Positions 1-64,000 of a DNA stretch of 64,000 bases are shown here, in pieces. The stretch comes from Naegleria gruberi (lineage: Eukaryota): NCBI GenBank assembly GCA_000004985.1, contig GG738879.1; one strand, written 5' to 3'. Both the position numbers and the translations under genes were made by a program. The notes beneath the pieces were generated by a model. The model saw nothing but the letters and a program-made list of their open reading frames with translations, did no database searches and had not been told where the DNA came from. Within the stretch, counting starts at the first letter, position 1, and each line of letters begins with the position of its first letter.

Positions 1-878
1 TTTGGACGAAACCTTGTTTTTCATCTACAATGTATAAACATTGAAGAGATTGGAAATCAATATCAACTGATTTACCATTCTTATCAACAAATCCTTTAGT
101 AAGATCAAAACTAAACATAAAATCACGAACAACCATTCTCCCTTGATAAGTTGGAGGAAACATTGGACTAAATGAGAAGGAAACTATTTCAATCATTTGA
201 CTGGAAGGAAGAGCTATTTGATTAGAAACTAATTGTGCAACATATTCATGGGAAGGATAGGTAAGAGGTCTATTGACAAAAGCACTCAAATACTGATTTA
301 AATTCTTGTGAATTTCATATTTTAGAGAAGCACGATAGTTGACCAATGTGGAAACTCCAAATTGAGCTGGAATTTCACTCTCAATACCCATAATAGCAAT
401 CGTATAGACTTTAGTCTGAAGAGGAAAGATCACTTGTTGGGTGAATTGTTCACTTCCTTTTGTAAAATCAATCGGAACAAATGTCTTTTTTTCCATGTCC
501 ACACCAACAATACACAACTCTTTCGGATTAACATTCAGTATTCCAAATGAAAAGTCATGTGTGAAGGAGAATGAAGCATCATTGGATGGGATGGACAGCC
601 TTTTGCAAGTCCAATTGAAAAACACCCAACAATTCATATCCATTCAAAGTTGGAGGAATAGAATAGCTTTCGAATATTTTTGAATCTGATAAATCACTAT
701 ATGTTGCAACACCAGATGTATTGGCTGTGAGGAAGTTATAATAAATCTTGGTGAATGAATCTGTTTGCCATGAGTATTGACCTCCTACAGTGATATTGAA
801 AGAAACTGAAAAACTTTCACACATGCCAAGGAAACCTAAAGAAACCAAGATTGCAATCAAGAAGAGGTGTTTGCTCAT
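1..878 (-). CDS. Secreted protein of unknown function, 5' partial (runs off the window). Exon 1 at 579..878 carries the ATG (876..878) and a signal peptide, MSKHLFLIAILVSLGFLGMC. A second long open frame continues from about 498 down to position 1 with no stop.
   Basis: Minus-strand ORF 579..878 has a hydrophobic N-terminal leader. A second minus-strand frame (…ELCIVGVDMEKKTFVPIDFTKGSEQFTQQ…VDEKQGFVQ) is open to the window edge. The frames are offset by +1, consistent with an intron of roughly 100 nt between about 490 and 600. Exact splice sites were not resolved. Confidence 0.4.
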
Positions 879-1162
879 TTTTTAGTTTGAAATCTATCAA
901 AATAGGCTACAGGACTATTCATCTTAAAAAGGGAGAATGAAACTCCGTGTTCCTTGTGTAATATCTGAAAAAATAGTCGAATCCCTTTGTGTTTCTAATT
1001 AACTACTTGTTTACAATAAAGATTCTAATTTGTAAAGGTTAGATAATAAAATTTTCATGTGTTAAATTTTCATTGTATTGAACTCAATATTAACTGTTGT
1101 AAGAGGTGTTACTATTTCTCTTTCAATAATTTCCAGTTTGGTTTCTAAAAATCCTTCTTACT

Positions 1163-2005
1163 TCATTTTGTTGAAAACTCTTTTTTTACTTGGAACAGTA
1201 GAAAAATCATCAACAATCCACAAATAATCAAATGATTTCTGTTCGATTGTTTGCTCTTTTCATAGATTGGTGGAATTGGCAATTGATAAAAATTCGAAAC
1301 TCTATGATATTGAACTCTATTTTGCAACAATTCAATAAACTTGTGTGGATATCCCTGCGAGTAGAATGCATCTCTAGGAATTAATCCATCACTTTTGAAT
1401 CCTTGATTGACAACCTCTTGTATTTCTGCCTTATATTTTTCAATAGAATTAATAATGGCTTGTTTAGAATTTTCATTGAAATAAAAGACCTGAATAGATT
1501 CTACTGATTCGTATACATCAAAGGCCAGGATATCTATTGTAAAACCAACATCATTGTCCATACTGAGATATACCTCTTGAAGTGAAGTGTCAGTTTCACG
1601 AAGATTTTCCAATTTGAACGGTATCTCCTCTCTTGAAAAGACTTTTGCTTTTTGATTGGTGGAATCAGATATTTCAGATAGCAATACGAATCCTCTATTG
1701 TCAATATCAAAGAACTCCCTACTTCTACCTGTAATTGCTAAATTATTATCATTTCCACCTCTCAATCCAATCATGTAAATCAAACCATCACTCTTCATTC
1801 CTGAATGAAGCTTGGTGAATGCAGAAGGTTCCTTCTGGAATAAACTCTTCCAATCACTATCATCAATTTCCTTGTGATCTATTATTCTTGGTATAGTCCC
1901 GGACATGTTTCTTCTCCATCCTCTCGTTTTCAGCAATTGATAACTCTGAAAATGTTGCTTCTTCAAGCAAGATGCAAATTTGAGGGTGTTTTGTAATTTG
2001 TGCAT
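1163..2005 (-). CDS. Hypothetical protein of 280 aa with a C-terminal hydrophobic segment, possibly tail-anchored.
   Basis: Intact 843-nt ORF with ATG at 2003..2005 (minus). C-terminal segment LIICGLLMIFLLFQV. No recognisable family motif. Confidence 0.45.
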   Translation of the reverse strand: MHKLQNTLKFASCLKKQHFQSYQLLKTRGWRRNMSGTIPRIIDHKEIDDSDWKSLFQKEPSAFTKLHSGMKSDGLIYMIGLRGGNDNNLAITGRSREFFDIDNRGFVLLSEISDSTNQKAKVFSREEIPFKLENLRETDTSLQEVYLSMDNDVGFTIDILAFDVYESVESIQVFYFNENSKQAIINSIEKYKAEIQEVVNQGFKSDGLIPRDAFYSQGYPHKFIELLQNRVQYHRVSNFYQLPIPPIYEKSKQSNRNHLIICGLLMIFLLFQVKKEFSTK

Positions 2006-2124
2006 TTTTTTGATTTTGTTTTAATTTTCTTAAATTGCAGGATTTAGAAGTAGAAATTTCTTCCATTTTGCTTCTATTATCAGGGTTTAGATTTTATTAT
2101 TGGAATAAATTGAATTCTATCAGT

Positions 2125-3240
2125 TTAAACTGATTGAGTAATACCAAAAGAATCAAAATTATCTGGACATAATTTCGAATAATGTTCAACACCCTTCTCA
2201 AAATCCTCATCACTAATTAACAATTCATCCAACACTTGTTCCAACCCTGTGAAATTATGTCTCAGTCCAATGAACACAATTTCCTGTCGTCGGTCGCCAA
2301 CTCTTTCAACAAAATGTTGTTTAACATTCTCAAAAACTGTCTTTCCATATAACTGGATGGATTCTTCTTCACCTAAAGTATCAAAGAATTTCAGATATCG
2401 TTCAGTGAAAAGAAAATTGAACAATTTTTCAGTATGGAAAGGCTTTCGTCTTCTGTAAACAAAACTGTTGAATCCATATTCGAAAGTTTCTGGGGTTTGC
2501 ATTCCTCTGAGTTCTTTTAACCACCAGGATTGAATGCTGCCTTTTCAAAATCAAATAGTCCAGTATTCAATACTTTGGAAAGATCTAGCTGAGAATTCAC
2601 TGTTTCATACATTGGCGTCTGTTTTTATTATGGATTTAGTTTAGCCATTAAACTCTTAATCTTTTGAACTTCTTCAATTGAAACTAAATCAATCTTATTA
2701 ATGATAATTACATTTGCAAACTCAAATTGATCGATCAAGAGAGGAGCTATATTTCTTCCATCATATTGCGACAATCTATCAACAAACTTTTCCTTCATTG
2801 TCAAGACAGAATTCAAATCATGCATTAAATTTGCAGCATCAACCATAGTAACACAAGAATCTAATCTTGCAAAATCTGAAAGTGTAAACGAATCATCTTC
2901 ATCCAACTCTCCATCTTCATCTTCCACCTGGAATTCAACATATTCGAAGGTGAATGTCTCTGCAACCTGAAGTGGCTCTCCAATACCTGTTGATTAAATA
3001 TCACAATAGTCAAATACTTCAGTTTGAGATAATTCAAAGAGTTCAACCAGCAAATCTTCTCTCAATGTACAACAGATGCACCTGCAATCAAGAATTATTA
3101 CACATGGAATCAAATTACTTCTACCACTTCCTAAGAAACCACTCAACAGAGTAACTGGTATCTTCTTTCTTTTATATTTATCAAAAATGGATTTGCACAG
3201 GCTAGGAGCTTGTGCTGTTTGTTCTCTCCTTAAGATCCAT
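2125..3240 (-). pseudogene. CobW/ZNG1-family (COG0523) metallochaperone GTPase, disrupted and likely a pseudogene.
   Basis: Family motifs are present and in order on the minus strand: KIPVTLLSGFLGSG (P-loop, but the Walker lysine is Arg), CICCTLREDLL (CxCC), FDYCDI-*-STGIGEPLQVAETF (switch II), LIDQFEFANVIIINKIDLV (NKxD), NTGLFDFEKA, and a CobW C-terminal domain (QTPETFEYGFNSFVYRRRKPF…). Lesions: TAA at 2993..2995 sits exactly where the conserved Glu of the ETTG motif would be. A tandem TAA TAA lies at 2625..2630. A 1-nt frameshift (TT where TTT is needed) lies near 2517..2522, between NPGG and LKELRG. A further frameshift lies between the ATG at 3238..3240 and the P-loop frame. About 35 residues (the NEFGE/switch I block) are missing between GSG and CICC. 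Confidence 0.5.
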
Positions 3241-3463
3241 TAAGAATTGTTGTTGTTGTTGTGCTCTTTTTATTCTTTTTATGAATTTAAAACCCGTACC
3301 GCAGAATTAAAAGATTTACGGTGCAATTCTTTGAATTGAATATTCTATGAAGTATAGCAAGGTATTTGTGAGTTAGTACGATTGAAAAGGAGGAATTAAG
3401 GGTGAATGAGAAAACACCAACAATTATATGAACGCCTTAATATTCTTCAAATCTTCTCCAAGA

Positions 3464-3534
3464 AGGGAGATAGTTCAGTGGTAGAACATGGGATTGTGGT
3501 TCCTAAGATCAGGGTTCGATTCCCTGTCTTCCTA
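3464..3534 (+). tRNA. tRNA-His (anticodon GTG), 71 nt.
   Basis: Cloverleaf read directly from sequence: acceptor AGGGAGA/TCTTCCT, D-arm GTTC-AGTGGTA-GAAC, anticodon stem TGGGA/TCCTA with loop TTGTGGT (anticodon GTG), T-arm CAGGG-TTCGATT-CCCTG, discriminator A73. G-1 is not encoded, as in eukaryotic tRNA-His. A TTTT pol III terminator follows at 3539..3542. Confidence 0.85.
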
Positions 3535-3589
3535 CACCTTTTTAAATATTAATAATACAAGTTTATTGTAAGGCAGAGTCCAATTTAAA

Positions 3590-4606
3590 TTACATCATGG
3601 TACAAGCTCCCTTCTTTCTCTTTTTCACCTTATTCATAATTTGGACAGCACAATCCATAAAGCTCTCCTCAACATTTGTTCTAGTTTTTGCAGAAGTTTC
3701 AAAGAAGGTAATATTTCCAAACTTTTTGGCAACTTCACGTCCTTCATCTGCTGAAACAACTCGTTCATTCTTCAAATCTGCCTTATTACCAACCAAGACA
3801 ACTGCTGTCTCACTTGCTAAATTACGATATTCATCAGCATTGTCAAATTCTTTAGCTTGAGCAATTTGTTCAAGGAATGAATAAACTTCATCAAATGAAT
3901 TCCTATTAGTGACACTATAAACAATGACGAAACCTTCTCCTTGTCTAATATATTGATCACGAAGTGTACTATTTCAATGTGACATTTCCACACAAATTAA
4001 AATGATCGTTAGTTTCCAACATGATATATAGTGACACATACCAAAATTCTTCCTGTCCTATTTACGTGCCAACAACAATCACACAAAATATTTGGAAATT
4101 ATTTGACGTTCTCTATGAACAACAATTTCCACACAACAACTTACCAGCAGTATCCAATATATCCAAAATTACTGGTTTTTTTTCAATATGTGTATCTTTT
4201 CGGTATCTTCATCATCAAATATATTAAATTTGTAATATAAATATATATTAACAATTATCATATGTGTTGATTATGACAATAAATATTATATAATAAATAA
4301 TTTAGTGTGATGATGTAAATTTGATGATGTAAAATTTGTACAAATCCACAAATAATAATAATAACAAGAATTGTTATTCATGATGAATTTCTAATAAATT
4401 AATAACATACGAATCTTCCAAGGTCGGATCATATTGTTCTACAAATACATTTTGAATAAGTTGGACGATGAGAGCTGATTTTCCTACACCTCCTAATTTC
4501 CATGTTAAACATTCCAATAATTTAGACGAAACATACCTGAACCGAAAACAACAATTTTCAATTCTTCTGGTTGCTCCTTTGCGTTCTTGTCCTTCTTTGG
4601 TGGCAT
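3590..4606 (-). CDS. Ras-family small GTPase (Ras/Rap-like), 202 aa. Five exons: complement(join(3590..3968, 4042..4057, 4145..4206, 4411..4492, 4537..4606)).
   Basis: Spliced product: [96 protein letters not shown]…LVGNKADL…[14 protein letters not shown]…[14 protein letters not shown]1, G3 (DTAGQE), NKxD and ETSAK motifs are all present. The C-terminus has a polybasic stretch followed by a CAAX box (CTMM). Donors are GTATGT (x3) and GTAAGT; acceptors are AG; exon phases are consistent. It includes a 16-nt micro-exon. Confidence 0.75.
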
Positions 4607-5689
4607 GTATGAAATATTTTATTGTTATCGTGTAAATGTTTGACAAGTGGCATGGGACAGGGAACTGTTTTCCAATATTCCTTCGGAAGATAAGCTGAAC
4701 TGTTAATATTATTGTAACCGGTGGCCTTTCAACTTGTTTGGTCAATTGTTGATTGGTTTGATCAGATCTGTAAATCGATAGATCTGTTAAATGTGTTGTA
4801 AATATTATAAGTGTACACAACAAGCATTGAGAATTAACTGATTATAAATTGTTGTTGTTGTAATAGACTGATAGTTGCACAGTTCCAATTGTAAGCTGTT
4901 TCACTTTTGGAATTAGGCGGTTAAGTGGTTATTCGAATCTTCAACGTGAGATTTGTGAGAGGAGTGATTCACCCTCAAGATAATTTTGAAAGTGCTTGAA
5001 TTTCTTTAAACGAATCAAAAGGAAATTTGCTAACTATTTCTTCCAGTCCAATAAAATATTAATAATATTCGAAAGGGATAATGAAAACCATTCACACAGC
5101 CATGGTTGCAACAAAGTTTCACCCACTGATGCATTAACAGAATATCTAATCACGAATCATCACCTTAATCTACTATCTCTGCAATGGCTTGTACTAATTC
5201 ATCATTACTTTCGTAATTCTTGGTTTTTCATTCTCACTATGAAAAGGGTTAGAAAGCAAATATATGGGGAAGGTGATTTTCCTCCTAACCTAATTTACAC
5301 TTTAACTCCAGGAATGTTTGGCGTTTACCTCCAATTTCCAATCAAACATCCTCAAAATATGGGATTCTGTATCCGAAACTAATTGAAAGAATTTAAATAA
5401 CCACAGTAAAAAGAAAAAGCAACACCGCATCATTAAATATATTAACTCACATTACGCAAGCTTTGGATTTCTATCACCACCTTGCTTGTGTTTCTTCTAA
5501 TTAATACGAAACTGTTGCTTTCACTCATCATCAATTTTACCTTGTACTTTTAACACAATAGAGATTAATAGACTCACACTAACAACAACCAAATACTAAT
5601 ACCACAAATGTCATCATTACCCATCTCCTATACCGGCTATTGTGACGACGAAAGCAACAGAGAATCATCACATCTTGATTCCCAGTCCA

Positions 5690-6040
5690 TCATCCATACT
5701 ATTGCTCAATAATAATAGTCCTCATTCTCATCATTTGCATCATCCACAACAACACCAACAGCAGCATCAACATCCAAATCATCACAATCACCGATCCATT
5801 ACCATGAGTATGCTTCAACATCAACAATTGGTCGAGTGTTTTGCTCAAGATCAGATCGATCTGGAGAGCGTTTCATCGTCCTATTGTTGTTCACCTCCGT
5901 CTGCTTCCTCCTCCATGCTACCTGCTACAGCTGCACACCATCACGATGAAACAACTTCTTCTTCTTGTGGCTCGGCTAGTCTTGATGTTGGTAGAAATAA
6001 TTATCTGCACCATCATCATCATCAGAAAGGTTCCTTCGAC
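5690..6040 (+). repeat. Imperfect CAN-codon trinucleotide tracts (CAT/CAA/CAG/CAC) encoding His/Gln runs within the RGS-SAM gene's 5' region.
   Basis: Visible runs: catcatcatcatcatcag (6010..6028) and caacaacaccaacagcagcatcaacatccaaatcatcac (5746..5785). Confidence 0.5.
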
Positions 6041-7570
6041 TCGTTCGATTCCAATCATACGAATTCATCATCGGTATCGGCTGTTGTGGATGAGCGATTA
6101 TTATTATCATCATCGAGGAATGATTCCTTCTCTTCCTTTCATTTGATGGAGGAACAGCCTATTTTCATTCATTCACCATCCAATTCTATTTATTCACCCT
6201 CAGAGGAACATGTTCTCTCATCAAGCCTTGATAATAATAATAATGCGATAACACTTAATAACAATTCTAACAATTCTAATAATGATAAAGTAAAAGAGTT
6301 CAGCAAGTTATCATTTACTAATAACAGTACTAATAATCAACATTACAATAATCCACCAACTATTCGATCATCTCCAAGAGATATCAAATCAATTGCCACA
6401 AGTAAAGTTGCCTACTCTCTCAATGATACCAAATCTACTCAATCCAAAGGTCAGATCGAAGAAGGAATATCAGAATTGGAACAATTATTTGCCTCTAGAA
6501 GAGCTTTCAATTCACTTTCGAAAAAGTATTCAACAGATAACTTGCTTAAAGAACAAAAGAAGAGAAACAAACATTCCACTGATAAGGATCATTTACTATT
6601 GCTACAACAGCAACATCAACCTTCTTTGACAAGTGCCTCTTCATTTACTGCCACTACTTCTACATCATTCCTGGAACCATCCTCCAATGCCATTCGTTCA
6701 ACCAAGTCAACTTCATGTCTTTCACCATCTTCCCCAATTAGTGATTCATTTGAAGAGATCAAGTCAATAATTCAAGCTTACTATAATTACGAGTCCTTTG
6801 TTGAGAGTGCAGATGGGAGAGAAGAATTAAGATTATATTTGAGGAAGAGACATAATGAAGAGATGTTATTAATGTTGGAAACTAGAATTACCTTTCTGAG
6901 TTTCTATGAGGAAGGTTCTAATTTCTATGTGGGAAGAAGAGCTCTGTTAAAAGTGAAAGAATTTCAAATGATTTATTCTCAATTCATTGATACCAATTCT
7001 CAATTCTGTATTAATATTGATTCAAGTATAAGAAACAAATTTGTAAAGCTCAACCCTCGAGTGAATAAGGTTAATACAGAAGAAGAGGCTGCTCTTCTAG
7101 TGAAGGAAATTGATGAATGTTTGGACACGCTTCATTTTAGTGTATCACTTCAGGTCAAGACTGAAATTTTCTCACAATTCAAAAAAACGGAGGAATTTCA
7201 AACTTTCATTCTTTCAAAAATTATAGAACTCCAAGGAAAGAAAGCTTGGGAAGGACTTGAACGTCAAAATGGTACATCATTACATGACAGTCCATCCAAT
7301 CATGGAGGATTTTTCTCCTTCCTAAAGAAAAACCCTCAAAATTCAGCCATCAAGAAATTTGAAGAGAAATTAATTGAGGAATTTCTGATAGAAAATGAGC
7401 TCGCTGAATATTGTGGACAATTCAGAAAGAAAAAACTCTACACTCTAAGCCAAATCCAAAACTACTCTTGTGATGATTATCTAAAGTTGGGTGTTATCAA
7501 AGTTACTCATCAGACCCGATTAATTCGTCTCGTTGGACAATATTTCAAATCCTATTGTAATAAGAATTAA
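5804..7570 (+). CDS. RGS-domain plus C-terminal SAM-domain protein with a Ser/Asn/His/Gln-rich low-complexity N-terminus. First in-frame ATG is at 5804; the ORF is open from 5642.
   Basis: RGS signature blocks: ELRLYLRKRHNEEMLLMLETRITFLSF…QMIYSQFIDTNSQFCINIDSSIRNKF…LDTLHFSVSLQVKTEIFSQFKKTEEFQTF. SAM-like C-terminus: EEFLIENELAEYCGQFRKKKLYTLSQIQNYSCDDYLKLGVIKVTHQTRLIRLVGQYF. The track's M at 5642 is GTG. The 54 codons upstream of the first ATG (HHLHHPQQHQQQHQHPNHHNHR) look coding, so the true 5' end is uncertain. Confidence 0.6.
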   Translation: MSMLQHQQLVECFAQDQIDLESVSSSYCCSPPSASSSMLPATAAHHHDETTSSSCGSASLDVGRNNYLHHHHHQKGSFDSFDSNHTNSSSVSAVVDERLLLSSSRNDSFSSFHLMEEQPIFIHSPSNSIYSPSEEHVLSSSLDNNNNAITLNNNSNNSNNDKVKEFSKLSFTNNSTNNQHYNNPPTIRSSPRDIKSIATSKVAYSLNDTKSTQSKGQIEEGISELEQLFASRRAFNSLSKKYSTDNLLKEQKKRNKHSTDKDHLLLLQQQHQPSLTSASSFTATTSTSFLEPSSNAIRSTKSTSCLSPSSPISDSFEEIKSIIQAYYNYESFVESADGREELRLYLRKRHNEEMLLMLETRITFLSFYEEGSNFYVGRRALLKVKEFQMIYSQFIDTNSQFCINIDSSIRNKFVKLNPRVNKVNTEEEAALLVKEIDECLDTLHFSVSLQVKTEIFSQFKKTEEFQTFILSKIIELQGKKAWEGLERQNGTSLHDSPSNHGGFFSFLKKNPQNSAIKKFEEKLIEEFLIENELAEYCGQFRKKKLYTLSQIQNYSCDDYLKLGVIKVTHQTRLIRLVGQYFKSYCNKN

Positions 7571-8575
7571 TAAATACATCATTCCCATCACCTCATTCCA
7601 GTGTTGTATTCATGAAATTTCTCAATCACTTGATGAATAATTTTCACGTGAAATCTTGCATTATCCTAGGCAATTAATATCACCAAATATGGTCATATTT
7701 TTGGTAGTGACATAATTTCAAAAGCACATTTTTTTGCAGTCCAAAGCGAAAAACTCAAAAAGCATTTTTCAACGTATTTGTATGCATCGCTTCGGAGAGA
7801 TGAACATGTGAGAGAACAAATCCATGTGCCTTATTAAAATTGTTCTGTTTTAACCTCCTTAATGAGCCTATAACTGTAGATTCGTTTTACAAGTTTTCAA
7901 ATCGTTTTTTGCATCCTTCTCGAAATGTTGGTGTTGTATAGATTTTTATCCTTCACACATGTGTGATCATCAGTTTGATTGTCAAATGTTACAGCAATTG
8001 TTTAACTATTTTATTTGACAATCTCACAAATTGAATTAATGAGCTTATTTCGAAGTTATTAAATTCACCGAGATGAAGAATCATCATTTTAAAAAGGTGC
8101 CTCATTAACAAACTCAATATCTATTCGAATCAAACGATCGATACAATCTAACAACAACCAATTAATTGTAAGGACCAATTATACATGACGATACAGTTCT
8201 TTTGATTCTCAATCTTGTTTCCTAAAGAGATAACATCCCAACTGCTCTACCTTTTACAAAACAGAGTTTTACTGTGGTGATTGTTTGTTCGCCTCTTTTG
8301 TCCAAAAACGTTTTTCGCCGTGTTTTTTTGGTCAGCCAAAATACAAACAAACAAATAGATGGCAATAAAAGCAGTTTCTTTTGGAGAATATCATCATAGC
8401 ACTATAAAAAACAACGAAACAACTCACTCTCTGGTGACAAAGACGACCACAACTCTCTATTCTCTCACTGCATCATCTCTCTCTAATTGTTATAGTCCCT
8501 CATCATTTCTCATCGTTCATCATCAGCAGAGCAGTGTTCCCAATCATCAGTAACACCACATCATCAGAGAATCTA

Positions 8576-9907
8576 ATGTCCTCACCAACAACTCACTCTA
8601 GTACATCTGGCACTAGCGATGAAGCCATGCCAAATGGAAATCCTAACGATTGTACTTGTCCTACAAATATTAATAATAACATTGTTGGTTCCACTATTAT
8701 TGATGAAGAACTCATCAGGAGAATTGAGGAGGCTCATCAGAATGACCCTAAAATTATTCAATGTTGTAGTACCAATGAAAAGACTGATATTAAACCAATG
8801 CAACAAACCCATGCATTTGAGCAAAAGGAGCTCGATAGAACTCAACAATTACTTGAAACGGCCCTCATTTCTATTATCCAAAAGTATCAAGCACCAAAAC
8901 AAGAACAACAACCAATTATACCAACACCTCTCCCTGTTACTTTACCTCTACCAATAACTATTAATCCACCTAATGTTCTTCAAGATATGATGTGTGCTGC
9001 AGGTGAAAAGAAGGCTAAAGAATCACTTGATCAAGTAATTATCTTGTCATTACTATCCGGTGTTTTTGTTGGTTTTGGTGGTATTGCCTCAATGAAAACT
9101 GGTGGCAGTATGGCCGGATGGGATGCTACCAATCCAGGTTTTGGAAGACTGATCTTCTCAGGTGTTTTTACTGTCGGTTTAATGTTGGTTATTGTTGCAG
9201 GAAGTGAATTATTTACTAGTAATAGTATGGTTATGTTTGTTGCCATGTTGAGAAGAAAGGTTAATGCTTGGCAATTGTGCAAGAATTTGGTTATTTCTCT
9301 CACTTTTAACGTTTTGGGCGCTTTTATTATTTGTTACTTTTTAATGTATTTACCAACTACAGAAAAGGAAATGCACACGGCTCCATTTGTTACGTATGCC
9401 AAATCTCTCGGTGAAAAGAAAGTTTCTCGTTCTCATGGTCTTACTATTCTCTTGGGTATTGGTTGCAATTGGTTGGTTTGTCTTGCTGTCTACATGACCT
9501 ATGCTTCACATATTCTGGTTGACAAATTGATTGCCTTATTCATGCCAATTTTGGCCTTTGTTGCTGGTGGTTTTGAACATTCAGTTGCAAATGGCTTCTT
9601 TATTCCATTAGCAATGTTATACGGTAGTCCAATTACCATGTACGATTTTTTGGTTACCAACTTGATGCCTGCCACACTGGGTAACTTGCTTGGTGGTGCC
9701 TTCTTTGTTGGTATGTGTTTCTGGTACACTCATGGTGTTAGACTTGAAAATATTTACTACTTTGATACCAAATTTACCTTAAAGGCAAGAGAAACTATTG
9801 CTAGACCAATTTTGAATTTGTGGGATAGGGTTGCTGCTCTCAACCCATTCCTCAAGCAAGAAAATCAAGCTCAATCTGCTATTGAGCTTGCTGATCAAAA
9901 AGTGTAA
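8576..9907 (+). CDS. Formate/nitrite transporter (FNT) family channel with an N-terminal low-complexity extension.
   Basis: About 260 aa of C-terminal multi-pass membrane domain matching the FNT family (…GGSMAGWDATNPGFGRLIFSGVFTVGLMLVIVAGSELFTSN…FEHSVANGFFIPLAML…GNLLGGAFFVG…). The N-terminal ~180 aa are Ser/Thr/Asn/Gln-rich. The ORF-track start at 8534 is GTG; the first ATG is 8576. Single exon. Confidence 0.8.
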   Translation: MSSPTTHSSTSGTSDEAMPNGNPNDCTCPTNINNNIVGSTIIDEELIRRIEEAHQNDPKIIQCCSTNEKTDIKPMQQTHAFEQKELDRTQQLLETALISIIQKYQAPKQEQQPIIPTPLPVTLPLPITINPPNVLQDMMCAAGEKKAKESLDQVIILSLLSGVFVGFGGIASMKTGGSMAGWDATNPGFGRLIFSGVFTVGLMLVIVAGSELFTSNSMVMFVAMLRRKVNAWQLCKNLVISLTFNVLGAFIICYFLMYLPTTEKEMHTAPFVTYAKSLGEKKVSRSHGLTILLGIGCNWLVCLAVYMTYASHILVDKLIALFMPILAFVAGGFEHSVANGFFIPLAMLYGSPITMYDFLVTNLMPATLGNLLGGAFFVGMCFWYTHGVRLENIYYFDTKFTLKARETIARPILNLWDRVAALNPFLKQENQAQSAIELADQKV

Positions 9908-9982
9908 ATAATTAAGTTTTTTTGAAGAGTGTAAAATAACAAGGTTTTGTAAAATAAAAGAAAATTCGAATGAAATCCTTCT

Positions 9983-11359
9983 TCACTTTTTACTTGTACT
10001 GGAAAATCTATTGGTTGAGTGTGAAAGTGCAATAAACAATCCTAAATTCAATAATGCCAGAGTTGCACAACTGCTCAGTGAATTTGGCCCGACCAAAATA
10101 TTTCCATACCTCTTGTCATGAGCATTAGAAACGTCTGATAAATATTGAGATAATCCACCCATGGCCTCATAAATTCCTCTAGCAAATGACGATATAATTC
10201 CATAATCACGAATAGTATTGGTCTCATTCTTAATCTTTTGTGTTACAAAACAAAGTAGAGGTGAAAGCAAAGTATGACTTAAAACCATTGGAATAACACC
10301 CCATCTCGAATTATTTGCTCCATAATTAATACCTGCCAATGTAAGAGGTACATTCCACAAGCCAGAAATAAATCCAATCAACATTGAATTTTTAAAGAAT
10401 TCTAATGTATCAATAGCATCCTTCCTCTTTTCAAGCTTTTCAATTTTGATCAGTCTATTCCACATAAAATCTCTCCATCCTCTTTCTTCACCCCAATAGC
10501 AAAGAGTATTCATAGAAATACCATGACCTAATGATAAAAAGTAGGAGCTTAAAAACAGGGAAGTATATTTTTTCTTCTCTAAGGTTTCTATTAATTGTTG
10601 ATTTACCACTGGATCATGTTTATATTCATCCAAAACTAGGTTCGATGTGGCTGAATATTTTACATTAGGCACCAATCGATTACCAATTAGAATATTTATG
10701 AATGGAGTGAGGGAGGTCAAGAGTAATAATCTAGGAAATGATTGCTCAATAAATAGTTTCTTTAAAAAATTATAAAATCCAGAAAATATTCCCCTTCCAT
10801 CCTGTTTAGATTTGCGAAATGGAAGAATTGTACTATCTTTCTCATATACAGAGTGGTCATACTCAGAAATTCCAATCCAATCCAATATCTCAGCAATAAC
10901 AGCTGGTGAGTAAATAGTCGTAAGGAAAAAAGCAATTTTTGTTAATATTCCACTCTTCTCCAATACATGCGAATAATCATGAGAGCAAATAGCCAATCCA
11001 CTCATCACCACTCCATTACAGGAAATAAATCTAATCACATCCCTCCTCATGCAATCAATTGTTTTTTCCACATTCTTCCTATCGAAAATCATATTCTCCG
11101 ATTCCCTTTCCCTCATCAAACTCTTCATCATGTAATAAATTTCATTCAACACAGCAACTCCCAAACTTCCCTTCAACATTGCCTTAAGAAGAGTAGAGTT
11201 TGATATTCCGTTATTTCCCTCTCCTCCATGCTCCAAAAAACAAATCAAATCAGAGGAAATTTTGGCGAGAAAATCTTTAGCTTGAAGAGACATTTTTTTT
11301 AATATATTCTTTTGTAAACTTTTGATCTCGTGCAATTTTAAGGTATTTAAGAAGGACAT
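9983..11359 (-). CDS. Hypothetical multi-pass membrane protein of 458 aa.
   Basis: Intact ORF with ATG at 11357..11359 (minus). Several hydrophobic helices. No confident family assignment. Confidence 0.5.
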   Translation of the reverse strand: MSFLNTLKLHEIKSLQKNILKKMSLQAKDFLAKISSDLICFLEHGGEGNNGISNSTLLKAMLKGSLGVAVLNEIYYMMKSLMRERESENMIFDRKNVEKTIDCMRRDVIRFISCNGVVMSGLAICSHDYSHVLEKSGILTKIAFFLTTIYSPAVIAEILDWIGISEYDHSVYEKDSTILPFRKSKQDGRGIFSGFYNFLKKLFIEQSFPRLLLLTSLTPFINILIGNRLVPNVKYSATSNLVLDEYKHDPVVNQQLIETLEKKKYTSLFLSSYFLSLGHGISMNTLCYWGEERGWRDFMWNRLIKIEKLEKRKDAIDTLEFFKNSMLIGFISGLWNVPLTLAGINYGANNSRWGVIPMVLSHTLLSPLLCFVTQKIKNETNTIRDYGIISSFARGIYEAMGGLSQYLSDVSNAHDKRYGNILVGPNSLSSCATLALLNLGLFIALSHSTNRFSSTSKK

Positions 11360-11488
11360 TTTGAATTCGTGTTCATAATGTCGTCATTGAAACGTGGCAT
11401 GATGTGGTTTTTCAAAAATTTAAATTCTCTTTATTTTACAAAAAAAGGCCGCATTTGCACATTTCAATATTATTGAAAATGATGATTA

Positions 11489-12997
11489 TTAAATAATGAC
11501 ATTTCCATTTTCTTCGATACTTCTCCACATTTCATTACTCTCCTTACAGAGGAATCCTCTCTTTTCATTAATCTTGATATATTTCGTACCAAGTTTGAGG
11601 AAACTCTTTGCTCTATCTTTCAATATAGTCTTCACTACACCTCTTGGAATATTTCCTTTGAAATCCAAATAGAAAATCTGAGAGTAACGACATGTATTCT
11701 CATCGATTGCCTGGAATGCCCAACCACCCATTGAAACTGCTCTGACTACGCCCTTCTTTGGTTCACTTGGTGCCTTATTTGTTACACAACTCTTCTTACC
11801 AATATAGTAAGTATTGGTTGATGTATCAAATACACCACTGGATGAGACAATAAATTCTCTTGGATTGAATGGCCAAACTAATTTGTAAATTTCTCTTGTC
11901 ACTGAAGAGGCCATCAATGAAGAACCAGTTACTGGTCCATCTGTTGCCTTCTTTTCAACATAATTCAATTGTTCAATTTCACACAAATTACCATCATATT
12001 GCAATCTGTATTCCTTTTCAAAAATTGTATTCATAACATGCTTAATATTAAATGGAAAGGTACAATCAAATTTGAAGAAATTCAACCCAATTGACTCTCC
12101 CATATCATAACTCTTTTTTGAAAAGTAACATTTGTGATGTTTGCTACTTCCAATCACTTCCCATTCGTTAGGATCATAATTTGAGAGTTGCATCTTTAAG
12201 AACTTGAAATCGTTAATGCTGAAACTTTCATTTTTCAAATCACCCAAAGATTCTACATAGAATAATTGAGAATCTTCTTTAACACTACCAATTTCGTATA
12301 AAACTTTCAATGGTTGAGTTTTAAGATAGGTTTTAAAGTAATCACTCTCAAGAAAACTCTTGAAATTATTCTCTTTTAAGCTTAGCAAGACCGATGATTC
12401 AACTTCATCAAATAAATTCTTTGGACAATTGAGACCGTTTGTAGAATTTGATGATAAATTTGAAGCAGAATAATCTGTTGTTGGAGATTTACATCTATTT
12501 GCTATGGTAGAAACACTTTCCGAACTCACTGATGCGGAATCTGTACTGTTAGTTGAATCGAGTGAGTGTCTGGAGACGAAAGGAACAGGTGACCCATTCG
12601 ATTGTGGACTATTTGGATTGTTATTGTTAGCATTACCTCCTGTTGAAGTTCTAGCAGAAACGATTGAAATTGGTGAAGAAGAAACATTATCTGGATTGAG
12701 AACCTTTTGAATCTTGTTTCGAATATCACCTCTCAAGTTTAGTTGTGTATTTGCACCTTCGGCAATAAACCTCTCAAACAAGTCGTGTGCCATTTGAAAT
12801 CTCTTTCTTTCATGTTTAACTTTTCTGTATTCATTTACACATTCTAAAAATTGACAACTTTCTCCATTGAAAGTGGCGCCAAGGTATCCTGTGAAACATT
12901 TAACAGTTGGAGGATGGTCAAAGATAGCTTCAAAATAAATAACGAATTGGTCAATGTCTTGGTCGACAATGAGTCTATCTTTATCATTGAATGACAT
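11489..12997 (-). CDS. Protein with an N-terminal RGS domain and a C-terminal START (StAR-related lipid-transfer) domain, 502 aa.
   Basis: N-terminal RGS-like block: FEAIFDHPPTVKCFTGYLGATFNGESCQFLECVNEYRKVK…AHDLFERFIAEGANTQLNLRGDIRNKI. A Ser/Asn-rich linker follows. C-terminal ~230 aa match the START fold: YDPNEWEVIGSSKHHKCYFSKKS…YRLQYDGNLCEIEQLNYVEKK…REFIVSSSGVFDTSTNTYYIGKKSC…GVVRAVSMGGWAFQAI…IPRGVVKTIL. Single exon with ATG at 12995..12997. Confidence 0.7.
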   Translation of the reverse strand: MSFNDKDRLIVDQDIDQFVIYFEAIFDHPPTVKCFTGYLGATFNGESCQFLECVNEYRKVKHERKRFQMAHDLFERFIAEGANTQLNLRGDIRNKIQKVLNPDNVSSSPISIVSARTSTGGNANNNNPNSPQSNGSPVPFVSRHSLDSTNSTDSASVSSESVSTIANRCKSPTTDYSASNLSSNSTNGLNCPKNLFDEVESSVLLSLKENNFKSFLESDYFKTYLKTQPLKVLYEIGSVKEDSQLFYVESLGDLKNESFSINDFKFLKMQLSNYDPNEWEVIGSSKHHKCYFSKKSYDMGESIGLNFFKFDCTFPFNIKHVMNTIFEKEYRLQYDGNLCEIEQLNYVEKKATDGPVTGSSLMASSVTREIYKLVWPFNPREFIVSSSGVFDTSTNTYYIGKKSCVTNKAPSEPKKGVVRAVSMGGWAFQAIDENTCRYSQIFYLDFKGNIPRGVVKTILKDRAKSFLKLGTKYIKINEKRGFLCKESNEMWRSIEENGNVII

Positions 12998-14328
12998 TTA
13001 AACTATTATGTTTCGAATAAAAATTGTATGGTCAACACTTGTATTAACTTGTGTAGTAGAATGGATGCGCAGTTGTGTATTCAATATAGGTGAAACACAG
13101 TGTTAAGAGAGGTCGGTTGTTTTTTTTTGAATTATTTTCTTATACACATATTCGATACCTGCTCAATAGCTTTTCCTCACAGAACAGTTGGGTTTATTAA
13201 ACAAACTCAGCAATGCGAAATGCAGAATGGAAACGGGTTGATGTGTTTGAGAGATTCCAAAAAGCAATCATCACATCAAACACCTGTCGCCGGTATTTTT
13301 ATACGAAATTAGAAGGAAAGCCAGAAAATGTCAACTCTTACCAGTTGGGATGTTATTAATACAGATTGTTTGTGCTTTAGATATCGTGGTTTTAGGGGAT
13401 TCTCTTATCGTCTAATTAACACAAAAACAGTAAAAGCCATTGATATAAAAAAGATAACAATACATTACTGTCTAATGGGTTTTTACAAAGATTTACAGTT
13501 GGTTGATTGTAAAGAAATCCACATTTTAATTCAATGGAAGAGAAATGAAGAGTGGAGTGAAATCATGAACTACTTTCGAATGTGAAAAAAGTTTCGTTTT
13601 ACCATTTAAAATTTTTTTAGTGTCCCAGCTTACCATTACCGTCAACACTTCCAATTTTGTAGTGAAGGCAAAAACTCAAAACCTACTGGACGTGAAACAA
13701 GTTTAGCTCCAAGAGGAGTGTAGTTTGTACTATTATTTAACATGATGATGACATCTTGAACATTTGGAAAAATCCAAGTTCCTATTATTATTGTAAACAA
13801 CCATTCAACTGGACATTAATTTCTAGTGATGATCCTCTCATCATCAGTGAAAATAATGGACATACTCATTTAGTGAGAGATATTAATGATTGTAATGAAA
13901 TGGTGTCAGTATCAGCAAACTCATGTTCTGTGTTGTTACATAGATGACACAGTGTTGATAAATTTGATGAAAGATTAGTAACAGAAATCTTTTTGTTTCT
14001 TCAGAAGAAGAAAACTTATCTTCCATTAAATTGTCATTAATGAATTGTGGCATACTAGGTTTTATTGATCAAATACACAACAGACAACCTTTACATGTTT
14101 GCCTTAATAATTTAATATCTAAATAAATGGAAAGAACATAATTTTTTTATTAATATTTAAAAAAAATAAAAGTGTTACGAAAAGTATTCTTTCCTTCAAT
14201 AACCAACAACTTCTACAATAGAATCGAGTTATTCTCCATTAACTACTTGTTATTCAACAAAAGAAATATTACAATCAATACTACAACAACAACAAATACA
14301 TACAACAATCAAGTCTTTTCATAGCAAG

Positions 14329-15348
14329 ATGAAATTAATTGATATTGGAGTAAATTTATGTGATGATATGTTTAAAGGAATTTATAATGGAAAACAATCT
14401 CATGATTCCGATGTTGAACAAGTTATTCAGAGAGCCTTGGATAAACATGTTGATAAATTGATGATCACAGGAACTTGTTATCAAGATATTCTGGAGGCTG
14501 TTGAATTAATAGAAAAATTCAAGGATAAATTCCCTAATAGATTGTATACCACTGTGGGTGTACATCCGACTAGATGTAATGAATTTAATCCATCAAATGA
14601 TATTGATCATAGGAATGCCTTGTTGGAAATTGTTAAGAAACATAGAGAATATATTGTGGTGAGTATTGTCTTGATATTTGATTCTAAAGGGTGAATTAAT
14701 TAAATTTATAGGCTATTGGAGAATGTGGATTAGATTATGATCGTCTTCATTATTGTGAAAAGGAACAGCAACAGAAATATTTTGAATTCCAATTAGAAAT
14801 GGCAAAAGAAACTAAATTGCCACTCTTCTTGCACAATAGAAAGTCAACACATGATCTTTGTGAAATTTTAAAGAGACACTATGATGATTTGGGATTATTT
14901 GTTGTTCACAGCTTTGATGGATCTTTGGAGGAATTAAAAGAATTGCTCTCACTTGGTGATAAAGTGTTCATTGGAATTAATGGCTGTTCTTTGAAAACAG
15001 CTGAAAATTTGCAGGTTGTTAAGGAAATACCTCTTGATAGATTATGCATTGAAACCGACTGTCCATATTGTGAAATTAGACAAAGTCATGCTTGTTGGAA
15101 ATTGTTGCAAGAGAGCAAACCATTTGTTTTTGATTCCAAGAAGAAGGAAAAATTTGAACTTGGTCAACATGTCAAGTCCAGAAATGAGCCAGATAATTTA
15201 ATGTAAGTCGCAATAGTATGAAATTCACTAATTTTCATTGAATAGTAACGTATTGAAGGTTATTTCAAAAATCAAAGAAATATCAGAGGAAGATCTTGCA
15301 AAAATCACTTATGAAAATACCATGAAAGTTTATTTCCCAAATCTTTAA
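14329..15348 (+). CDS. TatD-family Mg-dependent DNase (TATDN1-like), 307 aa. Three exons: join(14329..14658, 14712..15202, 15246..15348).
   Basis: Both exon junctions are fixed by homology to TATDN1: …HREYIV|AIGECGLDYDRL… and …KSRNEPDNL|INVLKVISKIKEISEEDLAKITYENTMKVYFPNL*. Introns are 53 nt (GTGAGT..TATAG) and 43 nt (GTAAGT..AATAG). The protein ends at TAA in the same place as the human protein. Confidence 0.85.
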
Positions 15349-15365
15349 TTGAGGATAAAAATAAT

Positions 15366-17901
15366 TTATTTCTCATTAAGAGCTAAGGTAATATCCATAA
15401 ATGATCGTTCACCAGTTGTGGAATCAGCAACATTCTTCAAATTGGATGCTCTTTCTTTCAAATCATCAACAAATTTAAGATTGGAAAAGCAAATTGATGG
15501 ACCATCATTATGCTCATTCTCATCTTCACAAGAGGCAGCCATTGAAATAGCTTCGGTTTTCCATTCAGAGATTCTACATTTGAGAACATCAACTTTGGCA
15601 ATCATATTCTCATATTGCCTGCTTTTTAGTTGATCCCTTATGTCAATTAGTGAGTCGTGTAATTCCTTTTGAATGTTATTAGCTTCAGACCACTCTGTTT
15701 CAAGAGTATACACTTCTGTTGGTTTGCTCTTTCCCTTAAGTTTAACAACATCGACGAATAGACAGAGGAACTTTGTTTTAGCTTGTTCATATGTTGATTG
15801 ACCAATCAAAACAGTAGTTTCATATCTCTTATTAAGAGTTTCCAATCTACCCGCAGTATTGACGCTATCTCCAATAGCTGTATAGTTGAATCTTTCCTTA
15901 GAACCTACGTTTCCTATCATGGCATTACCTGAATTCACACCAACTCTAATTCTGAGGTCCGGCCAATTTTCTGCCTTACAACGAATCCTCAACTTTTCGA
16001 TTGCAACAAGTGCATCTAGGGCTGCTTGACATGATTTGTTTTGGTGATCATCTAGCTGTTTGAGAGGGTGAGAGAATAGAGCCATCACACCATCACCAAT
16101 GAATTTGTCTATTACGCCTCCATTTGATTCAACAGCTTCTGTCATTATTCTGAAATATTCTGAGAGGACTTTGAGTAATACTGAAACAGTTGATGATTCT
16201 GAAAAGGTTGTGAAATCAGCAACATCACTGAATAGAATTGATGTTGAGCAATTCACGACGCCTAATTTAGCTCCGATGCCATTTCTCACAATATCTTTAA
16301 CAATATCTTTTGGAATATATTTCATGAAGGAATGAAGAGAATTCTTGACTAATTTCGTTGATTGTTGCAACAAATCTAATTCATACACAACCTTTAAAAG
16401 CTTTGAGGTTTTAACTTCTTCCACTTCCAATTTAGAAATTTTGCTCATATCCTTGGAGACTTTCAAAATAGAACGAGTAATTAATTGAGTGACAATCATG
16501 GCTAAAACAGTTCCAAAAATAATGAAAATAATGGATAGAGATAATAGAGCTGGATCACTTGTCATTACTGTCTTGACAAATCCATAATTTACGGTTGCTT
16601 GAATAATTATCCAATCTAAACCATGATCATCCTTGATAAATTGTACAGATACTCTGTATTGATCTATCTTGAGAATTATGGTAGAGTTATCAGACGAGAG
16701 GGTTGCCATATCTCCATTTGGTCCAATTATTATTTTCTGACTCATTAGGTAATCCGAAATCTTTGAAAAGACACTTGTTGTTTGATTCATATGTACTCTA
16801 TTATTATTGGCATCTCTAGTTTCATAACCCATACTTGTACTAATCAAATAACCTGTTCTCTCAATAATTACAATGTCAATGGATTTAGTTTGGATATCAA
16901 GGTTAGCCTGAATAGTTTCATTAAGGATATAGTCCAATTGATACAAGTCATAATGGGCCCCAATAATCTCTACTACAGATTGTTTTGTGTATGTACCATT
17001 ACTGAGCTGTGTCATGTTATAATTATCATAATCCAAAGTTGTAGCAGCTCCCAGAGATAGGCATTTGATGAAGAAATTATTAAAGACAGTTGACCATTGA
17101 TAGCTTGGATAAGGCGCCTTCAATCCTGCCTTATACCATGGTCTAATTGTTGGATCATAATTCGGAATTCTCATTGATTCTGTAACTGGTTCATAATAGG
17201 TATTATATGAAGAAATTACAACCTCTGCTTGTGGATTTCTAATTTGAACATAATGTCTCGAATTTGAACCTTCTACAGCAATATAATTTTTCATTGAATT
17301 TCCATAATAGAGAATGGTGGTTTGAGGAAATGCAAGCTTTCAAATAGTTATTAGTACTTTTGAATAGTTTGAAAACGAACCTTTGTTGGTGCAAACACTC
17401 TAATGACTCTTTTAACCAAGCCATCAAGATCAAATGGAAGCATATCACCATCCATTCTCCTCTGTAACATAAAACCTTCTCTTATCTGATGAAGAATGGT
17501 CGAAGCTTGACCCATATGATTCTTAATTTCTTCAGAAATATTATCCTCTCTAATACTTGCAATATCATTGATGGATTTTTCTCCACTGTTTACAAAAAAG
17601 TAAGTTGGCAATTAGTACATTTATAAACTAACCTTGAATAAATCAATAATAATAATGAACCAATACAAATAAAGGTCTGTAACAAAAATACAATAATGAG
17701 AATGTTTTGTAATGAATGAAATGCTGGACAAAAGAATTGAATAAATCGCCTTGACGCACTCTTGTTTTCCTTATTGAATGCCATTACAGCACCAATCGAC
17801 GTGTCAGAAAACGATGAATGCATTGATGAGGATTGAGTGTCTGATGATGCAGCACCAATGAATTTGTTATCTGGATCTACGGTGATAGGTTGAATTCTCA
17901 T
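15366..17901 (-). CDS. Receptor-type class III adenylyl/guanylyl cyclase with TM - double Cache sensor - TM - HAMP-like linker - cyclase domain, 814 aa. Three exons: complement(join(15366..17336, 17381..17585, 17633..17901)).
   Basis: Extracellular region carries the dCache hallmark YDPTIRPWYK. The region is flanked by TM1 (ILIIVFLLQTFICIGSLLLLIY) and TM2 (LLSLSIIFIIFGTVLAMIV). Cyclase motifs present: LFSDVADFTTFSE, KFIGDGVMALF, RVGVNSGNAMIGNVGS, YTAIGDSVNTAGRLE. Introns are 47 nt (GTTAGT..AACAG) and 44 nt (GTTCGT..GAAAG), with consistent phases. Confidence 0.75.
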
Positions 17902-18215
17902 TTTTTTTCTTTAATTGTAGATATTGGTTGACAAATTATTGCGGTATAGTTTATGTTTGATTGATGGTGAAATTAAAGAGATACAGAGCGATACTGAGCT
18001 TGTTCTATTCCCTTCATTATCCCTCGAAGTATTTACGATTGACATTTATGGGTTGTTTCGGTAGATGAGCTATATTAGGCGTTTGTTATAATAATTAATA
18101 CAAGCAACCAATATGGTGAACCTAAGGGTAATATATAGACACTTAATCAATAAGTTTCAAACTTGAAAACAAAGCCAACAGCTTTTAAAGCTTTAATAAC
18201 CAACTACAAAACGTG

Positions 18216-18303
18216 TCCGATGAGACGGAATCGAACCGCCGACCACAGGATGACAGATTTTTCTTGCTACAGTCCCATGCTCTACCAGCTGAGCTATCAT
18301 CGG
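18216..18303 (-). tRNA. tRNA-Tyr (anticodon GTA) with a 15-nt anticodon-loop intron, 88 nt.
   Basis: Minus-strand cloverleaf: acceptor CCGATGA/TCATCGG, D-arm GCTC-AGCTGGTA-GAGC, anticodon stem TGGGA…TCCTG with anticodon GTA. A 15-nt insertion (about CAAGAAAAATCTGTC) follows position 37, the canonical tRNA intron site. T-arm GGCGG-TTCGATT-CCGTC, discriminator A. A TTTT terminator lies downstream on the minus strand. Confidence 0.8.
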
Positions 18304-18509
18304 TTTACACTTGTTGGAATTAGTAAGGTAATGACCTCTACATCTGGTTATTAGTGATTTCGTCAACCACCTTAAAATCATAGGATTGACAATCTAATCT
18401 TCCTGAATTTATTGAATTTTATTTTGTTTCTTTGTTTTATTAAAGTTCCATTCATTTTCCCAATTTTCATTGTGTTCATTCCATTTCAAAAAAAAGAATC
18501 CAGAAAAAA

Positions 18510-19979
18510 ATGCACGACGATGAATGGTATCAAGTTATTGACTTTCTTACGGAGAGTGATTTTCCATCTTTCCTCTGTGTCTGTTCTGAATGGAACAAAT
18601 TACTAAATTTTTGTATGCAAAAATCCTGGTTTTGGATGGATAGGCATATTCGGTTTCTAAATACTCGAATTAAACTATATTCAGGTTTAATTGCCGTGGA
18701 TTCGAGTCATTATAGTGGAATGAGAAGATTTCTAAAGATGAGAATTGATCATCACTTGAGGAAACTAAAAGAATTGAGAGAGGAAAGGAAGATGAATTAT
18801 ATTAATTTTAAAGGGAAACATTTTATCGCAGTGAAAAAGTATGAAGATTCTAATAATTGCAAGCAAATGATTGATTATTTGAAATATAGACCCACTGCTG
18901 AAAAATTGAGTTTAGAATGCTTTTTAAAGAGGGATACTAGCAAGTTGGTTTCGTACAAGTTTGGTGAAATTTTCCAGTACATGTTTGAGAACTATATGAA
19001 CAGTTATCATTACAGGAAAGTGACAATGGATGAAATGACCAATTGCATAATACCAGACCTTATTTTACAAAGGGAAGTTTCCAGTTTGCAATTTTGGGAT
19101 GCACTACTTAACAATCATCCCAAGTTGAGGTTTGATTCAGGATCTACCTTTTTAGACTTTTTCACTTGCATTCTAAATGCAAAATCAAATAGTGATAATC
19201 TTGACGAATTAGTAATGAAATTCTTGAAGTCTAATGAATATAATGGATTGGATATACTCTCTGTTCCAATTCAGTTAAGGTTTGCTAGAAGAGTAGCTAA
19301 AATATTGAAAGAGAATAATGTATCATTTATACATTCCCGAGTTGGATATAGCTCAAGGAGATTTAGAGATATATCAATCACTAATCCAGTCTTATCTGAA
19401 TATTTGGAATATCTGTCAAGTAACAGAGTGATGCTTTCAGATTTCCTTCATGAGGAATTTATATTTGTGGGAGGAGTTTACAAGTACTATTTATTTGCCG
19501 ATTACAAGGTTGATATTTGTGGTAAAAGTTCAAATGGAGTTAATTGGATTATCAATCTTGTTGATAACTTCCCAACAGTAGATGTCATTTATTTCTTTAC
19601 AAGTACTTCTTTTAAGGGAATGAGACTTGATTGGACAAAAATCGACCCAAGCAGAAAAATACTCGATCGACTTATTCTTGGAGCAAAGGATCCATCAGAA
19701 AGATTATCGATCATTAAGGGATTTCACAATAAGAATGTAGACTTTTCAGATTTATTACTTGCGAAAATTATTGACAGTAGTGTGTATGGAAATGATAAGA
19801 AATCTTCAATCATTCGTGAGACTATTGAGTATCTATTACCTATTATTACTTTTGAGAATTCAAATGAACAATTTAAACAGTATTATGACATGAATGTCAA
19901 CAAGGTAAAAGGGAATAATTGGAACGGAACAGATTTCAGATTAGAATTGTGTTTTAAGGTTTGGAAAATTATTGGATGA
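18510..19979 (+). CDS. Hypothetical protein of 489 aa with an N-terminal F-box-like motif.
   Basis: Intact ORF with ATG at 18510. N-terminus WYQVIDFLTESDFPSFLCVCSEWNKLL resembles an F-box. Rest unassigned. Confidence 0.5.
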   Translation: MHDDEWYQVIDFLTESDFPSFLCVCSEWNKLLNFCMQKSWFWMDRHIRFLNTRIKLYSGLIAVDSSHYSGMRRFLKMRIDHHLRKLKELREERKMNYINFKGKHFIAVKKYEDSNNCKQMIDYLKYRPTAEKLSLECFLKRDTSKLVSYKFGEIFQYMFENYMNSYHYRKVTMDEMTNCIIPDLILQREVSSLQFWDALLNNHPKLRFDSGSTFLDFFTCILNAKSNSDNLDELVMKFLKSNEYNGLDILSVPIQLRFARRVAKILKENNVSFIHSRVGYSSRRFRDISITNPVLSEYLEYLSSNRVMLSDFLHEEFIFVGGVYKYYLFADYKVDICGKSSNGVNWIINLVDNFPTVDVIYFFTSTSFKGMRLDWTKIDPSRKILDRLILGAKDPSERLSIIKGFHNKNVDFSDLLLAKIIDSSVYGNDKKSSIIRETIEYLLPIITFENSNEQFKQYYDMNVNKVKGNNWNGTDFRLELCFKVWKIIG

Positions 19980-20016
19980 AATAAAAAATTAAAATTATGG
20001 AAAACCAAAAATCGAT

Positions 20017-20089
20017 TACCGACAATGGGCTCGAACCCACGACCCCAGGATTAGAAGTCCTGTGCTCTATCCAACTGAGCTATGACGGC
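20017..20089 (-). tRNA. tRNA-Arg (anticodon TCT) candidate with an atypical T-arm and acceptor stem; possibly a tRNA pseudogene.
   Basis: Minus-strand sequence GCCGTCATAGCTCAGTTGGATAGAGCACAGGACTTCTAATCCTGGGGTCGTGGGTTCGAGCCCATTGTCGGTA. D-arm and anticodon arm (CAGGA-CTTCTAA-TCCTG) are canonical. The T-loop is only 6 nt (GTGGG-TTCGAG-CCCAT) and acceptor pair 5-68 is a U-U mismatch. A TTTTT run follows. Confidence 0.55.
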
Positions 20090-20183
20090 TTCACATTCAT
20101 TAAGAATATTAAGGCACAACAACACCAAACGAATTATCCTAATTTCGTCAGCTTTCGTGTGTAATGTTTTAAATTTAAAAAAA

Positions 20184-22701
20184 ATGAAATTACTTTCTAA
20201 TTTCAAAACCTCTCAACCACACAACAATGAAACAAATATCTTTCCCAATCTTTCCAAAACTCTGGTCAAGCTTACTTTCAAGCCTCTTCCCAATCCAAAT
20301 CTACACATTCCCACATATGTCAAAGCAATAGAATTCAATCATGATAGAACCCTCCTAGCAATTTCTAACTATTACGGGGTTATTAGCATATTCAAAGTTA
20401 TTGATGATAAAAAACGTGAATCCACCAAATTTGAATATTTTTGCTCCTTTGACCTTTACAAACCTGTTAGATGTTTAAAATTCATTGATCGATTGAAATA
20501 TATTGTTTGTGGATGTGATTCGAGTAATGTACATGTGATTGATTATGACAATAATGTAGAAATTACAAGATTGCCTTGTGATTTTGGAAAATGTCGATCT
20601 CTATTAGTTCATCCTAAATATCCATTCATAATGGCAGGAGGTGATAATGGGAAAATTATTATATGGAATTGGGAAAAGAATTTCGCTATTGAACATGTCC
20701 TGGCACCACCAAAATTTATTTTTGATTTATATAGATATGTTATGTCCATGTCTATGAATTATTTCAATTCAGATATTGTAGTTTCTGGTTATTTGAATGA
20801 TGCCATTATGGTGTGGAATATTCCTTTTAAGGAACTGAGTGAATACAGAAACAAAGATAACACTAGTTTTATCAAAACATCGAGTAAGTTGTTGGAAACA
20901 TTTTAATGTTAAATGAATAGACAAACCAAAACCAATTGGTAAAACTATCAGGACTAAATCAACAGTCAATTGTGTAGATTGTTACAGAGGATATGATTAC
21001 AATAGAAGAAATTGGTTTGTTGCTTCTTTTGATGATGGAACCACTCAAATATTCGACAGTAAAACATGTCAATGCATTGTGAAACTATCTCAAGTTCATG
21101 AACAACCTGTTACAACATGTATCTTTGAGGGTGATTTCTTATTTTCAGGATCAGAAGATGGCCAAGTATATATGTATAACTCTACAAATGGCTTTAAATG
21201 TATTAGAGATATATCATGTTCTGCTTCAGTATGGTGTATGCAAATTGACAAGTCAATTACAAATCATGATAAATTGAGAAATGAGTCTTTTACTAAACTT
21301 TCAATTGGAAGCACAGATAATGCCTTACATTATGCTTTTAAGAAGGAGTTTGAGGAGTATCCTGCATTGAAAATTAATCAAGATCCCAAGTTTCATGATG
21401 TGGAGATTGTAACTAGAGTATCTAATGTGTTGATAGTTGACTCATTCAAATACCACATGAAACTAGCTGAAACTGATGCAACAGCTCAATATCATGTTGG
21501 AATAATGTTGAAAAATGGACAAGATGTAGAAAAGGATGAAAGAGAAGGTTTTCAATGGTTATTGAAAGCTGCCAAGAATGATAACACCCTTGCACAATTT
21601 GAGGTTGGCATGTTTTACCTGAACACTGATAAGAATTACGAACGTGCACACAAATGGTTATTGAAATCTGCCAGTAATGGACATGATGAGGCACAATACC
21701 AAATGGCATGCATGTTTCATGAAGGAGTTTGGGTAAAGCAAGATTTTACACAAGCATTTGATTGGGCATATAAGGCAGCTCAACAACATCACAGTATGGC
21801 AATTCAATTTATCATTGATTGCTATAATGGTGGAATTGGAGTGAAGAGAAACTTATTGGAAGCTAAATTGTGGATGGAAAAATTAAATCAACCAAATCAA
21901 CAAGTCAAGAGATTTAAGAATGCTTTTGAAACTTTAGGAATTGAATATGATAGTGTGAAGGGAAAAGAATTAAATGAAAAAGCTACTGGAGAATTTGAAA
22001 CTATTGACAATTTATCCAACCTATTAACACTCGAAACCGAGTATGAGAAGATTACCAATTATACGATTGTATTCTATGCCTATTTCATTCAATTCAACAC
22101 CATTCAAAGTCCACCAAGAGATAAGTATTATCATATTTTGGTATCATTGTTCGAATTGGCCAACCACTTCAGTAATGATGAATGCAAAAGGAAAATATTA
22201 CAAGTTTCTAATCAAATCCTGAGATGTTTTTTCCTTTTCAAGATGCAAAGTATGGATTATGTTTCGATTGACATTTTGCACTCCTTTATTGTGTATGAAG
22301 ATTTGAAATCTCTTGAATTACCACTCTACCTCATCAAATATTTGATGAATGTTCAACATATTGAACTCTTTGCCAAATGGAAATTACAAAATAGTGGTTA
22401 TCAATTCGAAGGTCCATGGAATGATATGATAATTGGAAATGAATTATCCAATCACAGTTTCTATACTAATAAGTTGGAATCTTTTGAATATGTTCCACCC
22501 TTCTTGTCCATTCAACACAAGGATGGAGAAGTAACAATAATTAGGAACACCAAGAATTATAATTTGAGAATCTTTATTGAATTTATTGGATTGGAAAATG
22601 TTGGATATCACATTGTAATGAGAAAGCCAAAGGAAACTGTCAAATTGACTCCCTTAATTGAATATTTCGAAATAAGAGGAGTTCTTTTTTTTTACAAGTA
22701 A
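20184..22701 (+). CDS. WD40-repeat plus Sel1-like-repeat protein, about 826 aa. Two exons: join(20184..20883, 20921..22701).
   Basis: A 37-nt intron (GTAAGT..GAATAG) joins two ORFs in frame: …FIKTSS|NKPKPIGKT…VASFDDGTTQIFDSKTCQC…SGSEDGQVYMYN. N-terminal half has WD-like units. Middle has Sel1-like repeats (AQYHVGIMLKNGQDVEKDEREGFQWLLKAAKNDNTLAQFEVGMFYL…, HDEAQYQMACMFHEG…). The track ORF start at 20082 overlaps the tRNA; the first ATG is 20184. Confidence 0.7.
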
Positions 22702-23031
22702 TCCAAAACATTCAAACAAGAATCTTTGCTGACGAAATAATCAATTAGATTTGTAGTAAATGAGGAAGCTGACCAAGAAGATTTTGAGAAAATTCGTACA
22801 CCACATGGGCCTTCAATCCATACAGTCGCCATGTATAACACATATTGTTTGTGCAAAAACATGAACAAATTTGAAGAGGATGAATCGGAGCCCTCACAAA
22901 CCAAGAATGGCAAATTTACACCTACCGTAAAATTGTTTGTAAACAACCTCAGCCAACTTGGGGATTGTTGGTTTTGCGACTCCAACGAATTCCATCCACC
23001 CTTAATGTGAATTTAAAAAAACAACATCAAA

Positions 23032-24021
23032 ATGGATCATTCCCAAGTTAACGTAGAGCTTGCTCACCAACGAAACCAACAAGCATACGTGGTGGCTAAT
23101 TCACAAGCAAAGATTGCCAACCTCGATAACAATGAATTCTTAAACCAAGGTCTGATTAAGAATGAGTACTTTGCTGATGGCAACACAATTTTTATTCTCA
23201 TCATGAAAATTCTATTGAATATTTGCACTTTGGGTTTATTTTCACCAATTGTGGTCAATATGATAACTAGAAGATCGGTAAGGAGTATGGTTATTGGCAA
23301 TAGACGTCTCCAATATGATGATGGTGGTGATTTGACCATGGCCATGTGGTGTTACCTTGATAAGTTCCTTAATATAATAACATTGGGTTGGTGGTACTTG
23401 CTCGGATTCAGCCACAAGTATTACTTGTCCAAGTTTGATGAGAAAATTACCTGGGGTCCACCAGCAAAGACCATCAAAACCAATTACTTTAATGATTCCA
23501 TTGTTTGGGAACCTGTTGATGATGGAAGAGGTAGTTTTAAAATCTTCTCTGCTTACTTGGGTGTTTGGAATGAATTTGCTGGTTTCATGCTTGGTGTTCT
23601 CAACTTTTTCTTCTTGGGAACTCTATCTCCTATCAGTGTAAAGTTTTACTTTTCCAAGTTATTGAGTAAGGTTCGCTTGGGTGTTGGTAAATTTGCAGTC
23701 ATTCATCCACACATGATTGAAAGCATTGATAATCATAATAGGGATGAATTTAGCCCAATTCAAGTTCCGAGAGATCAGATATATAATACACCATACCCAG
23801 TCTCTTATTTCCCACAAATGGAAGGCCATGGCATGTATGAGTTAAAGTTGAGATTTGTAGCTGATGTTTGTGATATGTATGGATTTTATTGTGGCTACAA
23901 TTGTTTAATGTACATTACTTGTGGTTGTTTCAAATTGTGTTCATCTGAATATTTGAGAAGATTTTTGAATAAGAAGGTTGGTGTTCATGTTGAGCCAATA
24001 AGTATTACAGTTCAACCTTAA
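23032..24021 (+). CDS. Hypothetical membrane protein of 329 aa.
   Basis: Intact ORF with ATG at 23032 and at least two hydrophobic helices (FILIMKILLNICTLGLFSPIVV; FAGFMLGVLNFFFLGTL). Family not recognised. Confidence 0.45.
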   Translation: MDHSQVNVELAHQRNQQAYVVANSQAKIANLDNNEFLNQGLIKNEYFADGNTIFILIMKILLNICTLGLFSPIVVNMITRRSVRSMVIGNRRLQYDDGGDLTMAMWCYLDKFLNIITLGWWYLLGFSHKYYLSKFDEKITWGPPAKTIKTNYFNDSIVWEPVDDGRGSFKIFSAYLGVWNEFAGFMLGVLNFFFLGTLSPISVKFYFSKLLSKVRLGVGKFAVIHPHMIESIDNHNRDEFSPIQVPRDQIYNTPYPVSYFPQMEGHGMYELKLRFVADVCDMYGFYCGYNCLMYITCGCFKLCSSEYLRRFLNKKVGVHVEPISITVQP

Positions 24022-24142
24022 TAACTTGATATTAACAAACAATAAAAGCACCATCAGGTCCACTTCCGATTTAAATTATAATTATTAATATATATATTCA
24101 TTTTCCATAAAAAAAAAGAATTGAAGTAAGAAAAAACAAAGC

Positions 24143-25996
24143 TTAAGGCTGTTTATATATCTTAGAAAAAACTCCCTTCATATCAACTTTGGCCTTATTC
24201 AACATGAATGGTTTTTTCACAAGAGGTAAGGTGAAAACTGCCGAGTCATCAATGAATAAAGTATTCAGGGCAATTTGTTGTGGTCCTGTTTGATTCAAAT
24301 TTAATCCATTGTTTGGATTGATGCTGAATCTTGGAGAGTTGCTACTAGTGATGGTAATTCTCATTGCATGTCCTGTAATTCAGTATTGAAAATTATAATG
24401 TCGAATATATAGAATTGATAACAAACCTGGATTGAAAATGTAAGCAGTTGGCCACATGGAAATAGTAATTGGATAGATTGTTCCTGGCTCCATCAATGTC
24501 TTTTTCACATTGCTCTCTCTCCAACGCATTCTCAAAATGGAATCTCCCAACAACATGGATCTACCATCTGGATATCTTTACATAACAATTAAAATTTCCA
24601 CAAGAATATTAAAACTTACACATCTGAAAATCTAACAACAAAATCAGTATCAGTACAATTGCTTGAAACCTTAAAAGATACAGACATTCTTCCAACAATA
24701 AACATTTGATCCTTAAATGTATCAGATGTAAATAAGATGTTATCTGATCTTTTCTCATTTTCTCTTTGATCGTATGGTCCACAAGTTGGAATCATTAAAT
24801 TATTACCTCCAATCGTTGGAGTTGGATTACTTGGATTGTAAACGTATGGAATTTTACCTGGATTAGTTTGAACTCTTGGTTTTCCAAAGTAGGTCATGGA
24901 ATCTTGATTGGAAGCAGCTTGCAATTTTTGATTAGATGTCAACACAAATTCAATTGGACGAGTTTCTGGGAAATCCTTCATTGTAACATAGAAATTACCC
25001 ATTGTACCAGACTCTACAGAATCAGGACCCATCATATAGAAAGTGACATAATCAAGAGATGGAAGAGATCCATACTTGAACAAGTATGGACAAAATATTT
25101 CAGGATGCAACATTAAATCAGTACCTACACAGTAAATTAATTTCCAAAATCAATTGTTACTTACCTGGGAAGGAAATTTGAGATTTTGTACAATGTCCAG
25201 TTGGTAACACAATGAGATAGGTGTCATTAGGTCTATTCTTTCTATACATATCAAATGCGTTTAAGGTTCCATTAAGGAACAAATCAGCCCATCCAGAAAT
25301 ATGCAAAGAAGGGAAAGTGACATTTTCACCACTCTTCAATGTGACAGGTTCCCAAAATTCACTATAACTTTCATGATCTAAAACTTTTTGAACAAATTGT
25401 GGTTGATAGGCATAAAACTTTAACCAATAGGTCAAATCCTGTTGCCTGAAAGCTCCTCCTTGGAAAACAAAGTTATAAACATCAGCCGTACCAACAAGTA
25501 AACATTGACCTTTCAACCAATCAACTTTTTCTCTTGTTTGGAAATAGGAAGCAATTGCATTTGCTGAGGCACCAACAGAAAACACATTACCAGAAAATCC
25601 TTTTAGATTTTTGGAAAGATATTGAATGGTAGATTGTGAATCTTGCCATTCAGATCTCCACATATCATATTCACCAGTACTATTGTGACAACCTCTCAAA
25701 TCTTGTCCAGCATACAAATACTGAGCTGAATTTAGAACCATTCTATCATCACTCAATCTTCCTTGACCATACGGTGTTCTCTCAAAGACAAGATCATGTG
25801 GCTTATCTGCATTCAAATCAGGATCAGGATACGACACGATAGTATTCAACTTGGCAGTTCCATCACTCGTCGGAATCATAAATTGCAACATGTTTTGCGA
25901 TTTTGAATCACATCTTGCCACCACTCCAATCAACAAGACAATAATTACCAATATTTCCATTAACAATAATTTGTTCATCCGTGTTGTTGGTGTCAT
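24143..25996 (-). CDS. CocE/NonD-family (peptidase S15 / X-Pro dipeptidyl-peptidase-like) alpha/beta hydrolase, secreted, 571 aa. Four exons: complement(join(24143..24372, 24427..24575, 24620..25124, 25165..25996)).
   Basis: Signal peptide MTPTTRMNKLLLMEILVIIVLLIGVVA. The RTPYG motif (FERTPYGQG) is present. C-terminal beta-sandwich region has …RFSDV|YPDGRSMLLGDSILRMRWRES…IFNPG|HAMRITITSSNSPRFSINPNNG. Introns are 40, 44 and 54 nt (GTAAGT / GTTTGT donors). Phases are consistent and the three minus-strand ORFs join in frame. Confidence 0.7.
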
Positions 25997-26175
25997 TTTT
26001 CGCAACAAGAGGGAGGACTCTATTTTTTTTGAAATTGAAATTGATAACAAACCTTTTGGCTGTTGTGTGTTTTGTTATCTAATCATGATTTTGGTGAAGG
26101 TTCAATAATTTCTAGGTCAATGTAATTTCACAAGATGTGCCTTTGGAAATGGCCAAATTCATGATATAAAATGTC

Positions 26176-28185
26176 TCATCGCTCAAAACATTTTTCATTA
26201 ATATCACTCTTGAAATTCAAGCTAAAACGTTTTTTCTCAAAAAAGTAATGAATAGTATCCAGTCGTGAAGGACAATTATTGGTTGGTGAGAGAGTTACGG
26301 CCATTGGTTCTAGAAATTGAGTTGGAATTTGCATTTCAACCCAAGATTCCAAGTTCTGTATTCCTCCAGTGCAATAGTGCTCTGGTGCATGTTTGAAAAA
26401 TTGTCCACCACTGAGCATCATTTTGGAATTGGGAATGAGGAGTTTTTCATTGATTACTTGTTGCTGCTTGATTGGATCATTTATGTGTGACAGGGCGGTT
26501 GCTATATAATCATTGAGGAATGGTTTTGAAATTGAAAATAGTGCTCCAAAAGGAAGTCCAATAATCTTATTTTCAACTTGTGATAAAATCAATTCCAAAG
26601 CAGATGACATTCCTCCAATAAAGTACGAATCCGAATTGTCGAATGTCTCTAAATATTCAATAAAAGAATCAGAATGGATTCTGGTACTTTCTGTAACACC
26701 AACTGTCCATAATCCTTTTGAGTTTTTCAAGCATGTTGCGTACATGGATATTTGAGACATTCCAATATCTGAATCGCAAACATAAACTTGAGTAAATCCC
26801 TCATTTCTCCAAAATTGTAAAGCGAGATTAACATTTCGTTTCATATCATAATCATTGGAAATGAGTTTCGATCTTGAATCAATGAGTGAGCTAGGTATAA
26901 TAATGATGGAAATATCATTCCGTTGTAGTGTTGAAACTGAATGTCGTTTGAACATGTATTGATTTCCCCAACTTGTGTAAATAATATCCACCAAATTTTT
27001 CATGTAATTAGACACCCTATCGTGATCCATTTGCTGTGATTCCTTCTTTGCCCAATCAATGAAAGGCTTCTTTCCTAATTGTTTCACTCTATTGATAATC
27101 TCCTCAATTGTCAAATCATGCTTTGGTTTAAAATTCAAATAGGCATTTACCTGAGTATTCTCCACTTCAGATTTCCTAAAACACATGTTGACTTGTGTGA
27201 AAAATTGATCTGGTAAACTGTCCCTCATAATTTTAACATTCTGTCCTTGAATATAATGCAAGTTAGATCCATTTCTAAATCTGGTAAACCAACTCAGATT
27301 AGGAACATCATTAAAACTTGCAGGATCACAATAAAACATAAAATTACAGCAATGCATTGAATTTTCATTTCTCAAAATTTTGCATTTCTCCTCTCTTGAT
27401 TTTGTAATGACATGATTGATACATTTATAAATTGTCAAATCATAATAAGCTAATCCAAACGTATCCAAACAATTATCAAAATTAAATTTCAATAATTCAA
27501 TTGCCTTTTCATTGAAAATTATTCCAGGACCACCACTCAATTGAGAGCATGATGGAATTCTTCCAATAATGAGTGGTTCTTCCATTGATATTTCACCACT
27601 CTTTAATTTAAATTCATACTTGGCAATGACTTTCAAATAATTAGTGGGAATCATTAAATGGTCATCATCAGAAAGGAAGAACCATCTCACTTTCGAATCG
27701 TTTCGTATCCTCTTCAACTCAAGCATAATAAACAGAGATTCTATAAATCTATATTGAGCTCCTCCATATCCAGGAGGTAAATTCTGTAATGATGAACTTT
27801 TGATAGTCAACCTTGAATAATAATTCATTAAATTCTGATCATTGAGTGGAAGATCAGTGAAAAGAAAGGTATTTTCTTTCAGAAGGAACGGTTTCGTCAT
27901 TCTGGAGTGAACCATTTCATATATTCCTTTCATTTGTTTTCCATAAAGTGAATCATTATGAGTTAATTGTCCAAAGTATATTAAATCTTCCGAAATGCAA
28001 ATACTTTCGTCAAGAATATTTTCATTTTCCAATAATTCAATATTCGTTTCCTTTAATCTTTCTAATAATTTAGCTTTTTGTATTATTGTTGGATCATTTA
28101 CAAGATTTCTTCTCCTTGTTATCATCCTATTCCGTATAAAGAGAAATGAAACAAATAAAAAACACGCTGCCACCAATCCAATCAT
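26176..28185 (-). CDS. Type II membrane glycosyltransferase with a Fringe-like / beta-1,3-glycosyltransferase (DxD) domain, 669 aa.
   Basis: N-terminal signal anchor MIGLVAACFLFVSFLFI. Fringe-like block …WFFLSDDDHLMIPTNYL… with a DDD motif. A long C-terminal domain is unassigned. Single exon with ATG at 28183..28185. Confidence 0.6.
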   Translation of the reverse strand: MIGLVAACFLFVSFLFIRNRMITRRRNLVNDPTIIQKAKLLERLKETNIELLENENILDESICISEDLIYFGQLTHNDSLYGKQMKGIYEMVHSRMTKPFLLKENTFLFTDLPLNDQNLMNYYSRLTIKSSSLQNLPPGYGGAQYRFIESLFIMLELKRIRNDSKVRWFFLSDDDHLMIPTNYLKVIAKYEFKLKSGEISMEEPLIIGRIPSCSQLSGGPGIIFNEKAIELLKFNFDNCLDTFGLAYYDLTIYKCINHVITKSREEKCKILRNENSMHCCNFMFYCDPASFNDVPNLSWFTRFRNGSNLHYIQGQNVKIMRDSLPDQFFTQVNMCFRKSEVENTQVNAYLNFKPKHDLTIEEIINRVKQLGKKPFIDWAKKESQQMDHDRVSNYMKNLVDIIYTSWGNQYMFKRHSVSTLQRNDISIIIIPSSLIDSRSKLISNDYDMKRNVNLALQFWRNEGFTQVYVCDSDIGMSQISMYATCLKNSKGLWTVGVTESTRIHSDSFIEYLETFDNSDSYFIGGMSSALELILSQVENKIIGLPFGALFSISKPFLNDYIATALSHINDPIKQQQVINEKLLIPNSKMMLSGGQFFKHAPEHYCTGGIQNLESWVEMQIPTQFLEPMAVTLSPTNNCPSRLDTIHYFFEKKRFSLNFKSDINEKCFER

Positions 28186-28325
28186 ACAACATTAGAATAA
28201 CATTTCTTCTTGCCATTTTTTACTATCAAAATGCAAATATTATCTTAAATGTATTAACAAGATCAAACTGTTTGTGTTATTAAATTGCTGAAATATTCAA
28301 CTTCTTATTAGAAATGTTGTTTATT

Positions 28326-29325
28326 TTAACCAGTGATTGTAAAGTTTGCAACTCCTGAAGCCAACAATCTGGTATGTGGTCTCTTAATCCATGATCCACA
28401 TTCTCCTTCACATACATTAACCTTAGCATGATATGCACCTGGGAACCAATCCTCTATTATTATTATTAGTTTAATATTGGAAACAGTTGTGTGTGAAAAA
28501 TTAAATCAATCATTAAGAAATATTAATAACAAAAGCAACTTACGTCCATCATCTCCACTTGTATCAATTTGGAATTTAATTCCATAAACACCTGGTTTAA
28601 AACCACTGGCTTGATAATAACGATAAACTACTTGATTCTTTGCAATTGATGTTCCAGTAACTTCCAAAGTAACTTCACCTGGTCCACTTTCATTCAAAAC
28701 ATTCAATCTGGAATAGAATGAATATTTGCCACCTGCTGGGCCACTTGATGGGACAACACCAACTGTATCAACAAGTGCACAAACTTTGGCAGTACAGTCA
28801 TGGATTGGACAAATCTTGGCCAATTGACAACCATAAATTGGATCTAAATCAGCCTTCTTGATGACATCAATGAATGCATTGACACCAATTGCTGTACAAA
28901 TGACATCACATCCTTCGACTGCGTATGGTCCCAACGGAGAGACATAATTACACAAGGATAAACATGAATAGACAGTTCCACTATTCACACACAAACAGCA
29001 AGCATGGAAATAAGTTTTTGAATTATGTGAAATATTGCACACAAAATATTGTGATATTATTTCAATGAATATAAAACAAGGATCAAAATCATGTGATGAT
29101 CAGTTAGAATGTAATGTGAAATACTTACGCATCAAGAGCAGCCATCAAATCAGCCAAACCAAAATCCAACAAATCAACACAGGTTGGACACAGAGCATCA
29201 TTGATTGGACTCTTGGTATCGTCGCTAATCTTCTTGATGGTAATTGTTGGTTTGATAGCAAAGCCTTCGATACAAACTACTGCACACAAGGCAGCGATAA
29301 AAGCAATTAAAACGATTGATCTCAT
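28326..29325 (-). CDS. Secreted Cys-rich saposin-like (SAPLIP-type) protein, about 253 aa. Three exons: complement(join(28326..28453, 28544..28980, 29129..29325)).
   Basis: Signal peptide MRSIVLIAFIAALCAVVC. Cys pattern CPTC…C…C…C…C over the first ~100 aa, as in saposin-like domains. Introns are 148 and 88 nt (GTAAGT donors) and phases close. The saposin assignment is tentative. Confidence 0.45.
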
Positions 29326-29476
29326 TTTTTTAATGTAGCGAAATTGTGAAAGATGGCACTTAAGGGTTTCTATTTGGAGAAATCGCCAAATTCCAGAGAC
29401 AATCGGCAAGCATTTTAAAACAGCCAATCATTACACATGTTAAAAGATTACAACTGTTAATTACAATGATGATTTT

Positions 29477-32400
29477 TTATAATTTTCTAATACCGAATGG
29501 ATCTGGGTCTGGATTGACCAAACTTCCACATGATGAAACGCCACCAAAGTATTTGCATTGTGAAACTGTCATTGATCTTGCAGTTGTTTCACTAGTTGCT
29601 GGAACTCCAACAAATCTCATATTATCCAAAAGGAATTCGACAAAGTTGGTTTGGTCTGCTAAATAGAATACTATTCTTTGAACATTTTGGATAGGAGCAA
29701 AACCAAGTTCAGTGAGTGGAATTCTTATACGTGTAACGGAAGTACCATCAATTCTGAGATATTGAGTGTGATTGGATTGGGTGGTGATTTTGGCAAAGTC
29801 AACCACTTTGGTATCATTCAAATATCCAAATATGAGGGTCAAACCTGAGACTGGACCTGTATTATTGACAGTCTTGATAAAGAATTCAAAGTATTTGAAG
29901 ATACTGGTATCAACATTGATTCTATTGGAACCAATCTTATTGAATGAAATATTACCCTTTCTAAAACCAAAATGTATTGAAGAATTTCCACAAATTGCTG
30001 GAGAGTAAGTCACATTCAAAAAACTATTTCTAACATCTGATGGAATATAGGTGTACATGTACCATTCATTGGTTAATTTCCTTCCTTCATCGTAAATTGA
30101 AATTACATGGGATGAGTTCTTCAGGTTCAAGCTATCACATGGCTTGACTGTGGACACTAATGGTGGTAAATTACAAATAACGGATGTAGCATTATTAATA
30201 TATAATTGAGCTCTCAAATGTCCATTTGGATTTTGTGTGGTTGACAACTTGACAAACATTTTGCCTTGAAGTAAATAGTTCCATTCATTGTAAGATAAAG
30301 TATATCCAAATCTACTTTGGGAGTATGGAACAATATTAGAGTCAGCAATGTACTCCTCCTTTCCAGGAAGTCCAAATCCAATATCAATAGATGTTACAAT
30401 ACTATTTAAATTATGTTGAAGTGTAAAATCGAGAGAATTTGTCCTATTATTGAAAAAAGCAAACACATATCCACCTCCACTAGCAGAGTTGGCTGCCAAA
30501 GGTTTTACACTAGCTTGTTGACTTGCTTCTAATCGCCCAACATATCGATCCTCTCTCATTAGAGCCTTGTAGGTACTTACTGGATTAATTGGATTACTGA
30601 ACTTTGATGGAGCACAGTTATTATTTGGACATGTAGCATTCACATAAAAGACACCACCTGAATAGTAATCAACAAAGGTATCAACCACTCTATATGATGT
30701 TCTTGCAGCATTATTTTTGACTTTCAAATACAAGTGCTCAGTGCTATCATCGTAGTAATAAAAAGTATTTTGTTCCTGCAACATGGTTGAGAAACTAGTG
30801 GTTCTAGTCATATTAATTGAGTTACCATATCTGATATTGAAAATCGTTCCCTTTGGGTATTGAATAGCAATTACAATCCAATCGTTTGTGGCACCAGAGT
30901 CAAGGAAAAAGCTCAAATCTTTTGGTGTTGGAATATCATTAGGCCAACGAATACCGTAAAATCCTCTGGCTATCATATTACTAAGCATGTAATATAAACC
31001 ATTTGCAATAGCGCCAATAACATTCGATTGACGATTTCTCAATAAATCAACAACGATCATTCTCGTAACTGCCTTGCCTGTGTTAATAATATCAGGTCTA
31101 CTAATACCATCACTTCCAGTTGTGTTCATGCCAGTAAAGTTATAATTCAAAACACGGAATTGAGAAAATGATTCACCAAAGAATGGGCATTGGTAAGCAT
31201 TCCAGTCATTTCTTGCTTGACATTGAGGGAATAACATGATTGATTCGTTACCAGTGATCCATCCTCCAATAGATGAAATATTTGTAATGGATCCATCGAC
31301 ATCCATCAATGCAATGGCTTTCTGATTATCATAAGTGGTTGGATAGTTCCATGGGAAAACCATATATCTATTGGCATTGACAAATTTCAAATCAGAATAT
31401 CTATTCTTTGTTTGAAGCTTAAAGTTGTTATTCAATGATGAGAGTGCACCAGCGTATTTGTAAGAATCGGTTAAAAAGTTAATAAATGTAATATTTCTTA
31501 AATATTGTGGACCGCCATTATCATATGTTTCATATCCCTTAATTAAATCCAAATTAGAAGAAATATATTGACCTGGTCTAGTTCTGTTACCATTATCAAT
31601 CTTAGGTCTAAAGGAATATTCACCAACATTTTCAGATTCACCAATAAAGATACTATCTTGAATAATATTCGGACCAGGTGGAGAATTCATTGCGACTCTA
31701 TTATCAGCCAAGTATAAATTTTTGAAACGTAACAATCCACCTCTACACCACAATCCATAACCTCTATTCTTGTAAGCAATGAATCCAACATAAAGTGCCT
31801 CAGTTACTCCAGAAGGAGGGTAATATCCTGCCTGTTCAGTCGAACCATTGGCCTTTTCCATATCGTCTATATGGAGAGCATTTCCTGATGAACTGTGGCC
31901 AACATTGTTTTCGAATGGTTTTGGAGGAGCAGTTCTTGGATTAACAGAACCAGCTGCATATCTGTTTGCACTCAATCCAGTCGGGAATGTTGGCATTGTA
32001 AACCAAAATGGGAAACGACCACCAACAGCATGATTACCAACGAATGTATTGTTTGGATTCGTAATCCAAAATACTGAAACATCAGAATCAGATAAAATGA
32101 TTTGACGAGGATTTTCTCTTGAGATTGGAATGGGGTCAACGCCCAAATTATTGTTAAATTCGTTTCCTACTTCAGAACCATCCTCTAAAAAGTACATATG
32201 ACCAAAAGCACGATAACAAACATTATTCTTCAGAAGAATATAATTAGTATCGTGAACAACAAAACATCTTTGGTAACTGTGATGAACTGTGTTATGTGAA
32301 ATTCAATCCAAATGGTTTGTTTTGTAACAAGTGGAAATGGAAACTATTGAAATTAATGAATATTAAATAACAACAGTTAGATAAATTATTAAAAACCAAA

Positions 32401-33352
32401 CATACCTATATCTTCCCATTAAACCTTGTTGACCAAATCTTGTAATTTCAACTCCTTCCATTTGGAACTTTTCAACCAAACGAATAATAAAGTGACCACC
32501 AAATAATGAACTCTCAGACGAATCATCCCCTCTAAAGACAATTCTTCTTGTTAATAAACCAACCTCTGCACGGATCTTTCCATTTGCACTTGCAAAGTGA
32601 GTAAAGTTCAATGCTCTATCAAGAACAACAGTCTTATTACCATTCAATAATTGAATAATCTTTCGTTCTTCATTTTGATTTGGGAATGGTTCTCCTCTAA
32701 TCCATCCCAAGGAAGCATTCTTTTCAACTCTATAATCATACACCTCACCATAGTCAGTAGAACTAACAACAATAGAATCACCAACATTCCAAGTAACGGC
32801 ATCTCTCAACTCAAGTTGATTAATTCCCTTGGATGCATTCTTAACAATTTCTGTCCAACTTGGACCATAAACTTTACCATACATTTGAACAATTGAACCA
32901 CTTAAGAATGCAATACCCTTAGAACCCAAACTTGCTCCATCATATGGATCTGAACCAATGTCATTAACTGAACTGCTCACACGATCGCCATAGAATGTAA
33001 CAACAACCTTTGAAGTGATTGGACAACTTGAACTTCCCATAATAAAACTACCATTTGATTCAACTCTAATAAAATTCAAATCCAAGCTCAAATTTACATT
33101 ATCAAATATTAAAGAACCACCTGATTTGACCGTAATCGAACGTAATCTATTGGGAGGAGAGACATTCATCTTGACAGCGTTTGAGATAACAATATCAGAA
33201 TTTGCTACATTCCATCCAGTCAAAGTATTAAAATTGACTAGACCAGCTTGTTGATATGGGCATTGTCCAAAAACCAACACACTTTCAATCATAAGTAAAC
33301 ACAATAAAGTGCTCACAAGTAAGATTGTAATACAATGTTTGTTGCAATACAT
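29477..33352 (-). CDS. CEMIP/TMEM2-like secreted protein (G8 domain, GG-type region, right-handed beta-helix), about 1250 aa. Exon 1 at 32406..33352, a 62-nt intron at 32344..32405, exon 2 at 29477..32343. Exon 2 contains an apparent +1 frameshift near 32299..32301.
   Basis: Signal peptide MYCNKHCITILLVSTLLCLLM. N-terminal G8-like region ends …GQQGLMGRY|(intron)|SFHFHLL… (GRYPxHFH motif). After a 1-nt frame change at a T-run, TVHHSYQRCFVVHDTNYILLKNNVCYRAFGHMYFLEDGSE aligns to human TMEM2/CEMIP SIHHTFSRCVTVHGSNGLLIKDVVGYNSLGHCFFTEDGPE. A further ~880 aa are continuous in one frame. Confidence 0.7.
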
Positions 33353-33973
33353 GTCTTGATTTTTTTTTCTGTGTTCTCATACCTTAATTCACACATTCTT
33401 GCTTTTCAATCTGTTTTTATGACGACAGTTGAAAGGTTTTAGACAAACACAAACGAATCAGCAATTTGAATTATTGGTTGGTAGGATGTGCTCCTTAATT
33501 ACAACAAAAATCCTTATTATTATGGTATTCAAGTCTGTTTGTTCTTCACCTTGATACCCAATCATCAATACGGAAGGTCCATTGAGCTGATTTTGGAAAT
33601 GATGAAACGTATGACAGGCACACCTATACATGTTCATGTGAATACAGTGTTACCAATACTCTAGTAATTTGCTAAATAAAATTACACTACAGTAATATAT
33701 TCTCTATCTGGTTGAAAAATACAAATAAATTGTTGTATAAAGCTGTTGAGAAACATTTGCTGTTGTTATGATGAAGATCAAAATCCAAGGTTTTGCAGAA
33801 GAATGCAAAACATCATCCCGAAGCTGCTAAATTTGTCATTTTTTATTTAAAATCCACAACAGCAACCATTCTGCCATTTCTTAAGGCTCACTCAAGCAGA
33901 CCAATGCTCCCTTATCGACCACTACTATTATTCAACATCGATCCAAGTGTGATATATTAGCATTACATAATAT

Positions 33974-34804
33974 CAGGGGGGCGGAAAGTTGGTATCAGCC
34001 CAGCGAAAATGTTGAGATTCTTCAAAGTGATTCCAAGTTGATATATGTTTTTACAATCAATATAGAATGCTAAACTACAATCGCTTCATAACTTATCATA
34101 AAATACTTGAATTTTACTATTATTGATTTAAATATTAAATAAATAATCTATTTTAAGAGAAATTAAACAAACTAGTCCATTCTGGGACGAACATAATATA
34201 TAATAATATTGTATAGATTTTATTGCATTATTATATATGTTAATAGATTACTTGTCCTAAAATAATTTGTTTTTATGAAGCAGATGTTGTGAACAAGTAA
34301 ATTTCTTATTTAAATTTTGAGCCATAAAAATATTGACTGATTAGGAAGTTTCAAAAACAATAAATATGGTGAATTAAAAAAATAGCTATCCTCAAATCAT
34401 TTTAAATTGCATTTACTCCAATATTTGAAGATATGAAACATTTTAACCTTTCTTTCGTGGTAGCTGCGTAATTTTAAAAATCAGTGTTTTTCGCTTGGTT
34501 GTTACTTTACTATTTTGAGGTTGATAACCAACATTCGTTCTTGAGATATGAGCAAAAACAAAAAAATAGCTATTCTCAAATCGTTCTAAATCTTGTTTAC
34601 TGTTAAAAAAGACGATTTAATTTAAATAATTCTACCATTTCGTGGTAGCTGATTACAAAGTTTAATAGTGTATGAATTCATTGAGTTACTTTTCTTGCTG
34701 CAAAAAATGTCAAACTCAAAAATAAACTACAGATTACAAAATATTTGTTTATTGTGTTCATTTTTTCCTTTACTCAACATTTTTCTTCACTTTCCGCCCC
34801 CCTG
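33974..34804. mobile_element. Non-autonomous hAT-like DNA transposon (MITE), 831 bp. Perfect 16-bp TIRs CAGGGGGGCGGAAAGT at 33974..33989 and 34789..34804 (inverted), flanked by an 8-bp target-site duplication CATAATAT at 33966..33973 and 34805..34812.
   Basis: Read directly from sequence. The GC-rich 16-mer and its exact reverse complement bracket an AT-rich, ORF-free interior. Both are immediately abutted by identical direct CATAATAT octamers. An 8-bp TSD with a TIR beginning CAG is typical of the hAT superfamily. Confidence 0.6.
34375..34745. repeat. Internal tandem duplication of about 184 bp inside the MITE; two diverged units.
   Basis: AAAAAAATAGCTATCCTCAAATC… at 34375 recurs at 34559 (AAAAAAATAGCTATTCTCAAATC…). 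TTTCGTGGTAGCTG at 34453..34466 recurs at 34638..34651, with the same ~185-bp spacing. Confidence 0.5.
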
Positions 34805-34897
34805 CATAATATTTGAACACTCATCTTTTTTTCATAGTTGATCACTGCTGAAAGAACAAGCACTTCGATTTTCCACTCGAACTCTAGGAAGAAAAAA

Positions 34898-35665
34898 ATG
34901 CAACAAGAGCAAAAGGCGCCCACAACAGAGGAGAACAAGCAGAACATCAATGGTGATGAAATTCCAAAACTTTTCCATAGTGGTAAGGTGGTGAGAGGTC
35001 CTAGACACTTGAAACAAATCAAAAACCAGCAAACATTGGTGAGGGAGGAAAAGAAAAACCAATCATCACTTGAGAAGATACCAACAGAAATTACAAGTGA
35101 AGAGGATTATTGGAGTTTTAGAACAAATAAATTGCAACAGCAACGATCTGAAAGTTCTGCAAAGAAGACATGTTTGGATATTTATTCCAATGTAGTTCAC
35201 AAGTTGAAAGATGGTAGCGAAAAGGAGAATGAAATGCCATTAGCATTAGACAATAGTAATCGAGGGGTGAATACTCAATTATTCAGTGGATTAGTATTTT
35301 TCTTCAATAGCATACGAGGAAGTGGTCCAAATTCTCAATATAATCTAGTGAAATTGGCCTCTGTTCATGGAGCAACAGTACTGTAAGTTTTCTCATTCAA
35401 AATTTATTGAAACACTAACATTGAAAACAGACCAAATCCATCAAGAAAGAGAAAACTCACTCATGTCATTGCTTCCAACTTGCCAAACTCTAAAATTGAA
35501 AGAATGGAAAACAAGAAACACATTTCCAATCTTCATGTAAAATATGTCACTCCTTCATGGTTGACCGATTCAATTACACAAAATAAGGTACTTTCAGAGG
35601 CTTCCTATCTTCTCACCAAACCTAACTCTCCATCAACAACTAAATTCTTTACTATCAAAAAATAA
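34898..35665 (+). CDS. Small BRCT-domain protein, 239 aa. Two exons: join(34898..35382, 35431..35665).
   Basis: A 48-nt intron (GTAAGT..AACAG) joins …LFSGLVFFFNSIRGSGPNSQYNLVKLASVHGATV|L…KLTHVIASNLPNSKIERMENKKHISNLHVKYVTPSWLTDSI…, a typical BRCT fold signature. The N-terminal ~110 aa are charged and low-complexity. Confidence 0.65.
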
Positions 35666-35851
35666 TAATTATTGTTTTAATAATTGAAATTTTAAGGAAC
35701 TATCGAATTTGTGAAGTTAACATTATTGAACAATTTCATAATAAAATGATGGGTTTCCAATATTTCTTAATGAGACTATTTGGAAAGTGTGAAAGCCATT
35801 ACAATACTTCATCAAGAAATAATATTTAATAATTTATTTAAATTAAAAAAA

Positions 35852-38800
35852 ATGTCTAAAAAACAACCAAGCGAACTTTCTATTGATGATTTGCTTCGGG
35901 AAATTGATCAGACTGTTTATGAGCAACCAAAGGAAAATACTCGTGAGATTCCATTCCAAATCAGAGGAAGTGGTCTTGTAGGAGATGTTTCCTTGTACAA
36001 TGTTGGCTTTCAATTTGGCAATGATTACTTTAAACATGCCGAAAAACAAGGAAAGGAAGCCTTCTCATCAACTCACGTTCCATTCCCAAAACAATTGGAA
36101 CCATCCGAGTATATGAAACAAGCCTATTTGACACCTAAATTGGAAAATGCTCAAGAGGATTATCGTATCTTCCCTAGATTATTTAAACCAAACGAATTGT
36201 ATTCATTGGCTGTTTCCAAACCAAAATATGTTATTGAAACAGTTAAAGATCCATTCACTGGAAAAATTAAAGAATGCAAAGAGATTTATAGTCCACAAGC
36301 AAATGACACTTCAAAATCCTCAACATCATTATTGAGACAACCTGCTGCCAGTAAAGACTTTGTTAGAGGTAGCAGTCACAATGTTCCTTTCCATTTTGGA
36401 GGTATTGATAGAGATGAAGAAAGAGGAATTGAACAAGTTTTGGAAGGAGAAGCTGAAGCTAACAATGAACCTACTATTGTCAATGTCTTTGATAGACCAA
36501 TTGAAGAGGAATTGAAGTTATTATCTCAACAAGACAATGAAAAGGATTACTCTTCAGTCGTTGATGGTTTGGAAACAAGACCAAGTGGATTCAAACATGG
36601 TCTCTTCCATTCTGCCAACAAAAGTCAAGCTAATATTGACACTACTGATTTGAATGCTTTGGCTGTCGGTAAAAATCAACAAGGATTATTGGATGCCTAC
36701 AAGCAGGATATTTCTAATTACAATATTGATGGAAATGAAGAAGTTTTCTTGTCTGTCGAACAACAAAGAGAACTCAGAAGAAGAGAAGAATCTAGAAATA
36801 GAAAGGAACAATTACTCAATTTTACAGAAGTCTTTTCGTCAACACTATCTGATGATCCATTTGGAAATATTGAAGAAGATTACAGTGAAAATAACCAAAC
36901 TAATGGACAAGTTGCTACTTCTGGTAGCTCTCCAACTGTTCAAGCATCAGCTGAAGAAGAAAAACAAAAACAAGTTGCTGAAATTAGAAAAGTTAAAAAC
37001 AGATCTGAATATACTATTGATGATCTTTTGGATGCCGATGAAGATGTCTTGTATTCCTCATTTATCAAGAAGCAAGGTAAAAGACAAAAAGAAAATGAAT
37101 ATGCCATCATGTCTCGTGTTGATGTTTCTAACTTTAAGCAATTAGTCCCAGAAATGGCTATTCAATATCCTTTTGATTTGGATATTTTCCAAAAAGAAGC
37201 TGTTTACCACTTGGAAAATAATGAAAGCGTCTTTGTTTCTGCCCACACTAGTGCTGGTAAAACTGTTGTTGCCGAATATGCTATTGCTCTGGCACAAAAA
37301 CACTTGACAAGAGTTATCTATACCTCTCCAATCAAAACTCTATCTAACCAAAAGTTCCGTGAATTCAAAAAGACCTTTGGTGATGTTGGTATCTTAACAG
37401 GTGATGTTCAAATCAATCCAACTGCTACTTGCTTAATCATGACAACAGAAATTTTGCGTTCCATGTTATATAAGGGTGCTGACTTGATCAGAGATGTTGA
37501 ATGGGTCATTTTCGATGAAGTTCACTACGTCAACGATCCTGAAAGAGGTGTCGTTTGGGAAGAAGTTATTATTATGCTTCCAAAACATATTAACCTTATT
37601 TTACTCTCAGCTACAATTCCAAATACCTATGACTTTGCTGATTGGGTTGGTAGAACCAAGAAAAAGAAGATTCACGTCATTCAAACATTCAAGAGACCTG
37701 TTCCTCTTGAACATCATTTGTACTATAATGGAAATATTTACAAGATTGTCGATTCCAATTCTAAATTCCTTGCTGCAGGTTATAGATCTGCTCTTTCAGC
37801 TGAAGAAGAAAAGGAAGAAAAGAATAAGAGTAGAGGTGGATTCAAAAAGACACCATATTCCAAGCTGATTGAAACTCTCAATAAGAAGAATTTACTTCCT
37901 GCTGTTACTTTCGTTTTCAGTAGAAAACAATGTGAAGATATCGCCATTTCTCTTCAAAATACAGATCTCAATGAGGCTGGAGAAAAGAATGAGATTCACA
38001 GATTTATTAATCAATCAGTTTCCAGATTGAAGGGATCTGATAAGGAATTACCTCAAATTGTGAGAATTTCTGACTTGCTCAAGAGAGGTATTGGTATTCA
38101 CCACTCTGGTTTATTACCAATCGTTAAGGAAATTGTAGAAATTTTGTTTTCAAAAGGTCTTATCAAGGTACTCTTTGCTACAGAAACATTTGCTATGGGT
38201 GTTAACAGTCCAACAAAGACTGTAGTTTTCAACACATTATGGAAGTTTGATGGTAGAGACAAGAGAGATTTATTGTCTGGAGAATATATTCAAATGAGTG
38301 GTAGAGCTGGTAGAAGAGGTCTCGATACTGTTGGTAACGTTATTATCAATTGTGCTTCTGAAATTCCTGAAGAACCTCTTCTCCAAAGATTAATCCTTGG
38401 TAAAGCAACTCACCTTGAAAGTAAATTCAAGTTGAGTTACAACATGATTTTGAACTTGATGAGAGTTGAAGATTTCAAGATTCAAGACATGATTAAGAGA
38501 TCCTTCTCTGAGAGCAGAACTCAACAAATTGTACCAAACAAGGAACTTTTGCTTAAGAGTAAGGAAAAGTTGGCAGAAATTGAGAATATTGATTGTATTA
38601 ACGGAGAACCTGCTATCGAACCATTCTATGCTGTTGCAAGAGATTTAGAAGATTTGAACTACAAGATTACAATGGAAGTCATGACAAATTCAAAGGTTGG
38701 AACATTGTTAACATTTGGTAGAGTTGTTGTTGCTAGATACAAGCTTGGATATACTTTGGCCATTCTTGTTCGTCAAGATACTTCAACCACCAATAAGGAT

Positions 38801-39919
38801 GACAAATTCTACGTACTTTTGGCTGTCAAACTTAATCCATCATTTGAAAGAAGAAAACAAATCATTCCAATCCCAACTGTTTCTGGACTCCCAGAATTTT
38901 CTCCAATCTTGCTTCCTCAAACTGGAGAGCTTAGTACTTTGATTGCTTGTCCTTCCTATGATATTTTAACAATTTGTAATGAAAAACTCAACTTGACATC
39001 ATCCATGGAAGAATTTAGTTTCCATAAGGAAACATCAGAAATGAGAGCAGCTGCCAATCAACTTATCAACATTTGGAAAGAAAAACCACCAACACCAATG
39101 AATATCGTTAAGGAACTCAAATTATCATCCCTAGAATTTACTGAAGCACTGTCAAAGAGACAACAAATTATTCTCAAGCTTCAAGAAAACAAGTGTAACA
39201 TTTGTCCTAAATTGGAGGAACACTTTGATAAGATTGATAAGCAACACAAGATTAGACAAGGTCTCGATAAATTGAGATATGCCCTTTCAGATGAAAACTT
39301 GGAATTGATGCCAGAAGTTAGAAAGAGAATCAAGGTACTCAAATTGTTGAAATATGTAGATATTGATGAAACTGTACAATTGAAGGGTAGAGTTGCTTGC
39401 GAATTGAACTCTTGTGATGAAATGTTAGTTACTGAAATGATCTTTGAAAACTTCTTTACAACCATGACATGTGAAGAAGCTGTTGCCGTTCTCTCATGTT
39501 TGGTTTGTCAATCAAGAGGAGAATCAGAAGAACCAACCCTCACCAAGAGATTACAAGAATTGAAAGATAAGGTTTCAAACTTGGCTCTCAGTCTTGGTCA
39601 ACTTCAAATGGAAAATGGTTTAGACACAAGCCCAACTGATTACCTCTCCAAGACTCTTAACTTCTCAATGATGGAAGTTGCCTATGAATGGGCAATGGGA
39701 CAAGAATTCAAAGACATTTGTTCTCTCACAACCATTCCAGAAGGTACTGTTGTGAGAAGTATTTCACAATTGGATCAAGCACTTCGTGATGTAAGAAATG
39801 CTGCTCGTATTATTGGTGATACCAACCTTTACCAAAAGATGGAAGAATCCTCTAGAAAGATTCGTCGTGATATTATCTTTGCGGCATCATTATTCTTATT
39901 CCCGACTGATGAGAAATAA
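35852..39919 (+). CDS. Ski2-like DExH-box RNA helicase (exosome cofactor, SKI2/SKIV2L family), 1355 aa, single exon.
   Basis: Motifs: I (AHTSAGKTVVAEYAIALAQ), Ia, II (DEVHYVNDPERGVVWEEVI), III (LSATIPN), V and VI (QMSGRAGRRGLD). Ski2-type C-terminal helical bundle ending …RKIRRDIIFAASLFL, close to the family C-terminus. The ~440-aa N-terminal region fits Ski2 rather than Mtr4. ATG at 35852; the track M at 35780 is TTG. Confidence 0.9.
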   Translation: MSKKQPSELSIDDLLREIDQTVYEQPKENTREIPFQIRGSGLVGDVSLYNVGFQFGNDYFKHAEKQGKEAFSSTHVPFPKQLEPSEYMKQAYLTPKLENAQEDYRIFPRLFKPNELYSLAVSKPKYVIETVKDPFTGKIKECKEIYSPQANDTSKSSTSLLRQPAASKDFVRGSSHNVPFHFGGIDRDEERGIEQVLEGEAEANNEPTIVNVFDRPIEEELKLLSQQDNEKDYSSVVDGLETRPSGFKHGLFHSANKSQANIDTTDLNALAVGKNQQGLLDAYKQDISNYNIDGNEEVFLSVEQQRELRRREESRNRKEQLLNFTEVFSSTLSDDPFGNIEEDYSENNQTNGQVATSGSSPTVQASAEEEKQKQVAEIRKVKNRSEYTIDDLLDADEDVLYSSFIKKQGKRQKENEYAIMSRVDVSNFKQLVPEMAIQYPFDLDIFQKEAVYHLENNESVFVSAHTSAGKTVVAEYAIALAQKHLTRVIYTSPIKTLSNQKFREFKKTFGDVGILTGDVQINPTATCLIMTTEILRSMLYKGADLIRDVEWVIFDEVHYVNDPERGVVWEEVIIMLPKHINLILLSATIPNTYDFADWVGRTKKKKIHVIQTFKRPVPLEHHLYYNGNIYKIVDSNSKFLAAGYRSALSAEEEKEEKNKSRGGFKKTPYSKLIETLNKKNLLPAVTFVFSRKQCEDIAISLQNTDLNEAGEKNEIHRFINQSVSRLKGSDKELPQIVRISDLLKRGIGIHHSGLLPIVKEIVEILFSKGLIKVLFATETFAMGVNSPTKTVVFNTLWKFDGRDKRDLLSGEYIQMSGRAGRRGLDTVGNVIINCASEIPEEPLLQRLILGKATHLESKFKLSYNMILNLMRVEDFKIQDMIKRSFSESRTQQIVPNKELLLKSKEKLAEIENIDCINGEPAIEPFYAVARDLEDLNYKITMEVMTNSKVGTLLTFGRVVVARYKLGYTLAILVRQDTSTTNKDDKFYVLLAVKLNPSFERRKQIIPIPTVSGLPEFSPILLPQTGELSTLIACPSYDILTICNEKLNLTSSMEEFSFHKETSEMRAAANQLINIWKEKPPTPMNIVKELKLSSLEFTEALSKRQQIILKLQENKCNICPKLEEHFDKIDKQHKIRQGLDKLRYALSDENLELMPEVRKRIKVLKLLKYVDIDETVQLKGRVACELNSCDEMLVTEMIFENFFTTMTCEEAVAVLSCLVCQSRGESEEPTLTKRLQELKDKVSNLALSLGQLQMENGLDTSPTDYLSKTLNFSMMEVAYEWAMGQEFKDICSLTTIPEGTVVRSISQLDQALRDVRNAARIIGDTNLYQKMEESSRKIRRDIIFAASLFLFPTDEK

Positions 39920-40006
39920 ATTCCATCATCTTTAATAATAATTAATTATCTTTTGCTGTATCGTGCTGTTAATAGAAATAAATTAATAATTAATTATTTA
40001 TTTACA

Positions 40007-40510
40007 TTATTTATCCTTCTTATTCATATCCTCCCATTCCTTCAGCCATCCGACAACTCTATACTTCATTTCAAAGTGATTATACATTCCGTACAAGTTA
40101 TCCTTTTCAAAAGCACCAAGACTAGAAATATCCAATTGATCCAAAAGACTTGGCTTGAGTTCATTCTTGGCTAAAGCCACAGAGCTTTCATGTCCAGCAA
40201 ACATATCATATGTTTCATTTGGTCCATAGAAGCCACTACCAGTAACATCAAAAATCTTTCCAAGAACACTAACATAGATTTTCTTGTTAGGATTGGTAGA
40301 ACTTTCAACACCATTGTAGGTGTGTAATTCTTCAAGAGTAAATTCTCTCTCTTCAATCTTTTCTTCTTCTTCATCACTGTCAGAATCTGATGATGAACTG
40401 TAGGCATCTCCGGAAGCTGTCTTGCCCTTGCTCTGATTACTATACATATTATAAATAAAAACAGCTCCAACAATAAAAACTGCTATTATCAACACGGTTG
40501 TCAAATCCAT
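40007..40510 (-). CDS. Membrane-associated progesterone-receptor-component-like (MAPR) cytochrome b5-like heme/steroid-binding protein, 167 aa.
   Basis: N-terminal TM (LTTVLIIAVFIVGAVFIY). b5-like block FTLEELHTYNGVESSTNPNKKIYVSVLGKIFDVTGSGFYGPNETYDMFAGHESSVALAK aligns to PGRMC1 FTPAELRRFDG…[33 protein letters not shown]. Confidence 0.75.
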   Translation of the reverse strand: MDLTTVLIIAVFIVGAVFIYNMYSNQSKGKTASGDAYSSSSDSDSDEEEEKIEEREFTLEELHTYNGVESSTNPNKKIYVSVLGKIFDVTGSGFYGPNETYDMFAGHESSVALAKNELKPSLLDQLDISSLGAFEKDNLYGMYNHFEMKYRVVGWLKEWEDMNKKDK

Positions 40511-40967
40511 TTTCTTTTCTCTCTCTTATTTGAAAACAAAATCTTTGGCAATAGATTCACCTAGATACAATTTTTTTGTCCTATCAAGCCTATTTATAGG
40601 TCGTATTTAAAAATTGGAGTAGCATCATTTTCCAACATAATGTACGCATACGATTACAACAAAAATTGTGAATACCAGTTGTTAATACTGTAAATCAACA
40701 AGGAGAAAATGTCTCCAACGAGTAAAATTAATAATTATTAGTAGATGATGATGATGATGATTTAAAAAAATAATCGTCATCATGATAAAAACTTTTTGAT
40801 TCGATTTTATGGTCCTACAAAGTACTTACACACGGGAAAATTGGTTGGTGATTTGTTGAAAATGATTTGAGCATTATCAAAAGAAAAGAAGATTGGATTG
40901 TTTTCCACAAATCAAAACACGTATTGATGAACAACAAAACACGTATTGTGGTCAAGAATATAGAAAA

Positions 40968-41477
40968 ATGTTCAAACGCTACCTATGCCAATTGCTCTTC
41001 TTTTCAATTGCCTTTCTCATCCTATTCTTTCATGTTTATCATCAGCTTGGCTTTGATCTCTATCAACATGATGTTGTTTTGCAGAGAAGTAAATCATCGG
41101 AATTAGTTCAACGATGTGTTCTTGGTTGCATCAATCCAAAGACCCATCCAAACACCAAGCAAAGTACAATTAAAATTGGAGATGTATTGTTTCATCAGGG
41201 AGTTGTTGATACAGTTGGTTTTCCTCCAAATTTGCCAATTGTGGTGGTGGATTATCAGTTGAATAGAACAAATTTTGTGTTGGAATGGAAGACAGTGCAA
41301 AAATCAGATTGGTTGGATATGAGCGAACGATATTCCTATTCGAATGTGGATGGTCATTTGAGAATCAAGGTGTTTGAGAGTGGTTATTTGACTCTGTTGA
41401 CTAATTGGTTGACACCTTTTGATTCATTCCACTACTGGCGCTTGAATTCGTGTCTTGGATCAAACAAAGTTTTGTAA
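40968..41477 (+). CDS. Hypothetical small membrane protein, 169 aa from the first ATG.
   Basis: ORF open from 40893 (TTG); first ATG at 40968. N-terminal hydrophobic segment LLFFSIAFLILFFHV. Confidence 0.35.
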   Translation: MFKRYLCQLLFFSIAFLILFFHVYHQLGFDLYQHDVVLQRSKSSELVQRCVLGCINPKTHPNTKQSTIKIGDVLFHQGVVDTVGFPPNLPIVVVDYQLNRTNFVLEWKTVQKSDWLDMSERYSYSNVDGHLRIKVFESGYLTLLTNWLTPFDSFHYWRLNSCLGSNKVL

Positions 41478-41576
41478 TTGTCACATTTTAAACGTGAGGC
41501 CAATCAGAATTGTCCACTCATTCCACTAATAAAACCAAGCATGACAAACAAAACGTGAAACAATTCAAAAAAAAGT

Positions 41577-42632
41577 ATGTTGAGCACCAACACTGCGTCA
41601 TCGAGCACAGACAACCTTTTCCAATACATTAAAAAGTTGGTGCTTTCCAATAATTTGAAAGAGCTTCAACAAGTTGATCTTTCACAAATAAGCAACGATG
41701 AAATGAATGAATTGATTGAACTTGCTATTGAAAATGAATTTTGGGAGATTGTTTGCTTCTTGCGACAATATTTCTTCAATGATAATGAATTTGATAATCT
41801 AGACACCAATTATGAAACTGACAAACATAATCAAAAAGGTGTTAAGGATAAATATGTACAAGCCAAAGATACCAAGCATGGAAAGATTGTTGGAAAATAC
41901 TGCTTGACCAGTGGGAATAGTGAATACTTTATCAACTTGAAGGTTGCCCCCTCTCCATATACAATCCCAATCATTGATATTGATTGTAACGAATTGGGAG
42001 AAACTCAATTTGGAGTTAATATTGAGAAGTTAGATCAAAACAACCATGTGGAACAACTATCCTTCTCAAAATTTGATTTGGTTTTTCCCAAATCTGAACA
42101 TTCCCTCCAAACACTTTTAAATAACAAAGCTTTACCATGTAAAGCAGCGTTAAAGTGGATTTTACAACTAATCCAAGGAGTTCAATTCTTACACAAGCAA
42201 GGATTTGTTCACAGAAATATCAAACCATTCCATGTGCATGTTTATAAGGACCCAGTCACAGGAGATAAAAGTGTGAAATTGGGAGCAACTTGGGGAGCAT
42301 GTCCTATTGGTTATAAAGGAGAAGTTTATGGTTCAAGTGAAATACAAGCTCCAGAGATTAGCCAGCACGATGATGAAGAAGATTTCGAATACTGGCCAAG
42401 TTTAGATATTTATTTACTTGGTTGCACCCTTGCTGAATTAATGAATATTGTCATACTTACAGAACATGAATTGGAGCTTGTTAATGCTTTCATTAACAGA
42501 ATGAAACATGAAAATCCTATGGAGAGACCTGATATTGATGAATGCTATGAATTTTTCCATGATTTATTTCAATCCATGTTGTTCCCATTTTCAAACAAAT
42601 TTTCAGATTGTGTATTCAAATCATCTCAATAA
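41577..42632 (+). CDS. Protein-kinase-like protein predicted to be catalytically inactive (pseudokinase), 351 aa.
   Basis: C-lobe resembles kinases (LKWILQLIQGVQFLHKQGFVHRNIKPFHVHV…). The catalytic HRD Asp is Asn (HRN). No DFG motif (VKLGATWG). No Gly-rich loop or VAIK lysine recognisable. Confidence 0.55.
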   Translation: MLSTNTASSSTDNLFQYIKKLVLSNNLKELQQVDLSQISNDEMNELIELAIENEFWEIVCFLRQYFFNDNEFDNLDTNYETDKHNQKGVKDKYVQAKDTKHGKIVGKYCLTSGNSEYFINLKVAPSPYTIPIIDIDCNELGETQFGVNIEKLDQNNHVEQLSFSKFDLVFPKSEHSLQTLLNNKALPCKAALKWILQLIQGVQFLHKQGFVHRNIKPFHVHVYKDPVTGDKSVKLGATWGACPIGYKGEVYGSSEIQAPEISQHDDEEDFEYWPSLDIYLLGCTLAELMNIVILTEHELELVNAFINRMKHENPMERPDIDECYEFFHDLFQSMLFPFSNKFSDCVFKSSQ

Positions 42633-42640
42633 ATGTTCAT

Positions 42641-44161
42641 TCATTCATCATCATCTTCATTCTCTTCAGATTTAACTCGAGTCAAACGTTTGAGAGATTT
42701 CTTCAATTTTTGCAATTCTGTTGCCTCAACATACATTCCAATTGTAAATTCTTCCAATCTTCCAAAAGATTCATTCTTTCCCAAAGTAGTCAAGAAACTT
42801 TTGACTTTTCCTTGTAAGTACATAATGTACAAACTCTTCAAATTTGGAAAGTGAGTAGATTTTGGAAGTAATAGATTATCCTTGCTTTCAATTTGAAAAC
42901 CCAAGTGTAAATGTTCCAATTTTGTAAATTTGTCACTTGCACAAAATTCCTTAAATCCAATTTCTGAGTGATTAAATTCTTGGTAGTTAATTTTGAAAGA
43001 TTTCAAGTTTTCAAATTGGCTTTCTGCTAATAGTTTGAAAACTGAAGATTCTTCATCGATTCCCATATCAATTTTACATTCCAATTCAGTTAATCCTTTC
43101 CAGGAAGGATTAGAACAAACTTGTTTGAAACATTCATGTGAAATATCAATTAATACGAGAGATTTGATATTGGAAATACTTTCATTCTTCAATAGAGCAT
43201 CCAAACTTTGCATTGTACTACTAAATTTCAATCTAATACTTTCCAATTTTGGAAAATCAGATTTAACAAATTCACAAATAAGGCGATCAAAATCTTCCTC
43301 TTCTGGAACTTCCTCTTCCACATCCATGAAATATTCATTATTACAAATTTCAAGAGTTTTCAATTGTGGACATGAAACTTTTCTTTTGATAAATGGAATG
43401 CAGAGTGATGTTGGTCCATGCATGTTTAGTTTAAAAGTTTCCAATGTTGGAATTGACATAGTTTCGTATATTTGATCTGCTTTCAATGATTTTTTGGTTG
43501 AACTAACAGTTGCAATGTAAAGAGATTTGAGGTTTGTTAAGGATTTGAGTGGTGAGAGATCAGAACCTGAAAATGTAATTTGTAATTCTTCTAAATTAGG
43601 AAAATTGTTTACAATTTCTTGGCAAGATTTGATTGGTGAATGAAGAGTAAGAGATTTCAGAGTTGGGATTTCACAGCTGAATTCGAAAGATGCTTGTCGT
43701 CCTTCTATAACAAGTTTCTTCAATTCTGAAAACTTGGGAATCGTCAACTTTCCAGAAACTGGAAACGAAAGTTCAATTACTTTTGGACAATTTTCCATCA
43801 ATGTCTTTGCCTCCTTTGCATTGATTCCATTAATAATCTTAATAATTCTAAACTGTTCACAATTTCTATTCGAATTTAACCAACCATTAAATTTGTTTCG
43901 AATATCTTCATCTAATTCTTCACTTTCAAACTCCGATTCTTCAAATTCTTCTTCTTCACCTGGGGATGATAAAACTAAACTTCCCAATGTCAATGTGTGT
44001 AATTGTTCAACTCCAGAACGAAATTGCTTGCAAGTTGTCATTAATTCGAAAGGTTCGAAATTTGACAGGTAGGAAAAGATGTTTACCATGCAATCATCAC
44101 CAATTTGATGAAGATTAGTTTTGACAGCTTCAACTTTACGTTTCTTGGTTTGTGGAGCCAT
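42641..44161 (-). CDS. F-box / leucine-rich-repeat protein with an acidic C-terminal tail, 506 aa.
   Basis: N-terminal F-box-like IGDDCMVNIFSYLSNFEPFELMTTCKQF, then ~14 LRR-like units (LxxLxLxx…). Stop at 42641..42643, only 8 bp from the convergent kinase-like gene's stop. Confidence 0.6.
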   Translation of the reverse strand: MAPQTKKRKVEAVKTNLHQIGDDCMVNIFSYLSNFEPFELMTTCKQFRSGVEQLHTLTLGSLVLSSPGEEEEFEESEFESEELDEDIRNKFNGWLNSNRNCEQFRIIKIINGINAKEAKTLMENCPKVIELSFPVSGKLTIPKFSELKKLVIEGRQASFEFSCEIPTLKSLTLHSPIKSCQEIVNNFPNLEELQITFSGSDLSPLKSLTNLKSLYIATVSSTKKSLKADQIYETMSIPTLETFKLNMHGPTSLCIPFIKRKVSCPQLKTLEICNNEYFMDVEEEVPEEEDFDRLICEFVKSDFPKLESIRLKFSSTMQSLDALLKNESISNIKSLVLIDISHECFKQVCSNPSWKGLTELECKIDMGIDEESSVFKLLAESQFENLKSFKINYQEFNHSEIGFKEFCASDKFTKLEHLHLGFQIESKDNLLLPKSTHFPNLKSLYIMYLQGKVKSFLTTLGKNESFGRLEEFTIGMYVEATELQKLKKSLKRLTRVKSEENEDDDE

Positions 44162-44370
44162 GTGTTTAGGTTGTGGTGATTTTTTTTTATTCGAAACTAT
44201 ATCTTCAACCCAATTTCTTTGGATTTAGGTTGTACCTTACGTTTTAACTACATTTCCATTCTTGAATACTTCTCTCGAACTTCCCTAAACTCCACCAATG
44301 AAAAGAAATTATAAACGAAAATAGAAAAATTATTGTAAACAATTTAAAATAATAAAAAATTAAAAAAAAA

Positions 44371-45810
44371 ATGAATGCACAAGATGAGATCGAATCGATA
44401 CAGTTGCACGACGTTCACCTCTCTAATCGTCTCCATTTGAAATTAAAAATTCTTCCGAAATATGAAGATGTTTTACCTGATCAAATGTTGGACAATTTAT
44501 TTTCAAATCATGATGATCAATTCAAAGATGAAAAAGTCAAGAAAATTGTTAATTTAGGGGGAAAAGCTTGTTTTCTTTATTATTATGGTCAATTTGAAAA
44601 GATTGGAGTGATTTTTATTGGATATATGGATGGTTCTATTGAGATGGTTTCAATGCTTAAAACACAAGAGGAAAGAGAAGATGTACAATCTCAACAACCT
44701 AAGAGATTTTCTTTTGTAGATAAATCAAGGAAGAGACAGCGTTGTCATCAAGCACAAATTACTGGAATTTTGTGTTTTTCTGTAGTGAGTGGAATGTCAC
44801 TATTAATGACATCATGTGCAGATGGATTTGTAAAGTTTTGGTTTCTTGATACTGATAAGGTTGATGATGAGATACAACCATGTTTGAAATTATTTGACAT
44901 TGGACATGAATATAATTTGGAATCAAGTGTTGTATCTTTGAAATTTGTTTACAATGAGGTTTATTATTCAAGTTGTGCAACGAAGGAAGATTTTTCTCTT
45001 TGGAGAGTCTTTCATGTAGTAGCTGTTTGTAGGAATGGAAATATTTATAGATGGGATCCAGCATTGATTCCTAAAGTTATCATGACAGAAGTTTCTCGAT
45101 ATGAGGTGCAAAATATATTCACACTCTTAACAGAGGAATATGTTGAATCACCAGAATTAATTAGTGAAATTAAGGGCGGTAATGTGGAGGTTGTTTGTGC
45201 TACCTTATCTCAGAAAATTACAACAACTGCGCAAGCATATATTGTTTGTGGTCTGTCAAACGGGATGATAGTATCTGTATCATTGTCATTTAAAGATCCA
45301 GATGAGGAGAGTAAAACTATTGAGGAGGATTACAGATTGACTAATATATCATTCATTTCTGACACTTTTTTACAAAGCAATCCACCAACAAAAATAGTTG
45401 AAATCTATCCATTCTCTCCTAACAACGGCTTTCATATTCTCTCCCGTAACAAGGTCTTTAATTTTAATCCAAAATCTAAGGGTATTTTTCTATATTTTAG
45501 AGAAGACAATTCAGATTTAATTACAATTTGTGAATATTTATACTTTACAAATGGAAGAGAGCTTGGAGAGAATGTCACCATCCCAGTTGACTATGTTTCA
45601 CAACAATTTACTGTTAGAGATTTGTGTTGGATTGCCAGAGGTAGTTTAATGTGTGTGAGCAGTGAAGAAGGTAATTTACTACTCTACCATAAGGAGCAAG
45701 AAAATTGGTACGAGCTGGTTTGTTTAGAACATACTCTTCTGAAATATACCTCATTTTCAATAATCAATCATTGTGCTCTGAGTGATGTGTTTATTATTGC
45801 ACAGAATTGA
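44371..45810 (+). CDS. WD-repeat-like protein of 479 aa, function unknown.
   Basis: Intact ORF with ATG at 44371 and WD-like units (e.g. SCADGFVKFWFLDTD). Otherwise unassigned. Confidence 0.5.
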   Translation: MNAQDEIESIQLHDVHLSNRLHLKLKILPKYEDVLPDQMLDNLFSNHDDQFKDEKVKKIVNLGGKACFLYYYGQFEKIGVIFIGYMDGSIEMVSMLKTQEEREDVQSQQPKRFSFVDKSRKRQRCHQAQITGILCFSVVSGMSLLMTSCADGFVKFWFLDTDKVDDEIQPCLKLFDIGHEYNLESSVVSLKFVYNEVYYSSCATKEDFSLWRVFHVVAVCRNGNIYRWDPALIPKVIMTEVSRYEVQNIFTLLTEEYVESPELISEIKGGNVEVVCATLSQKITTTAQAYIVCGLSNGMIVSVSLSFKDPDEESKTIEEDYRLTNISFISDTFLQSNPPTKIVEIYPFSPNNGFHILSRNKVFNFNPKSKGIFLYFREDNSDLITICEYLYFTNGRELGENVTIPVDYVSQQFTVRDLCWIARGSLMCVSSEEGNLLLYHKEQENWYELVCLEHTLLKYTSFSIINHCALSDVFIIAQN

Positions 45811-45889
45811 GGTTTAGAATGCATACTGAAATGGTATTCCTAATCAAATGGGTTTATGCTCTAGTTACAATTAACCGACCTAAAATGAA

Positions 45890-48800
45890 CTACTTATAAG
45901 AACCACCTGAAGATGCAAGAAGACGTGTTAATCTAACATCTGATTCAAATACTTTCTCATAGACCTGTAAAGAATCCAATAATCTTTCCACTAGCTCATC
46001 AGGGGAGAGTCTGTCCACTTCTGGTTCAATAAATACAGGATTTTGAAATTGTCTCATATAAGCATCCATATCAATATTGCTATGTCTTGGTTCGACATCC
46101 TCTTCTTGATCGACTAATATCTCATCGTTTGAATCATAAACAATATCCACTGGAGTAGATGTTTGAACCTCGATTGATCTTCCTTTTCCACATTCTTCAA
46201 AAATTAAAGGTTGAGTCTGACAAGAAGTGGAACATTGTTTGGATTTCAACTTTGAAACAATTTCCAGACCTTGCGGTTTGCATTCCTTGTATTGTTTGAT
46301 TTCTTCTTTAATTTTCTCCTTCTTATATCTCCTCTCTTTTTCAATTTCAGAATGTGATTTAGCTTTGATAGTACTGATAATGTTGAAGGGATCAACTTCA
46401 CTGGAAGCTATCTTTGATTTGTTTCGTTTGTAGGATGAAGCTAATTTGTCATTTTTAGAATTTTTAAGGCTCAAGAACACTTGTTTCTTAATTTCTTCCT
46501 TTTTCTTTCTAACTTCTTCCAATAAAACTGAAGTTTCAGAATCATTTTCTATACTTAGTAAACTGGCCGAGGAAATATCAGAGCTTACTGAACTTGTTTC
46601 ATTTGATGTTATTTTACTCTTACTTCTACTTTCTCTTCCATAATCCGAACTTGTTCTCAGTGAACTAATACTTGATGTAGATTGTCTCAATGAAGGTTTG
46701 GACTTCCTTTGATTTTTCCTTTTGTCTCTTATTTGCACGTCTTTTCTCGGGTATTTCAGTTTGTTCCTCCTCTCGTACATGTTTTTTTGAAAAATATGAA
46801 ATCTTTTCAATTTCAGAAGAACCTGTCACTGAAGGAGATGATATCATTTCTATAGAGAATGAGTTATAGTTAGGGTCGATCTGTATGTTTCGTTCCTTAG
46901 GTTTAGAAAAATGGAGCTCTATTTCTTTTGCATTGTCTTTTTTGATTAGTTCATCGCTGAAAATGGCTGTTGAAGGATTGAATGATGCATGTTCATGGAT
47001 ATCTTCTATATTATCCAATGAATTTTCACTTGATGAATCAACAATAATTGAAGATTCTGAATTAGTCCCTTCAGACAATTCGGAATTGTTAATCACAACC
47101 TTATTTGATTCCGAGTTATGATATGTCTCATACTCAACTGGATTGAAATATCTTTGTTTGGATTCTAAAGTTATGACTATAGGATCCAAATTACTGTTGT
47201 CTAGAGAAGAGGACTCACTATCATTTCTTTTAAGTTGACTGGAAAATGGATGGAGAGAAGATCTGTCACTCTTAATGCTATATTCACTGTACACTACGGA
47301 AGGTGAAGAAGCAATTGTTTCTGAAAGTGTATCCTGGTGAGGAGAAGTTGGCGCTTCTGTTTTAATGTTTTCGGAAGATGAGGTTTCTTCTAAATTTACA
47401 GGGATAGGAGCCTCAACAAGAACCTCTTTTTTTTCGGGTGAGGCCTTTTCCTTTCTTTCTTTTGAAGGGAATTGAGGAAGCATTCTATTTGATATTGACT
47501 TTTCGCTTGATGATATAGTAGGTTTTGATTCAGTTGGTTCTCTTGTGTCATAAGTTGTGTCAATCGGTTTAGATGGAACCTCTTCTTTAGCTTTACGGGC
47601 ACTTGATATCAGTTGTAGGGCATTCTCAATAATTTTTCTTCTCTCAATATCTGCTTCTGTCAACCGTGGTTCAATGCTGGATATATCATTATATGTACAA
47701 TCAACATGTTTGGGTATTGGAAATGAAAAATCCCTTATTTCAGACTTCCCCTTCAAATATTCCTTATTATTTTCAACTGGTTTTGCTGGTGCTGACCAAA
47801 GAGACCACACAGAACTGTTTGTACTCTCAGATTCTTCGTCCATAAATGCATTAAGTGGACTGTCTTTCTTAATTTTGTGAAGGTTCCTTCTTCTTAGTTC
47901 CCTAGCCAACTCCTGTGCTGCTTCTTTCAGCTTTTTCTTTCTTTCGTGGTCAACTGCAAGTTTTGATCTCACTTTTTTCCCAAAATCTTTCACTCTTTTT
48001 CTACTGTCTGTGTTTTCATTTCCTTCAAGTTGTTCTTTAAGAAATTGAGGCATTTCTGGCTTCTTTTTCTTTGACTTTTCGTCTTCAGGAGGTGGAGGAG
48101 GGTTTGTGAACAATTCATGAATGTATTCATCTAGTCTCTTTAGAGCATCCTTTTTTCCAATTTTCTTTTGAATTTCCTCTTGCTTTTTTTGTTCAGCTAG
48201 CTTTTTGTCATTAACTTGCTTTTGCTTCATAAACTCTTTCACTTTTTCCTCATCATATGGTTTTTTCCTCATGTTATTATTTCGAGGAGGTCTCATTCTA
48301 AGTTTTTCCTTCTCCTTTCTTCTCTTCTCCTTCATATATTCTCTAATTTCATTTTCATCATAGAACTTTTGTCTATTCTCGTAATATGGCTTGTAGATGT
48401 ATTCTTCTACAGTAGTGAATGGTTTCTTTTTCTCTGTGCTTGAAGGTCTGCTTGATGGTTTCTTTTTCTCAGCAGTCTTTTCTGAGTTTTGAGTGGTAGG
48501 TCTTGAGGCTGATTTTGGTCTTTCTCTTACTATACTTTTTAGTTCCTGAGGAGGTGATGATGTGTTAATTACATTAGTTTGTTGATTGTTTTCTTGGTTG
48601 AGTTGGGGTTGTTCACATACTTGTTCGGTAGCTTGTGGTTCTTGAAGCATTTCTGGATTTGTTTCCTCATTACTTTCTTGAGGAGCTTGGGTATCACTTT
48701 CATAAGATCCATAAGGATCAAAATCTTCAAATTGTGAATCGTCTTCCTGTGTTTCCTCTTGGTTTTTCATTTCTGTTGGAGTGTTTCCCTCGCAATGTTG

Positions 48801-49166
48801 CTCCTCTTCTGTTGCTTGTGCTACTTCGACTATTTGTTCTTCGTAAGGATTTTCCTCATTCTGCTGTTCCTCCTCTTCATAATTTTCAAAATGCTCCTCC
48901 TCTGCATAATGTTCCTCTTCATTGGGTTGTTCTTCGTACGACTGATATGTTTCTTGAGGATGTTCCTCTTCTGTACCAGGATGATACATTTCCTCCTCAT
49001 AGGGATTATTCTCTGGATGGTCATCGTACACATCACCTCCAAAATTATGTTCATAATCATCATGATGATCATCTCCTACATCCCCTGCATAATGTTGCTC
49101 TTCCTCGTCATGATGAAAATCATTGTCATAGAAATCCTCTCCTAAATCCTCAAGTGAATCATCCAT
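45890..49166 (-). CDS. Large low-complexity protein: acidic/aromatic N-terminus (E/Y/H-rich), K/R/E-rich middle, Ser-rich and acidic C-terminus. Present as two long minus-strand ORFs, 46665..49166 and 45890..46810, overlapping by 146 nt in frames offset by +1.
   Basis: The 833-aa and 306-aa ORFs are contiguous on the same strand with similar composition. The frame change must lie within 46665..46810, which contains a T7/A7 homopolymer at 46782..46788. One gene of about 1130 aa is the likeliest reading. Confidence 0.5.
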
Positions 49167-49277
49167 TAGTTTTTTATTTTAAATTATTATTATGAAATTG
49201 GCGCGGAAACTTGCTACATTTTTGGCGGCAAAACGACAATAAAAAATATGAAAACAAACTCTTCAATTTAACGGAAT

Positions 49278-50375
49278 ATGGAGGATGTGAAAAGAATTAG
49301 AGAAGAAAATAGGAAAAAATTTAAAGATTATTTGATTGTGGAAAAGTTATTGAAAAATTATTCGGAATACTTTAACAAGAATGATCTGCTGAAAAGATGG
49401 ATGTTCATTCGTGCTAGTCACAGGTTGGAAGAAAGAAGAAGAAAATTGAGAGTTGAAAAAATTAGAACATTGATGAAGATACAACTCTCCCATCACATGA
49501 AATCGAGCACTAAAAAATTGAAAAAATTATTTAAAATTATTCCAGAAGAATTTGAAAGTTTATTTCAACAAAAGTTGACTTTTTGCATTTCAAATATAGA
49601 AAAGTATTTTAAAAAAACTGAAAATGAATTTATTGTACTGAGTTCTTCAACATTTAAGGATACATTGCAAGAATCAAATAAGAATCAAGCCATTATTCCA
49701 ATAGTTAGGACAATATTAGCTCTATCGAAATGGGATGGAATAGATCTTTTGCCCCATCGATTTTTGGACTTTTTTAAAGATCTTTCCCATAGATACTCAC
49801 CTAATGAAAGAATCAGAGCCCTCTACATGATAGCAAAAACTGGAACAAAAAAGAAGGAAGTAGAGCATTTAGATGAGCTAGTAGAAATATTTAGGAATAA
49901 TTTCTCAGTCCTAAATATTTTGGAAAGAAAACTCATTTCATGGACTGGAAATAATGATTTTTGCTCATCATATATTGCATGTGCACACTTTATGAAGAAT
50001 ATTCTGGCTTCAAGTACTGTAAGGGGAGGTACCATTGGAATCAAAGCAAAAAAGATGCAACATTTCTATGAGGTTTTGGAAACAGTTGCTAAAGAAATTC
50101 AACAACGAACCAAACTCAAACTTTTGGACAAGTATGATGGTAATATAACCAAAGACCTAATGAAGCAACAAGCAATAGAAATGTTAGATGAATATGATGG
50201 AATTCATCACTCTCTCTTCAGCTTATTCTCCCCTTTCATTCATGAATTAATGCGTATTATTACAATGAGATCTTTTTTCAAAAAATTGTTGCTAGCAAAG
50301 AAACAAAAAACCTTACAAAATCTAATTACAGAATATTACAGTAGGATGAATCGAATAAATAGCAATTTCCATTAA
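49278..50375 (+). CDS. Hypothetical protein of 365 aa.
   Basis: Intact ORF with ATG at 49278, basic N-terminus. No recognisable motif. Confidence 0.45.
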   Translation: MEDVKRIREENRKKFKDYLIVEKLLKNYSEYFNKNDLLKRWMFIRASHRLEERRRKLRVEKIRTLMKIQLSHHMKSSTKKLKKLFKIIPEEFESLFQQKLTFCISNIEKYFKKTENEFIVLSSSTFKDTLQESNKNQAIIPIVRTILALSKWDGIDLLPHRFLDFFKDLSHRYSPNERIRALYMIAKTGTKKKEVEHLDELVEIFRNNFSVLNILERKLISWTGNNDFCSSYIACAHFMKNILASSTVRGGTIGIKAKKMQHFYEVLETVAKEIQQRTKLKLLDKYDGNITKDLMKQQAIEMLDEYDGIHHSLFSLFSPFIHELMRIITMRSFFKKLLLAKKQKTLQNLITEYYSRMNRINSNFH

Positions 50376-50490
50376 TATTACATTTGCGTACAGTACTATC
50401 TCATAACCACTAATAATGGGTTCTGAACAAGCTTCATAACCGTTACATATTTCGTCAGCTTTCTTCAATACCTAAAAAAAAAGATCCTTG

Positions 50491-51465
50491 ATGAATCAAA
50501 CACCCACAAGAAACCAAACTCCAAACAAGCCCCGTCCTTCCCCACTCTCTAATTTTTCAACAACAACACCTAATAATTCTTCTTCTACATACAATGATGA
50601 TGAAGATTCAGAATTGAAAAGACACTCACGACAATATAATCACGATTTTTCCCAGCATTTATTTCATAGAATTTGTATCGGAGATGATGGGTTTGATTCA
50701 ACCTATCCATCACACATTCTAAATGAAAAGGAAGTAACTATGAAGGATTATCAGTTATTCATAACCCAATTGAATGGAATTTACTTTTTACAAATTTCGA
50801 ATAGGACAAAGGCTATCATTCTGGCATGTTGGATTATTGTTTCATTGATAGCTCTCATTATTAATTTATCTATTGGATTAAGTAATATTTCTAACATTTC
50901 AAATTGTGTCAAACAAACACATTCAGTGGAGCAACAACTCAGGTCAATTATGATTTTTGAAACAAGTGTAATAACTGCAAACACAACATGTACAGATTTA
51001 ACCTTACCCTATATTCTAACTTTTCTTCCTGCTGTTGGAAGTTCTATAGCTATTTTATTGATTTTATTTTTCATTATTGGAATTATTTATCTCGTTCACC
51101 TTAATATCAGACATTCTAAATTGTCTTCATTTATTGAAAAGAATAGATTTCATTTCCTTAAAATTGGGATTGAATTGAATATTATCAGTTTAAGAATGTT
51201 CAATTTTCTTCCAAAGGGCATTTGTATTGAAATGCTGAAAATTACAAATGAAAGAGAGGACAGTCTACTTCGAATGTTTAAGGACGATAATGAAATGAAA
51301 AAGAACTTTTCCAAGAGGTTTAGTAGAAATGTTCTTTCACCAACAAATAGAGTTTCTATTGACTATTCGAATTTATATAATGATCACCACCAAGCAGTGA
51401 ATAACCATCATTCACCATATTATACCTCAACATCTCCAAAATCAAATTATACAAGATTAGATTGA
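50491..51465 (+). CDS. Hypothetical membrane protein, about 324 aa, with an N-terminal Asn/Thr-rich region.
   Basis: ORF 50488..51465; 50488 is TTG and the first ATG is 50491. Two or three predicted TM helices (AIILACWIIVSLIALIINLSIGL; AILLILFFIIGIIYLVHL). Confidence 0.45.
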   Translation: MNQTPTRNQTPNKPRPSPLSNFSTTTPNNSSSTYNDDEDSELKRHSRQYNHDFSQHLFHRICIGDDGFDSTYPSHILNEKEVTMKDYQLFITQLNGIYFLQISNRTKAIILACWIIVSLIALIINLSIGLSNISNISNCVKQTHSVEQQLRSIMIFETSVITANTTCTDLTLPYILTFLPAVGSSIAILLILFFIIGIIYLVHLNIRHSKLSSFIEKNRFHFLKIGIELNIISLRMFNFLPKGICIEMLKITNEREDSLLRMFKDDNEMKKNFSKRFSRNVLSPTNRVSIDYSNLYNDHHQAVNNHHSPYYTSTSPKSNYTRLD

Positions 51466-51612
51466 ATCCGATTTTGAAACTAGGCATTTTAATATAATTG
51501 ACAAATAAGTAATGTGATAACTATTATAGAAATTACCGTAACTATGAATAAGGAATATCAACTTTAAATTAAAATATATATTTATTTACAGTTATTTACA
51601 ATATTTATGTAT

Positions 51613-52176
51613 CTACAAGCTTTGAGATTTTCTATAATAATCTAAAAATCCAGAAAGTGATTTTTCAAAAAGGTCATTCCATCTATTAGAAACCAATCCC
51701 TTAACTAAGAAAATTGGCATTCCATGGAAAACTTCAACATTGGTAACTTCCAATTTTTCAGAATCTAAACATTCAAACGACCAAAGGTGGCATGCTGCAA
51801 TTCCTCCTTCCTCTTTGTTCCACATAATTTTTGCATGATTTTCTGATATTTCATTCACTGCAACCTGCTCATTGGAAACTTGTTGGCCAACAGGGAAACC
51901 CAAATTGAGAGTTTGTGTAAATTTTGTACCAACTGAAAGAGTTTTAGAATTGTCATCTGAATATTGAGCACTGGCATGCAATGGAACTGACCATTCTTTC
52001 CACAAATCCAATCTCTGGAATAATTTGTAAAGTTCTTGCATTGTCTGTTGTGAATTAGTACATGGAAGAATTGCAGAGCTGCCAACAATTTGAGTTTTCA
52101 TTGAAGGTTCTTTCAATTTCAATATCTCTAAAGCATATTTGACTTGTTTGTGATCCTTGGTTACTCTTCTAATCAT
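51613..52176 (-). CDS. Hypothetical protein of 187 aa.
   Basis: Intact ORF with ATG at 52174..52176 (minus). No confident family call. Confidence 0.4.
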   Translation of the reverse strand: MIRRVTKDHKQVKYALEILKLKEPSMKTQIVGSSAILPCTNSQQTMQELYKLFQRLDLWKEWSVPLHASAQYSDDNSKTLSVGTKFTQTLNLGFPVGQQVSNEQVAVNEISENHAKIMWNKEEGGIAACHLWSFECLDSEKLEVTNVEVFHGMPIFLVKGLVSNRWNDLFEKSLSGFLDYYRKSQSL

Positions 52177-52607
52177 TGTTATTATTTGTTTTTGTTGAAT
52201 TTGAAATTTTAATAAACGTGTTCAATGCCTATTTATTCAGTTCAGAAATTTGTGCGTTTGAGAGTCGCATCAATGCATTCTTGGTTTATTGTGACCGCTC
52301 AAATTGGCGCATACTTTTTTTCGATATCGAAACTGTAAAGAACCATTGTACAATGGTTCAAATAATTGAAAGATTGTATCTTAAGATATTAATGATACTG
52401 CAATATTTACTAGAGGCTAAAAATTAAATATTAGTAGTAACCATCAATTAGAATACAAAATGGTTATTGAAGGAAGGGCACCTAGGGTGATGACCGGAGT
52501 TCTTGTAAGCCTACAGTCACACACATTAATCTCTTTGATGGATTCTCTCTTGTTGGAAAGTTGTTCTTCTTGTATTTCGAAGGTAGATTTTTTGTAACCA
52601 CAAAAAA

Positions 52608-55600
52608 ATGAAGACTCGAAACATGCGCCCTGCCGCACTGGTGGCGTGCAGTCTTGCTCTTTTACTTGTTGCTTGTGTTTTTGGTCAACAAGTAATTCCA
52701 ATCACTGATATTGGTATTTCCCTCCACGGCACTGTGGAAAAGGACCAATGGATTTATTACTCTGTTGATCCAAGCAAATTTGAATTTGGACAAAATGATA
52801 CTGGTTATGCTACATTTATGCTCACATCATTGAGTGGTGACTCTGATCTTCACGTTAGTATCACTGGTGTACCAAATGGTATTCCTTGCACTAATTGTAT
52901 ATTCTCTGCCGATACTCCTTTCAGTGATACACAAACTGTTGACAAGAGTGATAACACAAAATGGCCAGCTCCTGGTGGTATTTTCTACATTGGTGTTCAT
53001 GGTTTTAGTGTTGCTGAATTTGTTTTTAACGTTTGGTCAAGCAACAGTAAGTTGATACAATTTTTAAAAAACATATTATTTAACAATATATTGTGATGAT
53101 GAATATTATTATTTATTATTATTATTGTAATTTTCAGAGTTTGTTCACCTTACCGACGGAACTCCACAACAAGCCAAGGCTCTCAGAGGAACCTACACAT
53201 ACTTTAGACTTGAACTTCCTCACCTCTTGGCAACTAATCTTTCTATTTCAGTCACTCCAATTGATGGAGATCCTGATATTTTTGTTTCTTCACAAACACA
53301 ATATCCAACTTCAAATAATTATGAATGGAGTTCTAGGAGCTATGGATTTGACATTGTCAACATTCAACATGACACTCAAATGAATCCAGGTCTTGTTTAT
53401 TGGATTGGTGTTTATGCTTACAATGATGTTCACTTTACCATTGTTGCTAGACAATCCGAAACTGCAGTCCGTCTTCCTGAAGGACATGCTGTTGGTGATT
53501 TGATTGAAGCTGATCAAATGGAATATTATGTTTACAATAATCTTCAATTCCAACGTCTTTTGATAAGTCTTATTCCTTTGACTTCAAGAGGTGATCCAGA
53601 TCTTTACATCAAATTCGGTTCCGTTCCAACTTTGACCGATTATGATTATTCCCAAAGATCTATGGGTAATGATGCTTTTGAAATTGAAAAGGCCTCATCT
53701 CAATTGGGTTATTATTATATTGGTGTTCATGGTTATGCCAGAGATACCAAATATAGAATTCTTGTCACCACAGAAGAAGCTAACACTGTTTGTGCTGATG
53801 GTGTTTCTTATGCTGGTCGCCTTCTTACTAATGAACTCAATTACTACAAATTCTCTCATGCTGACACTGAAAGTCGTGTTACTGTTACAGTTAAGGTCTA
53901 CTCTGGTGCTGTCACTTTATACTATGCTTCTCATTCAAGACCAACACCTCAAAAGTATGATAGAATGGAAGTTTTGCAAGCTGGTGAACAAACCATTAAT
54001 ATGATGCTTCCTGCTATTGTTCAAGATTATTTCTTTGCAGTTCATGGTGTTTCTAATGCTGATTACTCAATTATTATTTCTACCAATCAAGTCCCTAGTC
54101 CTTTGGTTGATGGTTATGCCATTTACTGGGCTAGAGTTCCTAAAAATTATTATAGACATTTCTACTTTGAAGCTGATGATTTTGATACTAGTGATGTTTC
54201 TATTACTGTCGATCCAAGACTTGGTGATGTTGATCTCTATGTTAGTACTGAAGATTATTTCCCAACCAAAGATAACTACACTTGGTCCAGCAACAGCTAC
54301 AGCAAGGATACTGTACATATCGCTGCCAATGATCCTCTTGCAAAGGGTAAGAAATTGTTCCGTATTTCAGTCTTTGGTTTCCAAGAATCTAATTTCTTTA
54401 CCATTATTGCCATGCAAACCAATACCACTGTTATTTTGTTAGACGATGTCAGCACTCCTGGTACTGTTACCAGAAGAGATTATATTACCTACAAATACAA
54501 TGTTGAAGGTACCTCCAACCTTAGAGTTTCAGTTCAACCAACCTCTGAAGGTTCAGTTACTGTTTTCTGGAGTAGAACCAATCCAAAGCCAAACATGTTC
54601 CACAATGATGGTACATCAGATGACTTTGGTGGTAGTGTTTTTGAAATTAATTATGCTTATAAGGGTCCTTTATATATTAGTGTTTATGGTAAATCTGGTG
54701 CTCTTGTTTCATATGTTATTAATGTCAGGACAAACTATCAACATATTTATTCCAATGGACAATCATACCTTATTGAAGCTGATCAAAGTGAATATACTCA
54801 GTTCAGACTTTATGTGGGTTCCCATGTCAAGAACCTCGTTATTTCAGCTACTCTTGTCTCTGGTTTCACTAAGATGTATATTTCAAATGATGGCCAACCT
54901 GCCAACGCTACTCATTACACTTGGGTCAACTCTGAATGGCCAGGTAACGCTTTCATCATTCAAAATACTAACCCAGATTTCAAGCCTGGCAACTGGTTCA
55001 TTGGTGTTTATGGCGTAGTTGCATCTACATTCTATATTTCTGCCTCATCATATCCATATTATGCTTGGTTGGCTGAAGGTGTTCCAATGTTGGGTAAGGC
55101 TCCAGCTGATGGTACCCCAATGGTTTATGCTTATTGGTTGCCATACGTAGCAGATGACAAGAAGTCAGATTATGCCCTTCATATTAGAGCTATTGCTGGT
55201 CCAGTTGATGTATACGTCATTCAAGATTACAATGTTATTCCATCAAAAACTAACTTTACATTCTTCTCATCAGGCGACTCTGATAGAACTCTTTATCTTC
55301 CAAAGACCTCACTCAAATTTAGTTCTTCTCTTTATATTGGTGTTTATGGTAGAGCCGACTTTGGTGTTCCAACATTCCAACTTACTATGGGTACTTCTGA
55401 TTCTCCTAAATTCCTTGGACAAGATCAACCTCAATCTATCATCCTTCCTCCAAAGACCTATTCTTACTATCAAGTTATGAATAGATATGCTAAAAGCAAG
55501 GTATCTGTTTTCACTGAATCTTGTAACAATTCTCCAGCACCAAAGGTTTACCTTTCTGCTCTTGAAGAAAAACCACAAGCTGATTCATCTGATGCTGTTG

Positions 55601-56424
55601 CCTCAGTTGCTTTAACTGATTATCCTAGAAGTCTTGTTCAATCTGTTTCTGTTGACTCTCTTGCTGAACAAAAGTTCTATCTTGGTGTTGGTAATTTGGA
55701 TTATGCATCTGATTCATCAATCTATGTCACAACTGGTGATGATGCTAGACCATCTCTCATTAAGAACGTTCTTGAAGGTGCTAATATGGATAATTCAATG
55801 ACTGTTATGATTGTTCCTACTGCCAAAGCATCCTCCAGAGAAATGCCAGGAAACTTCTTGACATACAATGTTTACATCACTGAAATTGCTAAAGATCAAA
55901 ACTTTGGTGTTGTTAACATGCACACTACTTGTGGTATCAAGCGTAGTGGTTTGTTGGTCACTTCTGTTGTTGGTAACCCTGCATCTCAAAACATCCAAAT
56001 CAAATTCAGCGTTGATAAGAGTAGAAAGTACATTGTTAACGTTTTAGCTCAAGATAATATCGGTCTTTCAATTCCTTACACTCCATCTTATATTGTTAAT
56101 GGTGTTGTTATTGCTGAAAATACATCAGATGGAGGTTCTGTTGCTGCTGCTGTCATCTTCTCACTTTTGGCTGTATTCCTTGTTTTAGGTATTGCTGGCT
56201 ACATTGGTGGAGGTATTGCTTACAAGCATCGTCAAGGTCACAGAGGTATTGAAATGATTCCTAACATTGATTTGTGGAGAAAGATCTTCACTTGTGGTAG
56301 ATATGGTAGCTCTTACTCTACATTTGATGATGACAGAGTCAACACTTCTGGTTTCGGTAGCACTAATAACTCTTCAAGAGGTGAGGCTCAACCAATCAAC
56401 AGCTCTGGTTATGGATCTATTTAA
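52608..56424 (+). CDS. Type I membrane surface protein of eight tandem ~150-170-aa beta-sandwich repeats resembling the bacterial pre-peptidase C-terminal (PPC) domain, about 1240 aa. Two exons: join(52608..53046, 53138..56424).
   Basis: Signal peptide MKTRNMRPAALVACSLALLLVACVFG. Each repeat ends with a recurring motif (GDSDLHV…GIFYIGVHGFSV; GDPDIFV…LVYWIGVYAYND; GDPDLYI…GYYYIGVHGYAR; GDVDLYV…FRISVFGFQ; …GNWFIGVYGV; …LYIGVYGR), i.e. D-x-D-L/I-Y/F-V … Y-I-G-V-H/Y-G. A TM helix (AAAVIFSLLAVFLVLGIAGYIGGGIAY) and a short cytoplasmic tail follow. A 91-nt intron (GTAAGT..TTTCAG) joins the signal-peptide exon in phase 1. Confidence 0.7.
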
Positions 56425-56752
56425 GTCTCTTTAGCGAGAAAACACATTAATTTATTTAATAAAAATATTTATTCATTCATCAATCTATGTCACAACTGGT
56501 GATGATGTTGAAATTTATATGATTTGACATCTGTTTCTAGTTAATGTTTGAATAAGGTAACCTTTGTTTGAACTCTTATTCTCATGGAGAAATTACCCAG
56601 AGAAACTGAAATAATTTAGAAAGTGAATTAAAGAAGGAAAGGATGAGAACAATAAGAAACAGAGAACACTTAAATAATTTCTTAAGTTATGAAGCCAAAT
56701 TTCAAGAGAAAGGGAAGTCCAAATTTGGAAAACAAATAATAACAAGCCAGAA

Positions 56753-59700
56753 TTAATGACTAATCTTATTTATTGGTTTTACAACCCAAATCCATTTACA
56801 TACAATAGAGAAAAAACAATGACCATCAACCACGTTGAATGATGTGATGATTGATGAATCACCCAATCTTTGACTCTCGAGAACTTTTGGTGAAGTTGAA
56901 CATTCACTTCCTGACCATCCACCCACACAAGCACAGTTATTTGGTGAGAAACAACTGCCGTGTCCAGAACAAACAGATACACTTGTGGAGATAGTTCCAT
57001 AACAATCAAATTGGTTACACTCTTTTCCATAGTAGTTATTTGCACATAAACAATTATTTGGTGATAAACAACTGCCGTGTCCAGAACAAACTGATGTGTT
57101 TGTGGAGATTGTTCCATAACAATCAAATTGGCTACAGTCATTTCCGTAGTGATTATTTACACATGAACAATTATTTGGTGAGAGACAGCTACCATTCAAA
57201 CTTCCACCACATGCATTATTGTCAATCAATCCAAAACAAATTGGTGTTCCACATTCTTTACCCGTGTATTCATTTGAGCAGGTGCAATTGTTGAAAGAGG
57301 AACAATTGCCTTTGAATGGACCATTACAGGCATCACTTCCATTCAATCCAAAGCAAATAGGCTTCTCACATTCAATTCCAAACCATCCACTTGTGCATGA
57401 ACAGGTATTTACATCACTACATAATCCATTTCCAGAACAGGCAGCAGTTGAGGTTTTGTTGAAACAAAATGGAAGACAAGTTTGGAAATCATCTTGCATT
57501 TCATAACCATCTGGACATCCAATCTTTCTTACAACTCTTCCATTTCCATTACTCATATGAATTACACCAATGGCATTTGTCAAAGGTGAAACTGAAATTC
57601 CAACAATATCACCAAATGTTGCATTACTCAATAATCCATCTTCCATTGAGGTCGATCCAGATTTTCCAGTCACTAACTTTAACACATTTTCCTTCTCATC
57701 AAATCTATAAATTTCATTGTCTCTCACCAAAATAATGGTTCCAAACTTGGTACATTGTATAGTATAACTTTCAATGGATAAACCATCCAATTGTTTTCTC
57801 AACATTCCATCTGGTGTTAACTTGAAAAAGTATGAATTAATAAGCAAGTAAACATTATCATCATTTGGACATGTGGTGAAATCATTAAATTCCATAAGTG
57901 GAAAGTCAGTTGCTTTGGTAATATTTGGATAAACATAATAAGGATTGTACAAGCCATTGCCAACTATTGTTGAAACTATTCCATTAGCATCAATCTTTCT
58001 CACTCTGCTATATTCATAATCATAAATCATCATTTCTCCGCTATTATAATTCACATTAACACCATATGGAGTAAATTGAGTTTTAGTATAGTGAACATTT
58101 TCCACCAGTTGACCAATAATAGTGGAAACAGTTCTTACATCCATATCCACAATTCTCACTCTTTTACCATCGAGGAAGTATAAATTTCCATCAATGGATG
58201 AAATTCTTGCTGCTGCAACTGTAGCAAGGGTGTTTTCTTCAGAAAGTTCTTTGTTATCCCCACTTACAACAGAACTTCTGGTTGTCTTTCTTTCAACTGA
58301 ATTACCTGTTAATGATATCTCTATTAATTCATTATCGTAAACTGTGAAAATCATGCCATTGTAGTAACTCAAATAGTATGGATAGCCTATTGAGGCAGTT
58401 GAGAGATTACCATTTTGGTAATTGGTGTTTTGGTATTGACCAGCCACAGTAGAAACGACTCCATTAGAAATCTTTCGAATAACACAATTGAAAGTATCTG
58501 AAACATATAGATCTCCATTGGTAGTATCTATATCAAGACCATTGGGAAAGTAAAAACGTGCAGTCTGAATTGGACCATCTTGATATCCACTTATCGTTCC
58601 TCCAGAAAAGGTTGAAACTATTTGAGATGTGAAATTGTAAACTCTGATTCTATGATTATAAGCATCAACAAAATATAGTTGACCATCAAGTGCATTAAAT
58701 GTCAAACCTAGAGGGTAATTTAATTGAACATCCGTGCCAATACCACTTTCATAGTTATTGGAAGTTGAAGAACCTGTTCCAATAATTCTGGTTGATTTTT
58801 CTAAAGAATCAACTCTATAGATAGAGGTTCTATCTGAGAAGTAAACATTAGAATTTGAATCTATTTCAATTGACTGTGGATTTCCATTGTATAGACTATT
58901 ACCTGAACTGTCAGCTGTTATGTGAATAGTTGAAATTATTCCATTTTGTGAAATCTTTCTAATTCTGTCCAAACTTAACAAGTAAATTTCACTTGTTTTC
59001 TTATCAAATTTGATGTCAATATAGTTTGATGAGGTAATTGCTTGCTCAAACGGGACATTATCAACTCCAAAGTAATCTGGAGCAAATAAAAGTCTTGTTC
59101 CATTGGTTAAATACTTGTACATTACTCTATCACCAATGATATAGATATTGTTCTGATTATCAGCATATTCTATTTGATACTTGTTACTTCCAGAAAGACC
59201 TGTGTTAAACAGGAAAGTTGTCAATCCATCTTTAAATTTGACAACTTGTTGGTAACTTGAAACCACAAATGAATCCTCATTCAATGAATAAGCCAGGCTG
59301 TTTCCTTTGACAAATGATTGTCCATAGGTTGTTCCTGAAATAGTGTATGGATCTGGTGAACCTGCTATAATTGTTGTCCATGCTTGTTGATTTTGTAGAT
59401 CTACCTTTCTAATAACTCGATTATCAAGATCGGCAATCAATAATTGATCCAATTGTGGTAGATATTGAATTTGGTAGGGTCTTACATACACATCCTTTCC
59501 ATTTTGTGGAAGATATGTTCTTTCATATGAATTGATATCGTTTCCCAAAAGTGTTGAAACCTGATTAGAATTCATATTCAACACTCTGACACGTTGATTA
59601 TTCAGATCTGAAATGAACAACTCTTGTGTCGAGTCTTTGAATGAAAGAGAGGGAATATAGTAAAACAGAGCTTGAGTTGCATTTCCATCTCTATATCCAT

Positions 59701-60442
59701 TATTATAATTATTGCCATCTCCTGCAATTACACTCATCACTCCATTACTCAACAATTTAACAATATTATTATAGGCTGACAAGTAAATATCACCATTTGA
59801 TGGATTAATAACCAATCCATTCATATTTTGATAGTAAGCAATGGTTGAAACAGTCGAGTTGACTTGTGAAATTAATCTCACTTTTTCTCCATCAGCAAGA
59901 TAAATGTCCTTGTTGGGACCGTGGACAAATAATTGTCTTGGCCCAACGAAAGTTGAACTATTCAAACTACGATCATCATATCCACTAGTTCGGGGAATAC
60001 CAGCAATATCAAAAATCTTTCCATTCACATCAATTTTTCTAACCAAATAATTATTCGAATCTGTGAAATATAAATCACCATTACTATCATCAAGAAAGAG
60101 AGAAAAAGGAGAGTCAATCTTTGCTTTCAAAGCATCTCCATTATGATCAGTGTTATAACCTGTATTACCATAAATACCTGCTATAGTCTGAAGAGTTCCA
60201 TCTTTTCTAACCTTTCGAATAACTTCATTGGTACAAAAGTAAAATTCAGAACCATCCCTTGATGAGGCAACACATGAAACACTTCCAATATAATTACCCA
60301 AAACAGAGGTAAAATCATTATTTGTATTGGTACTATTAGTGAGAGTGGTCACTGTAGGAAGTATTGGATTCAATGCATGTGTCAGTTGACAAAATAATCC
60401 AATAACCAAAAATAAAAGAAATTGAACGGTAGATTGGTTCAT
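56753..60442 (-). CDS. Secreted NHL-repeat (beta-propeller) protein with a C-terminal array of EGF/tenascin-like Cys-rich modules, 1229 aa.
   Basis: Signal peptide MNQSTVQFLLFLVIGLFCQLTHA. About 900 aa of NHL-like units (…NGDLYFTDSNNYLVRKIDVNG…, …DLYVSDTFNCVIRKI…). Then EGF-like repeats of ~39 aa, each CxxxGxCxxxxxCxCxxxxxGxxC (CSGNGLCSDVNTCSCTSGWFGIECEKP…). Single exon. Confidence 0.7.
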   Translation of the reverse strand: MNQSTVQFLLFLVIGLFCQLTHALNPILPTVTTLTNSTNTNNDFTSVLGNYIGSVSCVASSRDGSEFYFCTNEVIRKVRKDGTLQTIAGIYGNTGYNTDHNGDALKAKIDSPFSLFLDDSNGDLYFTDSNNYLVRKIDVNGKIFDIAGIPRTSGYDDRSLNSSTFVGPRQLFVHGPNKDIYLADGEKVRLISQVNSTVSTIAYYQNMNGLVINPSNGDIYLSAYNNIVKLLSNGVMSVIAGDGNNYNNGYRDGNATQALFYYIPSLSFKDSTQELFISDLNNQRVRVLNMNSNQVSTLLGNDINSYERTYLPQNGKDVYVRPYQIQYLPQLDQLLIADLDNRVIRKVDLQNQQAWTTIIAGSPDPYTISGTTYGQSFVKGNSLAYSLNEDSFVVSSYQQVVKFKDGLTTFLFNTGLSGSNKYQIEYADNQNNIYIIGDRVMYKYLTNGTRLLFAPDYFGVDNVPFEQAITSSNYIDIKFDKKTSEIYLLSLDRIRKISQNGIISTIHITADSSGNSLYNGNPQSIEIDSNSNVYFSDRTSIYRVDSLEKSTRIIGTGSSTSNNYESGIGTDVQLNYPLGLTFNALDGQLYFVDAYNHRIRVYNFTSQIVSTFSGGTISGYQDGPIQTARFYFPNGLDIDTTNGDLYVSDTFNCVIRKISNGVVSTVAGQYQNTNYQNGNLSTASIGYPYYLSYYNGMIFTVYDNELIEISLTGNSVERKTTRSSVVSGDNKELSEENTLATVAAARISSIDGNLYFLDGKRVRIVDMDVRTVSTIIGQLVENVHYTKTQFTPYGVNVNYNSGEMMIYDYEYSRVRKIDANGIVSTIVGNGLYNPYYVYPNITKATDFPLMEFNDFTTCPNDDNVYLLINSYFFKLTPDGMLRKQLDGLSIESYTIQCTKFGTIILVRDNEIYRFDEKENVLKLVTGKSGSTSMEDGLLSNATFGDIVGISVSPLTNAIGVIHMSNGNGRVVRKIGCPDGYEMQDDFQTCLPFCFNKTSTAACSGNGLCSDVNTCSCTSGWFGIECEKPICFGLNGSDACNGPFKGNCSSFNNCTCSNEYTGKECGTPICFGLIDNNACGGSLNGSCLSPNNCSCVNNHYGNDCSQFDCYGTISTNTSVCSGHGSCLSPNNCLCANNYYGKECNQFDCYGTISTSVSVCSGHGSCFSPNNCACVGGWSGSECSTSPKVLESQRLGDSSIITSFNVVDGHCFFSIVCKWIWVVKPINKISH
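56934..57230. repeat. Tandem 117-bp repeat, about 2.5 copies at ~90% identity, encoding consecutive 39-aa EGF-like modules of the NHL/EGF protein.
   Basis: Unit 1 at 56934..57050 and unit 2 at 57051..57167 align nearly base for base (CAATTATTTGGTGA(G/T)AAACAACTGCCGTGTCCAGAACAAAC…). A third partial unit starts at 57168. Confidence 0.7.
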
Positions 60443-60970
60443 CTTTGCAATATTTTTTTTTTGAACTGGTAGCCAATTTAACTGTCTGCGTGAATGGAAA
60501 ATGAACTTGATAGTAGGTAGGCCACAGGTTGCTATTCCTGGCTCTAATGGGCATGATTGACAAGTGACTTATTCACAAAGATGATGCACTTTTGTTTCAT
60601 TGTATTAAACAATGTCTTGTAATGGTGAATTAGTTATTTTCAGATTTTATTTTCAAACAGTTTAATTCACTCTGTGTTTCGTCAAGAACTTTTTGGGTTT
60701 TTGAGACTTGTTTTTCATTGGTCCACCACAAAAGTGTCCTTACAATACAAACTGTAAATTCAAACTTGCATTACAACCATTCCAATGAATCTATTTTAAA
60801 CTCTCAGCCAATCAGCACAGCCTTGTTTCGTGTATTTTCAACAGCTTAAAATTCCCGCGATTCTCAAAGGCTAAAAAATCAAATCTTAAAAAAAAACAAC
60901 GAAAAAGTTCCGCAAGGTTACGCAAGTACTCGACTCTCTGTAAAAACAACAACACATAGACGGTTACCCT

Positions 60971-61942
60971 ATGCTAAAAATCCCACAACCACAACAAGAA
61001 TATAACAACCAAGGAGTAGCATTAGAACAACACCCACCTAATAATCGTACAAATAGTTTAAGTAGTCAAAATGTCGGAATTAAGTTTTTGCAAACAAGTA
61101 ACAAGACCTTAGTTGAGGTTTGTATTTGAACATGTTATGTAATTTCTTAAACACTGTTGGTGCTATAGACCAAGATTCAAGTCTCTTTGGAGAGTCTCGT
61201 AAAATTGGATGATAATACTGTAAAGAATATTCTTTACGAAATGGCAAACTCAAATTTGAGTATTGAAAATTCTTCTATTGAGAATTTTGCATTGATTACT
61301 TCAAAGCACTTTTTCAGAGAATTTGATAATATTAATCTTGTAAAGTTGGACGTTGAACAATCTAATTGGCAACAAATCGAAAACAACAAGGCTGGACATT
61401 TCCAAGCTGAATGTCTCAGATTTGGTGAGTTTTGTTTTTAGCTTTGATGATTGACATTAATAGTTCGTCTCGCTGATCCAAGAAATGGTGAAATTTCCCT
61501 TTGTAGTGGAGTTAAATCTTTGAGTGTTCCAAAGAAATCTGAAGTATCAGAATTCTTGAAGAGTAATTCTATCAAGATGGACGTTTTCTGGAAGATTTCC
61601 TCAAGTGGCATTGAAGAACATACAAGAAGCTTGGTTAATGATAGGCAATCTGTTATTGACTTTAATGAAACCTATGATAAGGTTAGAGAATCTATTTGGA
61701 ATGGTGTAAAGGACATTCAAAACATTGACTTGAAGGATCAATGTAACAATGTATTGGGAGATGTACCAATAATTAAGTGTGTCTTTATCTCAATCCCAAA
61801 TTGTGGACAAAAGATGGATGCATTTGCTTCTAGACATCAATCTGTTACTCAACAATTCTCATTCCATGGTCGTCCAGCCAATAATATTTTCCTCAACCAC
61901 TTCCATAGAATGAACAGAGATTTTTATGCTTCCAAGCTCTAA
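60971..61942 (+). CDS. Peroxisomal (PTS1 -SKL) protein of 293 aa with weak similarity to urate oxidase (uricase, tandem T-fold). Three exons: join(60971..61117, 61169..61424, 61464..61942).
   Basis: Two introns of 51 nt (GTTTGT..CTATAG) and 39 nt (GTGAGT..TAATAG) join three in-frame segments with consistent phases. C-terminus …FYASKL*. Segment ANSNLSIENSSIENFALITSK resembles the uricase ADNSVIVATDSIKNTIYITAK block and SIPNCGQKMD resembles SLPNKHYFEID. However, the catalytic TD is EN here, so the assignment is tentative. Confidence 0.45.
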
Positions 61943-62136
61943 ATCCTATGTAAATAAATTCCAAAATATGTCTTATTAATATCATAAAATCTGTCAAATC
62001 CTTCACTTGTTTATTTCCAGATAATTTTTAATAATTCTTGTTCTGGTGCTTATATTACATTTGATTCTTTCAATTTTACATATTTGGATAATTGATTTAT
62101 TTATCAAAAGAATAAGTAGAAACAAAGTAAAAGAAA

Positions 62137-62577
62137 ATGCACGTTAAAAACTTTATGATTCCTGCAAAGCAAGTTATTACAGCGTCACCTTCATCCTCTT
62201 TAACTGAAGTTGGATCCCTGATGGTGACCAATCACATTGGTTGTGTACTAATTGTCGAAAACTCAAAACCAATCGGTATTATCACAAAATCAGACATGGT
62301 AAAATACTATCTGGAAAATGCTGATATTAAAAAACCAGTCCAAGAATTCATGAGCACCAATTTGAAAACAGTGAAGGATACCTTAGAAACAGACCAAGCT
62401 GCAACTGAAATGAATTCTAGCAAACTTCACTATCTCATCGTTAATGATTCAAAGAATAATTGGGAAGGTATTGTTTCAACGAAGGATGTGCTTGAAGAGG
62501 AGGTGTTTGAATCAAAGGCATTTCCTTATGTGACACGAGTTGGTATTTCCAGATCATCGCCATACATTAAATATTAA
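62137..62577 (+). CDS. CBS-domain-pair protein, 146 aa.
   Basis: Two CBS-like units (…ASPSSSLTEVGSLMVTNHIGCVLIVENSKPIGIITKSDMVKY… and …LHYLIVNDSKNNWEGIVSTKDVLEE…). Single exon. Confidence 0.7.
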   Translation: MHVKNFMIPAKQVITASPSSSLTEVGSLMVTNHIGCVLIVENSKPIGIITKSDMVKYYLENADIKKPVQEFMSTNLKTVKDTLETDQAATEMNSSKLHYLIVNDSKNNWEGIVSTKDVLEEEVFESKAFPYVTRVGISRSSPYIKY

Positions 62578-63272
62578 TCATCCAATTGATTCAATCTAAC
62601 TTTAGTATTATAACACTTCTTCATCATTTTACTTATTGATAATTGAACATCTTCAATTGGATAGTCCAATCTAACAGATTCCATCTTAATATAAATCACA
62701 ATGTATCCATATCACATATAAATACTTACGGCAGTATGTTTAACACATTGAAAATGGATTTTTGAAGGTTGATTTTCATCAGAATCTCTCAATAACGATC
62801 CACATTCAGCCCAATAGGATGCCCTAATTTCAGAACATGATCTATCATCCAATTTTCTCAAATTAAAATTCCTAATAGAACACAATGGAGCGTCATCAAT
62901 GGAATGTATCAATTCATGTCTTAACACTTCATTTAATTCACTCTCATTCAACACATGATTTTTGCACACAATAATTCTTCTCTCTTCCTTTCCATCATTC
63001 AAGTAGCGCCTTTGATAATATGCCCTCGCATGATTATCGCACTCTATTACATTCAATTTCACATCTTGTTTACATTCGGAAAGGAGAGTTTCATACAAGA
63101 GTCTAACTTTTTCATCACAATTATTTCCTTTTAATTTTAAACAATTATCAAAATACTTTTGAATCCAATCATGATCATCTTTTATATTATTATCATTGTT
63201 TTGATTCTTCCCTTCTTCTGAATTTTCTTGATCCGAGCCGAGAAATGAAAAACTCTCTTCATGTTGTTGCAT
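62574..63272 (-). CDS. ATP23-like (peptidase M76) mitochondrial metalloprotease, 217 aa. Two exons: complement(join(62574..62684, 62730..63272)).
   Basis: HExxH zinc motif HELIHSID with flanking Cys residues as in ATP23. A 45-nt intron (GTAAGT..TTAAG) follows …CVKHTA. The second exon (MESVRL…MMKKCYNTKVRLNQLDD*) matches the ATP23 C-terminal …VWDDCFNDTRPF block. Confidence 0.65.
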
Positions 63273-63339
63273 TTTTTTTTAAAACTGTTTTTAAGGTTTT
63301 TCAAGAATTTACAAAAACATTAAATATTAATAAACCTTT

Positions 63340-63993
63340 TCATTCATCTGATTCATCTGTTTTCAAGTTTCCTTTTCGTTCTTTCATACGTTGCTTCTTT
63401 CTTTCCTCTTCCATCTTTTGAATGATTGAAATGGATTGTTTCATTAGTTCTATATTCTTGTTGATTTTCTCTCGTTGTGATTTTTCTTGTTCTGTGTTGG
63501 ATAATAGAACGTTATTGATAATCTTGTCATGGGATTCCTTACTCCTTCTCAATTCGCATATTAACTGGACTGATTTACTTGTCATTGCCTTAACATAGTC
63601 TTTACCAAAATTGGGATCTATTGGTGGAGCTTCCCTTTTTTTCAATTTCCTTGGTCTTTTCAAATTTGCTTCATCGATATCAAATATTCCCTCCAGTAAA
63701 TCATCAACCTCCAAAATCTGAGCTTTCACTTGTGGTTGCATTTGTCCAAAACTTGCCTTTTCTAAAATCTTTTTCTGTGCATAATTAAAGAGATTTGTTT
63801 GAAAATCAGGATCCTTTTTAATTTCCTCTCTTCTATTCACAATTCTTCCATATTTTTCAATGGTTCTCATCTTGGATTCCATTTCTTTTTGATGTTTATG
63901 TTGATTTTCAAGTTTGAGTCTTCTCTTTGGTGATGAAGATCCATCTATTGTGCCTTGACTGAGAGTTGGAGAATGTCCTCCATCGTCAGTCAT
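63340..63993 (-). CDS. Hypothetical Lys/Glu-rich, probably coiled-coil, protein of 217 aa.
   Basis: Intact ORF with ATG at 63991..63993 (minus), near the window edge. Highly charged sequence with no recognisable domain. Confidence 0.45.
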   Translation of the reverse strand: MTDDGGHSPTLSQGTIDGSSSPKRRLKLENQHKHQKEMESKMRTIEKYGRIVNRREEIKKDPDFQTNLFNYAQKKILEKASFGQMQPQVKAQILEVDDLLEGIFDIDEANLKRPRKLKKREAPPIDPNFGKDYVKAMTSKSVQLICELRRSKESHDKIINNVLLSNTEQEKSQREKINKNIELMKQSISIIQKMEEERKKQRMKERKGNLKTDESDE

Positions 63994-64000
63994 GGTTCCA

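What the first reader, a model, noticed from the sequence alone, without database searches (positions are those of the whole stretch)
2125..3240. CobW/ZNG1 metallochaperone GTPase gene with multiple disabling lesions but well-preserved motifs
All family motifs are present in order (P-loop, CxCC, ETTG/switch II, NKxD, CobW_C). Yet the locus carries: (i) TAA exactly at the conserved switch-II Glu (FDYCDI-TAA-STGIGEP, 2993..2995); (ii) tandem TAA TAA at 2625..2630 in frame between conserved blocks; (iii) a 1-nt deletion between NPGG and LKELRGMQTPETFEYG, near 2517..2522; (iv) a second frame break between the ATG and the P-loop; (v) Walker lysine replaced by Arg (GSGRS); and (vi) loss of the ~35-aa switch I / NEFGE block. 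Surrounding genes are intact, so this concentration of lesions argues for a recently inactivated paralogue of the Zn-regulated GTPase. That is of interest for metal-homeostasis rewiring. The alternative reading, stop-codon read-through or recoding, is disfavoured because the frameshifts also break it.
Basis: partly seen in the sequence, partly recalled or inferred. Interest (0 to 1): 0.5.

Follow-up and report, generated by a model that had tools for sequence, protein, structure and literature searches.

The report
Decayed zinc-chaperone GTPase pseudogene in Naegleria
This is an ordinary dead copy (pseudogene) of a COG0523/ZigA-like metal-chaperone GTPase in the amoeba Naegleria gruberi, which keeps an intact copy on another scaffold. 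It is a useful annotation correction, not a biological surprise.

Summary
It also has TAA TAA at 2625..2630, a 1-nt deletion at NPG|WLKEL (base 2523), no in-frame ATG, GSGRS in place of GAGKT, and about 40 aa missing between the P-loop and CxCC.

The window is Naegleria gruberi NEG-M, shown by exact matches to six annotated proteins. TAA terminates 15 of 24 long ORFs in the window, so recoding is excluded. An intact paralogue (XP_002675743.1, 476 aa) lies on another scaffold. It is only about 57% identical, and the dead copy shows no special affinity to it. In an NJ tree the dead copy falls beside the Naegleria/Willaertia orthologues.

The frame keeps 3 stops against about 30 expected by chance, and 88% of family-invariant residues survive. 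This fits a diverged paralogue that stayed under selection for a long time and died fairly recently, at roughly 3-5% neutral divergence.

The 3' remnant ORF (2125..2502) is annotated as a 125-aa "predicted protein" (XP_002675281.1), which is almost certainly a mis-annotation. Interest is low.

The parts
2125..3240 (-). Whole COG0523 (ZigA-like) pseudogene, from the out-of-frame ATG to the terminal TAA
   Evidence: Pfam cobW 9e-20 plus CobW_C; 55-59% identity to the Naegleria/Willaertia proteins over aligned columns
3202..3240 (-). ATG plus 12 codons ending in TAG, in a different frame from the P-loop (start lesion)
3117..3140 (-). P-loop remnant GFLGSGRS (Walker A Lys->Arg, Thr->Ser)
3081..3116 (-). 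12 codons (NLIPCVIILDCR) where homologues have about 52. Two deletions (11 and 29 aa) remove switch I and the two intron sites seen in the relative L002
3069..3080 (-). CxCC metal-binding motif (CICC), preserved
2994..2996 (-). TAA replacing the invariant Glu of the Walker B/switch II motif I-E-S-T-G
2688..2699 (-). NKxD guanine-specificity motif (NKID), preserved
2625..2630 (-). Tandem in-frame TAA TAA at the position of NP-DA, next to a 3-codon insertion
2517..2525 (-). Frameshift site GGT GGT TAA. One nt is lost between NPG and WLKEL (base 2523 shared by both frames)
2389..2394 (-). Junction of a 36-37 aa in-frame deletion in the C-terminal domain. It removes (V)LRSKG...WEQAG...IHDGG, including the invariant RxKG motif
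   Evidence: alignment; motif role from PMC13001444
2125..2502 (-). 3' remnant ORF annotated in N. gruberi as the 125-aa 'predicted protein' XP_002675281.1 / NAEGRDRAFT_69614
   Evidence: 100% identity, same 384,281-bp scaffold

Best explanation
The locus is a non-functional, unprocessed-looking pseudogene of a second COG0523 (ZigA-like) metallochaperone GTPase in Naegleria gruberi NEG-M.

Shown:
- It cannot make a GTPase. The start is out of frame and the Walker A lysine is Arg.
- Switch I is deleted.
- The Walker B/switch II Glu codon is TAA.
- Two more stops and a 1-nt deletion follow.
- The C-terminal-domain RxKG arginine finger is deleted.

Inferred:
- The copy is a diverged paralogue that evolved under purifying selection for most of its history. 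It is about 57% identical to every intact heterolobosean orthologue, yet it keeps the reading frame and 88% of family-invariant residues.
- It was released from selection fairly recently, at a rough 3-5% neutral divergence. It is now decaying while the intact paralogue XP_002675743.1 carries the function.
- The annotated 125-aa 'protein' is its 3' fragment.
For: - Lesions.
- Family: Pfam cobW 9.3e-20 and CobW_C 1.3e-4; NCBIfam ZigA is the best model.
- Species: six window ORFs are identical to N. gruberi NEG-M proteins on a 384,281-bp scaffold.
- Intact paralogue on a 396,977-bp scaffold.
- Standard code: TAA ends 15 of 24 long ORFs, including 4 of 6 confirmed annotated genes.
- Coding signal retained: 3 in-frame stops against about 30 expected and 26/47 in the other frames. 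With 180 single-nt paths to stop, d is about 0.03-0.05.
- Conservation: 91 of 103 columns invariant in seven intact proteins are kept, against 96-99% for intact proteins in leave-one-out.
- Phylogeny: the NJ tree puts it inside the heterolobosean clade (95% bootstrap) but outside the four intact orthologues (90%). It has 17 shared derived residues and no excess of matches to the N. gruberi gene.
- No synteny with the orthologue loci of Willaertia, N. lovaniensis or a metagenomic Naegleria.
Against: - There are no transcript or re-sequencing data, so an expressed remnant or a rare assembly fault cannot be formally excluded.
- The three large deletions leave two frame junctions, and the frame is kept at both (roughly 1 in 9 by chance). 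This could hint at a translated, GTPase-dead intermediate stage.
- The age estimate rests on 2-3 nonsense events, so its Poisson range is wide (about 0.01-0.15).
- The basal tree position could be long-branch attraction. I found 0 sites where the pseudogene keeps an outgroup state that the four intact proteins lost.
- No orthologue of this paralogue was found in any other heterolobosean.
Confidence: 0.92

Rival explanations
1. The gene is intact in the organism, and the lesions are sequencing or assembly errors.
For: A single-base deletion and single-base substitutions (GAA->TAA) are the kind of change that errors can make. No independent copy of the locus could be retrieved to check.
Against: Three deletions of 11, 29 and 36-37 codons, a 3-codon insertion and 12 substitutions at otherwise invariant residues are not base-calling errors. 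Neighbouring ORFs of up to 1,379 codons are uninterrupted, and six are identical to database proteins, so the local assembly quality is good.
Confidence: 0.02
2. The stops are decoded (TAA as Glu or read-through) and the shift is a programmed frameshift, so a full-length protein is made.
For: One TAA sits exactly at a conserved Glu. This is what a TAA=Glu code would look like.
Against: TAA is the terminator of 15 of 24 long ORFs in the same window, and the annotated proteins end there. No suppressor tRNA is in the window. Even if fully decoded, the product lacks the Walker A Lys, switch I and RxKG.
Confidence: 0.01
3. Splicing removes the lesions, or the 125-aa 3' ORF (annotated XP_002675281.1) is a real small protein. 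It would consist of a linker plus a C-terminal-domain remnant and could modulate the intact paralogue.
For: In-frame GT..AG pairs of 35-51 nt exist around each lesion. The ORF is in the official annotation. COG0523 C-terminal domains can act in trans on their cognate G-domains in vitro (PMC13001444).
Against: Every candidate intron deletes invariant residues: 9 at FDYxxIESTGIxE, 6 at GWLKELRG plus P250, and 3 at LNP. Their donors are non-consensus (GTATTT, GTTCAA, GTGGTT), unlike the GTAAGT/GTATGT of real introns in L002 and in the neighbouring Ras-like gene. The remnant domain lacks 36-37 core residues including RxKG. In the preprint, non-cognate domains did not act in trans. No homologous stand-alone ORF exists in 5.8 billion proteins.
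Confidence: 0.04
4. It is a young, N. gruberi-specific duplicate (or retrocopy) of XP_002675743.1 that was dead on arrival and diverged neutrally.
For: It lacks both introns that the relative L002 has near the P-loop. It sits in a non-syntenic location next to an orphan gene. It retains no outgroup-like ancestral states.
Against: Neutral decay down to 57% amino-acid identity would have filled the frame with stops (about 30 expected, 3 seen) and erased the invariant residues (88% kept). It has no excess of residues shared only with the N. gruberi gene: 6, against 10 and 13 with Willaertia and N. lovaniensis. No poly(A) relic follows the stop.
Confidence: 0.05

Closest known systems
Naegleria gruberi XP_002675743.1 (NAEGRDRAFT_69138), with its orthologues in N. 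lovaniensis and Willaertia magna and a metagenomic Naegleria-like contig (P0004, P0003, P0001)
   Same: Same COG0523 subfamily and same domain order. CxCC, NKxD, PETxEYG, GDRRQE and 91 family-invariant residues are shared. They form one clade in the tree.
   Different: Those are intact proteins (P0001 as called lacks its two 5' exons). The four full-length proteins are 476-547 aa. All carry GAGKT, switch I, IESTG and RSKG. The window copy has eight lesions and is only 55-59% identical to them, while they are 65-76% identical to each other. It lies at a different, non-syntenic locus.
Bacterial zinc metallochaperone GTPase ZigA (NCBIfam NF038288; Acinetobacter baumannii ZigA)
   Same: It is the best-scoring curated family for both the pseudogene and the intact paralogue, with about 45% identity to methanotroph ZigA.
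   Different: Scores of 277 and 485 bits are below the 600-bit equivalog cut-off. These are eukaryotic proteins with acidic inserts, and their function has not been tested.
Eukaryotic ZNG1 (CBWD) family and its duplicated or decayed copies
   Same: A COG0523 GTPase with CxCC. From my own knowledge (not tested here), the human CBWD/ZNG1 genes sit in segmental duplications with several degraded copies, so COG0523 pseudogenes are a known phenomenon.
   Different: Membership of the ZNG1 clade was not tested. The paper that defines ZNG1 and ZNG2 as separate clades (PMC10642216) says cytosolic ZNG1 has a characteristic N-terminal extension. I did not test for it, and the N-terminus of the window copy is broken.

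Membership tests
COG0523 / G3E P-loop GTPase (Pfam cobW PF02492 + CobW_C PF07683) | Significant homology to the G-domain and the C-terminal domain | tested here: met
   cobW 71.4 bits (cut-off 20.7). CobW_C 22.2 bits (cut-off 22), so only just.
COG0523 / G3E P-loop GTPase (Pfam cobW PF02492 + CobW_C PF07683) | Walker A GxxGxGK[ST] | tested here: not met
   GFLGSGRS: Lys->Arg and Thr->Ser
COG0523 / G3E P-loop GTPase (Pfam cobW PF02492 + CobW_C PF07683) | Switch I / G2 region between the P-loop and CxCC | tested here: not met
   40 of about 52 residues are deleted
COG0523 / G3E P-loop GTPase (Pfam cobW PF02492 + CobW_C PF07683) | CxCC metal-binding motif | tested here: met
   CICC at 3069..3080
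COG0523 / G3E P-loop GTPase (Pfam cobW PF02492 + CobW_C PF07683) | Walker B / switch II (I-E-S/T-T-G) with an invariant Glu | tested here: not met
   The Glu codon is TAA at 2994..2996. The flanking residues are kept.
COG0523 / G3E P-loop GTPase (Pfam cobW PF02492 + CobW_C PF07683) | NKxD guanine-specificity motif | tested here: met
   NKID at 2688..2699
COG0523 / G3E P-loop GTPase (Pfam cobW PF02492 + CobW_C PF07683) | [quoted passage not shown] | tested here: not met
   RSKG of the intact homologues lies inside the 36-37 aa deletion
COG0523 / G3E P-loop GTPase (Pfam cobW PF02492 + CobW_C PF07683) | Uninterrupted ORF with a start codon (a functional member rather than a relic) | tested here: not met
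   No in-frame ATG, 3 in-frame stops and 1 frameshift
ZigA (NCBIfam NF038288 equivalog) | Score at or above the curated cut-off of 600 bits | tested here: not met
   277 bits for the pseudogene and 485.5 bits for the intact paralogue. It is the best family for both but below the cut-off.
CobW proper (TIGR02475, cobalamin biosynthesis) | Score at or above the cut-off of 332 bits | tested here: not met
   33.8 bits
ZNG1 (eukaryotic METAP1-activating clade) | Placement in the ZNG1 clade and a ZNG1-type N-terminal extension | not tested
   No ZNG1 reference sequence was included in the trees. PMC10642216 defines ZNG1 and ZNG2 as separate clades. The N-terminus of the window copy is broken.

The most novel reading that the evidence does not exclude
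The 125-aa remnant ORF (2125..2502, annotated XP_002675281.1) might be expressed. It is a COG0523 linker plus a C-terminal domain that has lost its RxKG arginine finger. It could act as a GAP-dead decoy that competes with the C-terminal domain of the intact paralogue and so damps its zinc-dependent GTPase cycle. An earlier stage of the locus may have been a translated pseudo-GTPase, which would fit the fact that the large deletions all preserve the frame.
Probability: 0.03. Interest if true: 0.45.

Novelty: new member of a known kind. Interest (0 to 1): 0.12.

Why it matters
The main value is for annotation. RefSeq/UniProt entry XP_002675281.1 / D2VL03 is almost certainly a pseudogene fragment, not a protein. 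The rest of the pseudogene (2503..3240) matched no exact database entry in the ORF-fragment look-ups and no near-identical hit in the homologue search.

It also shows that N. gruberi once had two divergent ZigA-like COG0523 genes and now has one of that type. That is a small data point for the turnover of metal-chaperone paralogues in heteroloboseans. It does not indicate recoding, new biochemistry or loss of the pathway.

Tried and rejected
- **Alternative code (TAA=Glu, as in peritrichs or Blastocrithidia).** I considered this because a TAA sits exactly at a conserved Glu. Rejected: TAA ends 15 of 24 long ORFs here, and the window is N. gruberi.
- **Intron rescue.** I enumerated GT..AG pairs that would remove each lesion in frame. 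Such pairs exist by chance, but all delete invariant residues and have poor donor sites.
- **An intron hidden in GSG|GTAGAAGT...TTGCAG|G at the P-loop.** The relative L002 has a phase-1 intron there. Rejected: removing it breaks the frame into CICC, and RSNLI aligns as coding sequence to KTTLL.
- **Synteny with the orthologue loci** in Willaertia (L001), a metagenomic Naegleria (L002) and N. lovaniensis (L003). None was found beyond the gene itself.
- **An independent copy of the locus.** Exact-product look-ups of the 280-aa neighbour and the 125-aa ORF found nothing. Two DNA-pattern scans of JGI metagenomes, which allowed for an intact Glu codon or an undeleted base, found nothing. A homologue search with the neighbour gene showed it to be an orphan.
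- **N. gruberi P0002 locus.** It was not retrievable, so the paralogues could not be compared at DNA level or for intron positions.
- **Literature.** Searches for the locus tags and for Naegleria with COG0523 gave nothing relevant.
- **PDB.** It holds only YjiA as a relative.

Full report
**Observation.** I translated the minus strand of 2050..3300 in three frames. I then aligned the conceptual product with seven intact homologues.

- The gene runs in one frame from about 3239 to 2523 and in another from 2523 to the TAA at 2125..2127. Base 2523 is shared, so 1 nt has been lost between NPG and WLKEL.
- TAA replaces the invariant Glu of I-E-S-T-G at 2994..2996.
- TAA TAA lies at 2625..2630.
- The only ATG (3238..3240) is out of frame with the P-loop and meets TAG after 12 codons.
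- The P-loop reads GFLGSGRS.
- 40 residues (gaps of 11 and 29) are missing between the P-loop and CICC.

A 36-37 residue in-frame deletion in the C-terminal domain (ERYL|KFFD) removes the block (V)LRSKG...WEQAG...IHDGG.

Pfam gives cobW 9.3e-20, and CobW_C only just above its cut-off. In-frame stops number 3, against about 30 expected from base composition and 26 and 47 in the other two frames. This is a real coding relic, not a chance match.

**Where it comes from.** The best database hits are proteins from Naegleria gruberi, Willaertia magna and N. lovaniensis, plus one metagenomic contig, followed by bacterial ZigA proteins.

Six long ORFs of the window are identical to annotated N. gruberi NEG-M proteins on a 384,281-bp scaffold. 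The window is therefore N. gruberi nuclear DNA. It is gene-dense, with ORFs of 270 aa or more covering about 41 of 64 kb.

Neighbours of the locus:
- Downstream is XP_002675280.1, an orphan with no homologue in the protein collection.
- Upstream lie tRNA-His and an intact multi-intron Ras-like gene.

The 3' remnant ORF 2125..2502 is itself annotated as a 125-aa 'predicted protein', XP_002675281.1 / NAEGRDRAFT_69614.

**Recoding, errors and splicing.**
- TAA terminates 15 of 24 long ORFs in the window, including 4 of the 6 ORFs that match database proteins exactly. The only tRNAs in the window are His(GTG) and Arg(TCT). TAA is therefore a stop codon here.
- The three multi-codon deletions, a 3-codon insertion and 12 replacements at otherwise invariant columns cannot be base-calling errors.
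- I enumerated GT..AG pairs that could splice out each lesion in frame. Short ones exist, as expected by chance. Each removes invariant residues (FDYxxIESTGIxE, LNP, GWLKELRG). Each uses a poor donor compared with the GTAAGT/GTATGT of real introns in L002 and the neighbouring gene.
- Even a fully 'repaired' product would lack the Walker A lysine, switch I and the C-terminal RxKG motif. A 2026 preprint reports that motif as the only absolutely conserved motif of COG0523 C-terminal domains and as an arginine finger needed for GTP hydrolysis (PMC13001444).

**Relationship to the intact genes.** N. gruberi has an intact 476-aa paralogue, XP_002675743.1, on a different scaffold.
- Over the columns the pseudogene retains, it is 56-59% identical to each of the four intact heterolobosean proteins. 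Those four are 65-76% identical to one another.
- An NJ tree of 27 sequences and 321 columns places the pseudogene with the heterolobosean proteins (95% bootstrap) but outside the four intact ones (90%).
- Character counts temper this result. The five share 17 derived residues. The pseudogene has no excess of matches to the N. gruberi gene (6, against 10 and 13 to Willaertia and N. lovaniensis). It retains no outgroup state that the other four lost. The duplication is therefore old, or the copy diverged fast, and the exact node is unresolved.
- No synteny links the window to the orthologue loci of Willaertia, N. lovaniensis or the metagenomic contig.
- The relative L002 has two introns just after GFLGAG and after NDMAE. 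The pseudogene has neither, because that region is largely deleted.

**How long dead.**
- The sequence offers 180 single-base paths to a stop codon, so 2-3 nonsense events suggest roughly 3-5% neutral divergence since constraint was lost. The error is wide.
- The pseudogene keeps 91 of 103 columns that are invariant in the seven intact proteins (88%). Intact proteins keep 96-99% in leave-one-out tests. The shortfall of about 10% is what 3-5% nucleotide divergence would produce. This last step is inference.
- Most of the 40%+ amino-acid divergence from the other genes therefore accumulated under purifying selection. That makes the locus a once-functional, divergent paralogue that died fairly recently.

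**Family.** NCBIfam's best model is ZigA (NF038288). The scores are 277 bits for the pseudogene and 485 bits for the intact paralogue, both below the 600-bit equivalog cut-off. CobW proper scores 34 bits. The only solved relative is E. coli YjiA. Membership of the eukaryotic ZNG1 clade was not tested; ZNG1 and ZNG2 are separate clades according to PMC10642216. 'COG0523, ZigA-like' is the defensible label.

**Verdict.** This is an ordinary decaying paralogue. There are three corrections:
- One coordinate is off by one base.
- The C-terminal-domain deletion was missed.
- The copy is not a recent duplicate, and the genome keeps an intact ZigA-like gene, so nothing points to a change in metal homeostasis.

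The practical result is that XP_002675281.1 should be treated as a pseudogene fragment. The literature held here mentions neither locus tag.

Noticed in passing
window 2125..2502 (-): RefSeq/UniProt carry this ORF as a 125-aa 'predicted protein' (XP_002675281.1, D2VL03, NAEGRDRAFT_69614). It is the 3' fragment of the pseudogene and lacks the core of the CobW_C domain, so it is a likely mis-annotation.
   Followed up: yes
window 1163..2005 (-): The downstream neighbour XP_002675280.1 (280 aa) has no detectable homologue among 5.8 billion proteins and no Pfam domain on record. It is an orphan gene 120 bp from the pseudogene.
   Followed up: partly
window 3464..3535 (+): A tRNA-His(GTG) gene sits between the pseudogene's 5' end and the Ras-like gene. 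A tRNA-Arg(TCT) lies at 20017..20089 (-).
   Followed up: no
window 3590..~4606 (-): What look like two GTPase ORFs are one Ras-like gene with several short introns. The exons read [24 protein letters not shown] / [15 protein letters not shown]... / ...ILDTAG / ...VLVGNKADL...CTMM with a CAAX end. The first donor is GTATGT.
   Followed up: partly
L002 1590..2035: The closest relative, P0001 (ENA metagenome contig, 38.6% GC, Naegleria-like), was called as an N-terminally truncated 381-aa protein. Prokaryote-style gene calling missed two introns. Its first exon is the separate 52-aa ORF 1590..1748, and a small second exon lies around 1823..1903.
   Followed up: partly
L003 11504..11669: The N. 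lovaniensis orthologue has an intron inside the C-terminal-domain block (near DYCG|DWEQAG) that is deleted in the N. gruberi pseudogene. L002 has no intron there. Whether this is more than coincidence is unknown.
   Followed up: no

Follow-up and report, generated by a model that had tools for sequence, protein, structure and literature searches.

The minus strand of the 64-kb window (the whole stretch of Naegleria gruberi DNA analyzed here, 64,000 nt) carries, between positions 4606 and 3590, what we take to be the gene for the 202-aa Ras-family GTPase XP_002675282.1, interrupted by four short GT–AG introns and containing a constitutive micro-exon of 16 nt. We put the probability of this reading at roughly 90%. 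Two of the introns lie 16 nt apart within the stretch coding for G3 and switch II, and it is this spacing that makes the segment between them a constitutive micro-exon.

Exon–intron structure of the gene

We read the minus strand of window positions 3300–4900 and joined the five segments proposed in the original prediction. Exon 1 (4606–4537, 70 nt) opens with the ATG at 4606–4604 and encodes a basic N-terminal extension, the start of the P-loop and the first base of the Gly24 codon, which intron 1 (4536–4493, 44 nt; GTATGT..TAG) interrupts in phase 1. Exon 2 (4492–4411, 82 nt) supplies the remaining P-loop (GGVGKS), helix 1, the effector loop YDPTLED and two bases of the codon for Ser51 (Ras Ser39), where intron 2 (4410–4207, 204 nt; GTATGT..AAG) enters in phase 2. 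Exon 3 (4206–4145, 62 nt) codes for 20 residues and the first base of Gly72 (Ras Gly60). This codon is split in phase 1 by intron 3 (4144–4058, 87 nt; GTAAGT..TAG). Exon 4, the micro-exon GACAGGAAGAATTTTG (4057–4042, 16 nt), has ...cgtaaatAG on its 5' side and GTATGT on its 3' side, the latter being the donor of intron 4 (4041–3969, 73 nt; GTATGT..TAG), which falls in phase 2 in the codon for Cys77 (Ras position 65). Exon 5 (3968–3590, 379 nt including the TAA stop at 3592–3590) encodes the remainder of switch II, a 10-residue clade-specific insert, NKAD (G4), SAK (G5), KVKKRKKG and CTMM.

Joined in this way, the exons form an ORF of 609 nt, a multiple of three, which specifies 202 aa and has one stop, at its end. 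All four introns have GT..AG ends, and their phases run 1, 2, 1, 2. Five codons ahead of the ATG there is an in-frame TAA, and read-through of intron 1 leads to a stop. The exon coordinates, lengths, splice dinucleotides and phases given in the original prediction were all reproduced by this re-reading, with one correction: the acceptor of intron 2 is AAG, not YAG.

Published size definitions of a micro-exon vary, with upper limits of 15 nt (PMC8831610), 27 nt (PMC8378409) and 30 nt (PMC7821500). As an internal exon of 16 nt at 4057–4042, placed between an acceptor (TAG) and a donor (GTATGT), exon 4 is a micro-exon by the ≤27–30 nt definition.

Intron 1 contains a branch-like motif, TTAAC, whose branch A lies 12 nt from the 3' splice site, and in intron 4 a motif of the ACTAAC type is found 40 nt from the acceptor. 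A search of intron 3 for a YTRAY branch motif found none. We also scanned positions 3000–5200 with Rfam for an RNA hosted in an intron, and the sole match was a neighboring tRNA.

The encoded protein

The conceptual product matches the Pfam Ras family (PF00071) with 180.2 bits, against a cutoff of 21.6, over residues 17–188 and profile positions 1–161 of 162. This score and the clean 609-nt ORF uphold the prediction of a five-exon Ras-family GTPase gene. When the protein was aligned to Ras and Rap structures over residues 15–187, the G motifs were in register and there was no gap in switch II. The G1 P-loop, GxxxxGK[ST], appears as GSGGVGKS at residues 22–29 and spans intron 1. G2 reads YDPTLEDSY (residues 44–52), with T47 aligned to Ras T35. 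G3 with the catalytic glutamine reads DTAGQ (residues 69–73), Q73 being Ras Q61, and G4 and G5 are found as NKAD (residues 138–141) and SAK (residues 169–171). With a complete G1–G5 set, the protein is predicted from its motifs to be a GTP/GDP switch.

Both a polybasic stretch and a CAAX box had been predicted at the C-terminus, and both are there: CTMM (residues 199–202) follows KVKKRKKG and constitutes a predicted prenylation site. By the CAAX rules, a terminal Met predicts farnesylation. The tail is probably farnesylated at CTMM and held to the membrane by the adjacent polybasic stretch, by analogy with K-Ras4B.

Other features of the protein had to be revised. The N-terminal extension, given earlier as 16 aa, amounts to 12 residues relative to H-Ras and Rap1, query residue 15 aligning with H-Ras residue 3. 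The figure 16 counts the residues ahead of the first β-strand lysine. Compared with the Ras and Rap structures, 10 residues are also inserted between helix 3 and strand 5; this insertion and the N-terminal extension are common to a clade of heterolobosean and environmental sequences. The core had further been described as Rap-like. Yet Ras position 61 is occupied by glutamine (Gln73 in DTAGQEEF) and not by the Rap-defining threonine (DTAGTEQF), the C-terminal residue is Met rather than Leu, and Ras, Rap and R-Ras score about equally, so the label is not supported. The best PDB scores were 171.4 bits for a 'Ras protein' (5wdr), 167.3 bits for Rap1b, 164.9 bits for R-Ras2 and 163.3 bits for H-Ras. 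One apparent strong match, P0004, was set aside because it is a synthetic concatemer of mutant K-Ras peptides.

The micro-exon is required for an intact product

Exon 4 codes for bases 2–3 of Gly72, for Gln73-Glu74-Glu75-Phe76 and for bases 1–2 of Cys77. Numbered as in Ras, the segment runs from Gly60 to Ser65 and takes in catalytic Gln61 as well as the first part of switch II. As had been proposed, three exons contribute to the G3/switch-II motif DTAG-QEEF-C, and DTAGQ is present only when the 16-nt exon is used. Inclusion of the micro-exon is obligatory for function: it carries the catalytic glutamine and keeps the frame, and without it the product would run out of frame and lack switch II, G4, G5 and the lipidation signal. 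Specifically, omission causes a frameshift after DTA and a stop ~51 codons on, and reading through intron 3 or intron 4 likewise leads to a stop. The included junction across exon 3, the micro-exon and exon 5 is the 26-nt sequence GCTGGACAGGAAGAATTTTGTACACT, that is, GCTG, GACAGGAAGAATTTTG and TACACT in succession. In a skipped junction (4145 joined to 3968), GGATACTGCTG would run directly into TACACTTCGTG.

A random 16-mer lying between two real exons might close the frame by accident, and closing the frame is by itself easily achieved. In the 176 nt between exons 3 and 5, 15 candidate inserts are bounded by AG..GT and restore the frame; nine of these are free of stops, which leaves eight others besides the micro-exon. 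However, only 4057–4042 restores DTAGQEEFCTLRDQY without an indel relative to the orthologues, and only this segment codes for the invariant (G)QEEF(C), which is found at this place in every orthologue. Sixty-four of the 4^16 possible sixteen-mers code for (G)QEEF(C) in phase, which corresponds to ~1.5e-8 per site and ~2e-6 over the 176-nt interval by our own arithmetic, assuming uniform base composition and with the AG/GT flanks not yet required. We also compared the micro-exon codons of five taxa (N. gruberi, N. fowleri, the Naegleria metagenome contig L003, Willaertia magna and Acrasis kona). All differences are synonymous (GGA/GGT, CAG/CAA, GAA/GAG and TTT/TTC), as would be expected of a translated segment under purifying selection. 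The enumeration of candidates and the codon comparison effectively refute a chance match, which we consider the least probable of the explanations weighed here.

The same structure occurs in a second sequence. A contig from an ENA metagenome (L004; ERZ929261) is identical to window positions 4142–3472 at 669 of 671 positions; the micro-exon and both flanking introns are unchanged, and both differences lie 3' of the stop codon. Because this contig is independent, the arrangement is not an assembly artefact. Exact look-up of the 202-aa protein in a contig/transcript collection returned no record, as did that of its paralogue P0011, and an exact search for GCTGGACAGGAAGAATTTTGTACACT among JGI metagenome and metatranscriptome contigs gave 0 matches. 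Nor does GCTGGACAGGAAGAATTTTGTACACT occur in the 64-kb window, which therefore holds no processed copy.

Intron positions in related genes

Three orthologues, from N. fowleri, N. lovaniensis (C9374_010164) and W. magna, are 80–89% identical to the N. gruberi protein, and they also have the basic N-terminal extension beginning MPP, the 10-residue insert before β-5 and the polybasic and CAAX tail. The N. fowleri protein is 86% identical over its full length, with all G motifs conserved. The A. kona homologue (P0010), named 'Ras-related protein Rap', is ~60% identical and belongs to the heterolobosean clade with the loop insert. A search of metagenome contigs with a pattern from the alignment of four orthologues gave 317 pattern matches, none of them confirmed by tblastn, and thus no further Naegleria loci.

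For the homologues, we took the genomic loci and derived exon structures by an exact spliced-alignment search that was required to reproduce each annotated protein. The intron comparison covers the genes described below, and within Naegleria these are the N. gruberi gene itself, N. fowleri and contig L003. N. gruberi also has a paralogue, XP_002681563.1. The N. fowleri gene (FDP41_009956) has introns at Ser26, Ser54 and Cys80, all in phase 2. The last two correspond to N. gruberi introns 2 and 4; the first, the counterpart of intron 1, lies 2 nt upstream of the N. gruberi site. DTAGQEEFC is encoded contiguously in this species. Contig L003 has the same arrangement, with GATACTGCTGGACAAGAAGAATTCTG contiguous and then gtaagt, the intron being at the Cys codon. 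The position and phase of intron 4 are thus common to N. fowleri and L003, and the acceptor position of intron 2 is visible in L003 as well. The W. magna orthologue (ABK040_003419) has only two introns, at Phe76 and Gly89, both in phase 1 and neither at an N. gruberi position. In A. kona, introns lie at Asp53 and Gly80, again in phase 1. The latter (GCA G^GA CAA) matches N. gruberi intron 3 in position and phase, whereas position 65 is intronless, so the A. kona gene has no micro-exon.

More distant genes differ further. Of two W. magna paralogues, P0006 has a phase-0 intron in VQL|IQ and an intronless switch II, and P0035 includes an intron at Glu63 in phase 2, a different position. A Pelomyxa Ras gene includes a phase-1 intron at Ala59, 3 nt upstream of the Gly60 phase-1 site. 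A chytrid Ras gene has an intron at K16|S17 and none in switch II, and a fish classical Ras gene is interrupted at the familiar vertebrate positions (37|38, 97 and 150|151), none of which coincides with a Naegleria intron. Overall, introns occupy five positions within ~17 nt of the switch-II coding stretch across the sampled genes.

The original prediction had suggested a comparison of intron positions with genes of related species. Introns 2 and 4 are shared by N. fowleri, and the site of intron 3 is used in A. kona, but the micro-exon occurs in no relative sampled. Among the sampled Naegleria and Willaertia orthologues, only N. gruberi has intron 3, and among all sampled genomes only N. gruberi has introns at both position 60 and position 65, 16 nt apart. 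The micro-exon exists because both are present.

The restricted distribution of intron 3 also bears on whether the gene is functional at all. The locus might be a decaying paralogue, in which 'intron 3' is an insertion that disrupted an exon and the micro-exon is an unspliced leftover of that exon. Intron 3 is missing from the other orthologues in Naegleria and Willaertia and has no YTRAY motif, and neither the protein nor the 26-nt junction was found in the respective collections looked up (the contig collection and the JGI contigs). However, the insertion starts with the consensus GTAAGT, ends with TAG and lies exactly at phase-compatible points, and A. kona has an annotated intron at the same site. 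Moreover, the whole ORF is intact, every G motif is conserved at 86% full-length identity to the N. fowleri protein, differences between the micro-exon and the orthologues are confined to synonymous sites, and the independent N. gruberi-like sequence L004 is identical over the region. We therefore regard decay as very improbable, and favor a functional gene whose micro-exon is constitutively spliced.

Origin of intron 3

Two histories were compared for the intron at Gly60. In a rough neighbor-joining tree, with manually entered H-Ras and Rap1B sequences as outgroups, the Acrasis protein falls outside the duplication that gave rise to the P0001 (XP_002675282.1) and P0011 groups of Naegleria and Willaertia. 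Ancestral retention of intron 3 needs at least three losses, and parallel gain needs two gains. By parsimony this slightly favors a recent gain in the N. gruberi lineage, 16 nt upstream of the older Naegleria intron and independent of the A. kona intron at the same site. In addition, an exact loss of intron 3 with intron 4 kept 16 nt further 3' is awkward under the model of 3'-biased, cDNA-mediated loss. We also counted in favor of a recent gain the five intron positions in ~17 nt of switch II. Against it, we counted that intron loss is generally commoner than gain. On balance a recent gain is a tentative proposal, to which we give somewhat less than even odds.

In sequence, introns 3 and 4 share only a 12-nt exact match (TTGTGTGGAAAT), and 6 of 500 mononucleotide shuffles (0.012) reached the observed score. 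Comparison of intron 3 with the rest of the 64-kb window yielded nothing beyond 11–13-mers at chance level. The match is too weak a basis for deriving intron 3 from intron 4 by duplication or from a repeated element. Outside Heterolobosea, the Gly60 phase-1 intron was absent from the one fish classical Ras gene, the chytrid Ras and the Pelomyxa Ras examined, a very small sample. A recent gain, if true, would represent a datable birth of a micro-exon by intron insertion, and a parallel intron gain in Heterolobosea. It is the sole question at this locus with some evolutionary interest.

Public annotation of the locus

Micro-exons of this size can escape gene callers, and the locus had been expected to be mis-annotated or split. 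This was not the case. Over its full length, the assembled protein shows 100% identity to XP_002675282.1 (EFC42538.1; UniProt D2VL04, D2VL04_NAEGR), whose public record is named 'ras family small GTPase [Naegleria gruberi strain NEG-M]'. The 16-nt exon must therefore be part of the deposited gene model. That model may in turn have been predicted with guidance from homology, in which case its match to our model is not independent proof of splicing. The micro-exon was missed only by naive, prokaryote-style ORF calls on metagenome contigs, one of which (P0007) covers the ORF of exon 5 and begins spuriously with MSHWNS. It was also missed by tblastn with the full protein, a search that found exons 1, 2, 3 and 5.

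A literature search for Naegleria micro-exons or Ras intron positions returned no paper on this exon or gene. RefSeq and UniProt already list the gene with its exact product, and the finding is an ordinary, correct one. It confirms the deposited N. gruberi model, including the exon for the catalytic glutamine; re-annotation is not needed, and there is little import beyond the gene. Since tblastn misses the exon, the locus could be used as a positive control for micro-exon-aware aligners and gene callers on protist genomes.

Splicing of the micro-exon

Splice complexes cannot assemble on both sides of a micro-exon simultaneously, and constitutive micro-exons make up for this by having strong splice sites and by the late removal of one flanking intron (PMC8831610). 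In the N. gruberi gene, introns 3 and 4 are only 87 and 73 nt long and their donors (GTAAGT and GTATGT) are close to the consensus, so each would most likely be recognized across the intron, by intron definition. Removal of the two introns is probably sequential, because 3' and 5' splice sites 16 nt apart cannot both be occupied by spliceosomal complexes at once. Intron 3 may be the slower of the two, given its lack of a YTRAY motif, although this is speculation. We infer the order of intron removal, like the lipid modification of the tail, from sequence features.

Several observations were counted against the gene as modeled: the missing YTRAY motif in intron 3, the AAG acceptor of intron 2, the absence of the exact protein from the contig/transcript collection and that of the junction 26-mer from JGI contigs. 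Inclusion of the micro-exon in the mature mRNA is supported indirectly, by the reading frame, by conservation and by identity to the public protein.

It is also conceivable that the micro-exon is a regulated cassette, such that a sizable fraction of transcripts omit it or keep intron 3 or 4, and that this unproductive splicing tunes expression of the GTPase. Skipping would produce the premature stop ~51 codons downstream, and a retained intron 3 or 4 would likewise introduce a stop. Intron 3 has no recognizable branch motif of the YTRAY type, micro-exons in general are spliced less efficiently (PMC8831610), and N. gruberi transcriptomes in general have been found to contain skipped exons and retained introns (PMC6142364). 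Yet near-consensus donors and short introns favor efficient constitutive splicing. Moreover, close relatives do without the arrangement, which makes a conserved regulatory device unlikely. We consider regulation of this kind improbable, though less so than decay of the gene, and prefer constitutive inclusion. RNA-seq data exist for N. gruberi (ENA PRJEB23822; PMC6142364).

Comparison with known Ras proteins and micro-exons

The Naegleria protein resembles three familiar groups, namely classical Ras (H-, K- and N-Ras), R-Ras2/TC21 and Rap1. All have complete G1–G5 motifs and the effector loop YDPT(L/I)EDSYRK in common with it, and all three groups score 161–171 bits against it in the PDB comparison. 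As in Ras and R-Ras, catalytic Gln61 is followed by the remainder of QEE(F/Y), and as in K-Ras4B, the protein ends in a polybasic stretch and a farnesyl-type CAAX box. It shares GSGGVGKS with Rap1, but Rap has Thr61 where the Naegleria protein has Gln. Unlike Ras, R-Ras2 and Rap1, it bears the 12-residue N-terminal extension and the 10 inserted residues between helix 3 and strand 5.

Micro-exons are already known from conserved domains (PMC8831610, PMC7821500, PMC8378409), and the N. gruberi gene is a tidy example of how one appears when two independently distributed introns fall within 16 nt of each other. Like the constitutive coding micro-exons of plants and animals, the Naegleria exon is very short, lies in a conserved domain, has strong splice sites on either side and escapes similarity searches. 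Unlike the plant and animal cases, it is found in a heterolobosean protist with short introns, is not conserved within its genus and is not mis-annotated.

Intron positions in the Ras gene and its relatives

We compared introns across the switch-II coding stretch of the N. gruberi Ras gene, its orthologues in N. fowleri (L001) and Willaertia magna (L002), the Acrasis kona homologue (L006), and two further loci (L008 and L010). In these sampled Ras-like genes, the DTAGQEEx(C) coding stretch itself is split at five distinct intron sites, all inside ~17 nt: Ala59 phase 1 in Pelomyxa, Gly60 phase 1 in N. gruberi and A. kona, Glu63 phase 2 in the W. magna paralogue P0035, Phe64 phase 1 in the W. 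magna orthologue itself (P0003), and position 65 phase 2 in Naegleria. N. gruberi and N. fowleri have intron 1 at sites 2 nt apart (window 4493-4537 versus L001 3077-3367). In N. gruberi, the 44-nt intron interrupts a glycine codon in phase 1 (GGT TCA G^GA), whereas its 289-nt N. fowleri counterpart interrupts a serine codon in phase 2 (GGA AG^T GGA). The serine codon is also switched between the two, being TCA in N. gruberi and AGT in N. fowleri. The displacement is a candidate intron slide, or else a case of independent introns.

Introns 3 and 4 of the N. gruberi gene have in common an exact 12-mer, TTGTGTGGAAAT (window 4125-4136 and 3984-3995, minus strand). In 500 mononucleotide shuffles, the score observed for this match was reached just 6 times (0.012). 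The 12-mer could be a product of chance, a common splicing signal, or a trace of shared origin.

Public gene models

The motif LIVQLIQN is invariant except in the annotated model of one N. gruberi paralogue, XP_002681563.1, encoded outside the window. That model reads ALIVQ-IQNVF, without the leucine. The missing residue lies at the exact site of a phase-0 intron, VQL|IQ, in the W. magna counterpart (P0006; L005 1647-1744). From these sequences, the public model looks like the product of a 3-nt splice-junction error. Two oddities also turned up among the database matches. A 'hypothetical protein' of the fish Pangasianodon hypophthalmus (P0005, locus L009) has a model that fuses the first two Ras coding exons with a second, tandem copy of them, and P0004 strings together mutant K-Ras N-termini in a synthetic concatemer.

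Genomic surroundings of the Ras gene

The Ras stop codon is followed, after 54 nt, by a convergently oriented tRNA-His(GTG) gene (window 3464-3535, plus strand; ARAGORN; Rfam tRNA, 69 bits). Because an AATAAA on the Ras strand (window 3567-3562, minus) intervenes between the two genes, the 3′ end of the Ras mRNA must lie no more than ~30 nt from the tRNA gene. We looked for a tRNA beside the Ras orthologues of N. fowleri and W. magna and found none. Elsewhere nearby, ORF fragments at window 2125-2927 (minus strand) resemble parts of an intron-split gene, and a 642-aa low-complexity ORF (window 5642-7570, plus strand) is divergent from the Ras gene.

A Ras-like subgroup

Between helix 3 and strand 5, the protein carries an insertion of 10 residues relative to Ras and Rap structures, at residues about 118-127, encoded by exon 5. 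Relatives from Naegleria, Willaertia and Acrasis, together with several environmental sequences, have a comparable insertion in the same place. These insertion-bearing relatives also have in common the basic N-terminal extension (residues 1-14 here). Insertion and basic extension mark out a distinct Ras-like subgroup, for which we found no described function. H-Ras, Rap1B, Pelomyxa Ras and chytrid Ras have neither the insertion nor the N-terminal extension.

What the first reader, a model, noticed from the sequence alone, without database searches (positions are those of the whole stretch)
11489..12997. Unusual RGS + START domain architecture; second RGS gene 4 kb away
One single-exon ORF combines an N-terminal regulator-of-G-protein-signalling domain with a C-terminal START lipid/sterol-transfer domain. 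This suggests lipid-regulated GAP activity toward G-alpha, or G-protein-regulated lipid transfer. A second RGS protein, with a C-terminal SAM domain and a His/Gln-rich N-terminus, lies at 5804..7570, so two RGS genes fall within 8 kb. The combination is not a standard animal or fungal architecture, and its experimentally tractable domains make it a good candidate for a lineage-specific signalling innovation.
Basis: partly seen in the sequence, partly recalled or inferred. Interest (0 to 1): 0.5.

Follow-up and report, generated by a model that had tools for sequence, protein, structure and literature searches.

The report
Naegleria RGS–START G-protein regulator gene
This is a real, already annotated gene of the amoeba Naegleria gruberi whose protein joins a G-protein "off-switch" (RGS) domain to a lipid-binding START domain; it belongs to a large, catalogued but never studied family that so far carries names only from Naegleria and its relatives.

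Summary
Window 11489..12997(-) is one uninterrupted 502-codon ORF, identical to the deposited Naegleria gruberi model XP_002675284.1 ("G protein signaling regulator"). It encodes a complete R4-like RGS box (Pfam 3.2e-19), split by an 86-aa Ser/Asn-rich insert, then a C-terminal START domain. START is below Pfam's cut-off in this protein (18.1 vs 22 bits). It is confirmed by the predicted helix-grip fold (Foldseek: STARD10 3e-12, STARD4 TM 0.8) and by a family profile (STARD10 8e-20).

The fusion is not an annotation artefact. At least 117 proteins retrieved here carry RGS followed by START, and every named one is heterolobosean (Naegleria, Willaertia, Acrasis). N. gruberi has at least five paralogues. 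The GAP-critical Asn (RGS4 Asn128) is kept in 108/117.

The second gene (5804..7570) has a clear SAM domain and only a weak, divergent RGS-like domain. It is not a duplicate of the first, and the proximity is unremarkable in a genome with many RGS genes.

RGS+START is listed in de Mendoza et al. 2014 and shows in database annotation of the orthologues, so it is known but functionally uncharacterised. Most likely it is a lipid-targeted or lipid-gated Gα GAP. Interest is modest.

The parts
11489..12997 (-). Complete single-exon CDS (502 aa plus stop) of the RGS-START protein, identical to N. gruberi XP_002675284.1 / D2VL08
   Evidence: An in-frame TAA lies directly upstream of the ATG. Orthologues align end to end.
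12686..12976 (-). RGS box, N-terminal part (residues 8-104, helices a1-a6). It includes E46 (equivalent to RGS4 Glu87) and N87 (equivalent to RGS4 Asn128, nt 12737..12739).
   Evidence: Pfam RGS 3.2e-19. Alignment to RGS4 and RGS8. N87 is conserved in 108/117 family members.
12428..12685 (-). 86-aa Ser/Asn-rich low-complexity insert in the RGS a6-a7 loop (residues 105-190), predicted disordered. It holds a conserved R-x-S-x-D-S motif at residues 143-148 (nt 12554..12571).
   Evidence: pLDDT is below 50 across residues 78-193. Insert length varies and sequence is poorly conserved among orthologues. Most family members have no insert (median gap 8 aa), and the motif is present in 11/11 members of the subclade.
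12290..12427 (-). RGS box, C-terminal part (residues 191-236, helices a7-a9: CPKNLFDEVE...FLESDYFKTYLK)
   Evidence: An insert-deleted construct aligns across the whole RGS box of RGS8, RGS10 and RGS4 (RGS4 residues 54-174). Helices 195-236 appear in the model.
11558..12235 (-). START (helix-grip) lipid-binding domain, residues ~255-480. It includes the PREF motif Arg380 (nt 11858..11860), which is conserved family-wide.
   Evidence: Pfam START is sub-threshold at 0.0018. The model shows a-b3-a2-b6-long C-terminal helix. Foldseek hits STARD10 at 3e-12 and STARD4 at TM 0.81. The family profile matches STARD10 at 8.3e-20. R380 is conserved in 100/117.
5804..7570 (+). Neighbouring gene NAEGRDRAFT_80393 (588 aa). 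It has a His/Gln/Ser-rich N-terminus, a divergent RGS-like domain (~nt 6788..7207) and a C-terminal SAM domain (~nt 7376..7534). It is not part of the RGS-START gene; listed because the finding cites it.
   Evidence: Exact match to XP_002675197.1. SAM_1 1.8e-5 passes; RGS at 6.1e-4 is below cut-off. Weak RGS and good SAM fold matches. Only a 26-column weak hhalign match to the RGS-START family.

Best explanation
The gene encodes a soluble or peripheral-membrane regulator of heterotrimeric G-protein signalling.

Proposed mechanism:
- The N-terminal R4-like RGS box binds GTP-bound G-alpha and accelerates GTP hydrolysis (GAP). This is inferred from the conserved RGS fold and the Asn128-equivalent residue, and from the fact that Naegleria RGS domains tested so far are canonical GAPs.
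- The C-terminal START domain binds a hydrophobic ligand, most likely a phospho- or sphingolipid or a sterol. Through that ligand it either targets the GAP to particular membranes or gates its activity. Lipid state would thereby set how fast G-alpha signalling is switched off.
- The disordered Ser-rich insert in the RGS a6-a7 loop, with its conserved R-x-S-x-D-S motif, is probably a phospho-regulatory site.

Shown here: the domain identities, the single-gene status, and family-wide conservation of domain order and key residues. Inferred: GAP activity, lipid binding, and any coupling between the two.
For: Gene and domain identities:
- One ORF, identical to the deposited model.
- Pfam RGS 3.2e-19.
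- The insert-deleted RGS aligns end to end with RGS8, RGS10 and RGS4.
- The family profile is closest to the R4 RGS proteins, which are canonical GAPs (RGS8 4.4e-20; also RGS2 and RGS4).

Conserved contact residues:
- The RGS4 Asn128 equivalent is Asn in 108/117 family members.
- The Glu87 equivalent is Glu or Asp in 101/117.

START domain:
- The fold is confirmed.
- The family profile matches STARD10 at 8.3e-20, PCTP at 2e-11 and CERT at 2e-9.
- The START 'PRDF'-type Arg is conserved in 100/117.

Fusion under selection:
- The order RGS then START recurs in 117 retrieved proteins, including at least five N. gruberi paralogues and members from four other heterolobosean species. This argues for selection on the fusion.

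Naegleria context:
- N. fowleri RGS domains are canonical, selective GAPs for Nf G-alpha subunits. Some of those subunits are self-activating, so the GAP step is the regulated one (PMC9283941).
Against: - No biochemical data exist for any RGS-START protein (searches found none).
- Several residues that line the G-alpha Thr182 pocket in RGS4 differ here: S85->N, N88->S, D163->N, S164->N, R167->S. GAP potency and target cannot be read off.
- START is below Pfam threshold in this very protein.
- The model's inter-domain geometry is unreliable (pTM 0.43), so nothing shows that the two domains communicate.
- The START ligand is not identifiable from sequence. START domains fused to GAPs in animals (DLC1-3) have no established lipid ligand (own knowledge).
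Confidence: 0.6

Rival explanations
1. G-alpha effector rather than GAP. The RGS box mainly serves to recruit the protein to activated G-alpha, as in RGS-RhoGEFs. The START domain is the output: a lipid-transfer or lipid-presenting activity switched on or localised by G-alpha-GTP, i.e. G-protein-regulated lipid transport.
For: - Several canonical G-alpha-contact residues have diverged.
- RGS-containing effectors exist in Naegleria and Entamoeba, namely Nf RGS-RhoGEF and EhRGS-RhoGEF (PMC9283941).
- The START family profile is closest to true lipid-transfer proteins: STARD10, PCTP and CERT.
Against: - The Asn128 equivalent, the residue most tied to GAP function, is nearly invariant (108/117).
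- Even the Naegleria RGS-RhoGEF RGS domain acts as a canonical GAP, so the effector and GAP roles are not exclusive.
- There is no second membrane-targeting module (PH, FFAT) of the kind that lipid-transfer proteins such as CERT use; Pfam finds only RGS and START.
Confidence: 0.2
2. START is a degenerate or purely structural module (localisation or protein-protein interaction, no lipid ligand). The protein is then simply one more of the many Naegleria RGS GAPs.
For: - START is below Pfam threshold here (18.1 bits).
- Only 13 of 25 diverse family members pass START at E<=1e-3.
- DLC-family START domains have no confirmed ligand (own knowledge).
Against: - The fold is predicted with pLDDT 70-89 and matches ligand-binding STARTs over ~220-240 columns.
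- The START Arg is conserved in 100/117.
- The domain is retained across deep heterolobosean divergence, from Acrasis to Naegleria.
Confidence: 0.15
3. Annotation or reading artefact: two adjacent genes (RGS and START) wrongly read as one, or an unrecognised intron or stop between them.
For: On the related metagenomic contig L001 a gene caller split the orthologue into an 'RGS' gene and a 'START' gene.
Against: - In the window there is no stop in 502 codons.
- The L001 split lies inside RGS helix a7. It is caused by a 65-bp GTATGT...AG intron, and removing it yields one 492-aa ORF.
- The RGS C-terminal helices and the START domain are contiguous, and the linker is conserved in all orthologues.
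- 117 proteins share the same domain order.
Confidence: 0.02

Closest known systems
R4-subfamily RGS proteins (RGS4, RGS8, RGS2, RGS16, RGS18)
   Same: - Complete nine-helix RGS box with the best sequence matches: RGS8 3.6e-7 with the single sequence and 4.4e-20 with the family profile.
- The Asn128 and Glu87 equivalents are conserved.
- GAP function toward G-alpha is expected.
   Different: - An 86-aa disordered insert sits in the a6-a7 loop.
- A C-terminal START domain is present, whereas R4 proteins are little more than the RGS box.
- The Thr182-pocket residues (S85, N88, D163, S164, R167) differ.
- No N-terminal amphipathic or palmitoylated helix was identified.
DLC1/2/3 (STARD12/13/8): SAM-RhoGAP-START proteins of animals
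   Same: - The same logic: a GTPase-activating domain followed by a C-terminal START domain.
- STARD13's START domain is among the top structural matches (2pso, 6e-11).
   Different: - The GAP domain in DLC proteins is RhoGAP, acting on Rho-family small GTPases. It is not RGS acting on heterotrimeric G-alpha, and there is no homology between the GAP modules.
- SAM is absent from this protein; a SAM domain occurs in the separate neighbouring gene.
- The fusions arose independently.
Phospholipid/ceramide START proteins (STARD10, PCTP/STARD2, CERT/STARD11)
   Same: These are the closest START relatives by family profile (STARD10 8.3e-20, PCTP 2.3e-11, CERT 1.8e-9) and by fold.
   Different: - Identity is only 13-20%.
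- The ligand-specifying residues are not demonstrably conserved.
- STARD6 and STARD4 (the sterol group) match nearly as well, so ligand class is open.
- None of these is fused to RGS.
RGS proteins with lipid-binding or sensor modules: SNX13/14/25 (PXA-RGS-PX), GRK2 (RGS-kinase-PH), plant/Naegleria 7TM-RGS
   Same: - An RGS box is combined with a membrane- or lipid-reading or sensor module.
- In Naegleria, 7TM-RGS proteins are GAPs for self-activating G-alpha (PMC9283941). This gives a precedent for a 'sensor-GAP' logic.
   Different: The sensor here is a soluble START pocket, not a PX, PH or 7TM module. No transmembrane segment or other Pfam domain is found.
Yeast Sst2 (RGS with an interrupted RGS box)
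   Same: The RGS box is split by a long, regulated insert (own knowledge; not tested here).
   Different: Sst2 has DEP domains and no START. Its insert position and sequence are unrelated.

Membership tests
RGS domain family (Pfam PF00615) | Significant match to the RGS profile above the curated cut-off | tested here: met
   E=3.2e-19, 69.9 bits against a cut-off of 23.9.
RGS domain family (Pfam PF00615) | Complete nine-helix RGS box | tested here: met
   Two halves (residues 8-104 and 191-236) together align across RGS4 residues 54-174 and RGS8 residues 12-131. The helices are present in the model. The a6-a7 loop carries an 86-aa insert.
RGS domain family (GAP-competent subset) | Conserved Asn (RGS4 Asn128) that contacts G-alpha switch II / Gln204 | tested here: met
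   N87 lies in 'TQLNLR'. It is Asn in 108/117 family members.
RGS domain family (GAP-competent subset) | RGS4-type pocket for G-alpha switch I Thr182 (Ser85, Glu87, Asn88, Asp163, Ser164, Arg167) | tested here: inconclusive
   Only Glu87 is kept. The other positions read N, S, N, N and S in this protein. These positions also vary among functional RGS proteins (own knowledge), and the cognate Naegleria G-alpha is unknown.
RGS domain family (GAP-competent subset) | Acceleration of G-alpha GTP hydrolysis | not testable with these tools
   Requires recombinant protein and Naegleria G-alpha subunits, using an assay as in PMC9283941.
START domain family (Pfam PF01852) | Match to the START profile above the curated cut-off | tested here: not met
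   This protein scores 18.1 bits, E=0.0018, against a cut-off of 22, and only model positions 90-195 match. The orthologues P0005, P0007 and P0008 do carry PF01852. 13 of 25 diverse family members match at E<=1e-3.
START domain family (Pfam PF01852) | Helix-grip fold: N-terminal helix, nine-stranded antiparallel sheet, long C-terminal helix | tested here: met
   The model shows H261-272, strands 279-443 and H452-479, with pLDDT 70-89. Foldseek hits STARD10 at 3.1e-12 and CERT, STARD13, STARD4 (TM 0.81) and StAR, all at probability 1.0.
START domain family (Pfam PF01852) | Sequence-level homology to solved START domains | tested here: met
   The family profile A2 matches STARD10 at 8.3e-20 over 199-411 vs 27-224, STARD6 at 1e-12, PCTP at 2.3e-11 and CERT at 1.8e-9. 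The window protein belongs to that family: the A1 profile retrieved the A2 members at E<=1e-20.
START domain family (Pfam PF01852) | Hydrophobic tunnel that binds one lipid or sterol molecule | not testable with these tools
   Model coordinates could not be inspected for cavity volume, and no ligand assay is possible. The conserved Arg380 (100/117) is consistent with the buried Arg typical of START pockets (own knowledge).
DLC-type GAP-START proteins (STARD8/12/13) | RhoGAP domain N-terminal to START, plus an N-terminal SAM domain | tested here: not met
   Pfam finds only RGS and START, with no RhoGAP and no SAM. The relationship is a functional analogy only.
Heterolobosean RGS-START family (defined here operationally) | RGS box followed by a START domain in one polypeptide, retrieved by a full-length profile | tested here: met
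   117 retrieved proteins have RGS-N plus START. Named members come from N. gruberi (at least 5 paralogues), N. fowleri, N. lovaniensis, Willaertia magna and Acrasis kona.
Second gene: RGS-SAM protein | RGS profile match above cut-off, and SAM profile match above cut-off | tested here: inconclusive
   SAM_1 scores 25.4 bits against 23, so it is met. RGS scores 20.6 bits against 23.9, so it is not met, although the full model length is aligned. Fold search is weak for RGS (E 0.05-0.3, TM ~0.5) on a low-confidence model. UniProt labels the protein as RGS domain-containing.

The most novel reading that the evidence does not exclude
RGS-START proteins may be soluble 'lipid receptor-GAPs'. Some Naegleria G-alpha subunits self-activate, so GTP hydrolysis is their controlled step. 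In that setting the START pocket would act as the signal-input domain: occupancy by a specific lipid or sterol switches GAP activity or membrane residence. That would make an intracellular lipid the ligand of a heterotrimeric G-protein pathway without a GPCR. The family would be a heterolobosean invention that expanded to several paralogues per genome, each perhaps tuned to a different lipid or G-alpha.
Probability: 0.2. Interest if true: 0.6.

Novelty: already known. Interest (0 to 1): 0.27.

Why it matters
If the START domain really controls the RGS domain, this family would link membrane-lipid state directly to the switch-off of heterotrimeric G proteins. It would do so in a lineage where some G-alpha subunits activate themselves and GAPs are the main control point. 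It would also give N. fowleri, a lethal pathogen, a parasite-lineage-specific signalling protein with a small-molecule pocket.

As it stands, this is a correctly spotted but already annotated and catalogued architecture with no functional data. The practical gains here are:
- confirming the START domain that Pfam misses in this paralogue;
- describing the split RGS box;
- delimiting the family.

Tried and rejected
- Pfam alone for START: sub-threshold. I moved to structure and family profiles.
- PDB profile search with the 9-sequence A1 alignment: START only at E=0.18, which is too shallow. The 25-member A2 profile gave 8.3e-20.
- Foldseek against afdb50, to find the architecture in other taxa: the library was not available.
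- Anantharaman et al. 2011 (PMC3396428 / PMID 21182906), the likeliest place for a description of RGS architectures: not held. The supplementary figure S6 of de Mendoza 2014 is also not held, so I could not see which 'divergent taxa' carry RGS+START.
- Literature searches for RGS-START, 'RGS domain' plus 'START domain', and Heterolobosea plus RGS plus START found nothing specific.
- Tandem-duplication idea for the two RGS genes: rejected. hhalign gave only a 26-column match at E=0.072, the genes lie on opposite strands, and two unrelated genes sit between them.
- 'Two separate genes' idea, raised by the split gene calls on L001: rejected, because the split is a 65-bp intron.
- Taxon names for the most divergent metagenomic members (P0055, P0057, P0064, P0102 and others): the sources give none. 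Whether the family extends beyond Heterolobosea is therefore not settled.
- The homologue search for the RGS-SAM protein found only three close metagenomic relatives and no N. fowleri or N. lovaniensis orthologue.
Full report
**Source and gene model**

The window is AT-rich (about 33% GC) and comes from Naegleria gruberi strain NEG-M.

- The 502-aa translation of 11489..12997(-) is identical over its full length to EFC42540.1 / XP_002675284.1 / UniProt D2VL08, named 'G protein signaling regulator'.
- The ORF is 1509 nt with no internal stop. An in-frame TAA sits immediately before the ATG.
- Orthologues from N. fowleri (FDP41_013009, 547 aa) and N. lovaniensis (C9374_005354), and several metagenomic relatives, begin with the same M-x-FNDK-R N-terminus and align to the last residue.

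**RGS domain**

- Pfam RGS matches at E=3.2e-19 (69.9 bits, cut-off 23.9) in two stretches.
- The box is split. Residues 8-104 give helices a1-a6 and residues 191-236 give a7-a9.
- Between them lies an 86-aa Ser/Asn-rich segment (25 Ser, 13 Asn) that the AlphaFold2 model leaves disordered (pLDDT below 50 over 78-193).
- When the insert is deleted in silico, the sequence aligns across the whole RGS box of RGS8, RGS10 and RGS4 (RGS4 residues 54-174; E about 4e-7 to 8e-6).
- In that alignment, and in the profile alignment to RGS4, the residue equivalent to RGS4 Asn128 is Asn87 (TQLNLR) and Glu87 is Glu46.
- The other residues of the RGS4 pocket for G-alpha Thr182 differ: S85->N, N88->S, D163->N, S164->N, R167->S.
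- Across 117 family members that I aligned with my own sub-domain HMMs, the Asn128 position is Asn in 108 and the Glu87 position is Glu or Asp in 101.
- The insert is a peculiarity of the subclade holding the window protein. The median gap between the two RGS halves in the family is 8 residues.
- Inside the otherwise unconserved insert, an R-x-S-x-D-S motif (RHSLDS, residues 143-148) is present in all 11 subclade members. I take this as a likely phosphorylation site, which is inference.

**START domain**

- On Pfam alone this protein fails: E=0.0018, 18.1 bits against a cut-off of 22, with only the C-terminal half of the model matched.
- The alignment-based AlphaFold2 model gives residues about 260-480 the START topology: helix 261-272, three strands, two short helices, six more strands and a long C-terminal helix 452-479, with pLDDT mostly 70-89.
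- Foldseek against the PDB returns only START domains at the top: STARD10 3.1e-12, CERT 2.9e-11, STARD13 6e-11, STARD4 8.9e-11 (target TM 0.81), then STARD5, StAR, STARD6, ACOT11, PCTP and STARD3, all at probability 1.0.
- Orthologues P0005, P0007 and P0008 carry precomputed PF01852 hits.
- A profile of 25 diverse family members matches STARD10 at 8.3e-20 over essentially the whole domain, STARD6 at 1e-12, PCTP at 2.3e-11 and CERT at 1.8e-9.
- The Arg of the START 'PRDF' motif (R380 in PREF) is conserved in 100 of 117 members.
- The START call is therefore sound. The ligand class is not determinable: the nearest relatives are the phospholipid/ceramide group, but sterol-type STARTs match almost as well.

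**One gene or two?**

The window has no stop or frame change. A related metagenomic contig (L001, JGI Ga0247390_1011352, 7284 bp) shows the same neighbourhood, but its gene caller split the orthologue into an 'RGS' and a 'START' gene.

- The break lies inside RGS helix a7, not between the domains.
- It is a 65-bp GTATGT...AG intron. Removing it gives a single 492-aa ORF reading ...FDEVEGLVLLSLKEN....
- This refutes the artefact explanation. It also shows intron presence/absence variation between close relatives.

**Family and distribution**

- An exhaustive HMMER search with the full-length profile against 1.84 billion representatives found 559 proteins at E<=1e-3 and 137 at E<=1e-10.
- Mapping RGS-N, RGS-C and START sub-profiles onto all proteins retrieved shows 117 with RGS followed by START, typically 400-600 aa.
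- Pfam on 25 diverse members finds RGS in 25 and START in 13.
- Every member that carries a source name is heterolobosean:
  - N. gruberi: D2VL08, D2VB07, D2VTP8, D2VNN4 and the 590-aa 'predicted protein' P0071;
  - N. fowleri;
  - N. lovaniensis;
  - Willaertia magna, seven proteins;
  - Acrasis kona.
- The rest are unnamed metagenome or transcriptome sequences, so a wider distribution is not excluded.
- de Mendoza et al. [quoted passage not shown] I could not see their supplementary figure.
- No paper in the held library studies an RGS-START protein.

**Second gene and neighbourhood**

- 5804..7570(+) equals XP_002675197.1 / D2VL05.
- SAM_1 passes (1.8e-5). RGS is just under the cut-off (20.6 vs 23.9 bits) but spans the whole model.
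- A low-confidence model (mean pLDDT 63) gives weak RGS matches (E 0.05-0.3, TM about 0.5) and good SAM matches (TM 0.75-0.86).
- The gene is therefore best read as a divergent RGS-like domain plus SAM.
- It is not a duplicate of the RGS-START gene. Profile comparison aligns only 26 columns around the a5-a6 'CINID' segment (E=0.072).
- The gene order in the window is:
  - RGS-SAM (+);
  - a formate/nitrite transporter, 8534..9907 (+), Pfam 1e-71;
  - an unknown 458-aa ORF, 9983..11359 (-);
  - RGS-START (-);
  - TatD DNase, from about 14329 (+);
  - an adenylate/guanylate cyclase, 15366..17294 (-).
- L001 keeps TatD, RGS-START, the transporter and SAM, but has no room for the 458-aa ORF.
- N. 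fowleri encodes 79 RGS-domain proteins besides the 7TM-RGS class and one RGS-RhoGEF (PMC9283941). With roughly one RGS gene per few hundred kb, a handful of pairs within 8 kb is expected by chance.
- No N. fowleri or N. lovaniensis orthologue of the RGS-SAM gene was found, so the linkage is not deeply conserved.

**Mechanism**

- Best supported (0.6): a G-alpha GAP whose C-terminal START domain reads a lipid and thereby places or gates the GAP, with the disordered insert as a phospho-regulatory element.
- Shown here: both domains, their order, and family-wide conservation of the key Asn and the START Arg.
- Inferred: GAP activity, lipid binding and coupling.
- Context from PMC9283941: Naegleria RGS domains tested so far (7TM-RGS and RGS-RhoGEF) are canonical, selective GAPs that depend on the switch-I glycine. 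Some Nf G-alpha subunits are self-activating, which makes GAPs the regulated step and makes sensor-GAP fusions a sensible design.
- Rivals:
  - a G-alpha effector whose output is START-mediated lipid transfer (0.2);
  - a ligand-less START used only for localisation (0.15);
  - a gene-model artefact (0.02, refuted).

**Comparison and novelty**

- The RGS box is closest to the R4 RGS proteins.
- The START domain is closest to STARD10, PCTP and CERT.
- The overall logic resembles the animal DLC1-3 proteins (SAM-RhoGAP-START), but with a non-homologous GAP module. That is analogy, not membership.
- The gene has been in public databases since the N. gruberi genome. Orthologues are already labelled RGS+START, and the combination is mentioned in a comparative survey.
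- I therefore rate the finding as already known at the level of architecture, though uncharacterised functionally.
- Details added here:
  - START confirmed where Pfam misses it;
  - the split RGS box and its conserved RxSxDS motif;
  - at least five N. gruberi paralogues;
  - named members restricted to Heterolobosea.
- Interest 0.27. The boldest reading not excluded, a soluble lipid receptor-GAP for self-activating G-alpha, has probability about 0.2 and would deserve about 0.6.

Noticed in passing
L001:3206-3270 (JGI metagenome contig Ga0247390_1011352); corresponds to about window 12380-12395(-): The orthologue in a close Naegleria relative has a 65-bp GTATGT...AG intron inside RGS helix a7. 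The window gene lacks it. A prokaryote-style gene caller therefore split that orthologue into separate 'RGS' and 'START' proteins (P0006 is the START half).
   Followed up: yes
window 9983-11359 (-): A 458-aa ORF between the transporter and the RGS-START gene has no Pfam match. Its exact sequence is absent from the 15-billion-protein collection. It has no counterpart on the syntenic contig L001, where only about 330 bp separate the flanking genes. It has several hydrophobic stretches and a 'WGEERGWR' motif reminiscent of CPBP/Abi-type intramembrane proteases. It may be a lineage-specific insertion or a mis-modelled gene.
   Followed up: partly
window 12554-12571 (-), residues 143-148: A conserved R-x-S-x-D-S motif (RHSLDS) lies inside the otherwise unconserved, disordered RGS insert. 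It is present in all 11 members of the subclade and is a likely phosphorylation site.
   Followed up: partly
window 8534-9907 (+): A formate/nitrite transporter (FNT) family gene (Pfam 9.9e-72) with a long Ser/Thr/Asn-rich N-terminal extension. The family is mostly prokaryotic. The gene is conserved next to RGS-START in the relative L001.
   Followed up: no
window 15366-17294 (-): An adenylate/guanylate cyclase catalytic-domain protein (Pfam 1.3e-20) lies 2.4 kb from the RGS-START gene. Three signalling genes (RGS-SAM, RGS-START, cyclase) thus lie within 12 kb. This is probably chance, given the large Naegleria cyclase and RGS repertoires.
   Followed up: no
window about 4380-4480 (-): An exon encodes a Ras-type P-loop and switch I ('[29 protein letters not shown]'). 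It indicates an intron-containing small-GTPase gene just upstream of the RGS-SAM gene.
   Followed up: no
P0009 (N. fowleri FDP41_000888) vs P0002 (FDP41_013009): N. fowleri has a second locus encoding a near-identical but truncated copy of its RGS-START orthologue. The RGS N-half and a7-a9 are missing and the START C-terminus is cut. It may be a recent partial duplication, a pseudogene or an assembly artefact.
   Followed up: no
window 29477-33352 (-) and 56753-60442 (-): These are large secreted or surface-type proteins with animal-like domain sets: G8 + CEMIP beta-helix + CHRD, and teneurin-like NHL + EGF repeats. Such sets are typical of the Naegleria extracellular repertoire.
   Followed up: no

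Follow-up and report, generated by a model that had tools for sequence, protein, structure and literature searches.

Genomic Setting of the Element

The sequence studied here is a stretch of 64,000 nucleotides from contig GG738879.1 of Naegleria gruberi (GenBank assembly GCA_000004985.1), the whole of which is hereafter referred to as the window. It is characterized by long ORFs and short introns, and its GC content of 33.6% falls within the range of 33–37% known for the genus Naegleria (PMC12482156). A CEMIP/G8-like gene and a BRCT-domain gene are divergently oriented on either side of an intergenic gap in this window, and the gap harbors an 831-bp segment bounded by inverted and direct repeats. 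The features of the locus, in which TIR and TSD denote terminal inverted repeat and target-site duplication, respectively, are as follows (positions are those of the window):

29477–33352, minus strand: CEMIP/G8-like gene with two long exons (domains G8, CEMIP beta-helix, and CEMIP_X; ATG at 33352)
33966–33973, no strand assigned: left TSD, CATAATAT, same as 34805–34812 and adjoining the left TIR
33974–34804, no strand assigned: whole element, 831 bp, 26.8% GC, without coding capacity (stops in six frames; no Rfam match, no tRNA)
33974–33989, plus strand: left TIR, CAGGGGGGCGGAAAGT, 16 bp, 69% GC, one half of a 100% complementary pair
34006–34016, plus strand: AAAATGTTGAG, the subterminal inverted repeat of the left end, separated from the TIR by 16 nt and a putative second binding site of the transposase
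34376–34466, plus strand: internal repeat unit A (42-nt block 34376–34417 and 14-nt block 34453–34466)
34560–34651, plus strand: internal repeat unit B (42-nt block 34560–34601, 83% identical to that of A, and 14-nt block 34638–34651, 100% identical)
34773–34783, minus strand: the subterminal inverted repeat of the right end, which is AAAATGTTGAG in reverse complement and is separated from the TIR by 5 nt
34789–34804, minus strand: right TIR, reading ACTTTCCGCCCCCCTG on the plus strand (direct reading and repeat search)
34805–34812, no strand assigned: right TSD, CATAATAT, second copy of the 8-nt direct repeat found on both sides of the inverted repeat
34898–35665, plus strand: BRCT-domain gene with two exons and a short intron near 35387–35417 (Pfam BRCT, E = 3.7e-9 for the spliced model)

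The gap between the two genes, in which the preliminary description of this DNA had placed the element and to which it had given a length of 1.5 kb, was measured as 1545 bp of divergent intergenic sequence between the ATG codons of the CEMIP-like gene (33352) and the BRCT gene (34898). The left TSD begins 613 bp from the former ATG, and the right TSD ends 85 bp from the latter. The N-terminus of the BRCT gene product aligns with its N. fowleri orthologue, which has BRCT domains as well, and the Ski2-type helicase encoded at 35780–39919 shows 80% identity to the N. fowleri protein, with values of 81% for an environmental sequence and 71% for Willaertia magna. When the element and one copy of the TSD are subtracted, 706 bp of the gap are left, a length close to that of the gap preceding the orthologous BRCT gene of N. 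fowleri (828 bp). At this locus, for which N. fowleri was the only relative compared, the intergenic DNA of the two species gave no alignment, and the synteny breaks at the same gap.

Several further observations were made on the neighborhood. The synteny breakpoint relative to N. fowleri (VFQX01000074.1, 8125–8952) coincides with the element-bearing gap at 33353–34897. The BRCT, Ski2, and cytochrome b5 genes are collinear between the window and N. fowleri, and the N. fowleri genes directly upstream (SAM_1, formate/nitrite transporter, and TatD) map in inverted orientation to approximately 6.4–15.3 kb of the window, the part of the window from 15 to 34 kb being located elsewhere in N. fowleri. 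The left neighbor of the element (29477–33352, minus strand) is a large gene with CEMIP/G8/CHRD domains, and the corresponding position in N. fowleri is without such a gene. Since its two TSDs are identical, the element itself did not recombine ectopically after insertion. Two tRNA genes are also present in the window, namely His-GTG at 3464–3535 (plus strand) and Arg-TCT at 20017–20089 (minus strand), the latter of which overlaps the mechanical start of a WD40 ORF (20082) by 8 nt.

Terminal Structure

The 16-mer CAGGGGGGCGGAAAGT at 33974–33989 and its exact reverse complement at 34789–34804 were recovered alike by direct reading, a repeat search, and a motif search, and the octamer CATAATAT adjoins the outer end of each of them (33966–33973 and 34805–34812). 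Neither the TIR pair nor the TSD pair can be extended by even a single base. The plus strand consequently reads, from left to right, GCATTA, CATAATAT, CAGGGGGGCGGAAAGT, the interior, ACTTTCCGCCCCCCTG, CATAATAT, and TTGAAC. Both the perfect 16-bp TIRs and the identical 8-bp TSDs abutting them, as put forward in the preliminary description, were thereby verified to the base.

The resemblance of the termini extends further inward. The 11-mer AAAATGTTGAG lies inside the left TIR, and its reverse complement lies inside the right one. When the 60 nt inside each TIR were shuffled, 13 of 5000 shuffles produced a common word of at least 11 nt (p of about 0.003). The two ends of the element are related beyond the terminal 16 bp, because this inverted 11-mer is common to both termini. 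Subterminal repeats of this sort are expected at the transposase-binding ends of transposons (PMC3355664, PMC10368747).

Statistical Assessment of the Repeats

The likelihood that such an arrangement arises by accident was evaluated with 300 first-order Markov simulations of the 64-kb window as the null, inverted repeats being counted within 5 kb. Perfect inverted repeats of at least 16 nt occurred 0.42 times per simulated window, and the inverted repeat by itself is therefore unremarkable. This frequency favors the reading that a chance inverted repeat in ordinary AT-rich intergenic DNA happens to be flanked by a chance direct repeat, and so does the fact that a second copy was not found in the window or, among the matches listed, in public collections. 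In contrast, none of the 300 simulated windows contained an inverted repeat of at least 14 nt with an abutting direct repeat of at least 6 nt, and just one contained an inverted repeat of at least 12 nt with a direct repeat of at least 8 nt. The composition of the TIR also argues against an accidental origin: its 16-mer has a GC content of 69% in a window of 33.6% GC, the probability of meeting its reverse complement within 5 kb by chance is about 8e-8, and the chance inverted repeats in the window are AT-rich, unlike the TIR. In the real window, the element is the sole inverted repeat of at least 11 nt accompanied by a direct repeat of more than 5 nt. Together with the independent 11-nt subterminal inverted repeat described above, these statistics effectively refute the chance reading, the probability of which we regard as negligible.

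Two other inverted repeats in the window were recorded. The 17-nt perfect, AT-rich inverted repeat TTGTTATTATTTGTTTT (52176–52192 and 56729–56745) brackets a gene for a 1065-aa UPF0669-domain protein and is without a flanking duplication; as a window is expected to contain 0.42 repeats of this kind, it is compatible with chance. The window's only further candidate for a combined inverted and direct repeat is the 12-nt perfect inverted repeat CAATTTGAAAAC (42889–42900 and 43007–43018, 130 bp apart) with the 5-nt flanking direct repeat GCTTT, which sits in the ORF of an LRR protein (42641–44161) and probably reflects chance.

Interior and Coding Capacity

The body of the element is AT-rich (26.8% GC vs. 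33.6% for the window). Its six-frame translation revealed no coding remnant, with stops throughout every frame and a longest ATG-initiated ORF of 27 aa, and a search for RNA genes yielded neither an Rfam match at E values up to 1 nor a tRNA. The earlier characterization of the element as AT-rich and ORF-free was thus in good agreement with our results, whereas the 831 bp given there for the interior proved to be the length of the whole element including both TIRs, the interior itself measuring 799 bp. Likewise, the internal tandem duplication of about 184 bp that had been proposed proved to be overstated. Two short blocks of units A and B recur at a spacing of 184–185 bp, namely a 42-nt block (34376/34560; 83% identity) and a 14-nt block (34453/34638; 100% identity), but outside these blocks the identity of the units drops to approximately 53% (99 of 188 aligned columns), and no tandem repeat was reported here by Tandem Repeats Finder. 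Units A and B may go back to a partial duplication that occurred long ago, or they may be two occurrences of a bipartite motif.

The structure could in principle have an origin unrelated to transposition, i.e., an assembly or cloning artefact, or else a functional feature enclosed by a long-range stem, either a regulatory module of palindromic form or a gene for a non-coding RNA. The single strand indeed folds better than its shuffled counterparts (z = -3.5) with the termini paired, and the element lies in a divergent promoter region, both of which are in line with such an origin. The fold signal, however, is accounted for by the pairing of the TIRs and subterminal repeats, the Rfam search mentioned above gave no match, and an exact 8-bp duplication of flanking DNA at the ends of the repeat would remain unexplained both by an artefact and by a regulatory stem. 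We therefore consider a non-transposon origin very unlikely. The perfect 16-bp TIR and the perfect 8-bp TSD, which together exceed chance expectation, are the hallmarks of a class II TIR transposon, and the locus almost certainly represents a transposon insertion of the general cut-and-paste type. The earlier proposal that a non-autonomous element had been inserted here by cut-and-paste transposition is strongly supported by the TIR, the TSD, the additional inverted repeat near the termini, and the absence of coding capacity.

Search for Related Copies and a Partner Transposase

Within the 64-kb window, a second copy was detected neither with the TIR as a query allowing up to three mismatches nor by blastn of the whole element at a word size of 7. 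The composite end pattern consisting of the TIR, the gap, and the subterminal repeat gave 0 matches in the metagenome, viral, and prokaryote-genome collections. The 16-mer TIR alone matched 2 viral and at least 120 metagenome loci, the GC contents of which ranged from 39 to 75%, most of them exceeding 45% and all of them exceeding that of the window. These loci (at least 122) were rejected as relatives of the element: none of those listed aligns to it, and many share identical bacterial flanks, indicating chance matches. As a separate observation, many gut metagenome contigs share a conserved stretch of bacterial DNA, ctcaggcagaCAGGGGGGCGGAAAGTcattttatctcccgg..., which contains CAGGGGGGCGGAAAGT by coincidence and is unrelated to the Naegleria element; contigs with this sequence include loci L003, L006, L013, L020, L044, L058, and L061 along with others, from gut and other metagenomes.

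A transposase domain was found in none of the window ORFs of 150 aa or longer. A 3.1-kb candidate for an autonomous element, delimited by CAGGGG at 46000 and 49087, was also dismissed as a product of chance, since its ends have just 7 nt in common, lack a TSD, and both fall inside coding ORFs. The region in question (45890–49166, minus strand) contains ORFs of 833 and 306 aa without a Pfam match and has a strongly negative AT skew of -0.23. The 833-aa ORF was considered as a transposase and rejected, as it encodes instead a low-complexity protein that is highly acidic and then lysine-rich.

Superfamily Assignment

On balance, we favor the assignment of the element as a non-autonomous cut-and-paste DNA transposon of the hAT superfamily, which is probably correct. 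The terminal consensus of hAT transposons is YARNG, and the 16-bp TIR beginning with CAGGG agrees with a 5'-YARNG terminus as well as with a hAT TIR length of roughly 10–25 bp. The target motif of the Ac group is nTnnnnAn; CATAATAT, read from this single insertion, has A at position 7 and no T at position 2 (the reverse holding for the other strand). With respect to the Buster-group motif nnnTAnnn (PMC3517528), positions 4–5 are AA or TT and not TA, one insertion being too few for a consensus to be defined. The TIR length is that described for hAT elements (10–25 bp; PMC3942097), which usually make 8-bp TSDs (PMC1131882, PMC12730594), and the CATAATAT octamer on both sides of the element has this length, which is not exclusive to hAT. 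As for multiple short subterminal motifs of the Ac/Hermes kind, to which the BED domain of hAT transposases binds, no 4–6-mer was significantly enriched in the terminal 150 bp besides the TIR; AAGT/ACTT was present 8 times vs. 3.2 expected (p = 0.015, uncorrected), and nothing survived the correction for multiple testing. The hAT affiliation suggested in the preliminary description is hence plausible from the fit of the 8-bp TSD, the 16-bp TIR, and the CAGGG start, and is to be qualified in that P and Zisupton elements also make 8-bp TSDs and that the hAT target motifs are not matched in full.

The element might instead derive from another superfamily with 8-bp TSDs, such as P or Zisupton/KDZ, and be mobilized by the transposase proper to that superfamily, which would carry a THAP domain in the case of P and be a KDZ transposase in that of Zisupton/KDZ. 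An origin from a short-TIR MULE or from Merlin is less likely. The terminal consensus of the P superfamily, which Yuan and Wessler reportedly gave as CANRG in 2011, also fits CAGGG. Merlin and MULE termini usually start with G and MULE TSDs are usually 9–11 bp long, both of which speak against these two. P elements make 8-bp TSDs (PMC3698922), and the TSD length observed here is compatible with P (7–9 bp); the same is true of Zisupton, which makes 8-bp TSDs (PMC12730594). Moreover, BuT5, a non-coding element of about 1 kb with subterminal repeats and 8–9-bp TSDs, was recognized as a P-superfamily MITE only via its partner (PMC3698922), and among the window ORFs of at least 150 aa there is likewise no transposase linked to the present element. 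On the other hand, hAT is by far the commonest and most widespread superfamily with an 8-bp TSD, a 16-bp TIR lies in its typical range (PMC3942097), and the TIR of the hAT MITE Mar likewise opens with CAGGGG (PMC3517528). Taking both sides into account, we regard membership in one of these other superfamilies as possible, although not probable, and retain hAT as the preferred assignment.

Two further designations used for the element deserve comment. It is small and non-coding like a MITE, and its 831 bp are near the upper end of published MITE sizes (884 bp for Vege, PMC3517528; about 1 kb for BuT5, PMC3698922). The term MITE in the sense of a multi-copy family is weakly supported, with one copy present within the 64-kb window, and non-autonomous element is the safer name. 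The description of the insertion as recent is weakly supported as well, and its age is loosely bounded, because 0 differences in the 24 paired positions of the TIR and TSD still allow a pairwise divergence of up to about 12%.

Proposed Mobilization and Implications

We infer that the element would be mobilized in trans. A transposase encoded elsewhere in the genome would recognize the 16-bp TIRs and probably the 11-bp subterminal repeats too, excise the element, and join its 3' ends to the target DNA over an 8-bp stagger, after which gap repair would give rise to the CATAATAT duplication. Being non-coding, the element would depend wholly on such a trans-acting DDE transposase. If it belongs to hAT, this enzyme would be expected to combine a BED zinc finger and an RNase-H-like DDE core with a C-terminal hAT dimerization domain and to act via a flank-hairpin intermediate.

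Naegleria genomes are compact and repeat-poor, with repeats making up 2.5–8% (PMC6125883, PMC12482156); in N. lovaniensis, DNA transposons account for 1.25%. Our literature search found no paper on a hAT or MITE family in Naegleria, the genome papers reporting bulk repeat content alone (PMC6125883; PMC12482156). The element, which has probably been unannotated so far, belongs to a class that is thoroughly known. It is a result at the level of annotation and leaves the current understanding of transposons unchanged. Its structurally intact state, in a non-autonomous element, suggests that a compatible transposase was active in the lineage fairly recently, and CAGGGGGGCGGAAAGT can serve as an exact 16-bp probe in the search for this enzyme. 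Furthermore, the promoter of the BRCT gene may be altered, because just 85 bp of the original sequence in front of the gene remain after the insertion.

A more far-reaching interpretation, which we consider rather improbable, is that the element represents a still-active, undescribed hAT-like family in Naegleria, with the breakpoint in the gap possibly reflecting a transposon-linked rearrangement. Naegleria has few genetic tools, and if this interpretation were true, the autonomous partner could be an endogenous transposon tool in the genus. The position of the breakpoint could then reflect a role of transposons, or of the fragile or open sites they prefer, in the rearrangement of the Naegleria genome relative to N. 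fowleri.

Comparison With Known Transposons

Among the systems with which the element can be compared, Zisupton/KDZ transposons resemble it in their 8-bp TSDs (PMC12730594). BuT5, the P-superfamily MITE of the Drosophila repleta group, shares with it a non-coding body of about 1 kb, subterminal repeats, and TSDs of 8–9 bp (PMC3698922). The two differ in their termini, BuT5 having 3-bp TIRs and subterminal repeats of 16–17 bp and the Naegleria element having a perfect 16-bp TIR.

The Ac/Ds system of maize is similar to the element in its 8-bp TSD and in its short TIR beginning with CAGGG, the TIR of Ac being CAGGGATGAAA. In Ac/Ds, a short hexamer motif is present in many copies across approximately 200 bp at the ends, whereas the element has a single evident 11-mer pair, and, unlike in Ds-type elements, no relationship of its interior to a transposase gene is apparent. 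Dependence on subterminal sequences and mobilization in trans, which are general features of such systems (PMC3355664, PMC10368747), would by analogy be shared by the element.

A further parallel is offered by Mar, an AT-rich 610-bp hAT MITE of the Buster group in Drosophila willistoni with the TIR CAG(G/A)GGTAGGC and 8-bp TSDs (PMC3517528). The hosts differ, one being an insect and the other a heterolobosean amoeba, and the sequence similarity ends after the first six bases. The TSD consensus of Mar, nnnTAnnn, is not fitted by CATAATAT, and Mar is represented by dozens of copies and a relic full-length element, whereas the Naegleria element has one copy within the 64-kb window and no partner among the window ORFs of 150 aa or longer. 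Nevertheless, both are AT-rich, non-coding elements of a few hundred base pairs with short TIRs starting with CAGGGG and 8-bp TSDs, and Mar was itself first placed in the hAT superfamily from its TIR and TSD alone (PMC3517528).
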